Part shown: in pieces, positions 1 through 64,000 of the stretch
How positions within the stretch are numbered: the first letter of the stretch is position 1
Layout: every line of letters begins with the position of its first letter
Source: Verrucomicrobiia bacterium
GTDB taxonomy: Bacteria; Verrucomicrobiota; Verrucomicrobiia; Limisphaerales; JADLHS01
DNA length: 64,000 bases
Direction: 5' to 3'
NCBI GenBank assembly: GCA_011525685.1
Contig: WYBW01000009.1
Span: 8,369-72,368, forward strand
The notes under the pieces: generated by a model
What the model saw: only the letters and a program-made list of their open reading frames with translations
The model's database searches: none
Told to the model about the DNA's origin: nothing
Program-made: the position numbers and the translations under genes

Positions 1-236
1 GCCTTCAGTTCAACCACGACCAACTTCTCGACCAGAAAGTCAAGCCGATGCTCCCCCACTTGGGGACCGCGGTAAAAGACGGGAACGGTTCTCTGTCGCT
101 CATACCTGATTCCCATGGTATCGAACTCGATGGCCAATGCCTCTTCGTAAATGGTTTCAAGAAAACCCGGGCCGAGAGCTTTATGAACGTTGATGGCTGC
201 GGCGATAATACTCCCCGTGAGTTCCTCATGCTTCAT
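1..236 (-). CDS. GxxExxY family protein (PD-(D/E)xK-like), partial, runs off window start
   Basis: Manual translation from ATG at 236: MKHEELTGSIIAAAINVHKALGPGFLETIYEEALAIEF...GEHRLDFLVEKLVVVELK. It contains the GxxExxY motif (GFLETIY). Not in the ORF track because it lacks a stop in the window. Confidence 0.9.
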   Translation of the reverse strand, partial: MKHEELTGSIIAAAINVHKALGPGFLETIYEEALAIEFDTMGIRYERQRTVPVFYRGPQVGEHRLDFLVEKLVVVELK

Positions 237-278
237 GTTCTCTTCATGAGTTCCTGAGTTCCTCCTTCATTCTCCGGT

Positions 279-2207
279 TCACTTCTTCAAATCGTCGAAG
301 TAGTCCTTCACCGCGCCCTGGTAGGCGCGCGGGACTTTCTCCTGGCTCAACGCGCTTTGGGCGTCGGCTTGCGCGGCGGTGGCGGCCTCCTCGTATTGCA
401 CCTGGCTCGTGCCCTTGATGCTCACGCCCTTCAGGGTGATGCTGGGCATCTGGCCGCCGGGGGAGAACTGGCCCTTCACCTTGTCGGGCTTCAGCGCTTC
501 GCTGAGACGCTGGTCGCGGTCGGTGATTCCGCGCGGGTCCATGTCCGGACGTTCCATGCCAGTGTTGTCCCAACGACCCGTCCACTCGCCGGTGTAATCG
601 CCCTGATCGTCATCGGCCCAGGTGCCGACGCCGCTGCCGGGCTTGCCGCCCTGGCCCATGCCGGGCCGTTTGCACATTGCCCAACCTTGACACGTGCCGA
701 TGCACAAGGAGGCCTGGTCCAGGTTCTCGAGTGCGGCCAGGAGCGATTGCGCGTCGCCCATTTGTTGCAGCAACTTCTCCAACTCCTTCGCCGCGTCGGC
801 CAGCGACTGGGAGGCGCCGGCTTTGTCGCCGGATTTCATCCGCGCGGTCGCCTGTTTCAAACATTCGCCCACTTCGCCGTACTCGGAGGCGGGCTTGATG
901 GCGTCGGAAACTTCCGCCAGGATTTTTTGCAGTTGCTCGGGCGACAACTGCGCGGACTTCAGTTGCTCGGCGAGCTTTTCCAAAGTCATCTGTGCGGCGT
1001 CGGCCTGACCGTTCTGGAGTTGTTCGGCGAGGTCTTTACCAAGTTTTTCCGCCTGCGCCTGGAGCGCCTGGAGTTGTTTGGCCATGTCGCGCAGTTTTTC
1101 CAGGTCCGTCAACGCGGCCTCGAGGTCTTTGAGGAAACGGTCGGTCTGATTCGCGGCCAGCGCCTCGATGGCTTCATCCAATTGCGGAAGGTCGAGGCCC
1201 ATCTGCTGGGCCTGTTGCGCGAGGGCGGAGAGCGAGGCGGACAATTTTCGTCGCTCAGCCTCACTGCCCGCACCGGTCTTGTCAGCCAGCCCTTTCGCGG
1301 CCTCCTGCAACTTCTCCAAGTCCTTCTGCAACTTGTCGAGCGCCTCGCCGTTGCCAGCCTGATCGCCGACTTGTTTTTGGAGCGATTCAATCTGCTTTTG
1401 AAGGCCGGCGGCCTTCTGCGAATCCGCCCCTCCCGGCGTCCGGGCCGCTTGCTCGAGCTTGCGCAGGCCGGGGTCCTTGGCCAGTTCCTTGAGTTGATCC
1501 TTGAGTTTGTCCGCCGCGCTGGCCAGATCGCGCAGCGCCTCGCTGCGGTTGAGCGAAACTTTCTGCAGCTTGTCGCCCAGTTCGGAGACCGACTCGAGAG
1601 ACTTCTCGGTGCGCTCCAGCGCCGGCTTGCGCTGGGCGAGATCGCGGCGGGTCAGGTCGGCAAGTTGCTTGCCGACGTCCTTCATGACCTTCGCGTCCGC
1701 CTGCCGTTGCTGGTGCGCCTTGCTGCGATACTCGGGCACAAAGCCCAGTCCGACGGCCGCCACCAGGATCAAAACCGCCCACCGCGCGGCTTTGGGCAGG
1801 TGAAACCGCACCAGCCGGCGCGGGTCAATTTCACCGGCGTGCGCCGCCGCGTCGTGGACGACCAGTTGTCCCCAGCTTGAATCATTTCCCGTTGCTCCAA
1901 CTTCAAGCGCCGTGCTGAGGCGCTCCTTGAGATTCTGTTGAACATCCAGCCAGCGGGCCGTTCCCGGCAAACTGGGTTTGTGCCAACCGCCAATCAAAAA
2001 GCCGAACCACGGGCAGACCAGGGCCACCGCACCGGTCCACCAAAGCGAAGTCACGGGAATGGGCGCGAGCTTGTAAACCGCCAGGGCCATGAGCCAGAGA
2101 AGGCTGCCCGTGAACAACCCGACCCACATCCCGCGCAAGGCGCGCGCCAGGCGACGGCGTTGGGCCGCGCGGTGGAGCGTCGTCTCGATGATCTGGAGTT
2201 CGCTCAT
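279..2207 (-). CDS. Membrane-anchored long coiled-coil protein (DUF4175-like)
   Basis: Three N-terminal hydrophobic segments, a long Q/K/E/L/A heptad region, a Gly-rich linker and C-terminal 'VPRAYQGAVKDYF'. Start taken at MSELQ (2207). Confidence 0.7.
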   Translation of the reverse strand: MSELQIIETTLHRAAQRRRLARALRGMWVGLFTGSLLWLMALAVYKLAPIPVTSLWWTGAVALVCPWFGFLIGGWHKPSLPGTARWLDVQQNLKERLSTALEVGATGNDSSWGQLVVHDAAAHAGEIDPRRLVRFHLPKAARWAVLILVAAVGLGFVPEYRSKAHQQRQADAKVMKDVGKQLADLTRRDLAQRKPALERTEKSLESVSELGDKLQKVSLNRSEALRDLASAADKLKDQLKELAKDPGLRKLEQAARTPGGADSQKAAGLQKQIESLQKQVGDQAGNGEALDKLQKDLEKLQEAAKGLADKTGAGSEAERRKLSASLSALAQQAQQMGLDLPQLDEAIEALAANQTDRFLKDLEAALTDLEKLRDMAKQLQALQAQAEKLGKDLAEQLQNGQADAAQMTLEKLAEQLKSAQLSPEQLQKILAEVSDAIKPASEYGEVGECLKQATARMKSGDKAGASQSLADAAKELEKLLQQMGDAQSLLAALENLDQASLCIGTCQGWAMCKRPGMGQGGKPGSGVGTWADDDQGDYTGEWTGRWDNTGMERPDMDPRGITDRDQRLSEALKPDKVKGQFSPGGQMPSITLKGVSIKGTSQVQYEEAATAAQADAQSALSQEKVPRAYQGAVKDYFDDLKK

Positions 2208-2351
2208 GGCTCTGATGGCAATCTGCCGCAAGGGCGCGAACTTGGCCAGCACAATTCCAAAGTCCCACGCAGCCCATCCAGACCTTCGTGCCTCCGTTGG
2301 GGAAGAGGCAGGGCTCAACCGCGGCGACCGACCACTGGGGGGCAACCGCGG

Positions 2352-3110
2352 CTACTTTTCCTCCTGAGCAGTAATTGGAGAACTTCCCTGCGCCGCATTG
2401 GCCGGTGCGCGGACGGGTTGCCCAGCCCAAGTCCTCGTCCGCCAGATGACGAACGCCCAGAGGATCAGTGCGATTCCGCTGGTGACAAAAGTGGCTTGGA
2501 AGGCGAACAGGAGAAAATCGTACAAGCCATGCACGAACATGGCCAAAGCCACACTGCCGGCCTGCCAGCACGTGCGGCGGAACGAGGGCGGCAGGTGGAA
2601 GCGCGCGTAGCCGATGCCAAGTCCCCAGATGGCACTGAACAGCATGTGGGTGAGCGGCAGCGCCGCGGTGCGGGCCAGTTGTTCCGGCCAATGGAGGTCA
2701 GGCACGTTGTAGAAGTTCTCCATGCTGGCGAAGCCCAGCGAAATCGCCGCCGCGTACACGAACCCATCCATCGGCTCATCGAATTCCCGCCATCGAACGA
2801 CAATCAGGCAGAACAACAGCGCCTTGGTCCCTTCTTCGAGCGGACCGATGATCGCGAAGCAATAGAAAGCCGTCCAGGGCACCTCGCCGAATTTGACGTC
2901 GTCCACACCCAGCGCATCCAGCGCGACAAAGACGCCCACGGACAGTGCCCAAGCCACGATGCCCAGCAAAAAAGCCACCACCAGGTGACGGCGCGGTTCG
3001 GGTTGGCGCTGGTCCTTCAAGCGCACGTAGTACATCCACAAGATTGCGCTCGCCAGGATGACGCCCATCAACTGCCATGTGTCTAACGGAGACGGCACGG
3101 GGCGAATCAT
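2352..3110 (-). CDS. PrsW family intramembrane glutamic protease
   Basis: Motifs EP, EExxK (LEEGTK), FxxxEN (GFASMEN), H (LTHM) and HxxxD (VHGLYD) in a multi-TM protein. Confidence 0.9.
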   Translation of the reverse strand: MIRPVPSPLDTWQLMGVILASAILWMYYVRLKDQRQPEPRRHLVVAFLLGIVAWALSVGVFVALDALGVDDVKFGEVPWTAFYCFAIIGPLEEGTKALLFCLIVVRWREFDEPMDGFVYAAAISLGFASMENFYNVPDLHWPEQLARTAALPLTHMLFSAIWGLGIGYARFHLPPSFRRTCWQAGSVALAMFVHGLYDFLLFAFQATFVTSGIALILWAFVIWRTRTWAGQPVRAPANAAQGSSPITAQEEK

Positions 3111-3211
3111 AACCCAACAAGCCGAAGGACGAAAGTGACGACGGGAATCTGCCCCCACAGTTGCCCTGCGGTTGGTTCAAGCAGGGAGGGAAGTCGGGCC
3201 GCGAAATGAAG

Positions 3212-3287
3212 TGGTGGGTTGGCCGGGACTCGAACCCGGGACCAACGGCTTAAAAGGCCGCTGCTCTACCGACTGAGCTACCAACCC
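3212..3287 (-). tRNA. tRNA-Lys (anticodon UUU)
   Basis: Reverse complement GGGTTGGTAGCTCAGTCGGTAGAGCAGCGGCCTTTTAAGCCGTTGGTCCCGGGTTCGAGTCCCGGCCAACCCACCA: 76 nt cloverleaf, anticodon loop CT-TTT-AA, GTTCGA T-loop, encoded CCA. Confidence 0.97.
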
Positions 3288-3454
3288 ACAGGGCGGGCGG
3301 GTCTGTTTCTCTGTCCAGACAGGGAATCACACCGCGACCGGGAAAGTGCTGGCAAAACCAAGTGCGGCAAAACCTAGGCAAGTCCTCCGCGTCGTGCAAG
3401 GTCTTTCTCCAGTCTTGAGAGCCTCTTGTCGCTGCCCCCAAGAAAAGCCAGCCC

Positions 3455-3554
3455 GGAGTGCGCCGTTCACGCCGCTTCAGCTCCCGCAAGCTCAACGGCC
3501 AATCGTTTCGCCACAGTCCGCCCGCACGTTGAAGCGACCGGTTGGTCGCGCTCC
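3455..3554. repeat. REP-like palindromic doublet (GGAG...CTCC ends)
   Basis: GGAGTGCGCCGTTCACGCCGCTTCA ... TGAAGCGACCGGTTGGTCGCGCTCC: imperfect inverted pair in an intergenic region. Confidence 0.6.
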
Positions 3555-3580
3555 GGGAACAATGTCAAGACGCTCGCCGC

Positions 3581-4384
3581 TCAATTGGCGGGACGGAACT
3601 GGGCTTTTGCCTCCGGCATCCGCTGCTTAAGCTGCCGTATGCGCTTTTTGTCAGTGGGGTGTGTGCGCAGGAACGCGGGCACGGCGTCGCCCTGCTGCTG
3701 CTTGGCCTCGGCAAATCGCTGCCAGAACAGCACCGCCGCCTCGGGATCGTATCCGGCCCGCGCCATGTAGATCAGTCCGATGCGGTCGGCTTCAGATTCC
3801 TGTTTGCGGCTGTGGGGCAATTGTCGTCCGAGCGTGGTCGTCACGCCGTAAGCTGTGGCGCCGACCGCCTGCCAGGCCGGATCAGTCTTGGACAGGCCGG
3901 CGCCCAACAGGCCGCCCAATCCCTGAATCACCATCGCTTCGCTCACCCGTTCCCCGCCGTGACGCGCCACCGCGTGGGCGACCTCATGCCCAATCACGGT
4001 TGCCAGTCCGGCCTCGTCCCGGGTGATGGGCAGGATGCCCGTGTAGATGCCGACCTTGCCGCCGGGCAGGCAGAAGGCGTTGGCCTCCGGGCTGTCGAAC
4101 ACGACGAATTCCCACTGGGCCTTGGGCATGTCCGCCTGCGCCACCGCGGCGATCCGCTGACCGACTTTTTGCACCAGCGCGTTCGCCGCCGGGTCTTTGC
4201 TGATCGGCGTATCCTTCTTCAACTGTTCGAAGCTCGTCAGCCCCAGTTCCATCTCCTCGCCCAGCGTCAGGAGTGTCAATTGCGACCGCCCGGTCACCGG
4301 CACGGTGCTGCAGCCGCTCCACCACACCGCGCTCAAAACCATCAGCGCGCACAGGGCCATCCGTTGGCAAAATCGTTTGTTCAT
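3581..4384 (-). CDS. M48 family Zn metallopeptidase, probable lipoprotein
   Basis: NAFCLPGG, HEVAH (HExxH), ESEAD and THP motifs; lipobox-like WSG-C after a hydrophobic signal. Confidence 0.92.
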   Translation of the reverse strand: MNKRFCQRMALCALMVLSAVWWSGCSTVPVTGRSQLTLLTLGEEMELGLTSFEQLKKDTPISKDPAANALVQKVGQRIAAVAQADMPKAQWEFVVFDSPEANAFCLPGGKVGIYTGILPITRDEAGLATVIGHEVAHAVARHGGERVSEAMVIQGLGGLLGAGLSKTDPAWQAVGATAYGVTTTLGRQLPHSRKQESEADRIGLIYMARAGYDPEAAVLFWQRFAEAKQQQGDAVPAFLRTHPTDKKRIRQLKQRMPEAKAQFRPAN

Positions 4385-4488
4385 AGCTTTGATTTGGTTC
4401 GACCCCACCAGCGAACCAGAATTTTTTGGGTTTTCAACCCGGAACATTTTGAGGTTAATGTCGCCTCGTTGGACAACCGACTGATTCG

Positions 4489-5754
4489 ATGAAAGTCAAT
4501 CTCGCCTACGGCCAGGGCCACCTCCCGGTGGAGTTGCCGGATGATCGCACCACGGTCATCGCGCCGACGCACACTCCGGGACTGGCGGACGAACGCGGCG
4601 CGGTGCTCGCGGCGCTGGCCCAGCCCATCGGCGCGCGGCCGCTGCGCCAGTGGATCAAGCCGGGCGACCGCGTGTGCATTCTCTTCACCGACATCACCCG
4701 CGCCACACCCAACGAACGGCTCATCCCGTGGCTGCTGGATTATCTGAAGGATGTGCCGCGCGAACACATCACACTGCTCAACCAGCTTGGCACGCACCGG
4801 CCCAACACCACCGCCGAACTGGAGCGGATGCTCACACCCGAGGTGGTGCGCAACTATCGCGTCGTCAATCACGAGCCGGAGAATCCCGCCGCACTCGTTC
4901 AACTCGGCACCACCCGTGACGGCACCCCCGCGTTGCTCAACAAACACGCCGTCGAGGCGGACGTGCGCATCGTGACCGGCTTCATCGAGCCGCATTTCTT
5001 TGCCGGATTCAGCGGCGGCATCAAGGGCCTTGTGCCGGGCGTCGCGGGTCTGCGGACCGTGATGAGCAATCACGGGGCGAAGAACATCGGCGACGCGAGG
5101 TCCACTTTCGGCATCACCGAGGGCAATCCGCTCTGGGAGGACTTGCGCGACATCGCCCTGCGCGCGGGCCGGAGCTTCCTGCTCAACGTCTCGCTGAACG
5201 AAGAACGCCGGATCACCGGCGTGTTCGCCGGCGACATCCTTGCCGCCCACAAGGTCGGTTGCGAATTCGTGCGCCGGTCGGCCATGCAGAAATTCGACGC
5301 CCCCTTCGACATCGTGATCACAACCAACAGCGGCTATCCGCTGGACCTGAATCTGTATCAAGGTGTCAAGGGCATGAGCGCCGGAGCACGCGTGGTGAAA
5401 CAGGGCGGGACGTTGATCCTCGCCGCCGAATGTCGCGAAGGCCTGCCGGCGGGCAGCCCGCTGGACAAGTTGTTGCGCAGCGCGGCGAGCATCGAGGAGG
5501 TGTTGGGCCTGCTGAATTCGCCGGGGTTCATTCGTCCCGAACAATGGCAGGCGCAGATTCAGGCCCTCGTCCAGCGCAAGGCCAACGTGCTGGTCCACAG
5601 TTCCCTGGCGGACGATGTCGTGCGCGCGGCGCACCTCACGCCTTGCCACGACATCAGCGCCACGGTGAACGAATTGATTCGCGCGAACGGCAACGGCGCG
5701 CGCATCGCCGTGCTGCCGCAAGGGCCGTTGACCATTCCCTACCTGGCCGAATAG
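4489..5754 (+). CDS. larA: Nickel-pincer-dependent lactate racemase (LarA) family protein
   Basis: DITR, GTHR, 'GFIEPHFFAGFSGGIKGLVPG', GYPLDLNLYQ..KG, AAECREG and EQWQAQ motifs. Confidence 0.9.
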   Translation: MKVNLAYGQGHLPVELPDDRTTVIAPTHTPGLADERGAVLAALAQPIGARPLRQWIKPGDRVCILFTDITRATPNERLIPWLLDYLKDVPREHITLLNQLGTHRPNTTAELERMLTPEVVRNYRVVNHEPENPAALVQLGTTRDGTPALLNKHAVEADVRIVTGFIEPHFFAGFSGGIKGLVPGVAGLRTVMSNHGAKNIGDARSTFGITEGNPLWEDLRDIALRAGRSFLLNVSLNEERRITGVFAGDILAAHKVGCEFVRRSAMQKFDAPFDIVITTNSGYPLDLNLYQGVKGMSAGARVVKQGGTLILAAECREGLPAGSPLDKLLRSAASIEEVLGLLNSPGFIRPEQWQAQIQALVQRKANVLVHSSLADDVVRAAHLTPCHDISATVNELIRANGNGARIAVLPQGPLTIPYLAE

Positions 5755-5776
5755 ACCGGCCGGGTTGAGTCAACCC

Positions 5777-6715
5777 ATGACCATACAACCGCCAGAAATC
5801 AGCGTCACCCGCCCCGTCGGGCAGGCTCTTGACCGGGTGAAGCTCGTGTTGTTTCAACCCTTCGACTTGGGCAAGTGGTTCGTGATCGGTTTCTGCGCCT
5901 GGCTGGCGCAACTGGGCGAGCACGGTTTCGGCGGTAATTTCAACTTCAACTTTGGCGGTGGTCGCGGTCGCGGTGGCAGCGTGCGGGAGGCCTTCGGGCA
6001 GGCGTGGGAGTACGTCCAGAACAACCTCTACTGGATCCTGCCGACGGTGATCGCGCTTGTCGCCGTGGGCGTGGCGCTTTGGCTGGTGTTCACCTGGTTG
6101 AGCAGCCGCGGCAAATTCATGTTCCTTCATTGCGTCGCCCACAACCGCGCCGAGGTGGCCGTGCCCTGGCGGCAATTCGCCCACCCGGGCAACAGCCTGT
6201 TCCTTTTCCGCATCCTGCTGGGATTGACGGGAACGATCCTCACCTTGCCGCTGCTGGCGGTAATCGCCGTTGGCATTCTCCGGATGGTTCAGCGCGGCGA
6301 ACCGAGCGTCGTGGGAATCCTGGTGAGCTTGGTGATGGCACTGGCTTTGATCGCCGTGGCCATCGTGCTCGCGTTGATCGGCAAGTTCACAACCGACTTC
6401 GTCGTGCCGATCATGTTTCTCCGCGGCGTTGGCTGGCGCCAGGGCTGGGGAGAATTCTGGGGAATGCTCTGGCGCAAAATCGGCCACTTCGTTCTCTACA
6501 TCCTCTTTCAAATCCTGCTGGCCCTGGCCATCGGCACCATCACGCTGATCGTGGTGCTGGCGACGTGTTGCATTGCGGGTTGTCTGCTGGCCCTGCCCTA
6601 TCTGGGGACGGTGCTGTTCCTGCCAGTTCTGCTGTTCAGCCGCGCTTATTCGCTTCACTACCTCGCGCAGTTCGGCCGGGACTACGATGTGTATCCGCCG
6701 CCGGTGAATGTTTGA
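5777..6715 (+). CDS. Conserved hypothetical multi-pass membrane protein
   Basis: About 312 aa with 5-6 hydrophobic segments; follows larA on the same strand. Start could be the TTG at 5765. Confidence 0.75.
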   Translation: MTIQPPEISVTRPVGQALDRVKLVLFQPFDLGKWFVIGFCAWLAQLGEHGFGGNFNFNFGGGRGRGGSVREAFGQAWEYVQNNLYWILPTVIALVAVGVALWLVFTWLSSRGKFMFLHCVAHNRAEVAVPWRQFAHPGNSLFLFRILLGLTGTILTLPLLAVIAVGILRMVQRGEPSVVGILVSLVMALALIAVAIVLALIGKFTTDFVVPIMFLRGVGWRQGWGEFWGMLWRKIGHFVLYILFQILLALAIGTITLIVVLATCCIAGCLLALPYLGTVLFLPVLLFSRAYSLHYLAQFGRDYDVYPPPVNV

Positions 6716-6728
6716 AGACCTGTGCCAG

Positions 6729-6798
6729 GGAGCGAGGACGGCGGAGTCCGCGCGGGTGCATTGAACCGGGTTCGCGCCGGCATGGCTGTCCGCGCTCC
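6729..6798. repeat. REP-like palindromic doublet between convergent genes
   Basis: GGAGCGAGGACGGCGGAGTCCGCG ... CGCCGGCATGGCTGTCCGCGCTCC inverted pair. Confidence 0.6.
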
Positions 6799-6833
6799 GA
6801 GCAAACCTTGGTGGGTGACGCTGCTCGCCCAAA

Positions 6834-7817
6834 TTATTTCGCCCCGGCTTCAGCCTTGTATTCCCCGTAAGCCTTCGCCAATCGCTCCGCGCTGGCCGGC
6901 CCGCGATGAATCCAGACCCGATAACGGCAGCGGATCACCTCGCCGACCGGGAACGTCGCCGGTTTGACCCCGGGCCAGCCGAGGCAGAGGACGCCGTAAT
7001 GCCGCGTCAACCATTGCGGCGGAAAATCCGGATGACTCGGATGCACAAAGATCGCCGCGCCGCTCGTGACTTTCTCCGCGTCCCACAGCCGCGTCAAATC
7101 CGCCCACGGCAGATTCGTCATCGGCAGGTCCTGCTTGGTGAGGCCGGCGGGAATCGTAATGGCCGTGTTCGTGCCCGGCGCGAAACGCAGCGTCAGCCCG
7201 CCGTAACTCTTGCCTTCGGCTCCGGTGAGGGTCATGGGCGCTTTGATCGGCACCCACTCACATTCCACGTCAATCGCCCGTTCGCCGCCTTTCGCCGGAT
7301 GCACGCGCAACTGGATTTTTTCCTGCACCACCTTCTCGTTGCCCACATACCAGCCGTTCTCCATGGCCAGCGTCGCACCCTTCGACGAAGCGTCCTTTTC
7401 GATCCAACGCTCGAACTGGTGGCGGATGCCTCTCAAATCCCAAAGGGAATACTCCTGATCGCCAATCCGCACGTGCGGCCAGGCCCAGAAGAGGCCGCGA
7501 TGATGGTAATGATCCCGCGGGAAATCATCGGTCAACACTTCGCCATCGAGGCCGTAGAGCGGATGCACGTAGGAACTGCGCGACCGATTGGCCGGCACGC
7601 CCTCCCTGCTGATGACACCCTGATTGTAAACCAGCACCGGTTTGTCTCCTTCCCACAAGCCGACCGATTTGTCGCTCACCGCGGCGAAACGGAAGCCCGT
7701 CTTGCTTGCCGAATCCGCGGCGCGACAACCCACGGCCAGCATCCACAATGAAGCGACGATTGTACAAGTCACCATCGCGGCGCGACGGCCTCGAAGAACC
7801 AGCATCAGCCCTTTCAT
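6834..7817 (-). CDS. Secreted DUF6807 (PmoA-like annotated) family protein
   Basis: 'YVHPLYGLDGEVLTDDFPRDHYHHRGLFWAW', YGG..LR, HPSHP..PPQW..RHYG motifs; N-terminal signal. Start uncertain. Confidence 0.75.
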   Translation of the reverse strand: MKGLMLVLRGRRAAMVTCTIVASLWMLAVGCRAADSASKTGFRFAAVSDKSVGLWEGDKPVLVYNQGVISREGVPANRSRSSYVHPLYGLDGEVLTDDFPRDHYHHRGLFWAWPHVRIGDQEYSLWDLRGIRHQFERWIEKDASSKGATLAMENGWYVGNEKVVQEKIQLRVHPAKGGERAIDVECEWVPIKAPMTLTGAEGKSYGGLTLRFAPGTNTAITIPAGLTKQDLPMTNLPWADLTRLWDAEKVTSGAAIFVHPSHPDFPPQWLTRHYGVLCLGWPGVKPATFPVGEVIRCRYRVWIHRGPASAERLAKAYGEYKAEAGAK

Positions 7818-7989
7818 GCCTTTAGCAATAGCGCCTTTCTTGTCCTGTCCACCAGCAAGAATTGCATGGACTCCAATCCCAGTGCATATCTCAGCTTCCT
7901 GCAGGTAATGGTTGTCGCGCTGCGACAATCCCGTCCGCGTGCAGCGGACGGAATTGGCTCACCGGCGTGGGGCGTTGCGCCTCTGAACG

Positions 7990-8259
7990 GATCCCTCGCT
8001 GTATTCAGTTAAATGGGATTGCGAGAGTGCAGGTGAATGATCCGGAGTCTTGGCAACGGTCTCCCTCTCCCAGCGGGAGAGGGAAAAAGGGTGAGGGAGA
8101 GTCTTCGCATCCGTCGTGGCGGGCTGAACTGAGTCCCTGCGCCCCGGGTTTTCCACGCGCTCTCACCACGACCCTCTCCCGCTGGGAGAGGGAAACCTGC
8201 TGTCCGCTCCGCGTGGCTCCTTGCTTTCGGTTTCATTCCACCGAAAACAGCGAAGAACC
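7990..8259. mobile_element. Degenerate MITE-like element enclosing a CCCTCTCCC-type REP pair
   Basis: 26-bp terminal inverted repeats matching 19/26; flanking 8-bp direct repeat TCTGAACG/TCTGCACG; internal CCCTCTCCC.GCGGGAGAGGG hairpins at about 8063 and 8172. Confidence 0.6.
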
Positions 8260-8435
8260 TCTGCACGCGGCGCTACTCCTTGCAGCGCGACGAGTTCCAC
8301 CAGGTCATTCCCATTCGCCCTGCAACAAGGCAAGAGGCGCTGCCAACCCCACAAACCTGGTTGCATCCATGGAACAAGTCATCCAGTCCAGTTCCGCAAC
8401 AAAGCTTGAAAGAAATCTCCCGCTGCTGCGAATCT

Positions 8436-9515
8436 GTGTCTGTGCGGAAAATTGATGCAGCCGTGCCAGGTGCCGAGGGCCCGGACGCCACGCGCTCCAG
8501 TCTCGTCAACCGCCTGCACAACTGGAACGACCACGGCGGCTGGCAGGTCTTTTTCGACCGCTACTGGAAGCTCATTTACGCCGTGGCTGTGAAGGCCGGC
8601 TTGACGGACGCCGAGGCGCAGGATGTCGTCCAGGAAACCGTCGTCGCCGTCGCCAAGCAGTTGCGCGAAGGCGGCTATGACCGCGACCGGAGTTCCTTCA
8701 AGAACTGGCTTTGCATGATCACCCGCCGGCGGATCATAGATCATTTCCGCCGGCGCACAAAGTTTGCGAAACGCCCGCTCGCCAGTGATGACACCAGCCG
8801 TACCAACACAATCGCCCGCGTGCCCGATCCCGCCAGCCTTGAACTCGACGCCGTCTGGGACGAGGAATGGCGCAAGAACCTCGTGGACGCCGCCATCGAA
8901 CGCGTGAAGGAGAAGGTCACGCCCAAGCAGTTTCAAATCTTCGACCTCGCCGTGCTCAAGGACCTCCCCGTGCGCGAGGTCACAAAGCTGCTCAAAGTGA
9001 ACACTGCCCAGGTCTATCTGGCGCGCCATCGTGTCGGCGCACTGGTGAAACGGGAGGTGGAACGTCTCGAAAAGCAGGCGGAGAACGCGGAGGGGAAAGG
9101 CATGAAAAGCGATTACGATGAATCGGAGCTTCGTCCTCAAGGTTTTGGAGTGCGGCAGTCCTCTGCCGCTGGGGAGGTTGTGGGTAGGCGAAAGCGCCAG
9201 CGGACTGGCGCAGTCCAGGACGCTTGCGCGCCCAAGGCGGCATGCCTTTGGGGCGGGGCGCAGTCTCGCAGTCGAGAATTGCTCGAATCCTTCATGGAGT
9301 TCTTCGTATTGCTGACTGCATGGTTCTCCGCGCAGCCGCAGTGGCGCCGTTATCGTGTCGCCCCGCGCGCGAACCCCGCCGCCTTCCGTCATGACTTGCT
9401 CCGTGCGATTCAGCGCGAACTGTGTCGTAGCGCCGACTTTCCAGTCGGCGATAACGCCGGTTGGAAAACCGGCGTTACCACGCTATCCTCGGTCGTCAGT
9501 CGCACCACCCTCTAA
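8436..9515 (+). CDS. ECF-type RNA polymerase sigma-70 factor with long repeat-derived C-terminal tail
   Basis: TRSSLVNRL..W..FFDRY, DAEAQDVVQE, FKNWL..I (region 2) and a region-4 HTH (QVYLARHRV). The core ends near 9085 but the frame stays open to 9515. GTG start uncertain. Confidence 0.85.
   Translation: MSVRKIDAAVPGAEGPDATRSSLVNRLHNWNDHGGWQVFFDRYWKLIYAVAVKAGLTDAEAQDVVQETVVAVAKQLREGGYDRDRSSFKNWLCMITRRRIIDHFRRRTKFAKRPLASDDTSRTNTIARVPDPASLELDAVWDEEWRKNLVDAAIERVKEKVTPKQFQIFDLAVLKDLPVREVTKLLKVNTAQVYLARHRVGALVKREVERLEKQAENAEGKGMKSDYDESELRPQGFGVRQSSAAGEVVGRRKRQRTGAVQDACAPKAACLWGGAQSRSRELLESFMEFFVLLTAWFSAQPQWRRYRVAPRANPAAFRHDLLRAIQRELCRSADFPVGDNAGWKTGVTTLSSVVSRTTL
9145..9218. repeat. REP-like doublet (GGAGTGCGGCAG family)
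   Basis: TTGGAGTGCGGCAGTCCTCTGCCGCT ... AGCGCCAGCGGACTGGCGCAGTCCAG: two hairpins in inverted arrangement. Confidence 0.65.
9427..9478. repeat. GTAG/GTAA REP-like doublet
   Basis: GTAGCGCCGACTTTCCAGTCGGC-GATAAC-GCCGGTTGGAAAACCGGCGTTAC; same family as 9894, 12942 and 60754. Confidence 0.8.
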
Positions 9516-9520
9516 CCAAG

Positions 9521-12500
9521 ATGCCCGAACTCGATCCATCGGCGGCGACGCGAAATCCCTCTGAGGCCACGTTTCCCTTTCGCCCATTGCCCGGCGAGTC
9601 GCCGCCGTTCCCCGTGCCCGATCACACGCTCCTCCGCCGCGTCGGCAAGGGCGCTTACGGCGAAGTCTGGCTCGCGCGGAACACGCTGGGCACCTGGCGC
9701 GCCGTGAAGTTTGTCCGCCGCAGTTCGTTTGATGACGACAAACCCTTCGAGCGCGAGTTCGCCGGCATCCAACGCTTCGAGCCAATCTCCCGCAGCCACG
9801 AAAGCCAGCTCAACATTCTCCACGTCGGGCGCGCTGAGGACGGGTTCTATTATGTGATGGAACTCGCGGACGACATGAGCGGTGCGCTTCCCGGTAACGC
9901 CGGTTTTCCAACCGGCGAGTTTCAGCCCGGCTGCGCGCAGACTGGAAAATCGGCCTTACAACCCGACACCTACACCCCGCGCAATCTCCGCAGCGAACTC
10001 CACCTCCGGGGCCGCCTGCCCGCCGCCGAATGTCTCCGGATTGGCCTCGCGCTCACCACCGCGCTCGAACACCTCCACAAGCACGGCCTCGTCCACCGCG
10101 ACATCAAGCCCTCGAACATCGTCTTCGTTAATGGGATTCCCAAGCTCGCGGACATCGGCCTCGTGGCGCGCGCGGAAGCCACGATCTCGTTCGTCGGCAC
10201 GGAAGGTTTTCTGCCTCCGGAAGGACCGGGTACACGTCAAGCCGACATCTACAGCCTGGGCAAGGTCCTCTACGAAATCAGCACCGGCCACGACCGGCAG
10301 CAATTCCCCGAACTGCCCACCAACATTGTCGAACTGCCCGACCGCGCCGCACTGTCCGAACTGAACGAAGTCTTTCTGAAAGCCTGCCATCGCGATCCCC
10401 AAGAGCGCTACCAGACGGCGGCGGAGATGCACTCGGACCTTGCACTGCTGCAAAGCGGGCGTTCCGTCGTGCGACTTCGCGGAATCGAACGCAAGCTGCG
10501 TTTTGTCCAGCGCGCCGGGGCGATCGTCACAGCAATCGCCGCCCTGGCTGCCGGTCTGTATTTGTGGCAGGCGCGGCAGACGACAATCGTCCACAACCTC
10601 GCGACCGAGAACCTCACGTTGGCCCAGCGGGCGGAAACCAACGCCACGCTTGCGCTAAAAAATGAAGCGGCAACCCGCGAGAGCCTCTACGCCGCCGACA
10701 TCAACCTCGCCTACCAAGCATTGAAGTCGGACAACCTTCGACTTGCGCGATCACTGCTTCAGAATCACGTGCCCCAGCCGGGCCAGCCGGACCTGCGCGG
10801 CTTCGAGTGGCGCTACCTCTGGGAACAATGCCGGAGTGAAGAACTGTTCAGCATCAAAGTTCACACGAATACTTCTCGCGTCCTGGCGTTCGCTCCCGAT
10901 GGTCAGCGGATTGCGGTGGGCGCGATGAACGGGATTACCAAGGTGCTGGACCTTCAACTCCGACGCACGATTGCGTCGCTTCCGGGCACCAACCCGGTTC
11001 ACTCCCTGTCGTTCTCGCCGGCCGGCGAGCTCCTGGTCATCGGCACCGCAAGCGAAGTTCGCGTGTTGGAGGCCCGCTCTTTCACCGAGTTGCGCCGGCT
11101 GCCGGGCGCGGCTGCTCCGGCCTTCTTCTCTCCCGAAGGGAGGTTTCTCCTGATTGGAAAGCTGCTGCCGCCCGACGGGCGGCAAGATCCGTCGCAGGCA
11201 GAGCAGACGTTGATGGTCTGGGATGTCACAAACTGGTCGGTAACTCGCTCGACGACTTTCCCAGCGTCAGGTCCGTCCAGTATTGCACGCGACTTGTATC
11301 TACAGCTTGCCTTCGGTACCGATCCCAGCCGGCTGGCCGTGCTGGTGGGCGATACCATCCGGTTGCTTCGGTTTGCCGATTTGAGTGAGCTCGCCGTCTT
11401 GCCCGACAAGATTCCTATCAAACAGTATTCCCGACCGTTTATCGCCCTGTCGTCGGACAACCGGACGCTGGCGATTCCCGGACAACAAGGATTCGAGGTT
11501 CGGCTTTGGGATCTCAACGAGATGAAGGAGCTCAAGGTCTTGACAGGCCACACCGACATGGTCATCGCGGCGGCGTTTTCGCCGGACGGCACGATGTTGG
11601 CCACTTGCAGCCCCGATCAGACGACCAGGCTATGGGAAGTGGCGACGGGGGAACTGCTCAATACGTTTCGCGGTCAAGCAGACGAGGTATTCGATGTGGC
11701 CTTCTCCTCTGAGGGGAAACTGCTGGCTTCGCTCGGGTGTTATGATGCGGTGGTCAAGTTGTGGGATCCGACGCGAAGGCCTCGCCGTGAATCCTTCCGC
11801 GATTCGCTGATCCCTGTGGGTTTTGAAGCAGACGGTGGGTTACTCGCCTTCCGTCAGCCGGAATGGGATGCCGTCGCGGTTGATCCCGCCATCTTCCAAG
11901 TATCGCCAGTGGGAGTCCCGAAGTTGCGGAAGGAAGCGTCGTACGGCTTGTTTCTCAACAGCGTTTCATCGGACGGGCGATTTCAAACAGTTTGGGGGCG
12001 TGACCAAGACGCGGATGCGGACTTCGTCGAGGTCTGGGACCGGCGCGAAGCCAGGCGTCTCTGCGCGCTGCCGGCCACTTCGCCAAGGGTTTCGTTTGCC
12101 CCGACGCGCAAGCTCATTGCCACCTTCACCACCAACCAACTCGGTGAATTATCGAGCGCTATCTGGCAGTTGCCAGCCGGTACCTGCAAGTGGATGTTCA
12201 CAAACATTGTGAAAATTGCCCCTGATGAAGCGCAGCTCTTCACGCGTACGGTTGGCGGTGAACTCCGTCTCTGGAAGATTGACCGGGACACGGTGACTCC
12301 GGCTCTGAGGATGTCAGGGGCCTTCGGCGATGCCGTCTTTTCGCCGGACGGACGATTGCTTGCTGCCTTTGACCCAAGTGGTGACATCCAAATCCGCTCT
12401 CTTCCCACGGGTGAGGTGCTCGGCGTGCTCAAGGGGCATACCCGAAAAGGGACTCGCCTTGCCTTTAGTCCCGACGGGCGGACTCTGGCCAGCATCTGTG

Positions 12501-12934
12501 ACGACCGCACGATCCGGCTCTGGCACATTGCCACCCGGCGGGAACTGTTGCAGTTCCAATCACCGGATGAGGATCAAGGCCCGTTCTGCCTCGAATTCTC
12601 TCCCGATGGCCGCGCATTGGCCGCCACACGTCAGGACGATGAAGGTCCGCTCGCCTGGCTGTATTTTGCGCCCTCGCTCGCCGAGATCGCCGTCGCGGAA
12701 GGCGGGGATTACCGGGCTGCGGCTGGGGACAATCCGACTACCTGGCTCGCGGTCGCGAAAGCCCTCGTTCGAAAGGAACGCTGGCAGGAGGCCAGGCAGG
12801 CATTTGACGAAGTCCTCAATCGCACGGCGAATCGCGACGACCTCGCCTGGCTCCGCACCAACGCGCTGCGACAGCGCGTCGAGTTGGTCAAGCAGTTGAG
12901 CGCGAGCGGAGACTACCCTCCCTTTTCGCGCTGA
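9521..12934 (+). CDS. Ser/Thr protein kinase with TM segment, WD40 propellers and C-terminal TPR-like helix
   Basis: GKGAYGEV, AVK, HRDIKPSN, DIG, GT.G and DIYSLG kinase motifs; many GH...FSPDG...LW WD40 repeats. Confidence 0.93.
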   Translation: MPELDPSAATRNPSEATFPFRPLPGESPPFPVPDHTLLRRVGKGAYGEVWLARNTLGTWRAVKFVRRSSFDDDKPFEREFAGIQRFEPISRSHESQLNILHVGRAEDGFYYVMELADDMSGALPGNAGFPTGEFQPGCAQTGKSALQPDTYTPRNLRSELHLRGRLPAAECLRIGLALTTALEHLHKHGLVHRDIKPSNIVFVNGIPKLADIGLVARAEATISFVGTEGFLPPEGPGTRQADIYSLGKVLYEISTGHDRQQFPELPTNIVELPDRAALSELNEVFLKACHRDPQERYQTAAEMHSDLALLQSGRSVVRLRGIERKLRFVQRAGAIVTAIAALAAGLYLWQARQTTIVHNLATENLTLAQRAETNATLALKNEAATRESLYAADINLAYQALKSDNLRLARSLLQNHVPQPGQPDLRGFEWRYLWEQCRSEELFSIKVHTNTSRVLAFAPDGQRIAVGAMNGITKVLDLQLRRTIASLPGTNPVHSLSFSPAGELLVIGTASEVRVLEARSFTELRRLPGAAAPAFFSPEGRFLLIGKLLPPDGRQDPSQAEQTLMVWDVTNWSVTRSTTFPASGPSSIARDLYLQLAFGTDPSRLAVLVGDTIRLLRFADLSELAVLPDKIPIKQYSRPFIALSSDNRTLAIPGQQGFEVRLWDLNEMKELKVLTGHTDMVIAAAFSPDGTMLATCSPDQTTRLWEVATGELLNTFRGQADEVFDVAFSSEGKLLASLGCYDAVVKLWDPTRRPRRESFRDSLIPVGFEADGGLLAFRQPEWDAVAVDPAIFQVSPVGVPKLRKEASYGLFLNSVSSDGRFQTVWGRDQDADADFVEVWDRREARRLCALPATSPRVSFAPTRKLIATFTTNQLGELSSAIWQLPAGTCKWMFTNIVKIAPDEAQLFTRTVGGELRLWKIDRDTVTPALRMSGAFGDAVFSPDGRLLAAFDPSGDIQIRSLPTGEVLGVLKGHTRKGTRLAFSPDGRTLASICDDRTIRLWHIATRRELLQFQSPDEDQGPFCLEFSPDGRALAATRQDDEGPLAWLYFAPSLAEIAVAEGGDYRAAAGDNPTTWLAVAKALVRKERWQEARQAFDEVLNRTANRDDLAWLRTNALRQRVELVKQLSASGDYPPFSR
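9894..9959. repeat. REP-like doublet inserted in-frame in the kinase domain
   Basis: GTAACGCCGGTTTTCCAACCGGC...GCAGACTGGAAAATCGGCCTTAC, 66 bp, matches the intergenic copies at 9427 and 12942. Confidence 0.75.
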
Positions 12935-12941
12935 CCATGGA

Positions 12942-13027
12942 GTAACGCCGGCTTTCCAGCCAGCGAGTCGCGCTTGGGTGTTTTCGCGCAATACCGGAGA
13001 ACTCGCCGACTGGAAAGTCGGCGTTAC
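12942..13027. repeat. GTAA REP-like doublet
   Basis: GTAACGCCGGCTTTCCAGCCAGCGAGT ... ACTCGCCGACTGGAAAGTCGGCGTTAC. Confidence 0.8.
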
Positions 13028-13132
13028 GGGTTGCCTCCACTTTTCCTGAAAGATTCCCAAGCCGCATGCGAATACATCCTCATGACCACAGCCAACATGA
13101 CGAAACTGATCAGCTTCAAACCACTTCACCCC

Positions 13133-14494
13133 ATGAAACGAATCATCCATTACTTCATCCTGACTCTTGCCGTCGGCGCATCGTGCCTCACCGCCCGCTC
13201 CAATGATTTGGAAGAACGCCGCCCGTTGTGGCGAACCGTGGCCAAGTATGAATCGGAGCGGCCTGTTTCCGTGGATGCGCTCGCCGCTGATGCCGATGGG
13301 AATCTATACGCCGCCATCTCAACTTCGGACAACGAGGGGCGGATTCATGCCGTCGTTCGGAGGAGTTCCGACCGCGGAATCACCTGGAGCGTGGTCGAGG
13401 ATTTTATACCCGGCGCTTCGGGTTACGCCCGCATTTTGAGTTTGGGGTCGGACGCGGCGGGCCACCTCTACGCGGCGGGTTATGTTTCCGACGAGCAGGA
13501 TCACCTCCGCTGGATCGTGCGCAAGCGTGATGCTGGAGGAACCGCCTGGACCACAGTGGATGATTTCACTTTAGCGGGCAGCCAGAGAACGGCGGCGCAA
13601 TCGCTCTCGGTGAATGCCGACGGAACTGTCTATGTGGCGGGTTACGGCGACGAGCCTCCGGGCTCCGGCTCATTGCACACTCGCACGCACTGGCTGGTCC
13701 GATGCAGTCGCGATGGCGGCAAGAGCTGGTCCACAGTCGAGGATTTCCGCCATGAATTCAGCGCCCGAGCGACGGCGATCTTGAGCACCCCGCAGGGATT
13801 GTTTGTCGGCGGCTCCGGCTGGAACGAGGGCAAAGCAACTGGCGAAACCTGGCTCGTGCGCAACGGCACATTGGAGGAAACCGGCTCGCTCCGGTGGCGG
13901 ACTGTGGACGCGTTCCAAATGGAAGACGGCAAGCAAGGGCATGTCTCGCGCGTGCAATCTTTGGGAATGGACCGACAGGGCAACTTATACGCGGCAGGAC
14001 GCAGCCACGCATGGGTGGAGGAACGGAGCAGCGCACACTGGGTGGTGCGCCGGGCTTCACGCGCGGGCTTGGATTGGGCCGTGGTGGACACCTTTCAACA
14101 CCATCCAGGTTATTTTGCCGCAGCCCAAGGGGTGGCAGCGGGCAGTGATGGGGGCGTCTTCATTGTCGGACAGGCCGGGCACAGCGACGGCGGTATCAAC
14201 TGGATTGTCCGGCAAAGTTCGACTGGCATGGCAGGAACCTGGAAACTCAGCGACGACTTCCGCATGGAGGCGGTGACGTTTTCAACCGACCAATTCGCCG
14301 AGGAGAGCCAGGGGCAGGCCAGCCAGACTGTGATGTCCAATTCGCCGGGAGAGTATTCCAAAGGTTTGGCCATCCTGATGGCCGCGGAATCGCTCTACAC
14401 GGGTGGTTCAGTCTGGGCCGGCTCGGGACATGCCGTCCTGCGAACGTGTGAGCTTGGTCAAGCTGGCGAATTGAAGTCGGCCCGCCGTCGTTGA
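13133..14494 (+). CDS. Secreted beta-propeller-like repeat protein
   Basis: Signal peptide (MKRIIHYFILTLAVGA...) and about six repeats of 'G.LY.AG...W.VR.S..GG..W..VD.F'. Confidence 0.75.
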   Translation: MKRIIHYFILTLAVGASCLTARSNDLEERRPLWRTVAKYESERPVSVDALAADADGNLYAAISTSDNEGRIHAVVRRSSDRGITWSVVEDFIPGASGYARILSLGSDAAGHLYAAGYVSDEQDHLRWIVRKRDAGGTAWTTVDDFTLAGSQRTAAQSLSVNADGTVYVAGYGDEPPGSGSLHTRTHWLVRCSRDGGKSWSTVEDFRHEFSARATAILSTPQGLFVGGSGWNEGKATGETWLVRNGTLEETGSLRWRTVDAFQMEDGKQGHVSRVQSLGMDRQGNLYAAGRSHAWVEERSSAHWVVRRASRAGLDWAVVDTFQHHPGYFAAAQGVAAGSDGGVFIVGQAGHSDGGINWIVRQSSTGMAGTWKLSDDFRMEAVTFSTDQFAEESQGQASQTVMSNSPGEYSKGLAILMAAESLYTGGSVWAGSGHAVLRTCELGQAGELKSARRR

Positions 14495-14545
14495 TGTGGC
14501 CGCCGCCGTCTGTCTTTGACCAAACCCACCGATCAGACGGGACTC

Positions 14546-15844
14546 TTACTTCAACCCGACCAGGTAGCCGAAGCGGGCGCGGAATTGGTCCGGGGTCATG
14601 GCCACGACCGCCGCGAGCTTGTCGAGCTGGGTCACGTCCTGGAAGTCCGCCGGCTCCAGCCGGATCATGTAGTGGCAGGCACATTCGTAGGATTCGCCCT
14701 CCACGTTGACCTTGCGCACCTGGAAGCGGCCGGTTTCCGGGTTGAGCATTTTCTCGAATTGCAGCGGCACCATTTTTCCGTTCTCGAAGCTGATGACGGC
14801 CCCGTACTTGCCAGCCTCGGGGGACAACAGAAACTTCACCGCCCCGTAGCCCAGGTCGCGCGTGTATTCGGCATCGAACGGAATCGGATCGGCGCAGCGC
14901 AGTTCATAGCCGAGGTCCTTGTCAATGAGCGTCATTTTCAAACCGAGCTCTTCAAGCCGTTGCGTGACCACATCTTTCATCAGGCGGCCGAACTCAATTT
15001 CGCCCAGCCGCAGATGGCCGTGGTCGTCGCGGACAATCTTGCCATACCGTTCGAGGTTCTCGCCGGGCACGGCGCTCACCAGGCCCTTCTCGCCCATGGA
15101 TTCGATCAAGCCCTCGGCCAGCACCGCGACGCCGTAGTGCGAGCCGTAGGCGCGTCGCTTGATGATGGCGCCGATGATGATGTCGGCCACGCCCTCGGCG
15201 GTGACGGGTTTGCCGCGAAATTCCTCGGGGATGATGGTCAGAGCCGCGGCGGCCGCCTTGCCGATGCCGAGCGCCAGGTGGCCCGCCGCGCGACCCATGC
15301 TGATGATGATGTACCAGCGGGAGGTGGTGCGGGCGTCCTCGGCCAGGTTGCGGAGAATATGCACGCCGTAATGCCTGGCCGTTTCGAAACCGAACGTGGG
15401 CGTGGCGCCGGGCAGCGGCAGGTCGTTGTCAATGGTCTTGGGCACGTGCGCGACGCGGATGGCGCCGGCGCCCTTGCGATAGACGTGGCTGGCCGAAAAG
15501 GCGGTGTCGTCGCCGCCGATGGTCACCAGCGCGGTGACGCCCAGCTTCTGCAGCACGTCCAGCACGTTGTGCATGCTGGTTTCGGACTTGGCCGGATTCG
15601 TCCGGGCCGTACCCAGGATCGAACCGCCGCGCAGGTGGATGCGCTTTACGTCGTCAATTGTGAGCTTGGTGTAACGCTGCTGATCGCCGGCGGCGAGCCA
15701 CTTGAAGCCGTCGCGAAAGCCCAGCACTTCGTAACCCTGATTGATGCCCTCGATGGTGGCCGCCGCGATCACGCCGTTGATGCCCGGCGCCGGTCCGCCC
15801 CCGACTAATATTCCCAGTTTCCCTCGTTTCATTGCATTTGCCAT
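14546..15844 (-). CDS. pfp: Pyrophosphate-dependent phosphofructokinase
   Basis: GGGPAPGIN, GGDD (Asp typical of PPi use), PKTIDND, MGR and LGYELR motifs. Confidence 0.9.
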   Translation of the reverse strand: MANAMKRGKLGILVGGGPAPGINGVIAAATIEGINQGYEVLGFRDGFKWLAAGDQQRYTKLTIDDVKRIHLRGGSILGTARTNPAKSETSMHNVLDVLQKLGVTALVTIGGDDTAFSASHVYRKGAGAIRVAHVPKTIDNDLPLPGATPTFGFETARHYGVHILRNLAEDARTTSRWYIIISMGRAAGHLALGIGKAAAAALTIIPEEFRGKPVTAEGVADIIIGAIIKRRAYGSHYGVAVLAEGLIESMGEKGLVSAVPGENLERYGKIVRDDHGHLRLGEIEFGRLMKDVVTQRLEELGLKMTLIDKDLGYELRCADPIPFDAEYTRDLGYGAVKFLLSPEAGKYGAVISFENGKMVPLQFEKMLNPETGRFQVRKVNVEGESYECACHYMIRLEPADFQDVTQLDKLAAVVAMTPDQFRARFGYLVGLK

Positions 15845-15978
15845 AGTTCAAACCAAGTTCAGTTTCATTGCGTGGACGCGCGCCCGTTTTTCCAGCCGGA
15901 GAACGACCACACCCAAGGACGCAGTCTGGCCAAAAGGGGACGAAAGGTCAAAGCCCGTTTGAGCGGGAAAACGGCCTG

Positions 15979-16191
15979 GGGCGTATCTCAGTTTATTGCA
16001 GGCAGGCATTGCTGGCGTAGCGCAGGTTTCCCAACCTGCGGTATCGCCGACTTCCAGTCGGCGGGCCCAGGCACGGCGTGGCAGGCCAGAAATTCGCGGC
16101 GTTTGCGGATTGGAAATCCGCGACCCGGCAGACTGGAAGTCTGCGCTACGGCATCGCCTCGGGGCCCCCTGCAAGAAAATGAGATGCGCCC
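15979..16191. mobile_element. 213-bp MITE with 24-bp terminal inverted repeats and 9-bp target-site duplication, containing a GTAG REP doublet
   Basis: GGGCGTATCTCAGTTTATTGCAGG / CCTGCAAGAAAATGAGATGCGCCC (21/24 complementary); perfect AACGGCCTG at 15970-15978 and 16192-16200; internal GTAGCGCAG...CTGCGCTAC at 16017-16149. Confidence 0.85.
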
Positions 16192-16327
16192 AACGGCCTG
16201 GGGCGTTGGTTGGAACGGCGAACCAGTCCACCCTATCAGCCAGGTGGTGGGACAGGCAACCTGCCTTTCCTGTGGGCTGTGGACAGGCTGGCAGCGATGG
16301 CAACGATCCCCGCCCCAATCTCGAAAG

Positions 16328-17323
16328 CTATTTGCCCAACAACTCCGCCACCAACGCCCGCTCTTCCTTGAGTTCGTTCTCGGTGATGGCGATTTTGCCG
16401 CGGCTGAATTCATTGAGCGGCACGCCCTGAACGATCTCCCATGACTTTCCGTTGCTGCGGATGGGGTAGCTGAACAACAAACCCTTCTCAATGCCGTAGC
16501 TGCCGTCCGAGCAGATGGCCACGCTGTTCCAATCGCCGGCGGGCGTGGGGTTGACGAGCGAGCGCACCGTGTCAATGGCGGCGTTGGCCGCGCTGGCCGC
16601 GCTGGAGGCTCCGCGCGCCTTGATGATGGCCGCACCGCGCTGCTGCACGGTCGTGATGAAATCCTTCTCCAGCCATTCGGTGTGCTTGATGATGTCGGTC
16701 ACCGGTCGGGTGCCGATCCTCGCGTTGAAGAAATCGGGGAACATCGTTGAACTGTGATTGCCCCAGATGGCCAGATTGGTCACCGCCGTGATGTCCACGC
16801 TGGCTTTCTTCGCGAGTTGCGCCTTGGCCCGGTTCTCGTCGAGGCGCGTCATGGCGAAGAACCGGTCGCGCGGGACGTTGGGGGCGTTGTTCATGCAAAT
16901 CAGGGCGTTGGTGTTGCAAGGATTGCCGACGACGAGCACACGGACGTCACTGGCGGCGTGTTGCTGGATGGCCTTGCCTTGGCCGACGAAAATCCTGCCA
17001 TTCGCCCCGAGCAGGTCCTTGCGTTCCATGCCCGCCTTGCGCGGCGCGGCGCCGACCAGCAGACACCAGTTCACCCCCTTGAAGCCTTCGTCGAGATTGC
17101 CCGTGGCCACGATGCCCTTGAGCAACGGGAAGGCGCAGTCCTCGATCTCCATCACCGTGCCCTTGAGCTTCTCGAGAATTTCCGGCACGTCCACTTCGAT
17201 CAGATGCAGGATGACCGGTTGGTTGGGGCCGAAAACCTCACCGGAGGCGATGCGGAACAACAGGGAATAGCCGATCTGGCCGGCGGCACCGGTAACGGCG
17301 ACACGAATGGGGTTTGCGCTCAT
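16328..17323 (-). CDS. mdh: Malate dehydrogenase (type 2)
   Basis: [39 protein letters not shown] and WGNHS motifs. Confidence 0.97.
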
Positions 17324-17691
17324 GGTATCTTGAATCGTTGAATTCTCAGTTCGTCAAGTCGGCGAGACAATAGAAGGAAGGACGACTCAAGTCACGTCCA
17401 GACTTGAGCGGCGATTCCCTCAACCGCTCACAACCCAATCGGATGCCACGCCTTGGTGAACGCGCCATCACGAATTGAACGCAACGCGTGCCGCCAAGCA
17501 AACCCAGAAAAGACTGAGAAAACGCGCGAGAGATGATGGCAGGAGTTTTACGCGAATGGTTGTATCGGTTAACGCTGAGTTGCTGCTCTCTATCAGGGGA
17601 CGAGTGCGGCAAGAAACACTTGCGCACACAATGCTCGGCGCGTCCCCGGCATTGGGAGCAGACAACGGTGTGTTGATCTGCGCGTTCATCT

Positions 17692-18255
17692 CTACGCCCT
17701 TCGCTCCCGAATACTCGCCAGAATGTCCGCCACGACCTCCCCCTTCGGCTTCGCGCCTTGCGGGCCGCCGTGGTGCAGGCGCACGGAAACGTTGCCGGCT
17801 TCCATGTCCTTCGGGCCAATGACCAGCATCGTGTGGACGCGCAGTTGTTCCGCGTTGGCAATCTTCGCCTTGAACGGCGTGGCGCTGAAATCTGAATCCA
17901 CGCGCACCATGTTCGCGCGCAGTTCGGCCACGATGGGCTGGGCGTAGTTGATCAACGCCTCGTCGTCGTTGAGCGTGATGACGCGCACCTGATCCGGCGC
18001 GAGCCAGAGCGGGAAGTTGCCCGCGTAATGCTCGATGAGGAAGCCGATGAAACGCTCGTGCGTGCCCAGCGGCGCGCGATGGATGCACAACGGCGTCTTG
18101 TTCGAGTTGTCCTTGTCGCGGTAGGTCAGGCCGAACTTGGCGGGCACGGCGAAGTCCACCTGGTTCGTGGCGATGGTGAATTCGCGGCCGATGGCGCTCC
18201 ACACCTGCACGTCAATCTTCGGCCCGTAGAACGCCGCCTCGCTGGCGACCTCCAC
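17692..18255 (-). pseudogene. thrS: Duplicated 3' fragment of thrS (end of catalytic domain with motif 3 plus anticodon-binding domain), 187 codons open
   Basis: 17696-18255 is a direct repeat of 22762-23321 with about 17 mismatches in 560 bp (manual count). Contains AAFYGPKID and HRAPLGTHERF. Confidence 0.9.
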
Positions 18256-18263
18256 TTCTTACA

Positions 18264-21200
18264 TTACTGCACAAACAATTGGTAAAAGCGTTTCGCCTGC
18301 GGCGCGGTGCTTGGATCCTTCCAAACCGCAAGGCCGTCGGAGTCGAAGCTGAAGTCCTCAATTGGCGTATCAGTCCAGTTCAATAAATCCTCCGACGTGC
18401 TCATGTAATAGGAACGATTTGGCAAATATGGAAAATGGATGGTGACCCCACCTTGTCCAAGCATCTGCATGTGGACAAACAGACAACTGGAAGGATCATT
18501 CGGATCAGTTCCGAGAAGAAATTCATTGCGATTGCTCAGGCCATCTCCGTCCCAATCTCCATCGAGGTCGTTTGGCCCCGTGCCGGGCAAGAGCGGACTG
18601 ATGCCGAAGTGCTGCGTCGCCCAAGCGTCTTGGATTCCATCTCCATCCAAATCTTCCGATTGAAAGTCCGTCGCGATGATGGACGTGCCGGTGTTGTCTA
18701 TGCGGAATGATGCCAGGCGATCACTGGTAAGGAGACGCTGGCCAAAGACGACATTCGAAAAAGTGGATGCGATGCTCCCACATTGAATTAGAACGAAGCT
18801 TTGTGAATTGGAGACAGCCACGCCTGGATCGATGGAAATTCGCAGATTCCCAGCCAACGAAATGCTCCCGGTGACGGTGAGGGAACTGTTTTGCGGAGAG
18901 CCCGGCGCACCGGCAATGGAGAGGGCGAGTTCGGACGTGGGATCGAACACAAGATTGCTCTGAATCGTGATCGTCGAAGGCCGAAATACCCCGCGGTTGG
19001 TAACCGGCCCGATGATGACCCCGCTCCCGATCAATCTTGCGTAGCGGCGGACTTCAAGCCCGCTACGACAGATGTTCGTGCCGCCAAGCAGCTTTAAGGT
19101 GGCAAGGTTTGTCCCATCCCCAATCCGGAGGGGAATACCGGTGGACAGGTCGCAGGCTGCCCATTCAGCATTGCCCGCGCGGATATTGAGGGCGGAGGTG
19201 GCGGCACTACCAGCGGTCACCTTGTCGGCGCGGAGCAATCCATTATTCAGATCAAGTGGCCCGTTCACGGTCAGGTTGGCAGTGCCAGCACTGTTGGTCA
19301 CAAACAGTTGTCCGGATTGGATCGTCAACGCGGCCCGACCGAAGGTTGAGCTGCTCAACGACAAAGACGGAGATACAATTGAAGCCTTGCTGCTGACAAC
19401 GACACGATTGGTAGCAAACGAAGAGAACGCTGCGCTGATGGTCAAGCCGCCGGTCAGCTTCCACAAGCTGCCTTCGCCAGAAATGTCTGCCGTTGAGCCC
19501 GAGAATGCATTCAAGACTCCATTGCTGGTGAAAAGATTTGCGCCGCTGGAAACTAGTAACCGGGACCGCGAACCCGACAGGACGATTTGAGTTGAACAAT
19601 TCGCAACCGCGCTAACGCCTGCCAATGAGACGAGGGCACTCGATCCGCTGGCTAGGATTTGCGAACCAGAGAAGACACCCCCGGTTTGGACGAGAAACTG
19701 ATTTTGGCTGCCGGCCACGGTCAGACCATTTGTGGCCATGCAGCTTGCGCCCGCGCCATTCAACAACAGGCGATTGTTGTTGCCGCTGCTTCCACCGATG
19801 GTGGCCGAACTGGCGAGCAGCTTGCCGCCATATTCCACGAGCAGTTGGTTTTGTGAACCGCCCGCCCCGACCGAGATGGCATTGGGAGTCAACCAGGTTG
19901 AGCCGCTTCCGGATACCGTGGCGCTGGCGTTCGAGCTTGCCGAATCAAACCCCACGTGGCTCGTGCCGCCCGTATCGTCGCGGAACAATCCTCCCTGCTC
20001 CACCCGAAACCCTCCGGAAGTCAGAGTCACCGACGCTGAAGAATCTGCCATGAACATGCCGCCACCCTGACCGATCACGAGCTGCTGACTCTGCCAACCA
20101 CTCCCCGTCCCCATCCGAAGTCGCTCATACCCTCCCGATCCGGCCGCAAAGGTCTGGGAAACGACCGGTGCGTTTGTGGACCGTATCAACTCCAGCCCCA
20201 GCGCACCCGCAAGTCCCGCTGGCGGCGTTACTGGTGCGGTTGGCGTGTCGAGATAGGTCACCCAGCCGTCTTGAAACATTATGATCCCGCTTGGCACGGT
20301 GCCGTCGTTGTTGGGAATGATTCCGCCGCCCGCAATGACAAGTTTTCCGCCGTCTGATGTGATGGAACTTGCCTGAACCGAAATGCCAGCGGGCACGACA
20401 ATATCCGTCGCCGGTAAATGAAGCCCGCCGGTGAACAGAAGGAAACCCTGCGAGCCCTGGAAACTGGACGTCTCGGACAAAGCAACCGGGCCGACGAATC
20501 GCAGAGTGCTGTTGCTGAGGATGATGTGGCCGCGATTTGTAAGCGTGCCGGTGATGGTGCCGTCGGTATTCGTCGCTGCCAAAGCCGAATTGGTTTCAAT
20601 CAAGATTCCCCCGGCCTGTATCGCCGAAGTGCCTCCATTAAGAATCAACCCTGACCACGTTGAAGCATCGTTTCCACGGAATACCAAGGACGCCACCGAC
20701 GCATTGGTGGCCTGGATCAACTGTAGAAAGGTTGAGCCGGAACGCTGAATCCGCCCCAAGTAATTCGGATTGCTTAAATCCAATTCAGCAGCGGTGGCGT
20801 TCCGAAAGGAAATCGTCGTGTCTGTGGTGGCGATGGCATTGCTGGTTATGCTTGGTGTTCCTGAAGCGAATTCCAAGGTTGCTCCATTCACCAAAACCGT
20901 TGACGCGGGGGCCGTGCAATTGCTCGTTTGGAGTGTCGCTGCGTTACTCACCACGAGCGCTCCGCCTGTGCCAACGACGAGGTTCGGGGTAAGAAAACGG
21001 GAAGCAGGTCCGCTTAGAATCAGCAAACCCGAACTCCCCGGCAAAGCGCTTATGCTCGCAGCATCAGCCTGGACCAAACCGCTGTTGACGCGAAGCGTTC
21101 CGCTTCCGGCACCGCCAACAACGAGCGTTGCTGTTTGTGAAGCATTTGTCACAAACGCCCGCCCGCCGGTCATCGTCACATTGCCGACGTCCCCGGCGAA

Positions 21201-22607
21201 CACGCCAAGTTGCCATCCTCCGAGTTGTAATTCGCCGTTCAAAGAACCGATGATGGTATTCGCGCTTCCCGCGCGAAGCTCTCCCGCATCCAAATTGCCA
21301 TGATGCCCCACGTAGAAGTTACCGAACGTTTGAATCACGGCGCTCGTTCCGCCAATCATGTTCAACTGATCGATTGAGCCACTTCCCCCCTCAACCCGCA
21401 ATGTACCCACGTAGAAATTGAGAAGACCGATCCACAGGCTGCCGTCAGCCACATTCAAAAGATTACCGGGAGAGCTACCTGTTGAACCATATTGCATGTT
21501 GTTTGCCCAGAACTTGGCCCCATTCGTTATTAGAACCAGATTGTCCAAGTTGCCGATACCCCAGACCAACCCCACGCCCGCGTAGCCATTGATGTAGAAC
21601 CACGAATTACTGCCAGTAACGGTAATTCGATTGCCGCCACCGTTGTTCAAAAAATAGGAATCCGGCCCCGGCTTGAATAGTCCACCATTGGTAATGATCA
21701 ATGTTTGCTGTCCCGCATGAATTCCGAATTGCATGAGTGCATCGTTGATCCAAGCGCTTCCGGGATCAGAAATAACCACCTTGTTGCCTATGCCGTCCGA
21801 CAAACCCAACTGAACTTGGCGAGTCTGAAACGTTGCGCCGCCGCGAACATTGATTTCATTATAACTGTAGGCGTCCAAACCAGGGACGGTCAAAAGCGAA
21901 TTCGAACCGAGGATGTTGAGGCGAGCGCGTTTGACACCGCCCGCCTCCCCGAGCGTCAGCCCCCCGTAATCGAACTGACCAGTAATGATCCGATTCGTTC
22001 CTCCGATCACATTCCAGACGAACAGGTTGCTGGCCGTCGTGCCGAGCGAGACCTTGCTGGCGTTGCTGACGGTTACGCCTTGCAGCGTCGTCAATTCTCC
22101 GTGCCCAAATGTCAGGATGGATCGGGTCCCGTTCGTCGCCAATAATACGTCAGCCACTACGCTGGCACCGCGCAAAGCCAGCTCTCCGGTCCCGATACGT
22201 CCAATCGACAAAACACCCGCGCCCGCTTCATTCGTCACGATCAAAGAACCGCTGACCGCTGTAACCCGCGAAGTGGCACCCATCGTCTCGCCAACCCGCC
22301 AGGCATTCGTCAACCTCCACAATCCGGCTATGGACTGGGTAACGACCCCGTGGTGGAAGTAGGCTGCCGAATTTGTTGCGTCAACATCAACGGTGAATGT
22401 ATATGCGCCGGCGTTCGTGAACACAACATCATCCGGGGCAGCCGGAGTACCGTTCGGCGACCAGTTTGAGTGGGCGGAATAAACTCCGCCCGTCGAATTC
22501 GTCCAGTATGAAATCCCCGCCCCCGCTTTGATTGCAGACATTGCCCAGAAAAGTGAAAACAAAACCAGCTTCAAAAGGCATCCGGCACGAAGAGATAGCT
22601 CGTTCAT
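18264..22607 (-). CDS. Large secreted Gly/Ser/Asn-rich beta-helix (passenger-like) protein with C-terminal Ca-binding DxDGDG repeats
   Basis: Signal peptide; repeats such as 'SGSGSTW...ISVGAGGSQNQLLVEYGG'; C-terminal DLDGDG/DWDGDGLSN..E...GTDP and terminal RFY motif; no beta-barrel; visibly lower GC than flanks. Confidence 0.8.
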   Translation of the reverse strand: MNELSLRAGCLLKLVLFSLFWAMSAIKAGAGISYWTNSTGGVYSAHSNWSPNGTPAAPDDVVFTNAGAYTFTVDVDATNSAAYFHHGVVTQSIAGLWRLTNAWRVGETMGATSRVTAVSGSLIVTNEAGAGVLSIGRIGTGELALRGASVVADVLLATNGTRSILTFGHGELTTLQGVTVSNASKVSLGTTASNLFVWNVIGGTNRIITGQFDYGGLTLGEAGGVKRARLNILGSNSLLTVPGLDAYSYNEINVRGGATFQTRQVQLGLSDGIGNKVVISDPGSAWINDALMQFGIHAGQQTLIITNGGLFKPGPDSYFLNNGGGNRITVTGSNSWFYINGYAGVGLVWGIGNLDNLVLITNGAKFWANNMQYGSTGSSPGNLLNVADGSLWIGLLNFYVGTLRVEGGSGSIDQLNMIGGTSAVIQTFGNFYVGHHGNLDAGELRAGSANTIIGSLNGELQLGGWQLGVFAGDVGNVTMTGGRAFVTNASQTATLVVGGAGSGTLRVNSGLVQADAASISALPGSSGLLILSGPASRFLTPNLVVGTGGALVVSNAATLQTSNCTAPASTVLVNGATLEFASGTPSITSNAIATTDTTISFRNATAAELDLSNPNYLGRIQRSGSTFLQLIQATNASVASLVFRGNDASTWSGLILNGGTSAIQAGGILIETNSALAATNTDGTITGTLTNRGHIILSNSTLRFVGPVALSETSSFQGSQGFLLFTGGLHLPATDIVVPAGISVQASSITSDGGKLVIAGGGIIPNNDGTVPSGIIMFQDGWVTYLDTPTAPVTPPAGLAGALGLELIRSTNAPVVSQTFAAGSGGYERLRMGTGSGWQSQQLVIGQGGGMFMADSSASVTLTSGGFRVEQGGLFRDDTGGTSHVGFDSASSNASATVSGSGSTWLTPNAISVGAGGSQNQLLVEYGGKLLASSATIGGSSGNNNRLLLNGAGASCMATNGLTVAGSQNQFLVQTGGVFSGSQILASGSSALVSLAGVSAVANCSTQIVLSGSRSRLLVSSGANLFTSNGVLNAFSGSTADISGEGSLWKLTGGLTISAAFSSFATNRVVVSSKASIVSPSLSLSSSTFGRAALTIQSGQLFVTNSAGTANLTVNGPLDLNNGLLRADKVTAGSAATSALNIRAGNAEWAACDLSTGIPLRIGDGTNLATLKLLGGTNICRSGLEVRRYARLIGSGVIIGPVTNRGVFRPSTITIQSNLVFDPTSELALSIAGAPGSPQNSSLTVTGSISLAGNLRISIDPGVAVSNSQSFVLIQCGSIASTFSNVVFGQRLLTSDRLASFRIDNTGTSIIATDFQSEDLDGDGIQDAWATQHFGISPLLPGTGPNDLDGDWDGDGLSNRNEFLLGTDPNDPSSCLFVHMQMLGQGGVTIHFPYLPNRSYYMSTSEDLLNWTDTPIEDFSFDSDGLAVWKDPSTAPQAKRFYQLFVQ

Positions 22608-22630
22608 ACACGAACAAGTCTACTCCCGGA

Positions 22631-22727
22631 CAGGCTGTTGAAAACGCCTTTTTTCGAGTTAAAAAGCCATGTGCCCCCAATGATTTTGAGGGTCAATTCT
22701 TCAAAACACGCCCTTTTCAAGAGCCTG
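22631..22727. mobile_element. Short (~97 bp) MITE-like remnant
   Basis: CAGGCTGTTGAAAA ... TTTTCAAGAGCCTG inverted ends (13/14) with AT-rich interior; ends resemble IS5/IS1182-type termini. Confidence 0.55.
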
Positions 22728-22754
22728 CTGACTCTTGCGGGATAAAGCGTGGAA

Positions 22755-23855
22755 TCAACCTGCCCTTCGCTCCCGAATACTCGCCAGAATCTCCGCCACG
22801 ACCTCCCCCTTCGGCTTCGCGCCTTGCGGGCCGCCGTGGTGCAGACGCACCGAGACGTTGCCGGCCTCCATGTCCTTCGGGCCAATGACCAGCATCGTGT
22901 GGACGCGCAGTTGTTCCGCGTTGGCAATCTTCGCCTTGAACGGCGTGGCGCTGAAATCCGAATCCACGCGCACCATGTTCGCGCGAAGTTCGTTCACGAT
23001 GGGCTTGGCGTAGTTGATCAACGCTTCGTCGTCGTTGAGCGTGATGACGCGCACCTGATCCGGCGCGAGCCAGAGCGGGAAGTTGCCCGCGTAATGCTCG
23101 ATGAGGAAGCCGATGAAACGCTCGTGCGTGCCGAGCGGCGCGCGATGGATGCACAACGGCGTCTTGTTCGAGTTATCCTTGTCGCGGTAGGTGAGGCCAA
23201 ACTTGGCGGGCACGGCGAAGTCCACCTGGTTGGTGGCGATGGTGAATTCGCGGCCGATGGCGCTCCACACCTGCACGTCAATCTTCGGCCCGTAGAACGC
23301 CGCCTCGTTGGCGACCTCCACGTAGTTGATGCCGGATTCGCTCAACACCCGGCGCACCATGTCCTCGGTCTTCTTCCACAACTCCGGTTCGTTGACGTAT
23401 TTCTTGCCCATGCCCTCCGGCGACGACGTGCTGAAGCGCATCTGGTATTTCTCCAGGCCAAAGAGCTTGAAGTATTTCAGATACATGTCGTTCACGGCGC
23501 GGAACTCGTCGGCGAACTGCTCCTCGGTGCAATAGATGTGGGCGTCGTTCATGTTGAGCGATCGCACGCGCATGAGGCCGAACAACTCGCCGCTCTGCTC
23601 GTAGCGGTAGCAGCAGCCGTATTCCGCGAGGCGCAACGGCAGGTCGCGGTAACTGCGCGGTTCAGCCGCAAAGATGCGGTGATGATGCGGACAGTTCATG
23701 GCTTTGAGGTAGTAACTCTCCGCCTCGCCCAGCTTTTTCAATTCCGCGCGCAACTGGGACAACTCGTTGAACGCGGCGACAATCTCCATCGGCGCGGTGC
23801 TCGTTTTAACCGCCTGTTCAACCAACTCAAGTTCGGATTTCGTAATGACAGACAT
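22755..23855 (-). CDS. thrS: Threonyl-tRNA synthetase, C-terminal half (Zn ligands, motifs 2 and 3, anticodon-binding domain)
   Basis: YYLKAMNCPHH, YRYEQSGELFGLMRVR, NDAHI, AAFYGPKID and HRAPLGTHERF, preceded by about 45 non-ThrS residues. ATG at 23855 lies just downstream of the hicA stop. Confidence 0.93.
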   Translation of the reverse strand: MSVITKSELELVEQAVKTSTAPMEIVAAFNELSQLRAELKKLGEAESYYLKAMNCPHHHRIFAAEPRSYRDLPLRLAEYGCCYRYEQSGELFGLMRVRSLNMNDAHIYCTEEQFADEFRAVNDMYLKYFKLFGLEKYQMRFSTSSPEGMGKKYVNEPELWKKTEDMVRRVLSESGINYVEVANEAAFYGPKIDVQVWSAIGREFTIATNQVDFAVPAKFGLTYRDKDNSNKTPLCIHRAPLGTHERFIGFLIEHYAGNFPLWLAPDQVRVITLNDDEALINYAKPIVNELRANMVRVDSDFSATPFKAKIANAEQLRVHTMLVIGPKDMEAGNVSVRLHHGGPQGAKPKGEVVAEILASIRERRAG

Positions 23856-23871
23856 GGAGCGACGATTTGCT

Positions 23872-24087
23872 TCAAAGATTTTCCAACAACGCTTCAACGG
23901 TAATGCCAGCCTGCTTCAGAATGGACTGCAACGTCTTTGGTTTGATTTCGCGGTGCATGGGCACACACGGATGCAGCGAACCTTTCACGTAATGCCGGTG
24001 CGAGCCGGTCTGCCGGACGAATTCAAAACCGAGCCGCTTCAAGGCGCGGCAAACCTCGTCTCCGGAAAGGTCGCGCGGCAGTTTCAC
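23872..24087 (-). CDS. hicA: HicA family toxin (mRNA interferase)
   Basis: MKLPRDLSG.E..RAL..LGF...RQTGSH...VP.H.EIK..TL.SIL.QAG; start overlaps the upstream HicB-like stop. Confidence 0.9.
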   Translation of the reverse strand: MKLPRDLSGDEVCRALKRLGFEFVRQTGSHRHYVKGSLHPCVPMHREIKPKTLQSILKQAGITVEALLENL

Positions 24088-24305
24088 GCGACTGACGCGG
24101 ACAAAACCGGATCCTGAACGAAATGAAGGCGGATCGGCCAGCGCAACCGTTCGTCACCCTCGTCAAACCGGCACTGAACCAAATCGCGGATCATGGCGAT
24201 CAACTCGTCGAGACTGCTTCCTTGCGTCGCCATTTCCGGCTCATGGCAGACCGCGACGAGCATGTCGTCGTCCTGTTCGATTTCAAAAACGAGTTCCTTC
24301 TTCAT
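24084..24305 (-). CDS. Short HicB-like antitoxin
   Basis: ELVFEIEQDDD..VA......ATQG.SLDEL..MIRD.V.C.F; translationally coupled to hicA. Confidence 0.75.
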   Translation of the reverse strand: MKKELVFEIEQDDDMLVAVCHEPEMATQGSSLDELIAMIRDLVQCRFDEGDERLRWPIRLHFVQDPVLSASVA

Positions 24306-24307
24306 AT

Positions 24308-24496
24308 TCAGGCGTAGCGCAGGCGGATGACTTTGGGCCGCTCCGTTTCCTTCTCGAAATGGCAGGACACGGCGTCCTTTACCATTGTGCGCAAATCATC
24401 CCAATCTTCGCCTTGCGTGAAAAGGCTGTGGCCGAGCGCGCGCGCCCAAAAGCCGCCCTCTTCCGCTTCACGCACTGCAAAAATGATTTCGCTCAT
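24308..24496 (-). CDS. Second HicB-like protein, probably C-terminally truncated
   Basis: MSEIIFAVREAEEGGFWARALGHSLFTQGE..DDLR.MVKDAV.CHF; paralogous to 24084-24305 but ends about 10 aa earlier. Confidence 0.7.
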   Translation of the reverse strand: MSEIIFAVREAEEGGFWARALGHSLFTQGEDWDDLRTMVKDAVSCHFEKETERPKVIRLRYA

Positions 24497-24525
24497 GGCT
24501 CAAGCATGTCTGGCCGCACCCAATC

Positions 24526-24741
24526 TTACAAGGCTGCCGTTGGCAACCCGCTCTTGCTGTGTTCAAGCACCGCAATCGCATCCTCGCGCTTGACTGTGGG
24601 AAAGCACTCCAGAAATTCATCCAGCGACAAGTTGTCCTCCAGATACTCGAAGAGCGACTGCACGGGCACGCGCGTGCCGTGAAACACCGGCGCGCCGCTC
24701 ATGATCTCCGGATCAACTTCGATGGGCAGATTCGCTTTCAC
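24526..24741 (-). CDS. DUF433 family antitoxin-like protein (orphan)
   Basis: DPEIMSGAPVFHGTRVPV..L.EYL......DEFL..FP; no DUF5615/PIN partner follows. Confidence 0.88.
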   Translation of the reverse strand: MKANLPIEVDPEIMSGAPVFHGTRVPVQSLFEYLEDNLSLDEFLECFPTVKREDAIAVLEHSKSGLPTAAL

Positions 24742-24916
24742 GCGAACAGAATACGAGCAACGCCGCGAAAAGACAAAGCCGTTTCAAGCAGGGCTGCAAG
24801 CCCGGCAGACTATAGCCCAGGGCAACGCCCTGGGTGCATCGTCAAAAGAAATCCAAAGCCCTGAAAGGGCGGCAGAACTCTCGCCAATCAGCCGCCGCCT
24901 CGATATTCTCCCCGCC

Positions 24917-25447
24917 ATGCCGACAGACCAAACCTTTCACAGCCGGGTGCTTGCCGACGGGCACGCCGAACTCACGGGCGAAGGCAAGCAACAGAAAATC
25001 CGCTACATCGCCGCCGACCACACCGAGCGTTACGCCGACCCCGAGGAACAGGTCCGCGCCGAGTTCTGGGCCGAACTGATTTGCCACTACGGCTACGAGC
25101 CGGAACGCATCGGCTTTGAAATCACCGTGCCGCGCCGCACGCCAGCGGACCGCGCCGACATCGTCGTCTTCCACGACCGCGAGCAGAAGCGCCCCTTTGC
25201 GGTCATTGAGTGCAAACGCGATGGCGTGACCGACGCCGAATTCAGCCAGGCCGTTGAGCAGGCCTGCGGCAATCGCGCCAAGTGAAAGGCAAAACCACTG
25301 GCTCGTCTGGTCGCCGCCGAAGTCATCCGCCGTCGTGAAACCGCGCGCCGCCTGCGGGCCGAGGCCGCCCGCGAATGGGCCGCCGCCAAAGCGTGGTTCG
25401 AATCCGAACTGCTGGGCCGCCCCGCGAACCCGGAGCGCAACTCGTAA
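24917..25447 (+). pseudogene. Collapsed restriction-modification remnant: HsdR_N-type nuclease N-terminus followed by an HsdS-like C-terminal helix
   Basis: PEEQVR, YGY...I..E, RADIVV and IECK motifs up to TGA at 25283-25285. The same frame continues as ...AAEVIRRRETARRLRAEAAREWAAAKAWFESELLG, resembling the end of a specificity subunit (weaker call). Confidence 0.7.
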
Positions 25448-25487
25448 CGCCGCTCGTTCCGCCCAGCGGCAATTTTCACGCCCGGCA

Positions 25488-25704
25488 GAACGCCAATGGC
25501 GTTCCACCCTTCAGCCCGGGGTTGGCGCGGGAGCGCCTACCCTGGGTCATCTGCGTGAACATTCCTCCCAACCCTGAAAGGGTTGCATCCCCAGTCGCGC
25601 GATTGGATGCAACCCCGTTGGGGTTGAAAATCATTTACATGGCCCACCCAGGGTAGCTCGTGCCTCGCAACCCTGGGCTGGTGGGCAGAACGCCGTTGGC
25701 GTTC
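25488..25704. repeat. ~217-bp long palindromic element (REPIN-like)
   Basis: GAACGCCAATGGCGTTC...CTACCCTGGGT...CAACCCTGAAAGGGTTGCATC / GATGCAACCCCGTTGGGGTTG...ACCCAGGGTAG...GAACGCCGTTGGCGTTC. Confidence 0.8.
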
Positions 25705-25938
25705 ACCCGAGCCACGCGCGAAGCCCTCGACCATCTGCCCATCCGCCACGACGACCACGCCGGATTCATCGCCGGACTCCAAAAGCTGCTCGACCCCGTC
25801 GAGCGCGCCCGCAACTGCGTCGCGCATCACCGCACCATTCCCAAACGCACGCTCGACGACTACCCCCAAGCCCGCGAAGACCTGCACCGGGCCATCCAAG
25901 AATTCTGGGACAAGGTAAAACAAGATCCGATGGCGTGA
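25705..25938 (+). pseudogene. C-terminal fragment of a HEPN (Swt1-like) domain protein
   Basis: Helical fragment with an RxxxxH motif (ARNCVAHHR); no start codon outside the upstream palindrome. Confidence 0.55.
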
Positions 25939-26191
25939 GTTGCACGTGGCCGTTCTGTCGCCCCTACAGGGCTTGGGGTTTCTGTGTTGACGATGAACCC
26001 AAGGCGTTGCCCTGGGCTATTATCTTTCGGGCTTTCAGCCCTTCAGTTTGGCTTCGTGGAAATCAGCGTTCACCCGCCGGGCCGTGCCCCACGCGGCAGG
26101 TCAGCATCGCTCGACGGCTCAACTCCTGGCGTCTCTGCGTCTCCGCGTTGAAAGCCGTTTGAGCGGCTTGGGCATTCGCGATTCAGCGCGG

Positions 26192-27259
26192 TCAGAGCCG
26201 ATGCGGGCCGCCGGCGGCGAGCATGTGTTGGCCGAGGCTTTCCACGGCTTCTTCCAGCGCGGGCAGTGAGGACGCGGGCTGGAGTTGGATGCGCAATTCG
26301 TCGCAGAGCGGCTGCAGGACGGGTTGCAGGCGCGAACCGCTGATGAAAATTTTCTCCGGCAGGCTTTTGCCCATCGTCAGCGCCTTGACCAACGTGCGTC
26401 CGGCGGCTTCGCCGGGCGTGAGCGCGCCGCTGGCCACGTCCATGCCGATGACCAGTCCGCGCCGCTTTTCCACCAGCAGGGCGAACCGGCCGAAGCAGGG
26501 GCGACCGTCCTCGACGAACGAGCCGCCGGGCAACATCGTGCAATCGAATTCGCAGGCGAGGCCCGGCTCGCGCTTGAGGGCGCGGAGTTTTTCCAAGTCC
26601 GCGCCGGAAGGTTGAAACGGCTCGAAGCCGGTGAGCGGCGGCAACAACAGCGGTCGCCAGTCGAGGTCTTTGGGCGTGAGCGGACGGTCGGGCATTGGCA
26701 CGGGCAGGAAAGGTATTTCCGTCGCGTCGCGGTCGTCGAAGAGATCGGGGTGCTGCTCGAACAACCTGTAGAACGTCGTGAGGCGCGGCAGGTCGGCGAA
26801 AAGTTGGTCGGCCTCGGCCTGGGTGATGTGCCAGGGATGCCAGCCGGGCGTGGCGGAGCGAAACTGCGGCCAGACCGCGCCCTTGCCGGCGGGCTTGAAG
26901 GCGGCGGCCTGGAGCACCGCCAGGTCTTCCTTCCAAAGCTCGCGCTTGGGCACGAACTCCAGCTTGAGGCAATCCATACCGTCGGCGTTGTTCAAGTCCT
27001 CGGGGTCGGACAGCTCGCCGAGCATGGCCAGAATCCAGCGCAGGCCGGCGCGACGATAAAACACGGCGGCGAAGACTTCGCCGGCGTTGCCGAGGACGTG
27101 GCCGATACGCGTCTCGCCGGTGGCGGGATCAACCAGGCCGACGGGGTTGCTGTCGTAGGCGAACGTCCACGGTTTGAGCGCGGCCAGTTCGGCGGCGGCG
27201 ACGAGCAGGGCGCGCCAGGTTTCGGGGGCGACGGGCGGGGGCGGGGCGAGTTTGGGCAT
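26192..27259 (-). CDS. Conserved hypothetical protein (DUF6930/DUF7309-like)
   Basis: W..L..AA.....L.PW, VLGNAGE, WPQFRS..PG..PW motifs; AGGAGG Shine-Dalgarno upstream of ATG 27259. Confidence 0.7.
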   Translation of the reverse strand: MPKLAPPPPVAPETWRALLVAAAELAALKPWTFAYDSNPVGLVDPATGETRIGHVLGNAGEVFAAVFYRRAGLRWILAMLGELSDPEDLNNADGMDCLKLEFVPKRELWKEDLAVLQAAAFKPAGKGAVWPQFRSATPGWHPWHITQAEADQLFADLPRLTTFYRLFEQHPDLFDDRDATEIPFLPVPMPDRPLTPKDLDWRPLLLPPLTGFEPFQPSGADLEKLRALKREPGLACEFDCTMLPGGSFVEDGRPCFGRFALLVEKRRGLVIGMDVASGALTPGEAAGRTLVKALTMGKSLPEKIFISGSRLQPVLQPLCDELRIQLQPASSLPALEEAVESLGQHMLAAGGPHRL

Positions 27260-27322
27260 CAATTCCTCCTGCGCTCTGGGTTGTTTGGCGGGAACGTTTC
27301 TCGTCATTCGGATGTGGTCAGA

Positions 27323-27347
27323 GGACAGGCGGGACGCGCTGTCCTAC
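27323..27347 (-). repeat. Single GTAG REP-like hairpin overlapping the stop codon of the thrS N-half
   Basis: Minus strand reads AAA-GTAG-GACAGCGCGTCCCGCCTGTCC; the TAG of GTAG is the stop at 27344-27346. Confidence 0.6.
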
Positions 27348-28318
27348 TTTATTTTCGCCGCATAATCGGCCAGTTGCTTTTCGAGTTCGGCGATGCGGGC
27401 GAGAAGCTTTGCGCGTTGCTCGCGGTGTTCGTCTATTTCCATCGGCGGGAACATACTGTCCGCGTAATACGGCAGGTGGCCGGAGGTTTTATACATTTTC
27501 TCCCGCGCCAGATGCGGCGTGCGGACGCGGACGTAGCCGGCGGCGAATTCGGTTTCCTTGGCCAGCTTCTCCAGTTCCTCCACCAGCACCGTGCCCTTGG
27601 GCAGCCACAGCGGCATGCCCGGCCCGACAAACTCGGTGTCAATCGCGAACAGCCCCATCTCCGCACCAATCTTGCGGTGGTCGCGCTTTTTGGCCTCCTC
27701 CTGCATCTTCAGCCACTCGTCGAGCTGGGTCTTGTTCTTGAAGGCCGTGCCGTAGATGCGCTGGAGCTGCGGGTTGCGCTCGTCGCCCTTGTAGTAGGCG
27801 CTGGCTACGCTGGTGAGCTTGAACGCGCCGATGTTGCCGGTGCGCATCACGTGCGGTCCGGCGCAGAGGTCAACGAAGTCGCCGTTCTTGTAGTAGGAGA
27901 TCGGTTCGCCTTCGGGAATCTGGTTGAGCAGATCGAGTTTGAACTTCGAGGCGTTGCCGGGGCGTTCGCCCAGTCCGCCGAGCCGTCCGCTCTGCGCGTC
28001 GGCAATGGCCTGCTCGCGGGGGACGACAATCTTTTCAAAGGAATTGTTCGCCTTGATCTCCTTTTTCATCTCGGCCTCGATCTTCTCGAAGTCCTCGGGC
28101 GAAATGCGGTGCGAACATTCGAGGTCGTAGTAAAAGCCATTCTCGACGGGCGGGCCGTAGGCGAATTGCGCGTCCGGCCACAGGCGCAGGATGGCCGTGG
28201 CCATGACGTGGGCGCAGGAGTGGCGGATGCGCTCCAGCTCGGTCATCTTCGCGCGGTCGTCGAGGGTTTTGCGGTCGGGATTCGATTGTGGCGGTGGTTG
28301 CTGATTCTCGTTGGGCAT
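27344..28318 (-). CDS. thrS: Threonyl-tRNA synthetase, N-terminal half (editing/SAD domain plus motif 1; no TGS domain)
   Basis: RHSCAH, DLCAGPH, LQRIYGTAF, RDHRKIG, GY..V.TP and SGHLPYY..SMFPPME, then about 30 non-ThrS residues and a stop. Confidence 0.93.
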   Translation of the reverse strand: MPNENQQPPPQSNPDRKTLDDRAKMTELERIRHSCAHVMATAILRLWPDAQFAYGPPVENGFYYDLECSHRISPEDFEKIEAEMKKEIKANNSFEKIVVPREQAIADAQSGRLGGLGERPGNASKFKLDLLNQIPEGEPISYYKNGDFVDLCAGPHVMRTGNIGAFKLTSVASAYYKGDERNPQLQRIYGTAFKNKTQLDEWLKMQEEAKKRDHRKIGAEMGLFAIDTEFVGPGMPLWLPKGTVLVEELEKLAKETEFAAGYVRVRTPHLAREKMYKTSGHLPYYADSMFPPMEIDEHREQRAKLLARIAELEKQLADYAAKIK

Positions 28319-28334
28319 ACAGGCTTTCTTTGTT

Positions 28335-28508
28335 TAACGCAAAGGCGCGAAGACGCAAAGGCGCAAAGCTGGAGCGCGGCTGTGGTCGCAGACCCAATCG
28401 CAGTCTTGGGAACGGGCGAGCGTGCCGTGGGTGGTGCTCCGCACACAGTCGCGCTCCCATTCTGAGGTGTTGCGTCTTTGCATCTTCGCGTCTTTGCGTC
28501 TCTACGTT
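28335..28508. repeat. Nested repeats in the thrS 5' region
   Basis: Outer AACGCAAAGGCGCGAAGACGCAAAGGCGCAAAG / CTTTGCATCTTCGCGTCTTTGCGT pair; inner GGAGCGCGGCTGTG...CACAGTCGCGCTCC pair at 28371-28457. Confidence 0.7.
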
Positions 28509-28521
28509 TCCTGGTGGAAAC

Positions 28522-28552
28522 AAAAACGCCCCGGACTTGCGGTCGGAGGCGT
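28522..28552 (-). terminator. Attenuator terminator hairpin upstream of thrS
   Basis: Minus strand ACGCCTCCGAC-CGCAA-GTCCGGGGCGT followed by a T run. Confidence 0.75.
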
Positions 28553-28580
28553 GGGCGTCCATCTCGTTCGAGACGAACGC

Positions 28581-28619
28581 TTAAATCGTCGTGGATGTGT
28601 TCCGGGTTTGTTCGCCCAT
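28581..28619 (-). promoter_or_regulatory. Thr-rich leader peptide MGEQTRNTSTTI of a thrS attenuator
   Basis: ATG GGC GAA CAA ACC CGG AAC ACA TCC ACG ACG ATT TAA (4 of 12 codons Thr), followed directly by a hairpin and the terminator. Confidence 0.75.
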
Positions 28620-28816
28620 CACGCCGGAAAGGTAAGGGAGCGCCTCATGGCTGGCAATTGGATTTCGAGGGGATTCCGGTTCGCTTCTAAATTGTAGCGC
28701 GGCGAACTCTTGATTCTCACGTCCGGATTTTTTCCTTGTCTGTCCGCGTGGGTTCGGCGTGAGTGGTGAGGTTCATGCCCTTGCAGCAGCCAGCTTTGAA
28801 GGTAAAGCCAGCCGGA

Positions 28817-30304
28817 ATGCTGGCCACGGAGAGTCCGATGCGCGACCTGGAGGCGATCATCCGGTCGCGCACGCCGTTGATTGCCGTGGAGAGCAACGAG
28901 GAACCGCAGATCGTGAGTCTGGTGCGCCAGATCGGCGGGCGGCTGCAGATCAAGGCCTATAGCTGGACGGTGACGGAGGGTTTGCGGGCGTTCGACGCGT
29001 GCGACCAGCCCCCGCAATCGGTGCTCAAGTCGCAGGACGTCCTCAACTACATCAAGACCACCGCCAAACATTCGTTGTTCGTGTTGCTGGATTTTCACCC
29101 CTACCTGGAGGACGCGCTTCACGTCCGGTATTTGAAGGACATCGCGCTGACCCAGGCAAAGCATTACTCGACCGTGGTGCTGGTGGGTCACACGGTGCGG
29201 GTGCCCGAGGAGTTGCGGCCTTTCACGGCGAGCTTCCGCCTTCCCTTGCCAACGATCGAGGAACTGCGGGCGATTGTCTTCGAGACGGCCGCCGAGTGGG
29301 GCGCCCGGCACGGCCAGCGCGACGTCCAGACCACCAACAAGGCGCTCGACCTGCTGGTGCGCAACCTGGCCGGACTCACGGCCACTGACGCGCGCCGGCT
29401 CGCCATCAAAGCAATCGCGGATGACGGCGTGATCGCCGAGTCGGACATGCCCGAAGTGATGCGGGCCAAATACGAATTACTGGGCCGCGACGCGCCGTTG
29501 TCATTTGAGTACGAAACGGCAAAGTTTTCCGAGATTGGCGGGATGCAGCGTCTGCGGAAGTGGTTGGAAGTGCGGAAGAGTTTTTTTGCCGGCGGGCCGC
29601 AGCCGAACCTCGATCCGCCGCGCGGCGTGTTGTTGCTGGGCGTGCAGGGTTGCGGCAAGAGTCTCGCGGCCAAGGCGGCGGCGGGGATTTACGGTGTGCC
29701 GTTGCTGCGGCTGGATTTCGGCGTGCTTTACAACAAGTACTATGGCGAGACCGAACGCAATCTCCGCAAGGCGCTGGAAACCGCGGAAGTCATGTCGCCC
29801 TGCGTGCTCTGGATGGACGAGATCGAAAAGGGTCTCTCCACGAGCGATGACGACGACGGCCTGTCGCGGCGCATTCTTGGCGCGCTGCTCACCTGGATGT
29901 CGGAGCGGCGCAAACCCGTGTTTGTGGTCGCGACGGCCAACGACATCAGCCGCCTGCCGCCGGAGATGGTGCGCAAGGGACGCTTTGACGAGATCTTCTT
30001 CGTGGATCTGCCGTCCGCGGCCAACCGGCGAAACATCCTGGAGATTCACCTGCGGAAACGCAGCCTGGACCCGGTGCGCTTCGAACTCGATGCGCTGACG
30101 GAGGCCACCGAGGGATTTTCCGGATCGGAGATCGAGCAGGCCATCGTGTCGGCGATGTACACCGCGCATGCCCAGGGTCGTGAAGTGTCGCAGGAGGATT
30201 TGCGGGATGAGGTCCGGCAGACCCGACCGTTGTCGGTGGTCATGGCCGAACAGGTGGAAGCGTTGCGACAGTGGGCCGCGGATCGCACAGTGCCCTGTGA
30301 CTAG
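28817..30304 (+). CDS. AAA+ ATPase (Ycf46-like)
   Basis: Walker A GVQGCGKS, Walker [13 protein letters not shown] and RKGRFDE; degenerate N-terminal AAA domain with DFH. Confidence 0.9.
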
Positions 30305-30379
30305 CCGGGCGGAGAATTCAATCGAAGGAATTGAAACAAGGGCTTGTGCCGGTGATTCGGCTGCGCTAAAGTTCGCACC

Positions 30380-32545
30380 ATGAAGCCCCGGGCAGTTCGA
30401 CGCATCCGGTTTGGTGCAGCGGCAGGCGATTTTCTCAATCGCCGGTCGTGCGGCCTGCTGGTTGCGTTGGCCGTCCTGACAGCGATGCCACTGGCCCAGG
30501 GATCGGAGACATCCGCCGTTTCCCAATTTCGCAAGGAGATTGAGCCGATTTTGATCAGTTACTGCTACGACTGTCACGGCGACGGTCTGGCGCGAGGGAA
30601 CGTCGCCTTCGACGAATTGAAAACGGATGAGGCCCTGCTGGATCATGAACTGTGGCTGAAGGTTTTGAAAAACGTGCGGGCCAACATCATGCCGCCGGAG
30701 AAGAAGGCCCGTCCGAATGACGAGGAACGCGAACGGCTCGAGCAATGGATCAAGGTTTCCGCCTTCGGACTCGACTTGCAGAATCCGGACCCGGGCCGGG
30801 TGACCGTGCGGCGGCTAAACCGCGTGGAGTATCGCAACACTGTCCGCGACCTGACCGGCGTGGACTTCCGCGTCGAGTTGGAATTTCCACCCGACGACAG
30901 CGGGCACGGCTTCGACAACATCGCCGATGTGTTGACCTTGCCGCCCATGTTGTTGGAAAAGTATTTCGAGGCGGCCAAGAGCATCGTGGCCCGGGCCGTG
31001 CCGGACGCGCCGGGCGGGCGGAACTACGAGCGGTTCTTCGGCAAGGCGCCGGCGGCCACGGCCGAGGCGCGGCGCGCGCATGCCCGGGAAGTGCTGGGGA
31101 ATTTCGCCCGCCGAGCCTTCCGCCGCCCGGTGGACGACAAGACCCTCGATCGTCTCACGGCGCTGGCCGAAAGCATTTATTCCCAACCCGGAAAGACTTA
31201 CGAGGCTGGAGTGTCGCAAGCGATGGTGGCGGTGCTGGCCTCGCCACGGTTTCTGTTTCGCGAGGAAGGGACAGAGCAGGTTAACAAGCCGAACGAACAT
31301 CCGCAGGTGGATGAATACGCGCTGGCTTCCCGGCTGTCCTATTTCCTTTGGTCCACGATGCCTGACGAGGAGTTGTTCCGGCTGGCCGCCGAGGGTTCGC
31401 TCCGGAAGAACCTTTCCGCGCAAGTCAAACGGATGCTCGCCGACCGGCGCTCCGAGGCGTTGACCCGAAATTTTGCCGGTCAATGGCTGCATACCCGCGA
31501 CATCGAGAACATCCCCATCGAGGAACGGGCGGTGCTGGCGCGGGAAGATGGGCCGAATACGGACCGCGAGCGCAATCGCCGGCGATTCCGCGAGTTGCGC
31601 GACAAGCCCGAGGAAACCCTGACGCCGGAGGAAAAGGAGGAGCTGGGAAGACTCCGCGCCGCGTTCCGGACCGCCGGCCAACCGCGCGTCGAGATGACCG
31701 GGGAACTCCGCCGGGCGATGCGCCAGGAAACCGAGAGAACCTTCGAGTACATCCTCAAGGAAGACCGCAGCCTTTTGGAACTGCTGGACAGCGATTACAC
31801 CTTCCTCAACGAACGGCTGGCGAGGCATTACGGCATCGAAAATGTCACCGGCAACGAAATGCGCCGCGTCATCCTCCCGGCCGACAGCCCGCGAGGCGGG
31901 GTGTTGGGGCAGGGCACAATTCTGGCCGTGACCTCGAATCCGACGCGCACTTCGCCCGTCAAACGCGGCGTGTTCATCCTGGAAAACATTCTGGGGCTGC
32001 CGCCGCCCCCGCCGCCGCCGGACATTCCGCCGTTGGAAGACGCGGCCCGGAACACCGGCGGCCGCACGCCAACGTTGCGGGAGGTGCTGGCGGTGCATCG
32101 CGAGCAGCCCTTGTGCAGTTCGTGTCACAACCGCATGGACCCCCTCGGGCTGGCGTTTGAGAATTTCAATGCCATGGGCATGTGGCGCGACCAGGAATAC
32201 GGACAGCCGATTGACGCCGCCGGCAAACTGGTCACCGGGGCGGCGTTTTCCAACGTGCGGGAGTTGAAACGGATTCTGGTCACGCAACATCAGCTTGATT
32301 TTTACGCCGCCTTGACCGAGAAGCTGATGACTTACGCACTGGGCAGAGGGGTTGAGTATTACGACGTTGAGACGGTGGACCAGATCGTGGCCCGGATGGT
32401 GAAAGCCGATGGCCGGCCATCCGCCTTGTTGATGGGCATCGTCGAGTCCGCGCCGTTTCAGAAAACCAGAAACTTGAACGCGCCAAAAACCGCCGAAACC
32501 CCCCGGCCTGTCCAACAGCGGGCCCAAGCCAGAACCACGCCATGA
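30380..32545 (+). CDS. DUF1592/1587/1588/1595/1585 multi-domain protein with two heme-c motifs
   Basis: CYDCH and CSSCH; RRLNRVEY.NT.RDL, LASRLSYFLW, TSPVKRG. Start may lie downstream. Confidence 0.9.
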   Translation: MKPRAVRRIRFGAAAGDFLNRRSCGLLVALAVLTAMPLAQGSETSAVSQFRKEIEPILISYCYDCHGDGLARGNVAFDELKTDEALLDHELWLKVLKNVRANIMPPEKKARPNDEERERLEQWIKVSAFGLDLQNPDPGRVTVRRLNRVEYRNTVRDLTGVDFRVELEFPPDDSGHGFDNIADVLTLPPMLLEKYFEAAKSIVARAVPDAPGGRNYERFFGKAPAATAEARRAHAREVLGNFARRAFRRPVDDKTLDRLTALAESIYSQPGKTYEAGVSQAMVAVLASPRFLFREEGTEQVNKPNEHPQVDEYALASRLSYFLWSTMPDEELFRLAAEGSLRKNLSAQVKRMLADRRSEALTRNFAGQWLHTRDIENIPIEERAVLAREDGPNTDRERNRRRFRELRDKPEETLTPEEKEELGRLRAAFRTAGQPRVEMTGELRRAMRQETERTFEYILKEDRSLLELLDSDYTFLNERLARHYGIENVTGNEMRRVILPADSPRGGVLGQGTILAVTSNPTRTSPVKRGVFILENILGLPPPPPPPDIPPLEDAARNTGGRTPTLREVLAVHREQPLCSSCHNRMDPLGLAFENFNAMGMWRDQEYGQPIDAAGKLVTGAAFSNVRELKRILVTQHQLDFYAALTEKLMTYALGRGVEYYDVETVDQIVARMVKADGRPSALLMGIVESAPFQKTRNLNAPKTAETPRPVQQRAQARTTP

Positions 32546-33939
32546 AAACAAAACACCTCCCCACCGAAGTCCTCGCCGCCCAGCGCGCCGCCAGTTTCAG
32601 CCGTCGGAACTTCCTGCGGGGCTTGGGCGCCTGTGTGGCGCTGCCGGCCTTCGAGTCGCTGCTCCCGCTCAAGTCGCTGGCCGCCGCCGGTGGTCAGATG
32701 GGCGTCACGCCGACGGGTGCGCCCCTGCGCGCAGCCTTCGTTTACATCCCGAACGGGACCATCCCCGAGGCCTGGTGGCCAAAGACCGAGGGCGCCGATT
32801 TTGAACTGAGCCGCACGTTGCAGCCGCTCGAGTCCTGCAAATCGCAGATCCAGGTGCTCGGCGGGTTGGATCACCGGAACGCCACCGCCGGCCCGGATGG
32901 CGCGGGCGACCATGCCCGGGCCAATGGCACCTTCCTCACCGGTGTGCGCATGAAGAAGAGCGCCACCGACATTCGCGCCGGCATTTCGATTGACCAGGTC
33001 ATCGCCCGGGAGATCGGGCATCTGACCCGGTTTCCGTCGCTGGAACTTTCGTGCGAGAAGGAACGACGTTCCGGGGCCTGCGATTCAGGCTATTCCTGCG
33101 CCTATCAATTCAACCTGGCCTGGAGTTCGGCGACCACGCCCATGACGCCGGAGGCCAATCCGCGTCTCGTGTTCGAGCGGCTGTTCGGCGCCGGCGCCCC
33201 CGGCGAACGGGCTGAGAACCTCCGGCGCCGGCAGCAGGAACAGCGATCCATCCTGGACTTCGTTCTCGAAGACGCGCGCAGCATGCAACAGCGGCTTCCC
33301 TCGGGCGACAAGGCCAAGCTGGATCAATACCTCACCGGCGTGCGTGACATCGAAACGCGCATCGAGAAGGCCGAACGCTTCGGCAAGGTCGAGGACCCCG
33401 GTGTGGAGACTCCCGAGGGCATTCCCGCCAGTTACGCCGAGCACATGCAGCTCTTGTTCGACATGCTGGTGCTAGCGTTTCAGACGGATTCCACCCGCGT
33501 CGCCACCTTCCTGCTCGCCCACGACGGCAGCAACAAGTCGTTTGCGGACATCGGCGTGCCGGAAGGGCATCATGACCTGTCGCACCACATGGAGGACGCC
33601 GAGAAAATCCGGAAGCTCGAGCAGATTGATCTGTGGTACGCCAGGCAGTTTGCGAAGTTCCTCGAGAAGCTGCAGAGCACGAAGGATGTGGACGGCAACT
33701 CGCTCCTGCACAACTCGATGATCGTTTATGGCGGCGGCAATGCCGACGGCAACCGTCACACGCACCACAACCTGCCCATCATCCTGGCCGGCGCGGGCGG
33801 CGGCGCGTTGACGCCGGGCCGCTACGTCAAGCACGGGGCCAAGCCCGCGAGCAACCTCTTCCTCTGCATGGCCGATCGCATGGGGGTGAAGGGATTGGAG
33901 CGCTTTGGTGATTCGACCGGGCGGCTGGGGAATGTTTGA
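32542..33939 (+). CDS. DUF1552 family protein with Tat signal
   Basis: SRRNFLRG; SIDQVIA, NP...FERLF, HH.LSHH; overlaps the upstream stop (ATGA). Confidence 0.9.
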   Translation: MKTKHLPTEVLAAQRAASFSRRNFLRGLGACVALPAFESLLPLKSLAAAGGQMGVTPTGAPLRAAFVYIPNGTIPEAWWPKTEGADFELSRTLQPLESCKSQIQVLGGLDHRNATAGPDGAGDHARANGTFLTGVRMKKSATDIRAGISIDQVIAREIGHLTRFPSLELSCEKERRSGACDSGYSCAYQFNLAWSSATTPMTPEANPRLVFERLFGAGAPGERAENLRRRQQEQRSILDFVLEDARSMQQRLPSGDKAKLDQYLTGVRDIETRIEKAERFGKVEDPGVETPEGIPASYAEHMQLLFDMLVLAFQTDSTRVATFLLAHDGSNKSFADIGVPEGHHDLSHHMEDAEKIRKLEQIDLWYARQFAKFLEKLQSTKDVDGNSLLHNSMIVYGGGNADGNRHTHHNLPIILAGAGGGALTPGRYVKHGAKPASNLFLCMADRMGVKGLERFGDSTGRLGNV

Positions 33940-34227
33940 CGCCGGTTTGACGCGCCTCCACGGCGGGTTGCAAATCTGTGAAAGAAAGGTCGCTCGCAGA
34001 TTGAACACGAGGTGGCGGGAGTCATCCGCCGAATCGTCTTGACCCAACCGGCTCATACTTTTGCGGCCGTCTCTGGCAGTCAACGAGCCAAAGCCCGGAT
34101 GCATCGTTGCAAATGCTTTCGGCACCCAAATTAGCGCCGGGTTTGCTGAGACTGTCGCAGTCCTCCCGGAACCACGCTGAAACATTTTTCCTCCCGCCGG
34201 CGTCTTTCCCTGTCGTATGATGCACGC

Positions 34228-36453
34228 ATGACGCGCGGCAAACCCATCTGGCTCGTGCCATTGTTCCTGGCCCTGCTGGTCGGCGGGGCGGGCTGGTGGG
34301 CCGACCGCCAGTTGCGCCGCACGATTCAACAGGAACTGCGCGGCGATTTGCAGTCCACCCTCGAAGCCAACGTCACCGCGCTGGAAATCTGGATGGAAAA
34401 CCAGCAGCGCATCGCCGCCGCCCTGGCCGGCGAACCGCGCTTCCGGGCCGTGGCGCTCGAATTGTTCGAGCGTTCCGCCACCGGCCTGACGAACCGCACC
34501 GCGTTCGCCGAGTGGTCGCGGCAGGCGATTGCCCGCGAACAACTGGCGGACCGGTTGCGCACGCTCGGCTACGGCATGGCGCACCTGGTCAGCACCAATC
34601 TTACGGTGATCGCCGACACGGGACGTGGTCGCGGCCGCTTGGGCGAACAGGTGTTCGAGGAATTGCAGTCGAAGTATCAGGAGTTGTTCGCCACCGGAGA
34701 GCCGATCCTCATCACCCCGTTCAAGCTCAGACCTCCGGAGAACCAGCGCCGCCCACCGCCGCCACCCGGCGAGGGACCTCCTCCTGTCAGGTTCGGGCCT
34801 CGCCTGGACGGCACCAACGCTCCCGGGACAACGCGCCGGGAATTCCGTCCCTTCCGCGATCTGGCCGTCATGCAGGTGTCGGCGCCGGTGAAGGACGACC
34901 AGGGCCACACCCGCGGCGCGCTTTCGCTCCTCCTGAATCCGGACGCGGAATTCTCCCGCATCCTTTCGGTGGCGCGCTCGGACGAATCCGGCGAAACCTT
35001 CGCCTTCGACGCGGATGGCCTCATGATTTCCAAAAGTCGCTTCGACGAACAGTTGAAGAAACTCGGGCTCTTGAAGGACGAGCCGGGAACCGTCTCGGCG
35101 TTGACACTCCAATTGCGCGACCCGGGCGGCGATTTGACACGAGGCTTCGAGGCCGGCACGAATTCCACCTGGCCGCTCATCCACATGGTCGAACAGGCCA
35201 TCGCTGGCGGCGCCGGCGTGGAGGTCGAGCCGTTCCGGGATTATCGCGGCGTGCCGACGGTGGGCGCGTGGCGCTGGCTGCCGAAATACAGTTTCGGCGT
35301 GGGCACCAAACTGGACGCCCGCGAAGCCTACCGGCCCCTGCGCCTGGTGCGGAACGTGTTCTCGATCCTGTTTCTGCTGCTGATCCTGTCGTCAGTGGTG
35401 ATTCTGCTGTTGTCCTTTCTGCAAGTGGTCTGGCGGCGACGGGTGACGGAGGCGGAATTGAAGGCGCGGCAACTCGGCCAATACCAGCTTTCGGAGAAGA
35501 TTGGCGCGGGCGGCATGGGCGTGGTTTACAAGGCTCATCACGCATTGCTGCGACGTGAGACGGCCATCAAATTGTTGCTGCCGGACAGGGCGGATCGCGA
35601 CGCCATCGCGCGCTTCGAGCAGGAGGTCCGCCTGACCTGTCGCCTGACGCACCCGAACACGATCCAGGTCTTCGATTACGGCCACACGCCCGACGGGATC
35701 TTCTACTACGCGATGGAATATCTCGACGGATTGAACCTGCACGACTTGGTTCATCGCTACGGTCCGCAGCCGCAGGAGCGCGTGGTCCACATCCTCCGGC
35801 AAATCTGCGAATCACTGACCGAGGCGCACGGCGTGGGCCTGATTCATCGCGACATCAAGCCGGCGAACGTCTTTCTGTGCGACCGCGGCGGTGTGCCGGA
35901 CATTGTGAAGGTGCTCGATTTCGGCTTGGTGAAACAGATCAACGTCCAGGCGGACCAACCCGTCCTGCTGGAAACACCCGGCGCGGATGGCATCGTGGGC
36001 ACGCCCAACTTCATCGCGCCGGAAGCCATCCGCGACTGCAACCAGGCTGACGCGCGCAGCGACATTTATTCACTGGGCGCGCTGGGTTATTTCCTGCTGA
36101 CCGGCAAGGAGGTTTTCGACGGCGACACCATCGCGGAACTGTGCCGCAAGCATTTGGACGAGCTTCCCGAGCCGCCCGGAAAGCGCGCGGGAAAGGCCAT
36201 TGCTCCGGAACTGGAAACACTGTTGATGCGCTGCCTCGAGAAAAACCCGGCCGCCCGACCGCAATCCGCGGCTGAAATGTCGGAGCTATTGAGCGCGTGC
36301 CGGCTGCCCGAGGTTTGGACGCGGGAACGGCGTGCGGCTTGGTGGACCGAACATCGCCAGAAGACCACCACCCTGATCGAACCCGTCTTCCAAGCTGAGC
36401 CGGCCCAGAGCCCCAAGACTGTGAGGATTGAATTTGCCGATCGCACACCTTGA
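34228..36453 (+). CDS. Membrane Ser/Thr kinase with extracytoplasmic Cache-like sensor
   Basis: Two TM segments around a domain with DYRGVPTVGAW; kinase motifs GAGGMG, HRDIKPAN, DFG, APE. Confidence 0.92.
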   Translation: MTRGKPIWLVPLFLALLVGGAGWWADRQLRRTIQQELRGDLQSTLEANVTALEIWMENQQRIAAALAGEPRFRAVALELFERSATGLTNRTAFAEWSRQAIAREQLADRLRTLGYGMAHLVSTNLTVIADTGRGRGRLGEQVFEELQSKYQELFATGEPILITPFKLRPPENQRRPPPPPGEGPPPVRFGPRLDGTNAPGTTRREFRPFRDLAVMQVSAPVKDDQGHTRGALSLLLNPDAEFSRILSVARSDESGETFAFDADGLMISKSRFDEQLKKLGLLKDEPGTVSALTLQLRDPGGDLTRGFEAGTNSTWPLIHMVEQAIAGGAGVEVEPFRDYRGVPTVGAWRWLPKYSFGVGTKLDAREAYRPLRLVRNVFSILFLLLILSSVVILLLSFLQVVWRRRVTEAELKARQLGQYQLSEKIGAGGMGVVYKAHHALLRRETAIKLLLPDRADRDAIARFEQEVRLTCRLTHPNTIQVFDYGHTPDGIFYYAMEYLDGLNLHDLVHRYGPQPQERVVHILRQICESLTEAHGVGLIHRDIKPANVFLCDRGGVPDIVKVLDFGLVKQINVQADQPVLLETPGADGIVGTPNFIAPEAIRDCNQADARSDIYSLGALGYFLLTGKEVFDGDTIAELCRKHLDELPEPPGKRAGKAIAPELETLLMRCLEKNPAARPQSAAEMSELLSACRLPEVWTRERRAAWWTEHRQKTTTLIEPVFQAEPAQSPKTVRIEFADRTP

Positions 36454-36568
36454 CCGGGTCCGCCGACGGCATGGTTCAGGCAGTCGGTTTCGGCCACTGG
36501 AAGCACCATCCTGCCCCCGCGCCACCCTTGATTGAGCCAGTCGGAAGTCCTCTGGATGCCGCGAACGA

Positions 36569-37672
36569 TCAAATATTCTCCGCAATGCTCGGCGGGGGTT
36601 GGTAGGCGCTTTGTCGCTCCGGCGGAAGGGCGCTCTCCTCGGCGGCCAGGACCCGGTAGTTGCGAATTTGAAGGGACACGGCCTTTCCGTCCTCCAAGCC
36701 CAATTGCGCGTATTCCTCCTTGGTCATGCGGCTGCGCAACACAAGTCCCGAGCCCAGCTCAAATTCCAGGCGCAGCATGATGCCCAAGAAATACGTCCGG
36801 ATCAAAACGGCCCGATAAGGATACAGATTCACGTCCGGGGAAACCTGCACGGCATAGGGCCGGAAACCAATCCGCAGCCGGGCGCCGTCCGGCTGGTCGC
36901 CCGCGGCGAATTGCAGCTCGCCCACCCGGGCCACGCCATCTTTCACCTCCGCTTCGAGCACGTTCATCACGCCCACGAACCGCGCCACGAATTCATTGGC
37001 CGGTTGCTCATAAACTTCACGGGGCGTGCCAAGCTGTTCGAGATCGCCCTTGGAAAAAATCACGATGCGATTCGAAACCTCCATCGCCTCCTCCTGGTCG
37101 TGCGTGACGAAAATGGTCGTCACGCTCAGTTCATGATGCAGCGTAACCAGCCATTCGCGCAGCTCCTGTCGAATCTTGGCGTCCACGGCGCCGAACGGTT
37201 CGTCCAACAGCAGCACGCTGGGTTTGGGCGCGAGGGCGCGGGCGATGGCCACGCGCTGGCGTTGACCGCCGGAGAGTTGATGGGCGTAACGTTTCTCCAG
37301 TCCTTCCAGTCCCAGCAGCTTCACCAACTCGGCCACGCGCGCCTTGATGTCACGGCGTTTCCATTTCTTGATCTTGAGGCCGAAGGCGATGTTCTTGAAC
37401 ACGTTCATGTTCTTGAACAGGGCGTAATTCTGGAACACGAAACCAATGTTGCGTTGTTGCACGGAGAGGTCGTTCACCCGCTGGCCTTGGATGAAAATGT
37501 CCCCGGAGGTGGGCTCTTCCAGGCCGGCGATCATGCGCAACACGGTGGTCTTGCCGCCGCCACTGGGCCCGAGCAGCGCCATCAACTCGCCCTCCTTCAC
37601 GGAAAAGGAGACGTTGTTGACGGCGGCCACCGCGCCAAACTGCTTGGTGATGTTTCTCAGTTCGATGCTCAT
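36569..37672 (-). CDS. cysA: Sulfate ABC transporter ATP-binding protein
   Basis: GPSGGGKT, LSGGQRQR, LLLDEPF and a C-terminal TOBE-like region; start MSIEL overlaps the cysW stop. Confidence 0.92.
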   Translation of the reverse strand: MSIELRNITKQFGAVAAVNNVSFSVKEGELMALLGPSGGGKTTVLRMIAGLEEPTSGDIFIQGQRVNDLSVQQRNIGFVFQNYALFKNMNVFKNIAFGLKIKKWKRRDIKARVAELVKLLGLEGLEKRYAHQLSGGQRQRVAIARALAPKPSVLLLDEPFGAVDAKIRQELREWLVTLHHELSVTTIFVTHDQEEAMEVSNRIVIFSKGDLEQLGTPREVYEQPANEFVARFVGVMNVLEAEVKDGVARVGELQFAAGDQPDGARLRIGFRPYAVQVSPDVNLYPYRAVLIRTYFLGIMLRLEFELGSGLVLRSRMTKEEYAQLGLEDGKAVSLQIRNYRVLAAEESALPPERQSAYQPPPSIAENI

Positions 37673-38565
37673 TCTGGTTGGCGGCCCACGGCGGCTTCCG
37701 TTGCGGACACCTGGGCATTCTGATATTCCCGCTGCTGCTTCCATTCCAGCAGCGTTTTGAGACCCAACGTCACCAGCGCCAGCAACGCCAGCAGACTGGC
37801 CACCGCGAATGCCGCCGGGCCTTGATACTCGTTGTAGAGCTTTTCGACGTGCAAGGGCATGGTGTTCGTGACGCCCGAGACGTGGCCGCTCACGACCGAA
37901 ACCGCGCCGAATTCGCCCATCGCGCGCGCGTTGCACAGGATGATGCCATAAAGCAATCCCCACTTCACGCTCGGCAAAGTCACGTGCCAAAAGGTCCGCC
38001 AGGCGCCCGCGCCCAGGGTCAAGGCGGCTTCCTCCTGCTCGCGGCCCGTCGCCTGCATCACGGGAATCAACTCGCGCGCGACAAACGGGAACGTGACAAA
38101 GATGGTGGCCAGCGCAATCCCGGGCACGGCAAAGATGATCTGGATGTCGTGCCGGTCCAGCCACGGGCCGAGATAACCCTGCAAGCCGAACATGATCACG
38201 TAGATCAACCCGGCCACCACCGGCGAAACGGCGAACGGCAGATCAATGAGGGTGATCAGCAGTGATTTGCCGCGGAACTCGAACTTGGCGATGGCCCAAG
38301 CCGCGCAGACGCCGAACAGCGTGTTCAGCGGCACGACGATGGCGGCGATTTGCAGCGTCAGTTTGATCGCCGCGAGACTGTCGGGTTCGCGCAGCGACGC
38401 CCAATACAACTGCCAGCCCTTGGCCAGCGCCTGCGCGAACACGTTGATCAACGGCAGCAGCAGAAAGACCGCGAGAAACAGCCCGCACACGCCGACGAGC
38501 AGACCTTTGACCAGCGGCGATTCTTCCGTGCCGCGCTGGGACTTGGCGGTGGCGTCGCGATTCAT
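37669..38565 (-). CDS. cysW: Sulfate ABC transporter permease CysW
   Basis: DLPFAVSPVVAG, QEEAA.TLGA, ARAMGEFGAVSVVSG. Start could be 38586. Confidence 0.93.
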   Translation of the reverse strand: MNRDATAKSQRGTEESPLVKGLLVGVCGLFLAVFLLLPLINVFAQALAKGWQLYWASLREPDSLAAIKLTLQIAAIVVPLNTLFGVCAAWAIAKFEFRGKSLLITLIDLPFAVSPVVAGLIYVIMFGLQGYLGPWLDRHDIQIIFAVPGIALATIFVTFPFVARELIPVMQATGREQEEAALTLGAGAWRTFWHVTLPSVKWGLLYGIILCNARAMGEFGAVSVVSGHVSGVTNTMPLHVEKLYNEYQGPAAFAVASLLALLALVTLGLKTLLEWKQQREYQNAQVSATEAAVGRQPE

Positions 38566-38588
38566 TCTGGAAACATTGCCGCCCATGG

Positions 38589-39413
38589 TCAGGTTTGATA
38601 ACGGCTGGCCCACCGTTCCAGCAGGTTGATGGTGATGAGCAACAGGAAGGAAACGACCAGCAACACCACCGCCAGCGCCATGGCCGCGGTGTAATCGTAT
38701 TCCTCCAGCCGAATCACGATGAGCAGCGGAGCGATTTCCGACTCGTACGGCTTGTTGCCCGCGATGAAAATCACCGAGCCGTACTCCCCGATGGCGCGCG
38801 CGAACGCCAGGGCGAAACCCGTGATGATGGCCGGCAACAAGGTCGGGGCCACGATCGAGAAGAACGTGCGCAACCGGCCCGCTCCCAGAGTGGCTGCGGC
38901 TTCCTCGACCTCGCGCTCGAAGCTCTCCAGCACGGGTTGCAGCGTCCGCACCACGAAGGGCAGGCCGATGAAGGTCAGCGCGATCACCACCCCCAACGGC
39001 GTGAAGGAGCCTTTGATCCCCATCGGCACCAGGAACTGTCCCAGCCAGCCATTCGCCGCAAACAAGTTGGAGAGCGTCAGGCCCGCCACGGCCGTGGGCA
39101 GCGCGAAGGGAAAGTCCACCAGCGCGTCGAAGAACCGTTTGCCGGGGAATTCATAACGCACCAGCACCCAGGCCACGATGGTCCCGAAGACTGCGTTGAT
39201 TGACGCGCCAATGAGCGACGCCCCGAACGTGAGTTTGTAGGCCGCGAGCGCGCGGTCGGCCGTGGCCAGCCGCCAGAAATCCGCCCACGACATTTCCAGC
39301 GTGCGCAGGAAGAGGCCGCCGATCGGGATGAGCACGATGACGCTCAAGTACAGAATCGTGCAGCCCATCGTCAGGCCGAATCCCGGCAGCGGATTGTGGC
39401 GTTTGGCGATCAT
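38589..39413 (-). CDS. cysT: Sulfate ABC transporter permease CysT
   Basis: LPGFGLT.G, PFALPTAVAG, EVEEAA..LGA, GEYGSVIFIAGN. Confidence 0.93.
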   Translation of the reverse strand: MIAKRHNPLPGFGLTMGCTILYLSVIVLIPIGGLFLRTLEMSWADFWRLATADRALAAYKLTFGASLIGASINAVFGTIVAWVLVRYEFPGKRFFDALVDFPFALPTAVAGLTLSNLFAANGWLGQFLVPMGIKGSFTPLGVVIALTFIGLPFVVRTLQPVLESFEREVEEAAATLGAGRLRTFFSIVAPTLLPAIITGFALAFARAIGEYGSVIFIAGNKPYESEIAPLLIVIRLEEYDYTAAMALAVVLLVVSFLLLITINLLERWASRYQT

Positions 39414-39549
39414 CTGGCACGCGCCGAAGCACGACCTCGGCCAGGTTGGAAGTTCGGTTTCACCGGGAAGGAAAGATCAGCACCAGCGACTTTCCTCACA
39501 GGGTCGCCGGACCTCGACACCAGGCAGCAGGGCGAGAGGGGAGCACGTC

Positions 39550-40767
39550 TCATGCAGGAGAAGCGGGCGAGGGCTGCGCTTGCGCCTCGAAGGCGCCGAC
39601 CAGTTCCGGCAGCACGCCCTCCAACGCCACTTCGATGCGCCGCCATTCGGGAATCAACGGCGAGCCAAACAGATGATCCTGGTATTCGGCGAACGCGCGA
39701 TCCAGCGCGCCGGCAAAGGCCTCGATCAATCCCAGTTCCTGGTGCCGGTCGAACTTGGGCAGGCTGTTCATCTCTGCGTGGGATTCATAGATGCGCACAT
39801 AGCTCCGCGCGTTGGCCAGATAGGTGTGCTTGAGGGTGCGCAGAAAGTCGTGGGTCAGGATCGAACCTTCCGCCGAGAGCCGCGTGAAAAACGTTCGCGC
39901 AATATCCGAAACCATCTTTTGCAATCCAGTGTTGGCGTCCTCGCCCACGTCCTGATGCTTGTGATCGTAGCGCCCCGTGATCTCCACCTGGCAGATGCGG
40001 TGCGGCCGCGTGATGCGATACATCTCCGCCAGCACGCCCACCTCGATGCCCCAATCCGAGGGAAAGAGCAAATCCGTCGCGAGGCTGGAAAACGTGGCGA
40101 ACTCGCCGGACAGCGGGTAACGGAAGTCGCTCATGTATTCGAGGAAGTCCAGTTTACCCAGCACGTCGCGCAGGGCCTTGACGAACGGAAAGTAGAACAG
40201 CCGGGCCACCCGCCCATGCAGGCGATCCGAGTACCGGGCGTAGAAGCCCTTGGCGAATTGATAGCGCAGATGCACCACCGGATAGAGCAAGCGAAGCAGG
40301 AAACCGCGGTCGTAGGTCAGGATGTCGGCGTCGTGAAATGCCAGCACGGAAACCTCCGCTTTGCCCAACGCATAGCCCAGGGCGGTCCACACGGCACGGC
40401 CCTTGCCCCGCGCTCCCAACGGCAGGACCTGTCCGATCTTGTCCAGCACCGCTTGAACGGCGGGCGCGTCGTTCCAGAGCAGTGCGCCCTTTTCACCCAG
40501 CGGTTTCACGATCTCTCGCGCCTGCCCGAACTGTTCCTCGCTGCTGCGATCCAGGCTGATATAGACCCGCTTGACGAAGTGCATCCCGGCCAGTTCGGCG
40601 ATGATGTGCTGCATGGCCGGCGACGACAGATCACTAAACAATGCGGGAATGATGACGCCGATCGGCGCGCGGCGCGCGGTGCGGACGATGCTCTTCTCCA
40701 TGCGTGCCAGATCTTCATCCTTGAGCAAGGTCAAGGTCGGCACCACGTTCTGTTGAAAATCAGCCAT
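39550..40767 (-). CDS. Glucosyl-3-phosphoglycerate synthase-like glycosyltransferase
   Basis: MADFQQ start, GKGRAVW, HDADI (DxD), KGFYAR, GRV.RL, RYPLSGEF, DWGIE.G.L.E, YDHKHQ. Confidence 0.75.
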   Translation of the reverse strand: MADFQQNVVPTLTLLKDEDLARMEKSIVRTARRAPIGVIIPALFSDLSSPAMQHIIAELAGMHFVKRVYISLDRSSEEQFGQAREIVKPLGEKGALLWNDAPAVQAVLDKIGQVLPLGARGKGRAVWTALGYALGKAEVSVLAFHDADILTYDRGFLLRLLYPVVHLRYQFAKGFYARYSDRLHGRVARLFYFPFVKALRDVLGKLDFLEYMSDFRYPLSGEFATFSSLATDLLFPSDWGIEVGVLAEMYRITRPHRICQVEITGRYDHKHQDVGEDANTGLQKMVSDIARTFFTRLSAEGSILTHDFLRTLKHTYLANARSYVRIYESHAEMNSLPKFDRHQELGLIEAFAGALDRAFAEYQDHLFGSPLIPEWRRIEVALEGVLPELVGAFEAQAQPSPASPA

Positions 40768-40974
40768 GACAGTGAATATCAGCGTGCGTCCGCCGGACGC
40801 TTTCGGTTCTGCCCGTCAGCCAAGCGTGCTGCAAGACTAGCTTTTCGTCGCTCGTCCGCACAACCCCAGAATGGGGCGAGCGACGCACAGGTTCCGGATC
40901 ATGATGATTGCTGCGTCAGAATTGGCGCGGTGGCGAATTGTGAACCGGGCTGTGCCCGGAGCGACGAACTGCGA

Positions 40975-41994
40975 TCACGGTTTGTAGATTCTGTCAAACG
41001 ATCCACCCTCGGTGAAGTGATCGCGGTGCGCCTGCTGCCAGCCGCCGAACATTTCGGCGACCGTGAACAGTTCCAGCCTTGGAAACGTGTCCGTGTGTTT
41101 CGCCGCGACGGACTCCAAAGTCGGCCGGTAGAAATGCTTGGCGGCGATTTCCTGGCCCGTCTCGGAATAGAGATACTCCAGGTAAGCCCGGGCCACGTCC
41201 GCCGTGCCTTTGCGGTTCACATTCCGATCAATCACCGCCACGGCCGGCTCGGCCAGGATGCTGACGGTAGGCATGACGATTTCAAATTGACCGGGGTTGG
41301 TTTTCCGCGTCACGAGCAACAGCTCATTTTCCCAGTTGATGAGCACGTCGCCAATGCCGCGCTCAATGAATGTGGTGGTGGCGCCGCGGGCGCCGGAATC
41401 GAGCACTGGAACATTCTTGTAGAGTTTGGCGACGTATTCCTGCGCCTTTTTCTGGTCGTTTTGGTTCGCCTTCAACGCATAACCCCAAGCAGCCAGATAA
41501 TTCCATCGCGCCACCCCGGAAGTTTTCGGATTGGGCGTGACGACGGAAATCCCTGGTTTGACCAGATCATCCCAGTCCTTGATGTCTTTCGGATTTCCTT
41601 TGCGAACCAGGAAACCGAGGGTCGAAACATAGGGTGAACTATTCCCGGGGAGGCGTTGCTGCCAGTCGGGGGGCAATGCCTTCGACCTCTCCGCGATGGC
41701 GTCAATGTCGTAGGCCAGCGCCAGGGTCACCACGTCGGCCCGCAAACCGTCAATGACCGAACGCGCCTGTTTGCTGGAGCCGCCGTGGGATTGTTTGACG
41801 GTGACAGTGTCGCCGGTCTTTTCCTTCCAATGTTTCGCGAACGCGGCGTTGAATTCGAGATAGAGTTCCCGGGTCGGGTCGTATGAAACGTTCAGCAGAG
41901 TGACGTCTCTCGCACCACCTGAACTCGCTGCGGCGATGCCCAACGCACTCACCAAAAAAAACGTCTTCAGATTCACGCCCGTAAAGCACTTCAT
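40975..41994 (-). CDS. sbp: Sulfate ABC transporter substrate-binding protein
   Basis: [50 protein letters not shown]. Confidence 0.95.
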
Positions 41995-42061
41995 GACTCG
42001 GAGACCTGATTCAGTCAGCTCTCGTTTGAACTCTAATCCAATGCCATACTAAATCAATGTA

Positions 42062-42084
42062 TATTTACAAGATGCTTGTAAATA
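42062..42084. promoter_or_regulatory. Perfect 10-3-10 palindrome in the divergent sbp/Rrf2 promoter region, candidate operator
   Basis: TATTTACAAG-ATG-CTTGTAAATA in an AT-rich intergenic stretch. Confidence 0.45.
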
Positions 42085-42148
42085 GTTAACTACAAGATTC
42101 AAGATCCAATACTTGACTCGGTGAATAGAGGTTGTTAAATGGGCGGAG

Positions 42149-42616
42149 ATGAAGCTGACCGTTCGAGGCGAATACGCGTTGCGAGCCTTGTTGGTGCTGG
42201 GGAGAGATTACCTTGAGGACGACTCCGTGGTCCGAATCCAGGCCATCGCTGATCAACAGAGCATCCCAAAGCGGTTTCTCGAGCAAATCCTCAACGACCT
42301 TAAATCCGCCGGGGTGGTGGAAAGCAAGCGGGGCGTGGCTGGGGGGTATCGGCTGCGCCGCCCTCCGCAGCAAATCACGCTGGCCGAGATCGTCCGGCAC
42401 GTGGACGGCCCGCTGGCGCCGGTCAGTTGTGTGAGTGAGCGATACTACGAAAAGTGCTCGTGCCCGGATGAAGCCCGTTGTCCGATTCGCAGCGTGATGA
42501 AGGAAGTGCGGGAAGCCACGGTGAAGATTCTGGAAAACGTCACGGTCGCCGACCTGTGCGAGCGCTGGCGCAAGCTGCGCCAGGAACCGGGCGGGCCGTT
42601 TGATTTTATCATCTGA
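42149..42616 (+). CDS. Rrf2 family transcriptional regulator (CymR/IscR-like)
   Basis: EYALRAL, LEQIL..L...G.V.S.RG..GGY.L; Cys cluster C-x8-C-x-C-x5-C. Confidence 0.93.
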   Translation: MKLTVRGEYALRALLVLGRDYLEDDSVVRIQAIADQQSIPKRFLEQILNDLKSAGVVESKRGVAGGYRLRRPPQQITLAEIVRHVDGPLAPVSCVSERYYEKCSCPDEARCPIRSVMKEVREATVKILENVTVADLCERWRKLRQEPGGPFDFII

Positions 42617-42691
42617 CCGGAAAGAGCCCCCGGCGGGACCATCTTTTTCGTTTCGCTCCGCCGCAGAGAGCAGCGCAAGGACGCTGCCCCA

Positions 42692-44233
42692 TCATCGGCC
42701 CAGCACCCTGCGCGTAGGACTGATGAAGCCGGGCGCGAGATCAGGATCCGGCGTTGTTTCCTCTGGAAGCGAGGGCTTGGCCTTTCCGCCGTTCAAGCTG
42801 ACACTGAGTCCCACCACGGCGGCGAAATGCAGCATGTCCGAGGCAAACCCGCCCACCACCAGGAAGAACATGAAGACCCGCGTGAGGAAATCGGCCAGCA
42901 GGAACGCATTGATGATCCGGAGCGCCGGATCGCCGTAACGGTAGTTGTTCAAAAGGACACGGTAACCTGCGATCAAAAACCAGATCAGCCCACCCAACCC
43001 CCAAATGCCGAACGGAATGATCACCGAAAGGGGGCCGTTATGGTAGTCGCCCGCAAGCGCCGCACCGATCTGATCCTCGGAGATGGCATTTAACTGGAAC
43101 GCCTGCTCGGTGGTGGCATCGAAGTCCGAGCGTGAAAAAGCCAGGCCTTTGCCCAGCAAGAGATATTGCGGGACCTGAGGCAGCACGGCCTTCCACATGT
43201 TCAGTCTCCAGTCCGAGGATATCTGCGCGGAGTACTTTGCCACCGGGTCGAGGGGTACCGGCAGCACGGCCAGCGCGCGCTGGATAGTGAAGGGGAGTTT
43301 CGACGTAAAAGGCAGAGCCACGGCAGCCAAGAGAACCCCACTGATCGCCAGAACCGGTAACAACTTCGTGCGATGCAGCCCCTCGAGATAGAACTGAAGA
43401 CCGAAGCACAAGAGCATGAACAACAGCGTAGAGCGGAATCCACCCAGAAGTCCGATCCCGGAGCAGAGCACGAAAATGACAAAGCGCCAGGGCTTGCCCG
43501 ATAACATCAATCCCCGCACCCCATGCCTGGCCAGCATGTAACAGAAGATCGCGGCGGATGCGGCGCTCAAACCCACCAGGCGTGTCGAACCCAGTTCGAT
43601 GGTTGAGGTGTCGGTGGAAAAAATCGGGAACAGCCAGAACAAGAACGGCATCCAAGAAACGAGGATCGGAAAAAGGTCGCCGATGAGGTTGGTGACCCCA
43701 CCGAGGAAGAACAATCCTACATATAGCGCGGCCCGGTCCGGGGGAATGCGGTAAGCCGTGATGGCAAAGTATCCCAAGATGGACAGCAACAGCAGCAGAT
43801 AGCGCTTTCCGCCATAGACCTCGCCTCCGAGCGCGCGCAAGCCGATTCCACCGGTCAGTTGGGCCGTCACCAGAATCACGATCACGAGAAAGATCAGCGG
43901 CCGTGTCAGACTGGGAACTTTCAGAAACTGGTAACGTCGGTCCAGGGTCCGCCGGGTCAGCGAAAGCATGAAGCTGAACGCAATGGCGGCGGCGCCGAAG
44001 GTCGGCCGCCCCTGCACGAAGAACAGAACTGCCGTGGCGTTCCACAACAGCAACATGAGCGGGTAGTGATACCGGATGAGCAGCGGCGAACAGAGGAGGG
44101 CCAACACGAGGGAAACCGTGACGAAGGCCTCGCGTTGCAGCGGATTGGCCAGCAGATAACCCAGGAAGATCGCGGCGGGAACGCAGATCGCGTAAACGAC
44201 GAGCGACCGCAATGCCGATTGGACGTTACTCAT
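42692..44233 (-). CDS. O-antigen ligase/polymerase (Wzy_C) family membrane protein
   Basis: About 12 TM segments, GFRS, R..MW, LLGKG and HNG motif. Confidence 0.8.
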   Translation of the reverse strand: MSNVQSALRSLVVYAICVPAAIFLGYLLANPLQREAFVTVSLVLALLCSPLLIRYHYPLMLLLWNATAVLFFVQGRPTFGAAAIAFSFMLSLTRRTLDRRYQFLKVPSLTRPLIFLVIVILVTAQLTGGIGLRALGGEVYGGKRYLLLLLSILGYFAITAYRIPPDRAALYVGLFFLGGVTNLIGDLFPILVSWMPFLFWLFPIFSTDTSTIELGSTRLVGLSAASAAIFCYMLARHGVRGLMLSGKPWRFVIFVLCSGIGLLGGFRSTLLFMLLCFGLQFYLEGLHRTKLLPVLAISGVLLAAVALPFTSKLPFTIQRALAVLPVPLDPVAKYSAQISSDWRLNMWKAVLPQVPQYLLLGKGLAFSRSDFDATTEQAFQLNAISEDQIGAALAGDYHNGPLSVIIPFGIWGLGGLIWFLIAGYRVLLNNYRYGDPALRIINAFLLADFLTRVFMFFLVVGGFASDMLHFAAVVGLSVSLNGGKAKPSLPEETTPDPDLAPGFISPTRRVLGR

Positions 44234-44580
44234 GCAACTTTCAATGCCCCCGACGCCCGACCGACCAGACTGACCTCAACATGGCCCAAGCGTCCTTGGG
44301 TATGCGAATCCGAAGCCGCCTGCGACGATCACCAATTTGTTTCATGCTATTCTCACCTGGAACACGAGCGTGGTTTTGACGTCATGCTACTAGCAGGATC
44401 GGGTATCGTTTGCAACACTTTCATGCCCACTTGCAGAATCCCTCCTTGCCAGCAGTCTCGGTGGCTTCCTGGATGCCCAAAAACCGATGCCCGCTGATGG
44501 GCCACGGAAAACGCCACTTGCCTCAAAAAGTCGCCTCTACCCTTGACTGCGTAACGCTGCTAACCACTTCTTTGTCGCGG

Positions 44581-45573
44581 ATGAAAGTACTGATTGATTG
44601 TCACGTTCCCTTCAGTCTGGCGCACGGGGGCATGCAGACCCAGATCGAACAAACGCGGGCGCGGCTGCGGGAACTCGGCGTGGATGCCGATTACCTGCAC
44701 TGGTGGGACGAAACCCAGCGGCCCGATGTCATCCATTTCTTCGGGGTCCCCAGCGGCAACTACGCGGGTCACGCGCGTACGAAAGGAGTGCGTTTTCTCC
44801 TGAACAACCTGTTTACCGCCACCTGCAATCGCAGCGATCTGGCCCTGACGCTCCAGTCGGTGGTGACGCGCGTCGTGCAGTCGCTCCCGCTGCCGGCGCC
44901 GCCGGCCTGGAAAACCTATCGGGAGGCCGACCACCACGTGGTTTCGCTGCAAGCGGAAAAAGTGGTGCTCGAGCGCGTTTACGGCGTGCCGGGCGACCGG
45001 GTTACCTGTGTTCCGTATGGACTTTCCGACGCCTTCCTGAAAGCCGGTCCTGGGGATCGAAGCGAGCCGCATCTCATCTGCACGGGCACGATCACCGGGC
45101 GGAAACGCATGGTCGAACTGGCCCTTCTCGCCCAACGGGCAAGAGTCCCCATCCTGTTCGTGGGCAAGCCGTACAGTGAAGCTGAACCCTATTGGAAGGC
45201 GTTCCAGAAGCTGGTGGACGGGCAGCATGTAAAATACTTGCCGCATACCGGCAGCGAATCGCAAATGGTCGAACTGTTGCAGCGCTCCCGGGGCTTTGTG
45301 CTGATGAGCCGGTTCGAGAATTGGTGCCTCTCGGCCCACGAAGCCGCAGCCTGCGGGTTGCCCTTGCTTTTGCCGGATCAAAAGTGGGTGCGGGAGCGCT
45401 TCGGCAGCCAGGTCTGTTGCTTTGCCGGCCGGCCGGATCGGGACGCCGAAATCCTGAGGCAGTTTTACGATGAATGTCCCAAGCTCGCCGCGCCGAAGGT
45501 GCGTCTCTACAGTTGGCTGGAGGTCGCGCAGGACTTGAAATCCGTTTACGAGCGACTGCTCAAAACCTCCTGA
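44581..45573 (+). CDS. Glycosyltransferase family 4
   Basis: HGG.Q.Q, RK, ENWCLSAHEAAACG (Ex7E). Confidence 0.85.
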   Translation: MKVLIDCHVPFSLAHGGMQTQIEQTRARLRELGVDADYLHWWDETQRPDVIHFFGVPSGNYAGHARTKGVRFLLNNLFTATCNRSDLALTLQSVVTRVVQSLPLPAPPAWKTYREADHHVVSLQAEKVVLERVYGVPGDRVTCVPYGLSDAFLKAGPGDRSEPHLICTGTITGRKRMVELALLAQRARVPILFVGKPYSEAEPYWKAFQKLVDGQHVKYLPHTGSESQMVELLQRSRGFVLMSRFENWCLSAHEAAACGLPLLLPDQKWVRERFGSQVCCFAGRPDRDAEILRQFYDECPKLAAPKVRLYSWLEVAQDLKSVYERLLKTS

Positions 45574-46697
45574 TAGATTTCCACGTGGCGGCGCGCCACC
45601 ACTTCCGGGTGGTACCGGGCGCGCATGATCGCCGCGGCGGCTCGTGGCCGGGGTGAGCCGCGGCGCACCCACCGCGTGATCGCGTCCCGCAAGCCCGCCC
45701 AATCCTCTTCCGCGAAAAGCTCCGCCCCCTCGGCGCCTTCGGCAATATCCGGTATCCCGCCCACTCTCGTGCCGAAGAATTTCAAGTTGCGCGCCAGCGC
45801 CTCGGCCGCCACCAGGCCAAACGACTCCGCAGTCGGTACATGCACCATCCCCGAAGCGGTGTCATACGCTTCAATCAATCCAGCGGTGTCCTTCGCACCG
45901 GTGTACGAGGCGTAACCCTCCCGTTCACCCGCTTTGATCCTCTCCATGAACGTCCGGGCGTAAGGACTTTGCGGATTCGCCCGGCCCAGGAAGCGGAAAG
46001 TGACCGCCGGTTCCGACCGATGCAATGACTCGGCCAGCTTCAGCAATTCCAACTGGCGCTTGTACTCGCAGATCACCCCCACATTCAGAATCACGCACTG
46101 AGACGCCGGCTGTTGAACGGGCAGTTTCTCGAAGAACTGTTCACGGACGGCGTTGGGCACGCGCCAGCAGCGTCCGGCGCGCTGTCTTACGGAATCCTCG
46201 GTGTGCGCCGAGTTGCAGAAAACCCCACGGGTGCGGCGCACCGCAAAAGTCTCCAGTCGCGCCGCCAGCCAATAAAACGACAGGGGTCTCGCCCGGAGCA
46301 CCCGGGCCATCTCCGCCATGTTCCCATGCAGGGTGATGACATTCGGAAACCCCGAGCGCACGGCGCTTATCGCTCCGTCGAACTCGGTGCCTTGGCCGTG
46401 AACAATGTCCGGCCGGATTTCGCGCAGCTTTCGTCGGGTGGCTCGGACGCAACCCTGATAGAGCGTGCGCATCCAACCGAGCTTGGGCACGACCAGGCTG
46501 TGGAAGCGGAGGTTCGGGGAAAGAAACTCGGGTGAACGCACCCGCTCCCGAATTGTCGAAACGACATGCACCTCCAACTCCGGCATCCTGGCAAAACCCT
46601 GCAAAAGCGCCTCGGGCGCGGTCCCGAAATGCGGTATCGGATTGCCGCAGTCATCCAGCAACCCGCGGTTGTCCACCACCAGAAGCGCGACCTTCAT
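45546..46697 (-). CDS. Glycosyltransferase family 4
   Basis: PDIVHGQG, VPNAV, ESFGLVAAEA, TRVGGIPDI. Confidence 0.88.
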   Translation of the reverse strand: MKVALLVVDNRGLLDDCGNPIPHFGTAPEALLQGFARMPELEVHVVSTIRERVRSPEFLSPNLRFHSLVVPKLGWMRTLYQGCVRATRRKLREIRPDIVHGQGTEFDGAISAVRSGFPNVITLHGNMAEMARVLRARPLSFYWLAARLETFAVRRTRGVFCNSAHTEDSVRQRAGRCWRVPNAVREQFFEKLPVQQPASQCVILNVGVICEYKRQLELLKLAESLHRSEPAVTFRFLGRANPQSPYARTFMERIKAGEREGYASYTGAKDTAGLIEAYDTASGMVHVPTAESFGLVAAEALARNLKFFGTRVGGIPDIAEGAEGAELFAEEDWAGLRDAITRWVRRGSPRPRAAAAIMRARYHPEVVARRHVEIYQEVLSSRS

Positions 46698-46698
46698 T

Positions 46699-47502
46699 CT
46701 ACCCGATCTTCTGAAATGCCCGATTATGGCCCACCTGCAGCACTTCCCGGAAGCGGGCCCGGTCAATTTCCCCGGCCACGCGCGACGGCCCCTCAATGCC
46801 GGCCGTGGCGAAGACCGGCGGCTGGAAATTCGTGGTCAGACCCGCGTCATCCAGGACAATGATGCCTCCGGACTTGATGCTGTTCGAGCACGCGTCCCAG
46901 TCCTGTTGCACCACTTCGTAATCATGGTTGCCGTCAATGTAGATCATGTCCCAGGACCGCGAGCCGATCAGTTCCACAGCCTCGCGATCGGTGGAGCCGG
47001 CGCGCAGCAACCTGGGATGCGGCAAGCCAAAGTGATCAAAGTTCTGAAGAGTGTCCCGGTAGTAATCCAAGTCACGCCGATAACTCGAGGTAGAATCGCC
47101 GCTGCCGGAAAACGGCGAGATACCCCAGACCTCACAAGGAACTCCCGCCCGTCGAGACCACAACGTCACCAGACTGATGACCTGCCCGCGGAACACACCA
47201 ATCTCCAGGAAGTTGCCCGGCCGGAACTCCTGCAACAGCAATTGCCACATCACGTGGAACGCGTCCTCGCCGAAGCCGCGGCGCTCGCGGGTGAAGTAAG
47301 CGCGGTGCTCCCTGATCTCGACCGGCAGTTCCCGGTGAAAATGACGGAAACATTCAAAGTAGAAGCCAGTCGGATCTTCAAGACTCCGCTGCCAGTTCGA
47401 CCGCGCCAGACTCATGGCGGAAGGCTGCCGGCGCAACTTGCGGATCGTCCACAATCGCACAAGCTGATACCAGCGGGCTCGCAGGAAACCAGTCAAAGAC
47501 AT
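46699..47502 (-). CDS. Class I SAM-dependent methyltransferase (Methyltransf_24-like)
   Basis: FLEIGVFRG, DMIYIDGNHDY, GGIIVLDD. Confidence 0.85.
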   Translation of the reverse strand: MSLTGFLRARWYQLVRLWTIRKLRRQPSAMSLARSNWQRSLEDPTGFYFECFRHFHRELPVEIREHRAYFTRERRGFGEDAFHVMWQLLLQEFRPGNFLEIGVFRGQVISLVTLWSRRAGVPCEVWGISPFSGSGDSTSSYRRDLDYYRDTLQNFDHFGLPHPRLLRAGSTDREAVELIGSRSWDMIYIDGNHDYEVVQQDWDACSNSIKSGGIIVLDDAGLTTNFQPPVFATAGIEGPSRVAGEIDRARFREVLQVGHNRAFQKIG

Positions 47503-47655
47503 GCGGCGAACCTAGCAATCTGACACTGGTACGCCAGCGCAAAAGACCCGCCAGGCAGTCAGGCGAAGGCACCGTGGCCTGTCAAAGGACCTCGAATTCT
47601 GCTCCGGTTTCCCGCGCCGATCACAGTGCGCTTGCACGGTGTTGCGCGGTCTGAA

Positions 47656-48669
47656 ATGCTGCCGCCGGTGAACCTCGTTGACCATGGGCCGTCCTTCGAC
47701 CTGCGGCCCGAGCACATCACGATTGCGGTAACGGTTTACAACCGGAGTCAGTTCGTGCTCGGCGCGATTCGCAGCGCCCTGGAACAGACCTTGCCGGTAA
47801 AGGTCATCGTGGTCGAGGATTGTTCCCCCGATCCCCGGCTTCGCGACCTGATTGTCGGAGAATTTGGATCGCGGATCACCTACCTCCGCAACCCGCGCAA
47901 CCGCGGCTTGTTCGACAACTGGAACGCATGCCTGGAGTATTGCCAGACTCCCTGGATTTCCATCCTGCACGATGACGACCTCCTGCACCCTTGGTTCGTG
48001 GCGAGCATGCTCGAACTGGCGCGCAAGTCGCCCCAACAGAGCCTGTATTTCGGCCGTTCAGCCATCATTGATGAGCGGGGGCAACATCATCCCGCGCCGC
48101 AAGTCTCGTGGCCGGCCGGTTGGCGACTCATTGACCTCGTAGAATTTGCCGACCGGTGTTTTGTCTATTTTCCCGGTCAATTGTTTCGCGTGGCCGATGC
48201 CCGGGGGCTCGGCGGCGTGCGACCTCACTCCCGCTTCACCGGCGACTGGGATCTCTGGTTCCGGCTGGCGACTCATGGCGGGGGAGCGCAGACGGCAACC
48301 GAAGTTTCGATTGTGCGGACGCACGACAGCGCCGAGCGGGAGAGTTGCCGCGTGGTGCGGCAGGGCTGGAAGTGGGCGCTCGACAACATGCAGCGCAAGC
48401 GCAATCTCCGCCTGCTGCATCAGCGGAAGAACATTTCTGTGCCCTTTGACCGGGCCAAGCCGCTTGCGCATGCTCCCATTCCGAGCAGGGTGTTGTTGAA
48501 CTATGCCAGAAAGTTTCCCGCGCCCTTGCTCGCTTACAACTGGTGGTTGTTTGTCCATAGCCGGCCACCCTCGGTGGGCTATGCCATGTTTCAGCGAGTG
48601 ATTCGGCTGTTGGGACCTGGCTCGCTCCGGCTCTGCTCCAGAGCTTGGAATCTGCCAAAGCAAGCTTGA
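47656..48669 (+). CDS. Glycosyltransferase family 2
   Basis: TVYNR, VEDCSPD, N.GL..NWN, LHDDD, DWDLW.R. Confidence 0.88.
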   Translation: MLPPVNLVDHGPSFDLRPEHITIAVTVYNRSQFVLGAIRSALEQTLPVKVIVVEDCSPDPRLRDLIVGEFGSRITYLRNPRNRGLFDNWNACLEYCQTPWISILHDDDLLHPWFVASMLELARKSPQQSLYFGRSAIIDERGQHHPAPQVSWPAGWRLIDLVEFADRCFVYFPGQLFRVADARGLGGVRPHSRFTGDWDLWFRLATHGGGAQTATEVSIVRTHDSAERESCRVVRQGWKWALDNMQRKRNLRLLHQRKNISVPFDRAKPLAHAPIPSRVLLNYARKFPAPLLAYNWWLFVHSRPPSVGYAMFQRVIRLLGPGSLRLCSRAWNLPKQA

Positions 48670-48672
48670 GGT

Positions 48673-49518
48673 TCAGGAGCGGCTGAGGCCCTTGGCGCGA
48701 GCCAGCCACCAATAGCGCAAGCAAAGCAGGGCGTGGTAAACCGGCGCGCTGGCCGCCACCAGCGGATAAACCCGTCCCTCCACCCGCCATTGGTCGCGCA
48801 TCCCGCGCAGCGTCCAGACGCACAACCGGTTCAATGCGGTCCGAAAGGGACGCCGGCGAATTTGTTCCCAAACCAGCGGCCACCGCGGATCCTCCCACCG
48901 CCAGCAGTTCAAATCCGTGGGCCGCCCCAAGAGCGACCGGGAAATGCAGTTGCGCCAATGGTAGGCTTGCTTTCGGCAAAGCACATTGTAAAGGCCGTGA
49001 GATTTCCTGACAGGTTGATGGTGCAGCACCAGATCAAGGAATTCGAAGCGGCCGTCCGGCACGGGCACTTGCTCCACCATGCCAAAGAATCGAACCCGCT
49101 GGCGGTGGATCAGGAAGTGCCTCCCCTGCGGCCACTTCTTTGCCACCGCGCGCCGTCCGTTCCACCAGGGCCAGTTGCAGGTGTAGCCGGAAATTTCGCC
49201 GGGCGGTTCCGCCCCCGCACGAAATTTGATCAACCATTGCTTCAGTTCCTCGCTGGGAAATTCATCCGCATCCAGCCGCAGAATCCAGTCATGCGCCGCC
49301 TGTCCCCAGGCAAACGGCCAGTGCGGCTCCTGCTGGTATTCGCGCGCCCGCTCGAAGAACCGTCCCCCGGCCGGTTCCACAACCTCGCGCACGTTGCGGG
49401 TGTCGGGACCGTCATGCACCACCACCAGGTCGTCGAAAAGACCCTGCGTCCGGTCCAGCAGCCGACGCAAAAGGTCCTTCTCGGTGCAAACACAGACAAC
49501 AAGCGATATGGAGATCAT
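48673..49518 (-). CDS. Glycosyltransferase family 2
   Basis: VVVHDG.D, DWIL.LDADE. Confidence 0.8.
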   Translation of the reverse strand: MISISLVVCVCTEKDLLRRLLDRTQGLFDDLVVVHDGPDTRNVREVVEPAGGRFFERAREYQQEPHWPFAWGQAAHDWILRLDADEFPSEELKQWLIKFRAGAEPPGEISGYTCNWPWWNGRRAVAKKWPQGRHFLIHRQRVRFFGMVEQVPVPDGRFEFLDLVLHHQPVRKSHGLYNVLCRKQAYHWRNCISRSLLGRPTDLNCWRWEDPRWPLVWEQIRRRPFRTALNRLCVWTLRGMRDQWRVEGRVYPLVAASAPVYHALLCLRYWWLARAKGLSRS

Positions 49519-49572
49519 ACCCGGTGCGGCGCATAACATCGGCGGGCCATTCCCCGGCTGTCGAGCATTTCT

Positions 49573-50829
49573 TCAAAGGGGAGGCCGACGTCGTGCGTGC
49601 CGCCACTGATGAAACCGCACCCGATAGTAGCGCACCCGCAGTGCCAACTGCTCCTGCCACGTATGGCCGAATTGGTGGCGATCCAGGTAAGCCGCGGCGG
49701 CCTGGGCGCGTTGGAGGTCCTCATCGGCCAAAGGATTGGGTTTGCCTTGCACTGTTGCCGCCAGCGCTTGTTCCAGTCGGTCGAGGGAGGTTTCGGGGCT
49801 GGCCAGAGATTGAATGTGGCGCCGGGCCGCGTTGCCCATGGTCTGCCGCAGCGCCGGATCACTGGCCAATCGTAAGATCGCGTGAGTCATCTGCTGCTGC
49901 GTGCCCACCACGAAGCCGGCTTCTCCATGTCGCGCCAGTTCCACTTGCGCCTGTCCGTCCCACGGTGTCGTGTTTACGATCACTGGCTTGCCCAGGTTCA
50001 TGGGCTCGGCAATGCCGTAGCCGAAGCTCTCGCCCACCCGGGAATAGTGCAGGACCGCATCCATCGCCGCGCTTGTCAGGCGCAGTTCTTCGGCGTCGGC
50101 CGTGACCGGCAGCACCAGGAAAGCCTCCGCTTGTGGTCCGTTCCGCACCGCAGCCGTAACTTCGGGTGGTGGCGTGCGCAGGAGAAACCGCAAGTTGCGC
50201 TTCGCCTCCCAAGCCCGGCGAAAAGCCCGGATGGGTGTTTGATCCCAGCGAATGGCATCCGGTCGCCCCAAATGACCAAAGACAACCTCGTCGTCACGAA
50301 TTCCGAGCGAGGCGCGAAATCGTTTTACCGCTTCCACTGCCGGACCTGGATCGGGATCAATGGGATTGACCGCCACGCTGCAGCGCTGGAAGAAATCCAA
50401 GTTCAGTGGCCGGAAGCTGCGACGGGCGGCTTGCACCGCGCCCGTCCAGGACACGAACAAACGAAAATCCGTCCAGGCGGCCTCACGCTCGTTCCGCAAG
50501 TGCGCGAAGATGTTGGTCTGCACCACGGGGATTTTGGGCAGCAAAGCCAGTCCATCGCCCAACACATCGCCGATGTGTGGGTGGCCGGGAGAATGGGCGT
50601 GGATCACGTCGGGCCGCAGCCGGGCCACTTCGTCGGCCACCGGCTGGGCGGCCGTCGCCACCACGCGCGCTTCCATCCCTTGAGCGGCCACTTCGGCACG
50701 GCGCGGGCCGTCAATCAAAGACAGCACGCTGACCTCGTGGCCGCGCTCCTTGAGTCCCTTGGCCCAGCGGCAGGCGGCCTTCTCGGTGCCGCCCGTGCCG
50801 AGCGAGTTGACGAACACCAATACCCTCAT
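49573..50829 (-). CDS. Glycosyltransferase family 4
   Basis: GGTE, PDVIHAH, ESFGYGIAE.M..GKPVI. Confidence 0.87.
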   Translation of the reverse strand: MRVLVFVNSLGTGGTEKAACRWAKGLKERGHEVSVLSLIDGPRRAEVAAQGMEARVVATAAQPVADEVARLRPDVIHAHSPGHPHIGDVLGDGLALLPKIPVVQTNIFAHLRNEREAAWTDFRLFVSWTGAVQAARRSFRPLNLDFFQRCSVAVNPIDPDPGPAVEAVKRFRASLGIRDDEVVFGHLGRPDAIRWDQTPIRAFRRAWEAKRNLRFLLRTPPPEVTAAVRNGPQAEAFLVLPVTADAEELRLTSAAMDAVLHYSRVGESFGYGIAEPMNLGKPVIVNTTPWDGQAQVELARHGEAGFVVGTQQQMTHAILRLASDPALRQTMGNAARRHIQSLASPETSLDRLEQALAATVQGKPNPLADEDLQRAQAAAAYLDRHQFGHTWQEQLALRVRYYRVRFHQWRHARRRPPL

Positions 50830-50895
50830 GGCAAGCGACGAGTCGTGTGAGCTTTAAGGCGAGATCGAGACATTCGGAGGCTTCGCCGGGCGGAC

Positions 50896-51624
50896 CTACC
50901 CATTCCAGTCAATCAAGCCGGTGCCGGTCCAATGTCCAAAGGAGGTCAGGTCCAGCTTGGGCCGGGCGATTTCCCGCCAGATGTCCAGCATGTTCCATTG
51001 GCGGATGTCGTCGAAAGCCACGAGCGCCTGACGCGGCAACTGGATCGTGGCCAAATGTTGCAACAAGGTTCTCTCAAAACGTCCATCCTTCGGAGCATCC
51101 ACGAACAACAGATCTGTCCCCGTCAGTGTGCTCGCGAAACTGCTGAAGAAGGTTGGGACGCTCAGATCACCGATGACCTGTCGCAGCCGGCCATCCTCGA
51201 AATCGGAGGGTCGCAATGCGCTGTCTTTGATCTCCGGCCATGGGATGATGTCCAGCGTGATCAGTTCTCCATGCGGCGGTAGAGCGTGTTTCAGGGCCAG
51301 GGCGCCCAGGCCTTGGAAGGTCCCGACCTCGACCACGCGCCGCGGTTGCAGCGTCTGCACCAGCGCCGCGAGCAGCTTGTAGTGCTCGCCGGGCCACACG
51401 TCCGGGTAGTAAGGCGGCGAGACCATCCGCTTCGAGATCCAGGACAGATCCAGGCGGCGCGCCGCGGCGACGGCGCCGAGCGCAACGTCAAACAACCGCT
51501 CACTTGGCCGGCCCGGGTCGTCGTCCGCCGAAGCCAGCGCGGAATACTCAATGTGGCGGCACCGAAAGGGCAACGGCAGACTCCAGTGCAACGCCTTGCG
51601 TTTGAGTCGGTCAGTCAGGTTCAT
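50896..51624 (-). CDS. SAM-dependent (O-)methyltransferase
   Basis: VVEVGTFQG, DLLFVDAPK, FDDI. Confidence 0.8.
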   Translation of the reverse strand: MNLTDRLKRKALHWSLPLPFRCRHIEYSALASADDDPGRPSERLFDVALGAVAAARRLDLSWISKRMVSPPYYPDVWPGEHYKLLAALVQTLQPRRVVEVGTFQGLGALALKHALPPHGELITLDIIPWPEIKDSALRPSDFEDGRLRQVIGDLSVPTFFSSFASTLTGTDLLFVDAPKDGRFERTLLQHLATIQLPRQALVAFDDIRQWNMLDIWREIARPKLDLTSFGHWTGTGLIDWNG

Positions 51625-52448
51625 AAATCAGGGTTGGGCGCATCGGCGGTGAAGTATTCCACCGAACAATAGGGTCGTTCGGCCAGAATTCGATGGTGGG
51701 TCAAACCGGCTGCCTGCACCAGTCGGCGGCAGTTGGTTATGTCCACCAGATGATGATGCAACTCCATGACCAGCCCGCGCGTCTTGCGGAGGAGGTCGGG
51801 ATAATTCCTCAGCACCGCCTCCTCGGAGCCCTCGATGTCGCACTTCACCAAATCAATGGTTTCCCACCGTCGAGTCAGTTCCATCAAATCCACGTAGCCC
51901 ACCTTGGGTGCCGTGCCGGAAGCCGCCGCCACGACCCGAGTCATCCCATGTGAGGCACTCTGCTGGATCGCGGCGTTGCCGGAGCGTTCTCCAGCCAGGC
52001 CATGCACCAATTGAAGCTGGCCGGCGAAGGAGCCAACGCGCGAGCGCAACTCCTGAAAATTCCTGGGGCTGCCCTCCACACAACAGATCTCCAGCGGCGC
52101 GGTCACATTCAACAGGTGACGAAGATGCAGCGCCCGCAGTGCGAAGAAGCCGACGTTCGCGCCCAGGTCCAGGATTCGCACCGGACCGCCACCAGTCGCC
52201 TGACTCAGTGTGTCCCGCAACGGCGGATCATATTCGTTCTCGACAAAGATGTCGTTGTAGATGCCCCAATCGGCCGGGGATTTCACGCGCAGCACGATGC
52301 CGGAGGCCAGTTTCCACTCCAGCTTCATCCGGGTGAGCAGCAGCGCATGAAGATGGTTCTGCGCCTGCCAACAGGCGCTTTTCCATCTGCGTTCCAATCC
52401 AGCTCGCAAATTCATAATGACAACCACTGCATCATCCTGCGCGTCCAT
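51621..52448 (-). CDS. FkbM family methyltransferase
   Basis: ILDLGANVGFF, IDLVKCDIEGSE, MELH. Start may be 52415. Confidence 0.88.
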   Translation of the reverse strand: MDAQDDAVVVIMNLRAGLERRWKSACWQAQNHLHALLLTRMKLEWKLASGIVLRVKSPADWGIYNDIFVENEYDPPLRDTLSQATGGGPVRILDLGANVGFFALRALHLRHLLNVTAPLEICCVEGSPRNFQELRSRVGSFAGQLQLVHGLAGERSGNAAIQQSASHGMTRVVAAASGTAPKVGYVDLMELTRRWETIDLVKCDIEGSEEAVLRNYPDLLRKTRGLVMELHHHLVDITNCRRLVQAAGLTHHRILAERPYCSVEYFTADAPNPDL

Positions 52449-52548
52449 TCAACGGGGGGCCAAACCGGCTCGACCCGCGATGACTTTCCGCTCGGTGCGG
52501 AAAGCCACCTGGGGCCAGCACCCCTGTTCATACAGCGCAACATCCCGT

Positions 52549-54060
52549 TCATGATTCAGGCGCGTGACCCTTCGCGCCAGCCCTGTTTGCCTGGCCTGTC
52601 CCCCGGAAGTTTCCCAGCAACCCCTGCCACCGGTGGCGCAGTAAAACGGCAACGAGCACCGCCGCGTGCAGCCCTGCCGGCAAAATCAACCAGGCCGAGT
52701 CGCGCTTGAACGCCAAGTACGAGAGCGCGAAGGCACCGCCGACCAGACCGTGCATTCCAATCGCGGCCCACACCCAGCCACTGAGCCAGCCGCGGGCGCC
52801 GACCAGGCGGCCGGCAAACAAGTCCTGCGCAACGCAGGCCACCCGGCTCGCCAAAAATCCCCATGCCACGCCCACCACGCCCGCCGCGTGCCAGCCGATC
52901 CAGGCCCCCGCCGCCGCCAGCAAAGCGCCGGTGACCGTGAACCCCAGCGCCGTGCCCACGCGATTGAGCGCGCTCAGTTGCGAGGAAGAAACCCCTGCGA
53001 TGGAGTTCAGGCAATACGCGAGAATGATCGGCGTGAACAGCGGTGCCGCTCGTGCCCCGTCTTCCGCGCCCAGCCAGAGCCGCAGCAACACCGGATGCCA
53101 GACGGCCACCCACGCGGCGGCGACCAAATACCATCGCGTGAGGAAGCTGAACATCTCGTCGAAAATGGCCGTGGTGGCCGCCTCCCGGCCACCGCCGACG
53201 GCGCGGTTCGTGTTGTGAAACACCGGTCCCATCACCGCCGCGCCCAATCCCTGCAGCCGCATTCCCACATTGCTGCAAATCGAGTATAACGTGAAGCCGG
53301 CCGCCGGCGCCAGCCGGCCGAGAATCAACCGGTCCAGCGACCCGAGCATCGAGTTGACCACGAGCGACACAAAAGTTTTTCCCGTGTAAGCCGCCATCTC
53401 GCGCCCGCGCGCGAGGCTGGCATGGCGCAGATCGAACCCGATTTGATGATGCCGGCGGGCGTGCCAGACGAGCAGTCCTAATTGCAGCAACCCGACCAAC
53501 GCCGCCCAGATGGTGATCCACAGCGGATTGCCGGTGCGCCAGGCGATCCAAATGGCCGGGATCACCTGGAGCAAACTGCAAGCGGTCCGCAGCAGGCTGG
53601 TAAATTGGAAATCCAGATGCGCCTGCAGCAAGACGATCCAGAACTGCCCGTAGTAATTGAGGAACAGACTGACCCCCCCGACCACGAACAGCGCGCGCAA
53701 CAGCGCGTGATGCTCCGGCGCGGCATTGAACCACTGCGGACCAATGAACACGCCGGAAATGGCAAGTGCGGCGCCCACCACCATCAGCAGGGGAAGCGCG
53801 ATCAAGTTGCCGGTGCCCCAGTATTCACGCACCGCAGCACGGTCGCCCCGGCCCAAAGCCATGCCGACGTAACGCGTCACCGCGATCCCCAGGCCCAGAT
53901 CGGCAAAACCAAACAAGCCCGAGAAGACCATCAGGTAAAACCACAAGGCATACATCTCCTCGCCGAGAAATCGCAGGAACAGCGGCACCGAGAAGAGATT
54001 CACCGCCGAAACCACCACCAACGGCGTCATGCCCCAGAGGAACTGCCGCTTCAGGTTCAT
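52549..54060 (-). CDS. Wzx-like oligosaccharide flippase
   Basis: 12-14 TM segments, P...R.LG.E.Y, D.GL, DR.ILG. Confidence 0.85.
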   Translation of the reverse strand: MNLKRQFLWGMTPLVVVSAVNLFSVPLFLRFLGEEMYALWFYLMVFSGLFGFADLGLGIAVTRYVGMALGRGDRAAVREYWGTGNLIALPLLMVVGAALAISGVFIGPQWFNAAPEHHALLRALFVVGGVSLFLNYYGQFWIVLLQAHLDFQFTSLLRTACSLLQVIPAIWIAWRTGNPLWITIWAALVGLLQLGLLVWHARRHHQIGFDLRHASLARGREMAAYTGKTFVSLVVNSMLGSLDRLILGRLAPAAGFTLYSICSNVGMRLQGLGAAVMGPVFHNTNRAVGGGREAATTAIFDEMFSFLTRWYLVAAAWVAVWHPVLLRLWLGAEDGARAAPLFTPIILAYCLNSIAGVSSSQLSALNRVGTALGFTVTGALLAAAGAWIGWHAAGVVGVAWGFLASRVACVAQDLFAGRLVGARGWLSGWVWAAIGMHGLVGGAFALSYLAFKRDSAWLILPAGLHAAVLVAVLLRHRWQGLLGNFRGTGQANRAGAKGHAPES

Positions 54061-54342
54061 GGGGGATTGACGGTCTGCCTCGACCCCTGAGTTGAAGGCT
54101 GTGGTTTCGCGACGTCCGAGCAAGCGCCGGCCGAGCCGGGTTGCCGTTGTTCCACTGGATTAGGCACGCGCGACTCAGATTGCTGGACCAAACCAGACGT
54201 GGCCGGCAAATGGCAAGAGGAGAGAAGCAGCATCAAACCCGGTTCGCTCATTGGCAAAGCATGTTTTCCACGAGGGCGATTATCCAACAGGAAGCGCTTC
54301 GGCACGTCAACGTTGGTGATGCGGTCGAACCAGGGGTGATAC

Positions 54343-55491
54343 TCAACGTTTTGAGTCCCGCAGGTTTCCGGTGTTTCGTTGATTGCCCCGGAACTTGGGC
54401 CAGGGTGTCGTGGCCAGAGGCGAATTCCCGCGGATGGCCACCAGCCCAAACGTCATGCCGGGCAGGTAAATCGTCCCGGTATTCCCGATGTTCGGTGCGC
54501 CGCCACCGCTCGGGAAGATGTAATGGATCCAACGATGATTCCGTTCGTGGTCGTAGTTGACCACTTGGCCATGGCGAAAGGGGAAAATCACCGAACCATC
54601 CGCCGCCACCGCCGCCGCTCCGTCCATTTCCGCCTTCCCGCGAAACCACTTCTGCTGGCCTTCGGCCGTAATTGCCCATAGCCCGTCGCTGGATGACAGG
54701 AAAATCATTCCGTTAAACCCAATCACCGGCGAGCCTTCGCGAGTGCTCAAGGTCTGCAACTTCCAAATCAGACTTCCATCCCCGTTAATCGCATAAAGAA
54801 AACCGTCCACGGAACTGAAGTAGATTCGGCCTTCCCAATCCAACGCCGGCGAGGAAACGATCGGGCCACCGGTCAAAAACTCCCATCGCTTCTGGCCATC
54901 GGGCGACAAGGCGTAGAACTTGCGGTCGTGCGAGCCAAAATAGACCGTCCCTTCCTCGCCGATGGCGGGCGAGGAAACCACCGGACCGCCCGTTCGAAAT
55001 TCCCAAGCCTTTCCTCCGTCCGCTTTCAAAGCATAGAGGTGACGATCCCACGAGCCGAAATAGACCATTCCGTCGTGGGCAAGCGCCGGAGAGGAATCCA
55101 CCCAGGCACCCGTCTTGAAATCCCATTTCTTCCGGCCATCGGCGGCGAGCGCGTAAAATTTCCGGTCGCGCGAGCCGAAATGGATCGTCCCATCCGCGGC
55201 AATCGCCGGCGAGGACTTGATCTCGCGTCCGGCGCGGAAGACCCACTTTTTCGAGCCGTTCGGATTCACTGCCCAAAGCCGGCCATTGAAGGTGCCAAAA
55301 TAAATCGTTCCGTCCGGGCCGATGGCGGGGGAGGAGTCGCTCTGGCTTTGCGCGTTGAACACCCATTCGTTGGTCGCCTCCTGGGCGGGCAAGCCCCACA
55401 ACAATCCTCCCAACAGTGCCACCGCGCACAGCACGAGCCGCCACAGTCTTGGTGCTGGGGCGGTGCTGCAGCCTCGCGGCGGTGCAATCAT
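54343..55491 (-). CDS. PQQ-like beta-propeller repeat protein (secreted)
   Basis: Repeated SSPAI..DGT.YFGS.D...YA...DG..KW.F units after a signal peptide. Start uncertain. Confidence 0.88.
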   Translation of the reverse strand: MIAPPRGCSTAPAPRLWRLVLCAVALLGGLLWGLPAQEATNEWVFNAQSQSDSSPAIGPDGTIYFGTFNGRLWAVNPNGSKKWVFRAGREIKSSPAIAADGTIHFGSRDRKFYALAADGRKKWDFKTGAWVDSSPALAHDGMVYFGSWDRHLYALKADGGKAWEFRTGGPVVSSPAIGEEGTVYFGSHDRKFYALSPDGQKRWEFLTGGPIVSSPALDWEGRIYFSSVDGFLYAINGDGSLIWKLQTLSTREGSPVIGFNGMIFLSSSDGLWAITAEGQQKWFRGKAEMDGAAAVAADGSVIFPFRHGQVVNYDHERNHRWIHYIFPSGGGAPNIGNTGTIYLPGMTFGLVAIRGNSPLATTPWPKFRGNQRNTGNLRDSKR

Positions 55492-55729
55492 TCTGGAATG
55501 CAACTTGGCGGGATTCTATTCACGGGCGAACCGCGGCGCAACGACCCAAATTTTTGTTGGCGCGCGTTGGGGAGGCTCAAATTGAGTTCACTTCCCGGCT
55601 TGCACGGAACATCATCCTCAAGCCGACCGCGGGATTCCGGCGCAAAGTGGACCGTCGGGTCTGAACGAGCCACCGGCTGGAAAGGTTTGGCAGGAACGAT
55701 TTGGATGGGTCAACCGCGCGCAAGAGCAA

Positions 55730-56248
55730 GTGATCAAACATGCTGACAACCGGAGTTGGTGGAACCAGGCGCTCCTGGTGCCATTGGTTCTTGTCGCGCT
55801 GCTTCTCCTGCCGCTCATGGCGATTGGGTATGGGCTGTGGCACTTTGGATTGCTTGCCTCGATTTGGACCTTCTGGCGTGCGAAAGGGCGCAAGGTGCTG
55901 TTCGTTTATTCCGACAGCCCGAACTGGCAGGAATATGTCGAACAGAACATTCTTCCCCGGCTGGAGGACAGCGCAGTGATTCTCAACTGGTCACACCGGG
56001 CGAAGTGGAGTCATTCCCTGGCAGTGCTTGCCTTCCAGCACTGGGGTGGGACGGAAGACTTCAATCCCTTGGGGGTGATTTTCAGACCGTTCAAACGAAC
56101 CAAGGTGTTTCGCTTCCACCAATCCTTTCTCGATTTCAAACATGGCAGACCCGCCGACCTCAAAAAGCTGGAGGCGGAGTTTTTCACCTTGGTCGGGAGC
56201 GCCGGGGGAACGTACAGGTTGAACGAACCAGGGCAAACGACGACATGA
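55730..56248 (+). CDS. Hypothetical membrane-anchored protein
   Basis: N-terminal hydrophobic segment; stop overlaps the ABC ATPase start (ATGA). Confidence 0.65.
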   Translation: MIKHADNRSWWNQALLVPLVLVALLLLPLMAIGYGLWHFGLLASIWTFWRAKGRKVLFVYSDSPNWQEYVEQNILPRLEDSAVILNWSHRAKWSHSLAVLAFQHWGGTEDFNPLGVIFRPFKRTKVFRFHQSFLDFKHGRPADLKKLEAEFFTLVGSAGGTYRLNEPGQTTT

Positions 56249-57183
56249 TCCACTGTGAAAAGCTTACCAAACGCTTCGGCCATTTCACGGCGGTGGATCA
56301 CGTTTCTTTTTCCGTGGGCAAGGGTTCGATCTTCGGCTTCCTCGGTCCGAACGGCTCGGGCAAATCCACCGTCATTCGCATGTTGTGCGGCTTGCTGGAA
56401 CCCAGCGAAGGCCGGGCGACCGTCGCGGGATTCGACGTGGCCCGGGAAACCGACCAGATCAAGAGTCTCATCGGCTACATGTCGCAAAAGTTCTCGCTGT
56501 ACGACGAGTTGACGGTGCATGAAAACCTGACGTTTTACAGCCGCCTCTACGGGCTGCGCGGCGCGGCGCTGGCGCAACGGCGCGAGGAACTCATTGCCAT
56601 GACGCATCTGAAACCGTACCTGAACCGGCGGGCGGCGTTGCTGTCCGGCGGCTGGCGACAACGGCTGGCCATGGCGTGTTCACTCGTACACCAGCCGCAG
56701 GTGCTGTTTCTGGACGAACCGACGGCGGGGATTGATCCGGTGGCGCGGCGTGAGTTGTGGGATTTGCTGTTCGAGTTTTCCAGTCACGGCATCACCCTCT
56801 TCGTCACGACGCACTACATGGACGAGGCGGAACGGTGCTCGCACGTCGGCTACATTTACCTGTCCAAGTTGGTGGTGTGCGGCGAACCGGATGATCTCAA
56901 GCAATTGCCGGTGGTGAATCCGCCCGGCACGCGGCGGATAGACGTAACCTGCGATCACGTCACCGTGGGCTTGCAGGCGGTGCGGCGGCTGCCCGGTGTG
57001 CGCACGGCGACAGTGTTCGGCCAATCCATGCACTTGCTGATCGAAGAAGGCATGTCGGAAGATGTGCTCCGCGAGGCATTGGCGAGGCACAACATTCCGC
57101 ACGCCGACATCCGACCCATCGCGCCGTCGCTGGAGGATGTGTTTGTGGCGCTGACCAACAACCCGAACGGCGAGACGCAATGA
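56245..57183 (+). CDS. ABC-2 type transporter ATP-binding protein
   Basis: GPNGSGKS, LSGG, LFLDEPT, TTHYMDEA. Confidence 0.93.
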   Translation: MIHCEKLTKRFGHFTAVDHVSFSVGKGSIFGFLGPNGSGKSTVIRMLCGLLEPSEGRATVAGFDVARETDQIKSLIGYMSQKFSLYDELTVHENLTFYSRLYGLRGAALAQRREELIAMTHLKPYLNRRAALLSGGWRQRLAMACSLVHQPQVLFLDEPTAGIDPVARRELWDLLFEFSSHGITLFVTTHYMDEAERCSHVGYIYLSKLVVCGEPDDLKQLPVVNPPGTRRIDVTCDHVTVGLQAVRRLPGVRTATVFGQSMHLLIEEGMSEDVLREALARHNIPHADIRPIAPSLEDVFVALTNNPNGETQ

Positions 57184-57219
57184 AGCACGAAAACACGAGG
57201 CCTGGTTCGGCCACCGGGT

Positions 57220-57297
57220 TTCTTGATCTTAATCCTGTTCTTGCTCCTAATCCCTTCGGTCCGGAGAACAAGATCAAGATGAAGATCAAAAGCGAGA
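57220..57297. repeat. Low-complexity inverted repeat (TCTTGATCTTAATC / GATCAAGATGAAGA type)
   Basis: Hexamer-periodic pyrimidine-rich arm facing a complementary purine-rich arm between the ABC genes. Confidence 0.55.
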
Positions 57298-57307
57298 GGG
57301 GGAGCGA

Positions 57308-58429
57308 ATGAAACCTCCGTTCCGCGGCTTCACCGCCGTCCTGCTCAAGGAATTCACGGTCGTCTTTCGCGACCCGACGACGCTGTTCTTCATGTTCTTC
57401 CCGCCGCTGATCCAGATCGTCGCGTTCGGATTCGCGCTGGACAATGACGTGAAGCACATGGCCACGGTGGTGTTGAACGAAGACCGCACGACGGAAAGCC
57501 GGCAGTTGGTGGAGAAGTTCGTGAACACGCAGACTTTCCGGGTCGTGGGCGAGGTGCAAAGCGTGGACGAACTCTCGGCGGCGATCCGCGAGGGCAAGGC
57601 TTACGTGGGCCTGCAAATCCCGCCGGATTTCACGCGCAACCTGAACGCCGGCCGCGGCGCGCACGTGCAGGTGCTGATTGACGGGTCGAGTTCCACGATC
57701 GCCTTGCAGGCGCTGCAAACCGCCATGGGCCTCGCCTTGCGTGAGTCGCTCCTCACCACGATGAGGGAGGCCCGCCGAACCGAAATGCCCGTCGAGGTGC
57801 GACCCCAAATGCTTTACAACCCGACGATGGAGAGCGCGCACTTCTTCGTGCCCGGCGTGATGGGCATTGCGCTGCAAATTGCCACCGTGTTCGCCACGGC
57901 GCTGTCGGTCGTGCGCGAGCGCGAGCGCGGCACGCTGGAGAATCTGCTCGTCGCGCCGCTGTCCCGCTCCGGTTTCATGCTGGGCAAGCTGACGCCGTAT
58001 CTGTGCATCTCGACGACGATGGCCGCCGGCATTTTCGTCGTGGCGCGGTGGATTTTCGGAATTCCCATCCGCGGCGACCTTGGCGCGCTGTTTCTCGCGG
58101 TGTTTCTTTATGTCTTCACCCTGTTGAGCCTCGGGCTGCTGATTTCGACGCGCGCCCAGAACCACATGCAGGCGCTGCAAATGACCATGGCGCTGCTGCT
58201 GCCGGCGGTCTTTTTCTCCGGATTCATCTTTCCCATCGAGACGATGCCCGCGTTCTTCCAATGGATCAGCACGCTGATTCCGGCGACGTATTTCATCGAG
58301 CTGATGCGGGCCATCATGCTGCGCGGGGCGAGCTTTCAGGATTTCTGGATGCACTTTGTCATCCTGGGAGGAATGGGCCTGGTGCTGTTTGCCCTGTGCG
58401 CGTTGCGATTCAAACAGCGCATCGCATGA
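57308..58429 (+). CDS. ABC-2 type transporter permease (YbhS/YbhR-like)
   Basis: KE....RD, YNP, VPG, RERERGTLE.L..P, FSG.IFP...MP. Confidence 0.92.
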   Translation: MKPPFRGFTAVLLKEFTVVFRDPTTLFFMFFPPLIQIVAFGFALDNDVKHMATVVLNEDRTTESRQLVEKFVNTQTFRVVGEVQSVDELSAAIREGKAYVGLQIPPDFTRNLNAGRGAHVQVLIDGSSSTIALQALQTAMGLALRESLLTTMREARRTEMPVEVRPQMLYNPTMESAHFFVPGVMGIALQIATVFATALSVVRERERGTLENLLVAPLSRSGFMLGKLTPYLCISTTMAAGIFVVARWIFGIPIRGDLGALFLAVFLYVFTLLSLGLLISTRAQNHMQALQMTMALLLPAVFFSGFIFPIETMPAFFQWISTLIPATYFIELMRAIMLRGASFQDFWMHFVILGGMGLVLFALCALRFKQRIA

Positions 58430-58866
58430 AACCGCCACGGACCATGGCCGATCCGATTCCGAGACTGCGAACCCTGCTCTGGCGGGGATTGCGACGGCGA
58501 TGCCCGCAATGCGACCGCGGACCGATTTTCAAGGGTTGGATCAAGATGCACGACCGCTGCTCAAGCTGCGGACTGCAATACTTGCCGGATCAGGGCGATC
58601 TGTGGGCATACCTCGTGGCGGTTGACCGGGCGCTGTTCATTTTTCCGCTGATCGTGATGATTTACTTCCGCCTTTATGTGCAGGACATCCGGTGGTTTTA
58701 CCTGGTCGCGGGGGTGCTGCTGGTTCTGTTCGTCGGCACGTTGCCACAACGCAACGGGATGGCGCTCGGGGCGGATTACCTCATTCGGCGCAAGTGGGGC
58801 GACCTCTCGGAGGCGGAACTCCGACGCGAATCCGGTGATCCGCCGCCACAAACGCCGCCGCTTTAG
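58426..58866 (+). CDS. DUF983-like membrane protein
   Basis: RGL..RCPQC..G.IF...C..CG Zn-ribbon followed by two TM segments. Confidence 0.75.
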   Translation: MKPPRTMADPIPRLRTLLWRGLRRRCPQCDRGPIFKGWIKMHDRCSSCGLQYLPDQGDLWAYLVAVDRALFIFPLIVMIYFRLYVQDIRWFYLVAGVLLVLFVGTLPQRNGMALGADYLIRRKWGDLSEAELRRESGDPPPQTPPL

Positions 58867-60158
58867 CGAGGCGCGCGACTCGCCGCGTCCAGTTCCGGCG
58901 GTAGATAGGTGATGATGCGGGCGCTGCGCCGGTACATGAAATAGGAATAAGTCCATTGCATCAGCACAAAGAGTTTGTTGCGGAAGCCGATGAGGAAAAT
59001 GAGGTGAACGAACAACCACGCCAGCCAGGCGAACCAGCCGGACATCTTCAACCTGCCAATCATCGCCACCGCCGCGGAACGGCCGATCGTGGCCATCGTG
59101 CCCTTGTCGCGATACTTGAATGGCGAGCGTTGCGCGCGACCCGCGCCCGGGGTCAATTCGTCGTCAATGATCCGCGCCACGTGCCGGGCCATCTGCATGG
59201 CTGCCGGTGAGACACCCGGCACGGGTTTGCCGTTCTTCTGGAGCACGAGCGCCAGGTCACCAATCGCGAACACTTCCGGATGGCCGGGCAGGCTGAGGTC
59301 GGCATTCACCTTCACCCGGCCGGCTTTGTCGAGTTCGACGCCGAGTCTCTGCGTGAGCGGCGAAGCCGAAACGCCCGCGGCCCAAAGAATGTTTTCCGCT
59401 TGAATCACCTCGCCGTCGTTGAGTTCGACCTCGCCCTGGCGAATCTCTTTCACACGCGTCGAGGTGCGAACCTGGACGCCAAGATTCCGCAACTGGCGCA
59501 GGGCGCTTTGCGCCAGATCCGGCGGCAAATGCGAGAGCACCACCGGGGCGGCCTCGATCAAAATGATCCGCGCCTGGCCGGGGTCAATGCGCCGGAACTC
59601 GCGCCGGAGAACGGTGCGCGCCAGTTCGGCGAACGAGCCGGCAAGCTCCACCCCCGTCGGTCCGCCGCCGACAATCACGATCGTCATGAGTTTCTGGCGG
59701 ACTTCAGGATCGCAGACGGTTTCCGCCTTCTCGAACGCCAGCAACACGCGGCTGCGGATGCGCAGGGCGTCGTCGAGCGTCTTCAATCCGGGCGCGAACT
59801 GTTCCCACTCCGGATGCCCGAAGTAACTGGTGCAACCACCCAGCGCCAGCACCAGGTAGTCGTAGGACTGCGTGGTCATCTCGAGCAACACCCGCTTGTT
59901 TGCGAGGTCGAAATCCACGACCTTGTCCAGCAGCACCACGACGTTGCGGCGGCGGAGTATGGAGCGGATGGGTTGGGCAATGTCCGGCGCGGAGAGGCCG
60001 GAAGCGGCCACCTGGTAGAGCAACGGCTGGAACAAATGATGATTGGTGCGGTCCACCAGCGTCACCCGCGCGGATGGATGTCGGAAGTGCTGGCAGAAGG
60101 TCAGGCCGCCGAAGCCGGCGCCCAGCACGAGAACATGCGGGTTCTTTTTATCTGACAC
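58863..60158 (-). CDS. ndh: Type II NADH dehydrogenase (NDH-2)
   Basis: [44 protein letters not shown]; GTG start at 60158. Confidence 0.92.
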
Positions 60159-60167
60159 GCAATCAGA

Positions 60168-61619
60168 ATGGGTCAGGACTTGAAAAAAGCAAATAGCCCG
60201 AAAACACCAGTGCGGTTGCGCCTGCGCCTCACGGCCGCGGCGGAAGCGCACGTTCGCGGCGGACATCCCTGGGTGTTTGCCCAAAGTGTCCGCGAACAGA
60301 ATCGCCACGGCAGCGCGGGCGAACTGGTGGTCATCTACGACCGGCAGGACAAGTTTCTGGCGGTTGGATTGTACGATCCGGATTCGCCGATTCGCGTGCG
60401 CGTGCTGCACACCGGCAAGCCGCAGACCATAGACGCGGCCTGGTGGGCGGCGCGATTGGACGCAGCGGGGCGACGGAGGGATGGGTTGTTTGATGAGCGC
60501 ACGACGGGCTACCGGCTGATCAACGGCGAAAGCGATGGCTGGCCGGGGCTGGTGCTCGACCGTTATGACACGACGCTGGTGATGAAGATTTACACGGCAG
60601 CGTGGTTGCCGAGATTGGAGGAGGTCACGGGTTTGATTCGGGACCGGTTGCGGCCGGAGCGAGTGGTTTTGCGCACGAGCAGGAATTTGCGGAGTGCGCT
60701 CGCATCGCCGGGTTCTCCCCCTCACCCCGGCCGCCCCCAGGAACCGACGGCGTGTAACGCCGACTTTCCAGTCGGCGGGGTCGCCGGTTGGATAACCGGC
60801 GTCACGCCCTTCTCCTGCGGTTCGGGGCTTCAAAGCGGGAGCTGTTGCTCGGGTCATGCTCTCCCCCACGAGGGAGAGGGAGAATCGCTGAGGACCGGTC
60901 CGCGGGTTGAGGACCTCGCGGATGGACCGCTATTGATTGGAGACCGGCTGGAAAACTGTCCTACATTTCTCGAAAGCGGGTTGCGGTTCGAGGCGGATGT
61001 TCTGCGCGGGCAGAAGACGGGGTTCTTTCTGGATCAACGGGAGAACCGACAAATTGTCGAGACTTTCGCCAGAGGCCGCACCATGTTGAACGCGTTCAGC
61101 TTTTCGGGGGGGTTCTCGCTTTATGCGGCCCGAGGAGGGGCAAGAGCGGTCACGGATCTGGACATCAGTGCTCACGCGCTCGAAGCCGCGAAGCGCAACT
61201 TCAAACTTAATCACGGCGAGCCGGCGGTGGCGCGTTGCCGGCATGAGCCGATCCGGGCCGATGCCTTCGCGTGGCTCGCGGAGCACCCAAAGCGCAGGTT
61301 TGAGTTGATCGTGCTGGATCCGCCGTCGCTGGCGAAACGCGAGACGGAGCGGGCGGGAGCGATTCACGGCTATGCGCGGCTGACGGAGCTTGGACTCAAG
61401 CATCTCCTGCCCGGCGGCATCCTGCTGGCGTGCTCCTGCTCAGCCCACGTGAGCGCGGAGGAATTCTTTGCCGCAGTCAGACAAACCGCCGCGAAGTCGG
61501 GCCACCGTTTCACGGAATTGCGGACGACGCGCCATGCGGCGGATCACCCGGCCACGTTCCAAGAGGCGGAGTATTTGAAGGCCATCTATCTCCGTCTCGA
61601 CGCGCGGGTACGGCGTTGA
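60168..61619 (+). CDS. RlmI-like SAM-dependent rRNA methyltransferase with ~65-70 aa repeat-derived insertion
   Basis: GHPWVF (PUA), [35 protein letters not shown]...E..YLK. Confidence 0.88.
60718..60883. repeat. Nested REP-like repeats inserted in-frame in the RlmI-like gene
   Basis: CCCTCACCCCGGCC ... CTCTCCCCCACGAGGGAGAGGGAGA, interrupted by GTAACGCCGACTTTCCAGTCGGC...GCCGGTTGGATAACCGGCGTCAC (60754-60805). Confidence 0.8.
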
Positions 61620-61622
61620 GCT

Positions 61623-62606
61623 TCAGAACAAGCCGCTGGCAATGATGCCGATGACGCTGAGCGGGCCTTGATCTTCGAGGCTCTCGGTGGCCTTGTCCAC
61701 CTTCTGCAAGGTCAGTTTGGCGTTCTTGTAGAATTCCTGGTCATTGATCAGCTTGCCCACCGTGCCCTGGCCGCTGTTCATCTTCTCCAGGATCTCCTTG
61801 AGATTCGTCATCGAGGCGGTGGCCTCGCGGTAGAGAGCCTCGTCCTTGACCATCAGGCCCAGCGAACCCTGGCCGGCGTTGATGTCGGCAATCATCTTGC
61901 GCGCGTCCGTGAGGGCCAGTTTGATCTCCTGGCTGGTGTCTTCCATGGTGCTCTGAAGGTTGGTAACGGTCGAGAGGGCCGAGGCGTAGAGCGTCTCGTC
62001 GAAAATCAGCTTGCCCACGGTGCCCTTGCCCTCGGCGATCTGGGTGGAGATGGACTTGAGGTTTGCAATGGATTCGGTGAGCGGTTCGCTGTTTTGTTTG
62101 AGCAAGTCGGTGAGCGGTCCGAGGAGGTTGTCAATCTTGTCGCCCGCGAAGCTCTTGGTGATGTTTTCAATGCCCGAAGCGACGTTGTCGAGCTTGGCCA
62201 TGACGGCGTTGAGGTCGGGATGCTCGGCGGTGTTGATGATTTGATCGGTCATCAGGGCTTTTGCCTCCGGGGTACCGAAGTCCACGGCCACGAAATTCTG
62301 CCCCATCAAACCGGCCGACCGGATCGTGGCGGTGCTGTCGGTCCGCACGATGACATCGGGCCGGAGTTTCATGGTGACCCTGACCTTGTCGCCGGCGATC
62401 TGGATTTTCTCGACGCGGCCAATTTCCACGCCGCCCATCTTGACGCGGTCGCCGGGTTTGAGTTCCTGCACCGTGGTGAAGAGGGCGTGCAATTGGAGGC
62501 CGGGACGGAACTTGTCCAGTCCCCCAACGGTGGTAATGAGCAGGAACGCCGCGGTGGCGGCCAGCGCCACGAAGAGGCCAAGGCGGGTTTCGAGGGTGTT
62601 TTTCAT
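61623..62606 (-). CDS. mlaD: MlaD/MCE family protein
   Basis: N-terminal TM, L..G..V...GV.IG.V MCE motif, repeated G.GT.GKLI.D..LY helical units. Confidence 0.9.
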   Translation of the reverse strand: MKNTLETRLGLFVALAATAAFLLITTVGGLDKFRPGLQLHALFTTVQELKPGDRVKMGGVEIGRVEKIQIAGDKVRVTMKLRPDVIVRTDSTATIRSAGLMGQNFVAVDFGTPEAKALMTDQIINTAEHPDLNAVMAKLDNVASGIENITKSFAGDKIDNLLGPLTDLLKQNSEPLTESIANLKSISTQIAEGKGTVGKLIFDETLYASALSTVTNLQSTMEDTSQEIKLALTDARKMIADINAGQGSLGLMVKDEALYREATASMTNLKEILEKMNSGQGTVGKLINDQEFYKNAKLTLQKVDKATESLEDQGPLSVIGIIASGLF

Positions 62607-63373
62607 AAGCGAGTTTTGTGGTTGGGATTGAAGTCAGCAGTCAGAAATTTACGGATGATGGGTTCGGGCCGTTGTCTCACCTCGTCCGGGGTGCCGACGG
62701 CGAGGATGCGCCCGTCGTCAATGACGGCGATCCGGTCGGCCACGCCAAACGCGAGGTCGCGATCATGCGAAACCACGAGCGACGTGACATGAATGCGTTC
62801 CTTGAGTTTCAGGATCTCCTCGCCGATGACGACGGCCGAGAGCGGGTCCAGTTCGCTGGTCGGTTCATCGTACAGAATCAAGTGCGGTTCAATGACCAGG
62901 GCGCGGGCAATGGCGACGCGCTTCTTCATGCCGCCGGAGAGTTCATTGGGCATTTTGCGTTCGGTGCCCTTGAGGCCCACGACCTCGAGCTTCTCGGAAA
63001 CGATCCGGGAGATCTCGGCCGGCGGTTTGAGCCGGTGTTCGCTGAGGTAAAGGCCCACGTTTTCCCCGACGGTCAGGGAATTCAGCAGGGCGCCGGATTG
63101 GAACACGAGCGCCATGCGGTAACGGGCCATGACCTCGGGAGCGTGAATGGGTTCACCACTGATCAGAATCTCGCCTTCATCGGGCCGTTCGAGACCGACG
63201 ATGTGTTTGAGCAAAACACTCTTGCCGCTGCCGCTGGGGCCCATGATGACGAAGACCTCGCCGGGTTCGACTAGGAAGTCAATCCCTTTGAGCACTTCGT
63301 GGCGGCCAAAGCTCTTCCGCAGTCCACGCACTTCGACCGCGACGCCGCCTTGATGATTCGCACCGGCGCTCAT
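62603..63373 (-). CDS. mlaF: MlaF-like ABC ATP-binding protein
   Basis: GPSGSGKS, LSGGMKKR, LYDEPT; start MSAG overlaps the mlaE stop. Confidence 0.9.
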   Translation of the reverse strand: MSAGANHQGGVAVEVRGLRKSFGRHEVLKGIDFLVEPGEVFVIMGPSGSGKSVLLKHIVGLERPDEGEILISGEPIHAPEVMARYRMALVFQSGALLNSLTVGENVGLYLSEHRLKPPAEISRIVSEKLEVVGLKGTERKMPNELSGGMKKRVAIARALVIEPHLILYDEPTSELDPLSAVVIGEEILKLKERIHVTSLVVSHDRDLAFGVADRIAVIDDGRILAVGTPDEVRQRPEPIIRKFLTADFNPNHKTRL

Positions 63374-64000
63374 GAATTGAAGACCATCAGGACGTTGGTC
63401 AAAATGTAATCGAAGATGACGATCAGGACGATGGAGTTGACGACGGCCTTGGTGACGGACCGGCCGATGCCGCGCGGTCCACCGATGGTCACCAGCCCTT
63501 GATGGCAGGAAACCACGCCGACGATCAAAGCGAAGCAAAAGGACTTGAAGACGCCATTGGCGACATCATCCAGTTCCACCACCGAGCGGAGATTGGCAAA
63601 GAAGACGGCGATGGGGATGTAGATGCGTTCGTTGGCAAAGGACACCAGGGCGCCGCCCAACCAGCCCACCAGAATCGCGAACAGGACCAGCATGGGCAGG
63701 GCCAGGGCGATGGCCACCATCCGGGGCAGGACCAGGTAATGGATCGGATTGATGTTCATGGTGCGCAAGGCATCAATCTCCTGATAAACCTGCATGGAGC
63801 CGATTTCAGCGGTCATGGCGGAGCCGACGCGCCCGGCGATGAGGATGGCCATCATCACGGGCGCCAGTTCCTTGGCCATGGAAATACCCACCAACCCGCC
63901 TACGGTGCTGGCCAGGCCGCTCTCCACCAGCACGGGGCCGGTCTGGAGGGCGAGCACGCCACCGATGAAGAATGACAGCACGCAAACCATGAGCAGGCTG
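63370..64000 (-). CDS. mlaE: MlaE permease, partial (5' end outside the window)
   Basis: ELAPV..A..IAGRVGSA.TAEIGSM...QEIDAL..M..NP..YLV.PR. Confidence 0.92.
   Translation of the reverse strand, partial: SLLMVCVLSFFIGGVLALQTGPVLVESGLASTVGGLVGISMAKELAPVMMAILIAGRVGSAMTAEIGSMQVYQEIDALRTMNINPIHYLVLPRMVAIALALPMLVLFAILVGWLGGALVSFANERIYIPIAVFFANLRSVVELDDVANGVFKSFCFALIVGVVSCHQGLVTIGGPRGIGRSVTKAVVNSIVLIVIFDYILTNVLMVFNS

Follow-up and report, generated by a model that had tools for sequence, protein, structure and literature searches.

A threonyl-tRNA synthetase gene split through its class II core, with variable defense cargo between the halves, in Verrucomicrobiota

The threonyl-tRNA synthetase (ThrRS) gene, thrS, in the window, by which we mean the whole 64,000-nucleotide stretch of verrucomicrobial DNA that was analyzed, consists of two intact open reading frames (ORFs) on the minus strand, an N-half at 27344..28318 and a C-half at 22755..23855. 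The distance between them is 3,488 bp (23856 to 27343), in agreement with an earlier note that had reported two uninterrupted thrS ORFs about 3.5 kb apart. The explanation that we favor, and regard as probable, is that the halves make a working two-chain ThrRS and that, being conserved, they anchor a recombination-driven turnover of defense cargo. The two polypeptides would associate into an active enzyme, the organism's only ThrRS, together rebuilding one protomer, and such protomers presumably pair as (N.C)2, given that ThrRS is homodimeric.

The N-half is 324 aa long and ends SMFPPMEIDEHREQRAKLLARIAELEKQLADYAAKIK ahead of its stop in the ORF list. It contains the editing domain (tRNA_SAD), a linker, and the opening stretch of the class II core, as far as SMFPPME, followed by a 30-aa helical tail and the stop codon; a TGS domain is absent from this half. 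The full C-half ORF spans 22755..23897 on the minus strand, and the ATG at 23855, which is shared with homologues, gives a 366-aa protein that opens with MSVITKSELELVEQ and runs on to ESYYLKAMNCP. Its order is a 47-aa helical head, the remaining class II core from YYLKAMNCPHHH onward, and the anticodon-binding domain. Pfam assigns tRNA_SAD to the N-half and both tRNA-synt_2b and HGTP_anticodon to the C-half. Positions 1-255 of TIGR00418, the NCBIfam thrS profile, are matched by the N-half and positions 254-557 by the C-half. Alignment to S. aureus ThrRS (1nyq) places the N-half at residues 69-327 and the C-half at residues 322-641, whereas alignment to the E. coli enzyme (1qf6) takes the N-half up to 326 and the C-half from 323. 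Because the halves meet without a gap at the break in the profile and in both structures, no canonical ThrRS sequence is, as judged by alignment, lost, and the break falls in a short loop, between MFPPM and MNCPHH. Earlier claims that no canonical sequence is missing and that the break lies at a short hairpin ahead of the Zn-ligand Cys are borne out by these alignments: the initial part of the class II core belongs to the N-half, and the zinc-site Cys lies in the C-half. Just past the C-half stop codon lies a terminator-like hairpin (22710..22724, minus strand), called by a consensus scan only, which returned 13 sites versus 8.6 expected.

The break is flanked by the tail (N-half residues 295-324, 27347..27436, minus strand; IDEHREQRAKLLARIAELEKQLADYAAKIK) and the head (C-half residues 1-47, 23715..23855, minus strand; MSVITKSELELVEQAVKTSTAPMEIVAAFNELSQLRAELKKLGEAES). 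The 3-4 hydrophobic periodicity previously pointed out in both extensions can be read directly from their residues. The tail has a heptad-like pattern, with L305, I309, L312, L316, Y319, and I323 spaced 4,3,4,3,4, and the head shows a similar kind of spacing at I25, F29, L32, L35/R36, L39, and L42. Relatives with an unsplit thrS have at this place a ~90-aa helical insertion specific to the host's Verrucomicrobiota order. The tail matches its first helix, and the head matches its last two helices in a by-eye alignment with L079, L080, L082, and L018. The tail and head are two parts of this older multihelix insertion, which is contiguous in relatives; they were not created at the break. An AF2 prediction for the unsplit ThrRS of L079 shows the insertion (292-370) as helical with pLDDT 74-89, in a model that is poor overall (mean pLDDT 49; alignment of 15 sequences only).

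A homologous tail is present on 22 other N-halves, the start point is common to 21 C-halves homologous to this one, and the positions of the stop and start codons are conserved across 23 N-halves and 22 C-halves. The insertion of unsplit relatives is hypervariable, 15-100 aa long, with a median identity of 20% among 17 unsplit alleles versus 84% for their C-cores. In contrast, identity among 13 split loci is 53-97% for the tail and 57-96% for the head. NG86 omega is 0.16 for the N core, 0.27 for the tail, 0.40 for the head, and 0.17 for the C core, so that all four parts are under purifying selection and selection on the halves is not relaxed. Synonymous divergence of the tail (0.82) and head (0.57) is like that of the cores (0.61 and 0.70); therefore, their conservation does not simply reflect a recent origin.

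The N-half/C-half complex model has a score of 0.90 (0.89, 0.90, and 0.90 in three runs), as compared to 0.01 for the best of three controls; among solved complexes, 58 of 80 attain this mark, whereas among mismatched pairs only 2 of 110 do. Contact agreement among the runs is at least 83%, and partner pLDDT is at least 87. Much of this result is owed to the resemblance of the halves to ThrRS structures already solved; only the tail-head part is new, and for it the model gives no coordinates. The modeled interface takes in residues 298-324 of the tail and 2-42 of the head with i/i+3/i+4 spacing, so the two-chain model that had been proposed as a check passes its controls and contains tail-head contacts. 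Of the antiparallel coiled coil suggested earlier, the packing of tail against head stands in the model, but a small helical bundle, in which the tail lies against two helices of the head, describes its form better than a simple two-stranded coil does. According to the two-chain explanation that we favor, the cut would lie inside the ~90-aa insertion, its first helix becoming the N-half tail and its last two helices the C-half head, and the three helices would pack together, adding to a large core interface.

A two-chain ThrRS could also be held together by the ordinary class II core interface, the tail and head being unneeded for assembly and conserved for some other reason, such as dimerization, activity, or whatever job the insertion has in unsplit enzymes. 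The model itself offers some support, given that most of the roughly 300 modeled contacts join core to core and that only core residues make up the lowest-error pairs. Moreover, across 78 locus pairs, tail identity shows no covariation with head identity (rho 0.08), giving no signal of co-evolution. However, the tail and head are far better conserved than the insertions of unsplit relatives, and they fall within the confident part of the modeled interface, which makes a dispensable role in assembly rather unlikely.

The split recurs among relatives. With homologous tail and head, it is found at least 18 times among the 150 matches listed from 251 sampled genomes of the order (13 families), and the same split is present in about 40 named MAG contigs. 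Of 19 relatives' loci, 5 are split and 14 contiguous, and the place concerned is the same loop in all of them. Inspection of relatives at the loop, as the earlier note had advised, thus reveals either variable helical insertions or the same split with other cargo. A C-core tree that included 26 distinct complete split-type C-halves requires 12 state changes, at least 4 of which are forced by well-supported branches; it is a quick, poorly resolved tree, compatible with both transfer and repeated change.

Genes with intervening elements are known in other bacteria, such as those interrupted by the sigK skin element and the nifD element, and thrS could similarly be rejoined before use by programmed DNA excision, RNA trans-splicing, or a split intein. 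The halves are indeed co-oriented and no more than 8.2 kb apart at most loci. However, in L049 the two halves point in opposite directions, and in G029 each is found on a contig of its own; simple excision therefore cannot rejoin them. No joint deleting the whole gap was seen in the four sequencing runs examined. Neither intein, intron, nor ribozyme was found: Pfam gives only ThrRS domains in the halves, and Rfam (E≤0.1) over 15000-31000 gives two Acido-Lenti-1 motifs and nothing else. Phage_integrase has no match on the window's contig, and a tblastn search of limited reach, using the genome's own 7 integrases, detected none in 100.8 kb of 27 gaps. The conserved positions of the stop and start codons and the homology of the 30-aa tail and 47-aa head to an ordinary helical insertion also argue against rejoining, which we consider very improbable.

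The genome is a 199-contig draft, 97.8% complete with about 2% possibly missing, and its thrS content amounts to a single N-half, a single C-half, and a single 3′ remnant. Searches of it, including one with the thrS profile, returned no second thrS, and the other full-length copy that the earlier note had suggested looking for is not found; the split thrS is the organism's only ThrRS gene. DNA contigs from other studies' public runs cover 25651-27835, 26700-27575, and 23351-24387, and RNA-library contigs, which cannot prove transcription, cover 27207-27580 and 23643-24079. Both thrS/gap junctions are bridged by contigs from such independent runs, excluding a junction chimera; these contigs, together with recurrence in many genomes, rule out a chance or assembly effect. 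A decaying pseudogene, or else an artifact of assembly or binning, with the real thrS in unassembled sequence, would suit the draft state of the genome and the internal TAG in the split-type N-half of G232, but this reading of the split copy is scarcely credible given the omega of 0.16-0.17 for both cores, the intact split ORFs in dozens of species, the single N-half-like match (E≤1e-40) in 17 of the 18 split-type genomes listed, and the same junctions in independent runs.

Nearest the N-half, the window's gap holds a DUF7309+DUF6930 gene (26192..27307, minus strand; 371 aa, Pfam), homologues of which are 85% identical in the L051 gap and 84% identical downstream of the C-half in L068. A segment at 24790..26042 is bounded by an inverted repeat (24790-24878 and 25952-26042; 84.6% over 91 bp), each arm of which contains an Acido-Lenti-1 RNA motif (RF01687; 24790-24834 on the minus strand and 25998-26042 on the plus strand; 44 and 41.9 bits, gathering score 37). 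Listed inside this segment are an HSDR_N_2 fragment ORF (24701..25285, plus strand; Pfam) and an ORF without a family match (25660..25938, plus strand). A DUF433 gene (24526..24741, minus strand; 71 aa, Pfam) is without DUF5615, its partner in relatives, which is missing from the window's gap; DUF433 homologues adjoin the C-half in L044, L045, L051, and L037. The HicAB-type toxin gene hicA (23872..24087, minus strand; HicA_toxin 1.3e-19) has its stop 16 nt ahead of the C-half ATG, and a near-identical hicA occupies the same place in L054. Directly upstream of hicA are two small minus-strand ORFs (24308..24496 and 24084..24305) lacking Pfam matches, for which the only family hit, DUF1902 at E 0.077, is below its cutoff; their position suggests a HicB-like antitoxin role. 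Pfam detected no homing endonuclease among the window's gap ORFs.

The lengths of 26 gaps range from 1,383 to 8,162 bp. Among the 141 candidate ORFs (100 singletons and 41 in 18 clusters), many were selected in GC-rich DNA with a crude rule and may be spurious. Matches were obtained to 73 Pfam families, with N6_N4_Mtase in 6 ORFs; PADLOC MTase_II models match up to 6 gap ORFs, and individual scans gave DarT+Macro, OLD-like AAA_15/TOPRIM, and a GHKL ATPase. The cargo is very diverse, including type II methylases, DarT/macro, OLD-like nuclease, HicA, DUF433/DUF5615, and NTase/HEPN. It is mostly toxin-antitoxin and anti-phage genes that differ between genomes. The Pfam families inspected were the commonest 25 of the 73, and recombinases may be present in some gaps.

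Partial thrS duplicates bound the cassettes. Repeated N-half 3′ pieces, tail DNA included, lie in the gaps of L045 (3 copies), L051 (2), L063, and L060, and repeated C-half 5′ pieces are found in L046, L064, and L076. Pieces of the thrS 3′ end, with varied breakpoints, occur downstream of thrS in many relatives. In the window, such a remnant (17692..18255, minus strand) corresponds to C-half residues 193-379 with 97% aa identity; 17696-18255 and 22762-23321 share 97.0% DNA identity (17 mismatches in 560 bp), and the homology ends at the stop codon. A second cargo slot, filled by a 1447-aa secreted-repeat-like ORF (18264..22607, minus strand; weak TSP3_bac match only), sits between the live thrS 3′ end and this older copy of the same end. 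These scars are consistent with incoming DNA that would recombine homologously within thrS at one end and be joined illegitimately at the other. Only events that left both halves intact would survive, with older partial thrS ends left as scars. Because both halves would be essential and are highly conserved, the DNA between and just downstream of them would act as a cargo slot. The earlier idea of a landing pad fits the varied cargo in the gap, but not as a dedicated insertion site, since the scars suggest recombination in the thrS halves.

In Crenarchaeota, ThrRS function is likewise spread over two polypeptides, encoded by two genes for separate catalytic and editing proteins. That split lies between domains and leaves the catalytic core whole, whereas here it passes through the class II core, before the zinc-site Cys. 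Other split synthetases whose pieces must associate are the LeuRS alpha/beta of Aquifex aeolicus and the AlaRS of Nanoarchaeum equitans; these are enzymes other than ThrRS, each in a single lineage, and we know of no variable cargo between their halves or helical extension module described for them. Defense-island and integration hotspots have conserved core-gene flanks and defense or toxin-antitoxin content that varies between strains; at thrS, in contrast, the flanks are halves of one essential gene and the slot is inside the coding sequence.

Split genes are described in Nanoarchaeum (PMC3491384). In the Aeromonas phage Aeh1 NrdA-a/NrdA-b, the "genes in pieces" ribonucleotide reductase (Crona et al. 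2010, PMC3045599), inserted DNA likewise interrupts the catalytic region of an essential enzyme gene, leaving two ORFs that carry a new C-terminal and a new N-terminal tail where the gene is broken. By that account, the NrdA pieces assemble noncovalently, without splicing or DNA rearrangement, as the ThrRS halves may do. However, Aeh1 as described there concerns one phage gene and one homing endonuclease gene (mobE), whereas thrS is a housekeeping gene of cells, interrupted in many species by 1.4-8.2 kb of variable defense or toxin-antitoxin cargo. Moreover, the Aeh1 tails arose during insertion, whereas in ThrRS both extensions go back to an older helical insertion. Homology-facilitated illegitimate recombination, as presented in PMC3240628, anchors one end by homology and joins the other illegitimately, and it predicts partial anchor duplicates, as seen at thrS; it is experimental in other bacteria only, whereas here the scars point to it. 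For the host, a soil/sludge Verrucomicrobium, and for dozens of its relatives, the finding means that a split essential gene frames ever-changing toxin-antitoxin and anti-phage genes.

Threonyl-tRNA synthetase (ThrRS) is encoded in the window by two uninterrupted open reading frames (ORFs) on the minus strand, an N-half at 27344..28318 (324 aa) and a C-half at 22755..23897, and the 3,488 bp between them agree with the spacing of about 3.5 kb described in the earlier note. The N-half contains the Pfam tRNA_SAD editing domain (E-value 7.8e-16) and ends with ..SMFPPME, followed by IDEHREQRAKLLARIAELEKQLADYAAKIK and a stop codon. The ATG of the C-half that is common to relatives lies at 23855, 16 nt past the hicA stop codon. 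From this ATG, the C-half comprises 366 aa: a 47-aa helical extension, the head (MSVITKSELELVEQAVKTSTAPMEIVAAFNELSQLRAELKKLGEAES), then YYLKAMNCPHHH.., the class II core (tRNA-synt_2b, 4.4e-41), and the anticodon-binding domain (HGTP_anticodon, 3.3e-14). The 565-position TIGR00418 profile is covered across the full thrS, with positions 1-255 in the N-half and 254-557 in the C-half. Residues 69-327 of the Staphylococcus aureus enzyme (1nyq) align with the N-half and residues 322-641 with the C-half, and alignment with Escherichia coli ThrRS (1qf6) places the break at 323-326. The canonical ThrRS sequence is complete across both halves, as had been claimed, and the break falls in the short loop between ..MFPPM.. 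and ..MNCPHH. No TGS domain was detected with Pfam, and the 1nyq alignment begins only at residue 69. The HxxxH and CxxxH editing motifs are invariant across 23 N-halves, and C55, H106, and H237/H244, which we take to be active-site or zinc-site residues acting as ligands, are invariant across 22 C-halves. Profile, domains, and conserved residues all point to a bacterial-type ThrRS, for which threonylation is predicted. Because the gene is split, neither half passes the TIGR00418 cut-off of 383.65 bits (N-half, 233 bits; C-half, 344 bits).

The source genome is a 6.73-Mb draft in 199 contigs, 97.8% complete and 0.8% contaminated. Searches of this genome with either half and with the thrS profile returned one N-half, one C-half, and one 3' remnant. 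No other thrS, full-length or partial, was found in the 97.8%-complete genome, and the remaining matches are distant class II paralogues. The remnant corresponds to C-half residues 193-379 and is 97% identical to them. At least half of the sampled words of the stretch are present in 12 public sequencing runs, and contigs of four public runs were aligned to it as a check of the junctions. Two studies besides the likely source contributed DNA contigs that cover 25651-27835, 26700-27575, and 23351-24387, and RNA-library contigs from a third study cover 27207-27580 and 23643-24079. A second RNA run yielded pieces in both halves; contigs from RNA libraries are no proof of transcription. Since contigs of other studies span both edges of the gap, both junctions are bridged independently, which refutes an assembly chimera.

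The history of the break was examined in relatives. Among 19 thrS loci, 14 are contiguous and five are split with a head like that of the window; as the earlier note had anticipated, this loop carries either a variable helical insertion or a split, with different cargo in the gaps. All 14 contiguous loci carry the insertion, at lengths between about 15 and about 100 aa. Fifteen contiguous enzymes align with a mean column identity of 77%, bar an unalignable block at the insertion, which has no Pfam family match in any of the 15. Across 17 contiguous alleles, the median pairwise identity is 20% for the insertion versus 84% for the C-core. Divergence of this hypervariable segment (loci L008-L023 and L079-L083) is seen even inside one genus. 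An AF2 model of one contiguous enzyme, L079, has a mean pLDDT of only 49 overall and is thus unfit for a fold search, so its local insertion helices alone were used: residues 292-370 are confidently helical (pLDDT 74-89), with helices at 292-314, 316-320, 324-329, 332-344, and 352-370. Aligned by eye, the tail, the 30-aa helical C-terminal extension of the N-half, matches the first helix of insertions such as those in L079, L080, L082, and L018, and the head matches their last two helices. This correspondence places the break inside an older helical module, the extensions not having been invented at the break. Of the coiled-coil extensions proposed in the earlier note, the helical character and a modeled packing stand, with the refinements that the extensions predate the break and that in the model the tail pairs with both head helices.

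Both halves are intact throughout the 23 N-halves and 22 C-halves. Selection was quantified as the median pairwise NG86 omega, with pairs having a whole-gene dS above 1.5 or below 0.05 dropped. Omega is 0.16 for the N core (dS 0.61), 0.27 for the tail (dS 0.82), 0.40 for the head (dS 0.57), and 0.17 for the C core (dS 0.70), values that refute relaxed selection. The similar dS and low omega indicate that, by synonymous divergence, the extensions match the cores in age, while their protein sequence is under constraint. Identity among split loci is 53-97% for the tail and 57-96% for the head, far above that of the insertion in contiguous alleles (median 20%).

The fit of the two chains was examined by structure prediction. 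The N-half/C-half complex model scores 0.90, against 0.01 for the best of three controls, on a scale where 58 of 80 solved complexes and 2 of 110 mismatched pairs attain the pass mark. Three runs give at least 83% contact agreement, with a partner pLDDT of at least 87. Similarity to solved ThrRS structures accounts for most of this pass, and the predicted tail-head contacts are the new part. The low-error interface includes tail residues 298, 301-302, 305-306, 308-310, 312-317, 319-321, and 323-324 and head residues 2-5, 8-9, 11-12, 15, 21-22, 25, 28-29, 31-32, 35-36, 38-39, and 42. These residues have helical spacing and include heptad positions readable in the sequence, and the model lends support to a tail packed onto the two head helices. 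No tail-head co-evolution was detected, the pairwise identities being uncorrelated (rho 0.08; 78 non-independent pairs from 13 loci). The older helical insertion is likely the clamp of a two-chain enzyme.

The distribution of the split was assessed in 251 genomes drawn evenly from the order. A match was obtained in 227 genomes (232 matches, 150 of them listed and classified), and at least 18 among the 150 matches listed, from 13 families, are split-type, that is, an open frame of 312-424 aa with a match reaching residue 321 or beyond of 324, into the tail. This tally takes in one unpublished genome (G256), on which none of the conclusions depends, and 17 of the 18 split-type genomes have a single match. 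Split and contiguous alleles are both present within each of six genera. The 50 loci (L036-L085) from a head-only search of species genomes divide into split-type loci or fragments thereof (L036-L078), contiguous ones bearing a homologous insertion (L079-L083), and outgroups that lack the insertion (L084 and L085). Seven of these loci (L036, L038, L042, L048, L050, L059, and L078) encode ThrRS halves 75-90% identical to Verrucomicrobial ones under record titles such as 'uncultured Bifidobacteriaceae', 'Candidatus Sulfopaludibacter', and 'Bacteroidales'; these contigs are probably mislabelled bins. Protein libraries gave no usable census of split forms: a word-seeded search with the head returned 8 proteins from 18 candidates, and an exhaustive search of 50%-identity cluster representatives returned 42 matches, mostly short fragments beginning with the head, plus long coiled-coil proteins with several weak stretches.

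A C-core tree was built from complete C-cores after removal of L036, L037, L051, L070, and L077, whose genomes were already present, with L084 and L085 kept as ungrouped outgroups. In this quick, poorly resolved IQ-TREE analysis, split and contiguous rows are interspersed, with 12 changes of state, at least four of which are forced by well-supported branches. This interspersion speaks against monophyly of the split state, on a tree too poorly resolved to tell transfer from repeated change. N-core and C-core distances are moderately correlated (rho 0.55), and exchange within thrS would fit both this value and the interspersed tree. The genes flanking thrS in the window (pfp, mdh, an AAA ATPase, and a DUF1592 protein) are absent within 10 kb of thrS at 16 related loci, and without common flanking genes the flanks are useless for tracing transfer.

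The cargo varies from locus to locus. In the window, the gap holds a DUF7309/DUF6930 gene, a segment with an HSDR_N_2 fragment, a DUF433 gene, two small unassigned ORFs, and hicA. The DUF7309/DUF6930 gene recurs in the gap of L051 and, in L068, downstream of the C-half. Of the 43 loci L036-L078, 26 have their two halves on a single strand, and the gaps of these 26 range from 1,383 to 8,162 bp. A crude pick of gap ORFs gave 141 candidates, seven of them from the window, with 100 singletons and 41 in 18 small clusters; 73 Pfam families were matched. The commonest is N6_N4_Mtase (6 ORFs), and PADLOC type II methylase models match up to 6 gap ORFs. Other common families are HTH_3 (3 ORFs), HicA (2), DUF433 (2), the IS200-type Y1 transposase (2), nucleotidyltransferase families (3) with their HEPN-type partner (2), and DUF5615 (2 ORFs by Pfam, 4 by clustering). 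Individual scans identified DarT adjoining a macro-domain protein (L039), an OLD-like AAA_15/TOPRIM nuclease with DUF2130 (L066), a GHKL ATPase with an MBL-fold protein (L070), and N6 and Eco57I-type methylases (L044 and L071).

Several further features of the cargo in the window were observed. Two copies of the Acido-Lenti-1 RNA motif (RF01687), at 24790-24834 (-) and 25998-26042 (+), score 44 and 41.9 bits (gathering score 37) and serve as arms of a 91-bp inverted repeat. Between the arms lies a 1.1-kb segment holding the HSDR_N_2 fragment, and the pair resembles the termini of a small mobile or repeat element. The ORF at 25660-25938 (+) is without a family match, contains ..RNCVAHH.., an R-x4-H motif similar to the HEPN type, and may be the remnant of a nuclease gene. 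In the public DNA run X5, one contig joins 27105 to 25690 with 29 other letters between. This joint (25690-27105) would mark a variant lacking the greater part of the DUF7309/DUF6930 gene, a hint that strains of a single community differ in cargo. A second cargo slot lies directly downstream of thrS (17692-22607), where a 1447-aa repeat-rich ORF is situated between the live 3' end and the remnant.

Partial copies of thrS ends lie in the gaps and in the DNA downstream of thrS. Pieces of the N-half 3' end occur at L045, L051, L063, and L060, with left ends that vary (residue 263, 274, or 289) and right ends at the tail end, and pieces of the C-half 5' end occur at L046, L064, and L076. At L051, the copies share 88-94% DNA identity with the live tail, and ..EMDEH is the exact starting point of two of them. 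C-half 3' pieces lie downstream of thrS in relatives with many different breakpoints and up to three in tandem (contig C182 of genome G014). In the window itself, 17696-18255 and 22762-23321 share 97.0% DNA identity (17 mismatches in 560 bp), and the homology stops at the stop codon. In homology-facilitated illegitimate recombination, as described in the accessible text of PMC3240628, homology anchors one end and the other end joins illegitimately. We infer that the partial copies are the footprint expected of this process. Homology to thrS would anchor one end of the incoming DNA, the other end would join illegitimately, and selection would retain only recombinants with both halves intact. 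The earlier note's protected landing pad is upheld insofar as variable cargo lies between the halves, but the partial copies point to homology-anchored entry.

Several alternatives were considered. For integrase-driven insertion, the genome does encode seven proteins matching Phage_integrase; none lies on the window's contig, and the seven have no tblastn match (E<=0.01) in 100,798 bp of 27 gaps, evidence that is weak, as tyrosine recombinases are diverse and sensitivity is limited. The cargo Pfam evidence on recombinases covers the 25 commonest of the 73 families. An integron-like cassette array is rejected: no hairpin-type sites of the attC kind were found in the tail and head DNA, which on both strands folds no better than shuffles (z +0.5 to +1.2), and a Phage_integrase match is absent from the window's contig and, within the limited sensitivity of tblastn, from the 27 gaps. 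An excisable intervening element of the skin or nifD type is contradicted by the lack of a recombinase in the same searches and among the window's gap ORFs, by the lack of any joint removing the whole gap in the four runs, and by the arrangement of two relatives: in L049 the halves are convergent and 4.5 kb apart (N-half 15578-16555 (-), C-half 10001-11110 (+)), and in G029 they are on separate contigs, C53 and C238, with no partner within 7.9 or 10.5 kb. A split intein is rejected, as neither half matches an intein family and both extensions, of 30 and 47 aa, consist of plain helix, and an intron or ribozyme is dismissed because the halves have ThrRS Pfam domains only and Rfam at E<=0.1 gives just the two Acido-Lenti-1 motifs.

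Expression of the C-half was considered from its upstream DNA. Nine of the 20 loci examined (L036, L040, L042, L047, L066, L068, L070, L072, and L077) share a conserved element of about 45 nt ahead of the C-half ATG, whatever the upstream cargo. This candidate promoter or leader reads ..TTGA[AG][AG]TT[TC]CATTGCGG..GGCTATTTTCTCCGCC-ATG, and part of it recurs within the L037 gap. At five loci, including that of the window, a toxin-antitoxin gene ends 10-17 nt before the C-half ATG. These arrangements suggest that the C-half may have its own leader or be reached by read-through from the last cassette. A scan for sigma-70-type promoters over 22400-28700 gave no sites, a result uninformative for this phylum.

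Split synthetases include the crenarchaeal ThrRS-cat/ThrRS-ed pair, Aquifex LeuRS, and Nanoarchaeum AlaRS. To our knowledge, the known split synthetases include no bacterial ThrRS divided within the class II core, nor any with variable cargo separating the pieces. A literature search that left subscription journals mostly uncovered found no description of a Verrucomicrobial ThrRS that is split or bears a coiled coil. The closest described case is NrdA of phage Aeh1, whose gene is cut by the mobE endonuclease gene and whose two products have tails essential for activity, according to the accessible text of PMC3045599. The two systems share intact ORFs, extra tails at the break, and a lack of splicing signals. 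Unlike Aeh1 nrdA, thrS has no endonuclease family among the nine window gap ORFs scanned, and its tail and head were not born with the inserted DNA but have a homologous counterpart in the unbroken loop insertion of relatives. A requirement of tail and head for activity, as in Aeh1 NrdA, would be predicted, only indirectly, from their omega values (0.27 and 0.40) and the modeled contacts. Thus, thrS is a genes-in-pieces enzyme, here a variant in a cellular essential gene, with recurrence in at least 13 families, a likely clamp derived from an older helical insertion, and an interior that serves as a slot for defence and toxin-antitoxin cargo.

Our analysis confirms the observation of the earlier note and supports its interpretation, with refinements on the origin and packing of the extensions and on the entry of cargo. 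It is quite probable that the two chains encoded by the locus make up a working ThrRS and that the gap is a slot for variable cargo. A broader reading is offered tentatively, as a possibility somewhat short of even: the inside of an essential, conserved gene would be a heritable, horizontally exchangeable slot for defence islands, and the split allele (tail, cargo, and head) would spread between Verrucomicrobiota genera by recombination in the conserved halves. Since an imprecise deletion of any kind would be lethal, the allele would be locked in place, and a once-idle insertion would have been recruited as the clamp. If true, genes in pieces would be no rare phage accident but a stable cellular strategy, or a selfish cargo trick, for anchoring accessory genes. 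The enzyme would offer a natural and widespread case of a class II catalytic core built from two chains, which would bear on core folding and fission tolerance in aminoacyl-tRNA synthetases and provide a ready-made split-enzyme scaffold. Marker-based annotation would call thrS missing or partial in such genomes, and completeness estimates could be misled. The interior of an essential gene would be a stable, transferable slot for defence and toxin-antitoxin genes, a new place to seek defence islands, and a new kind of addiction between cargo and host.
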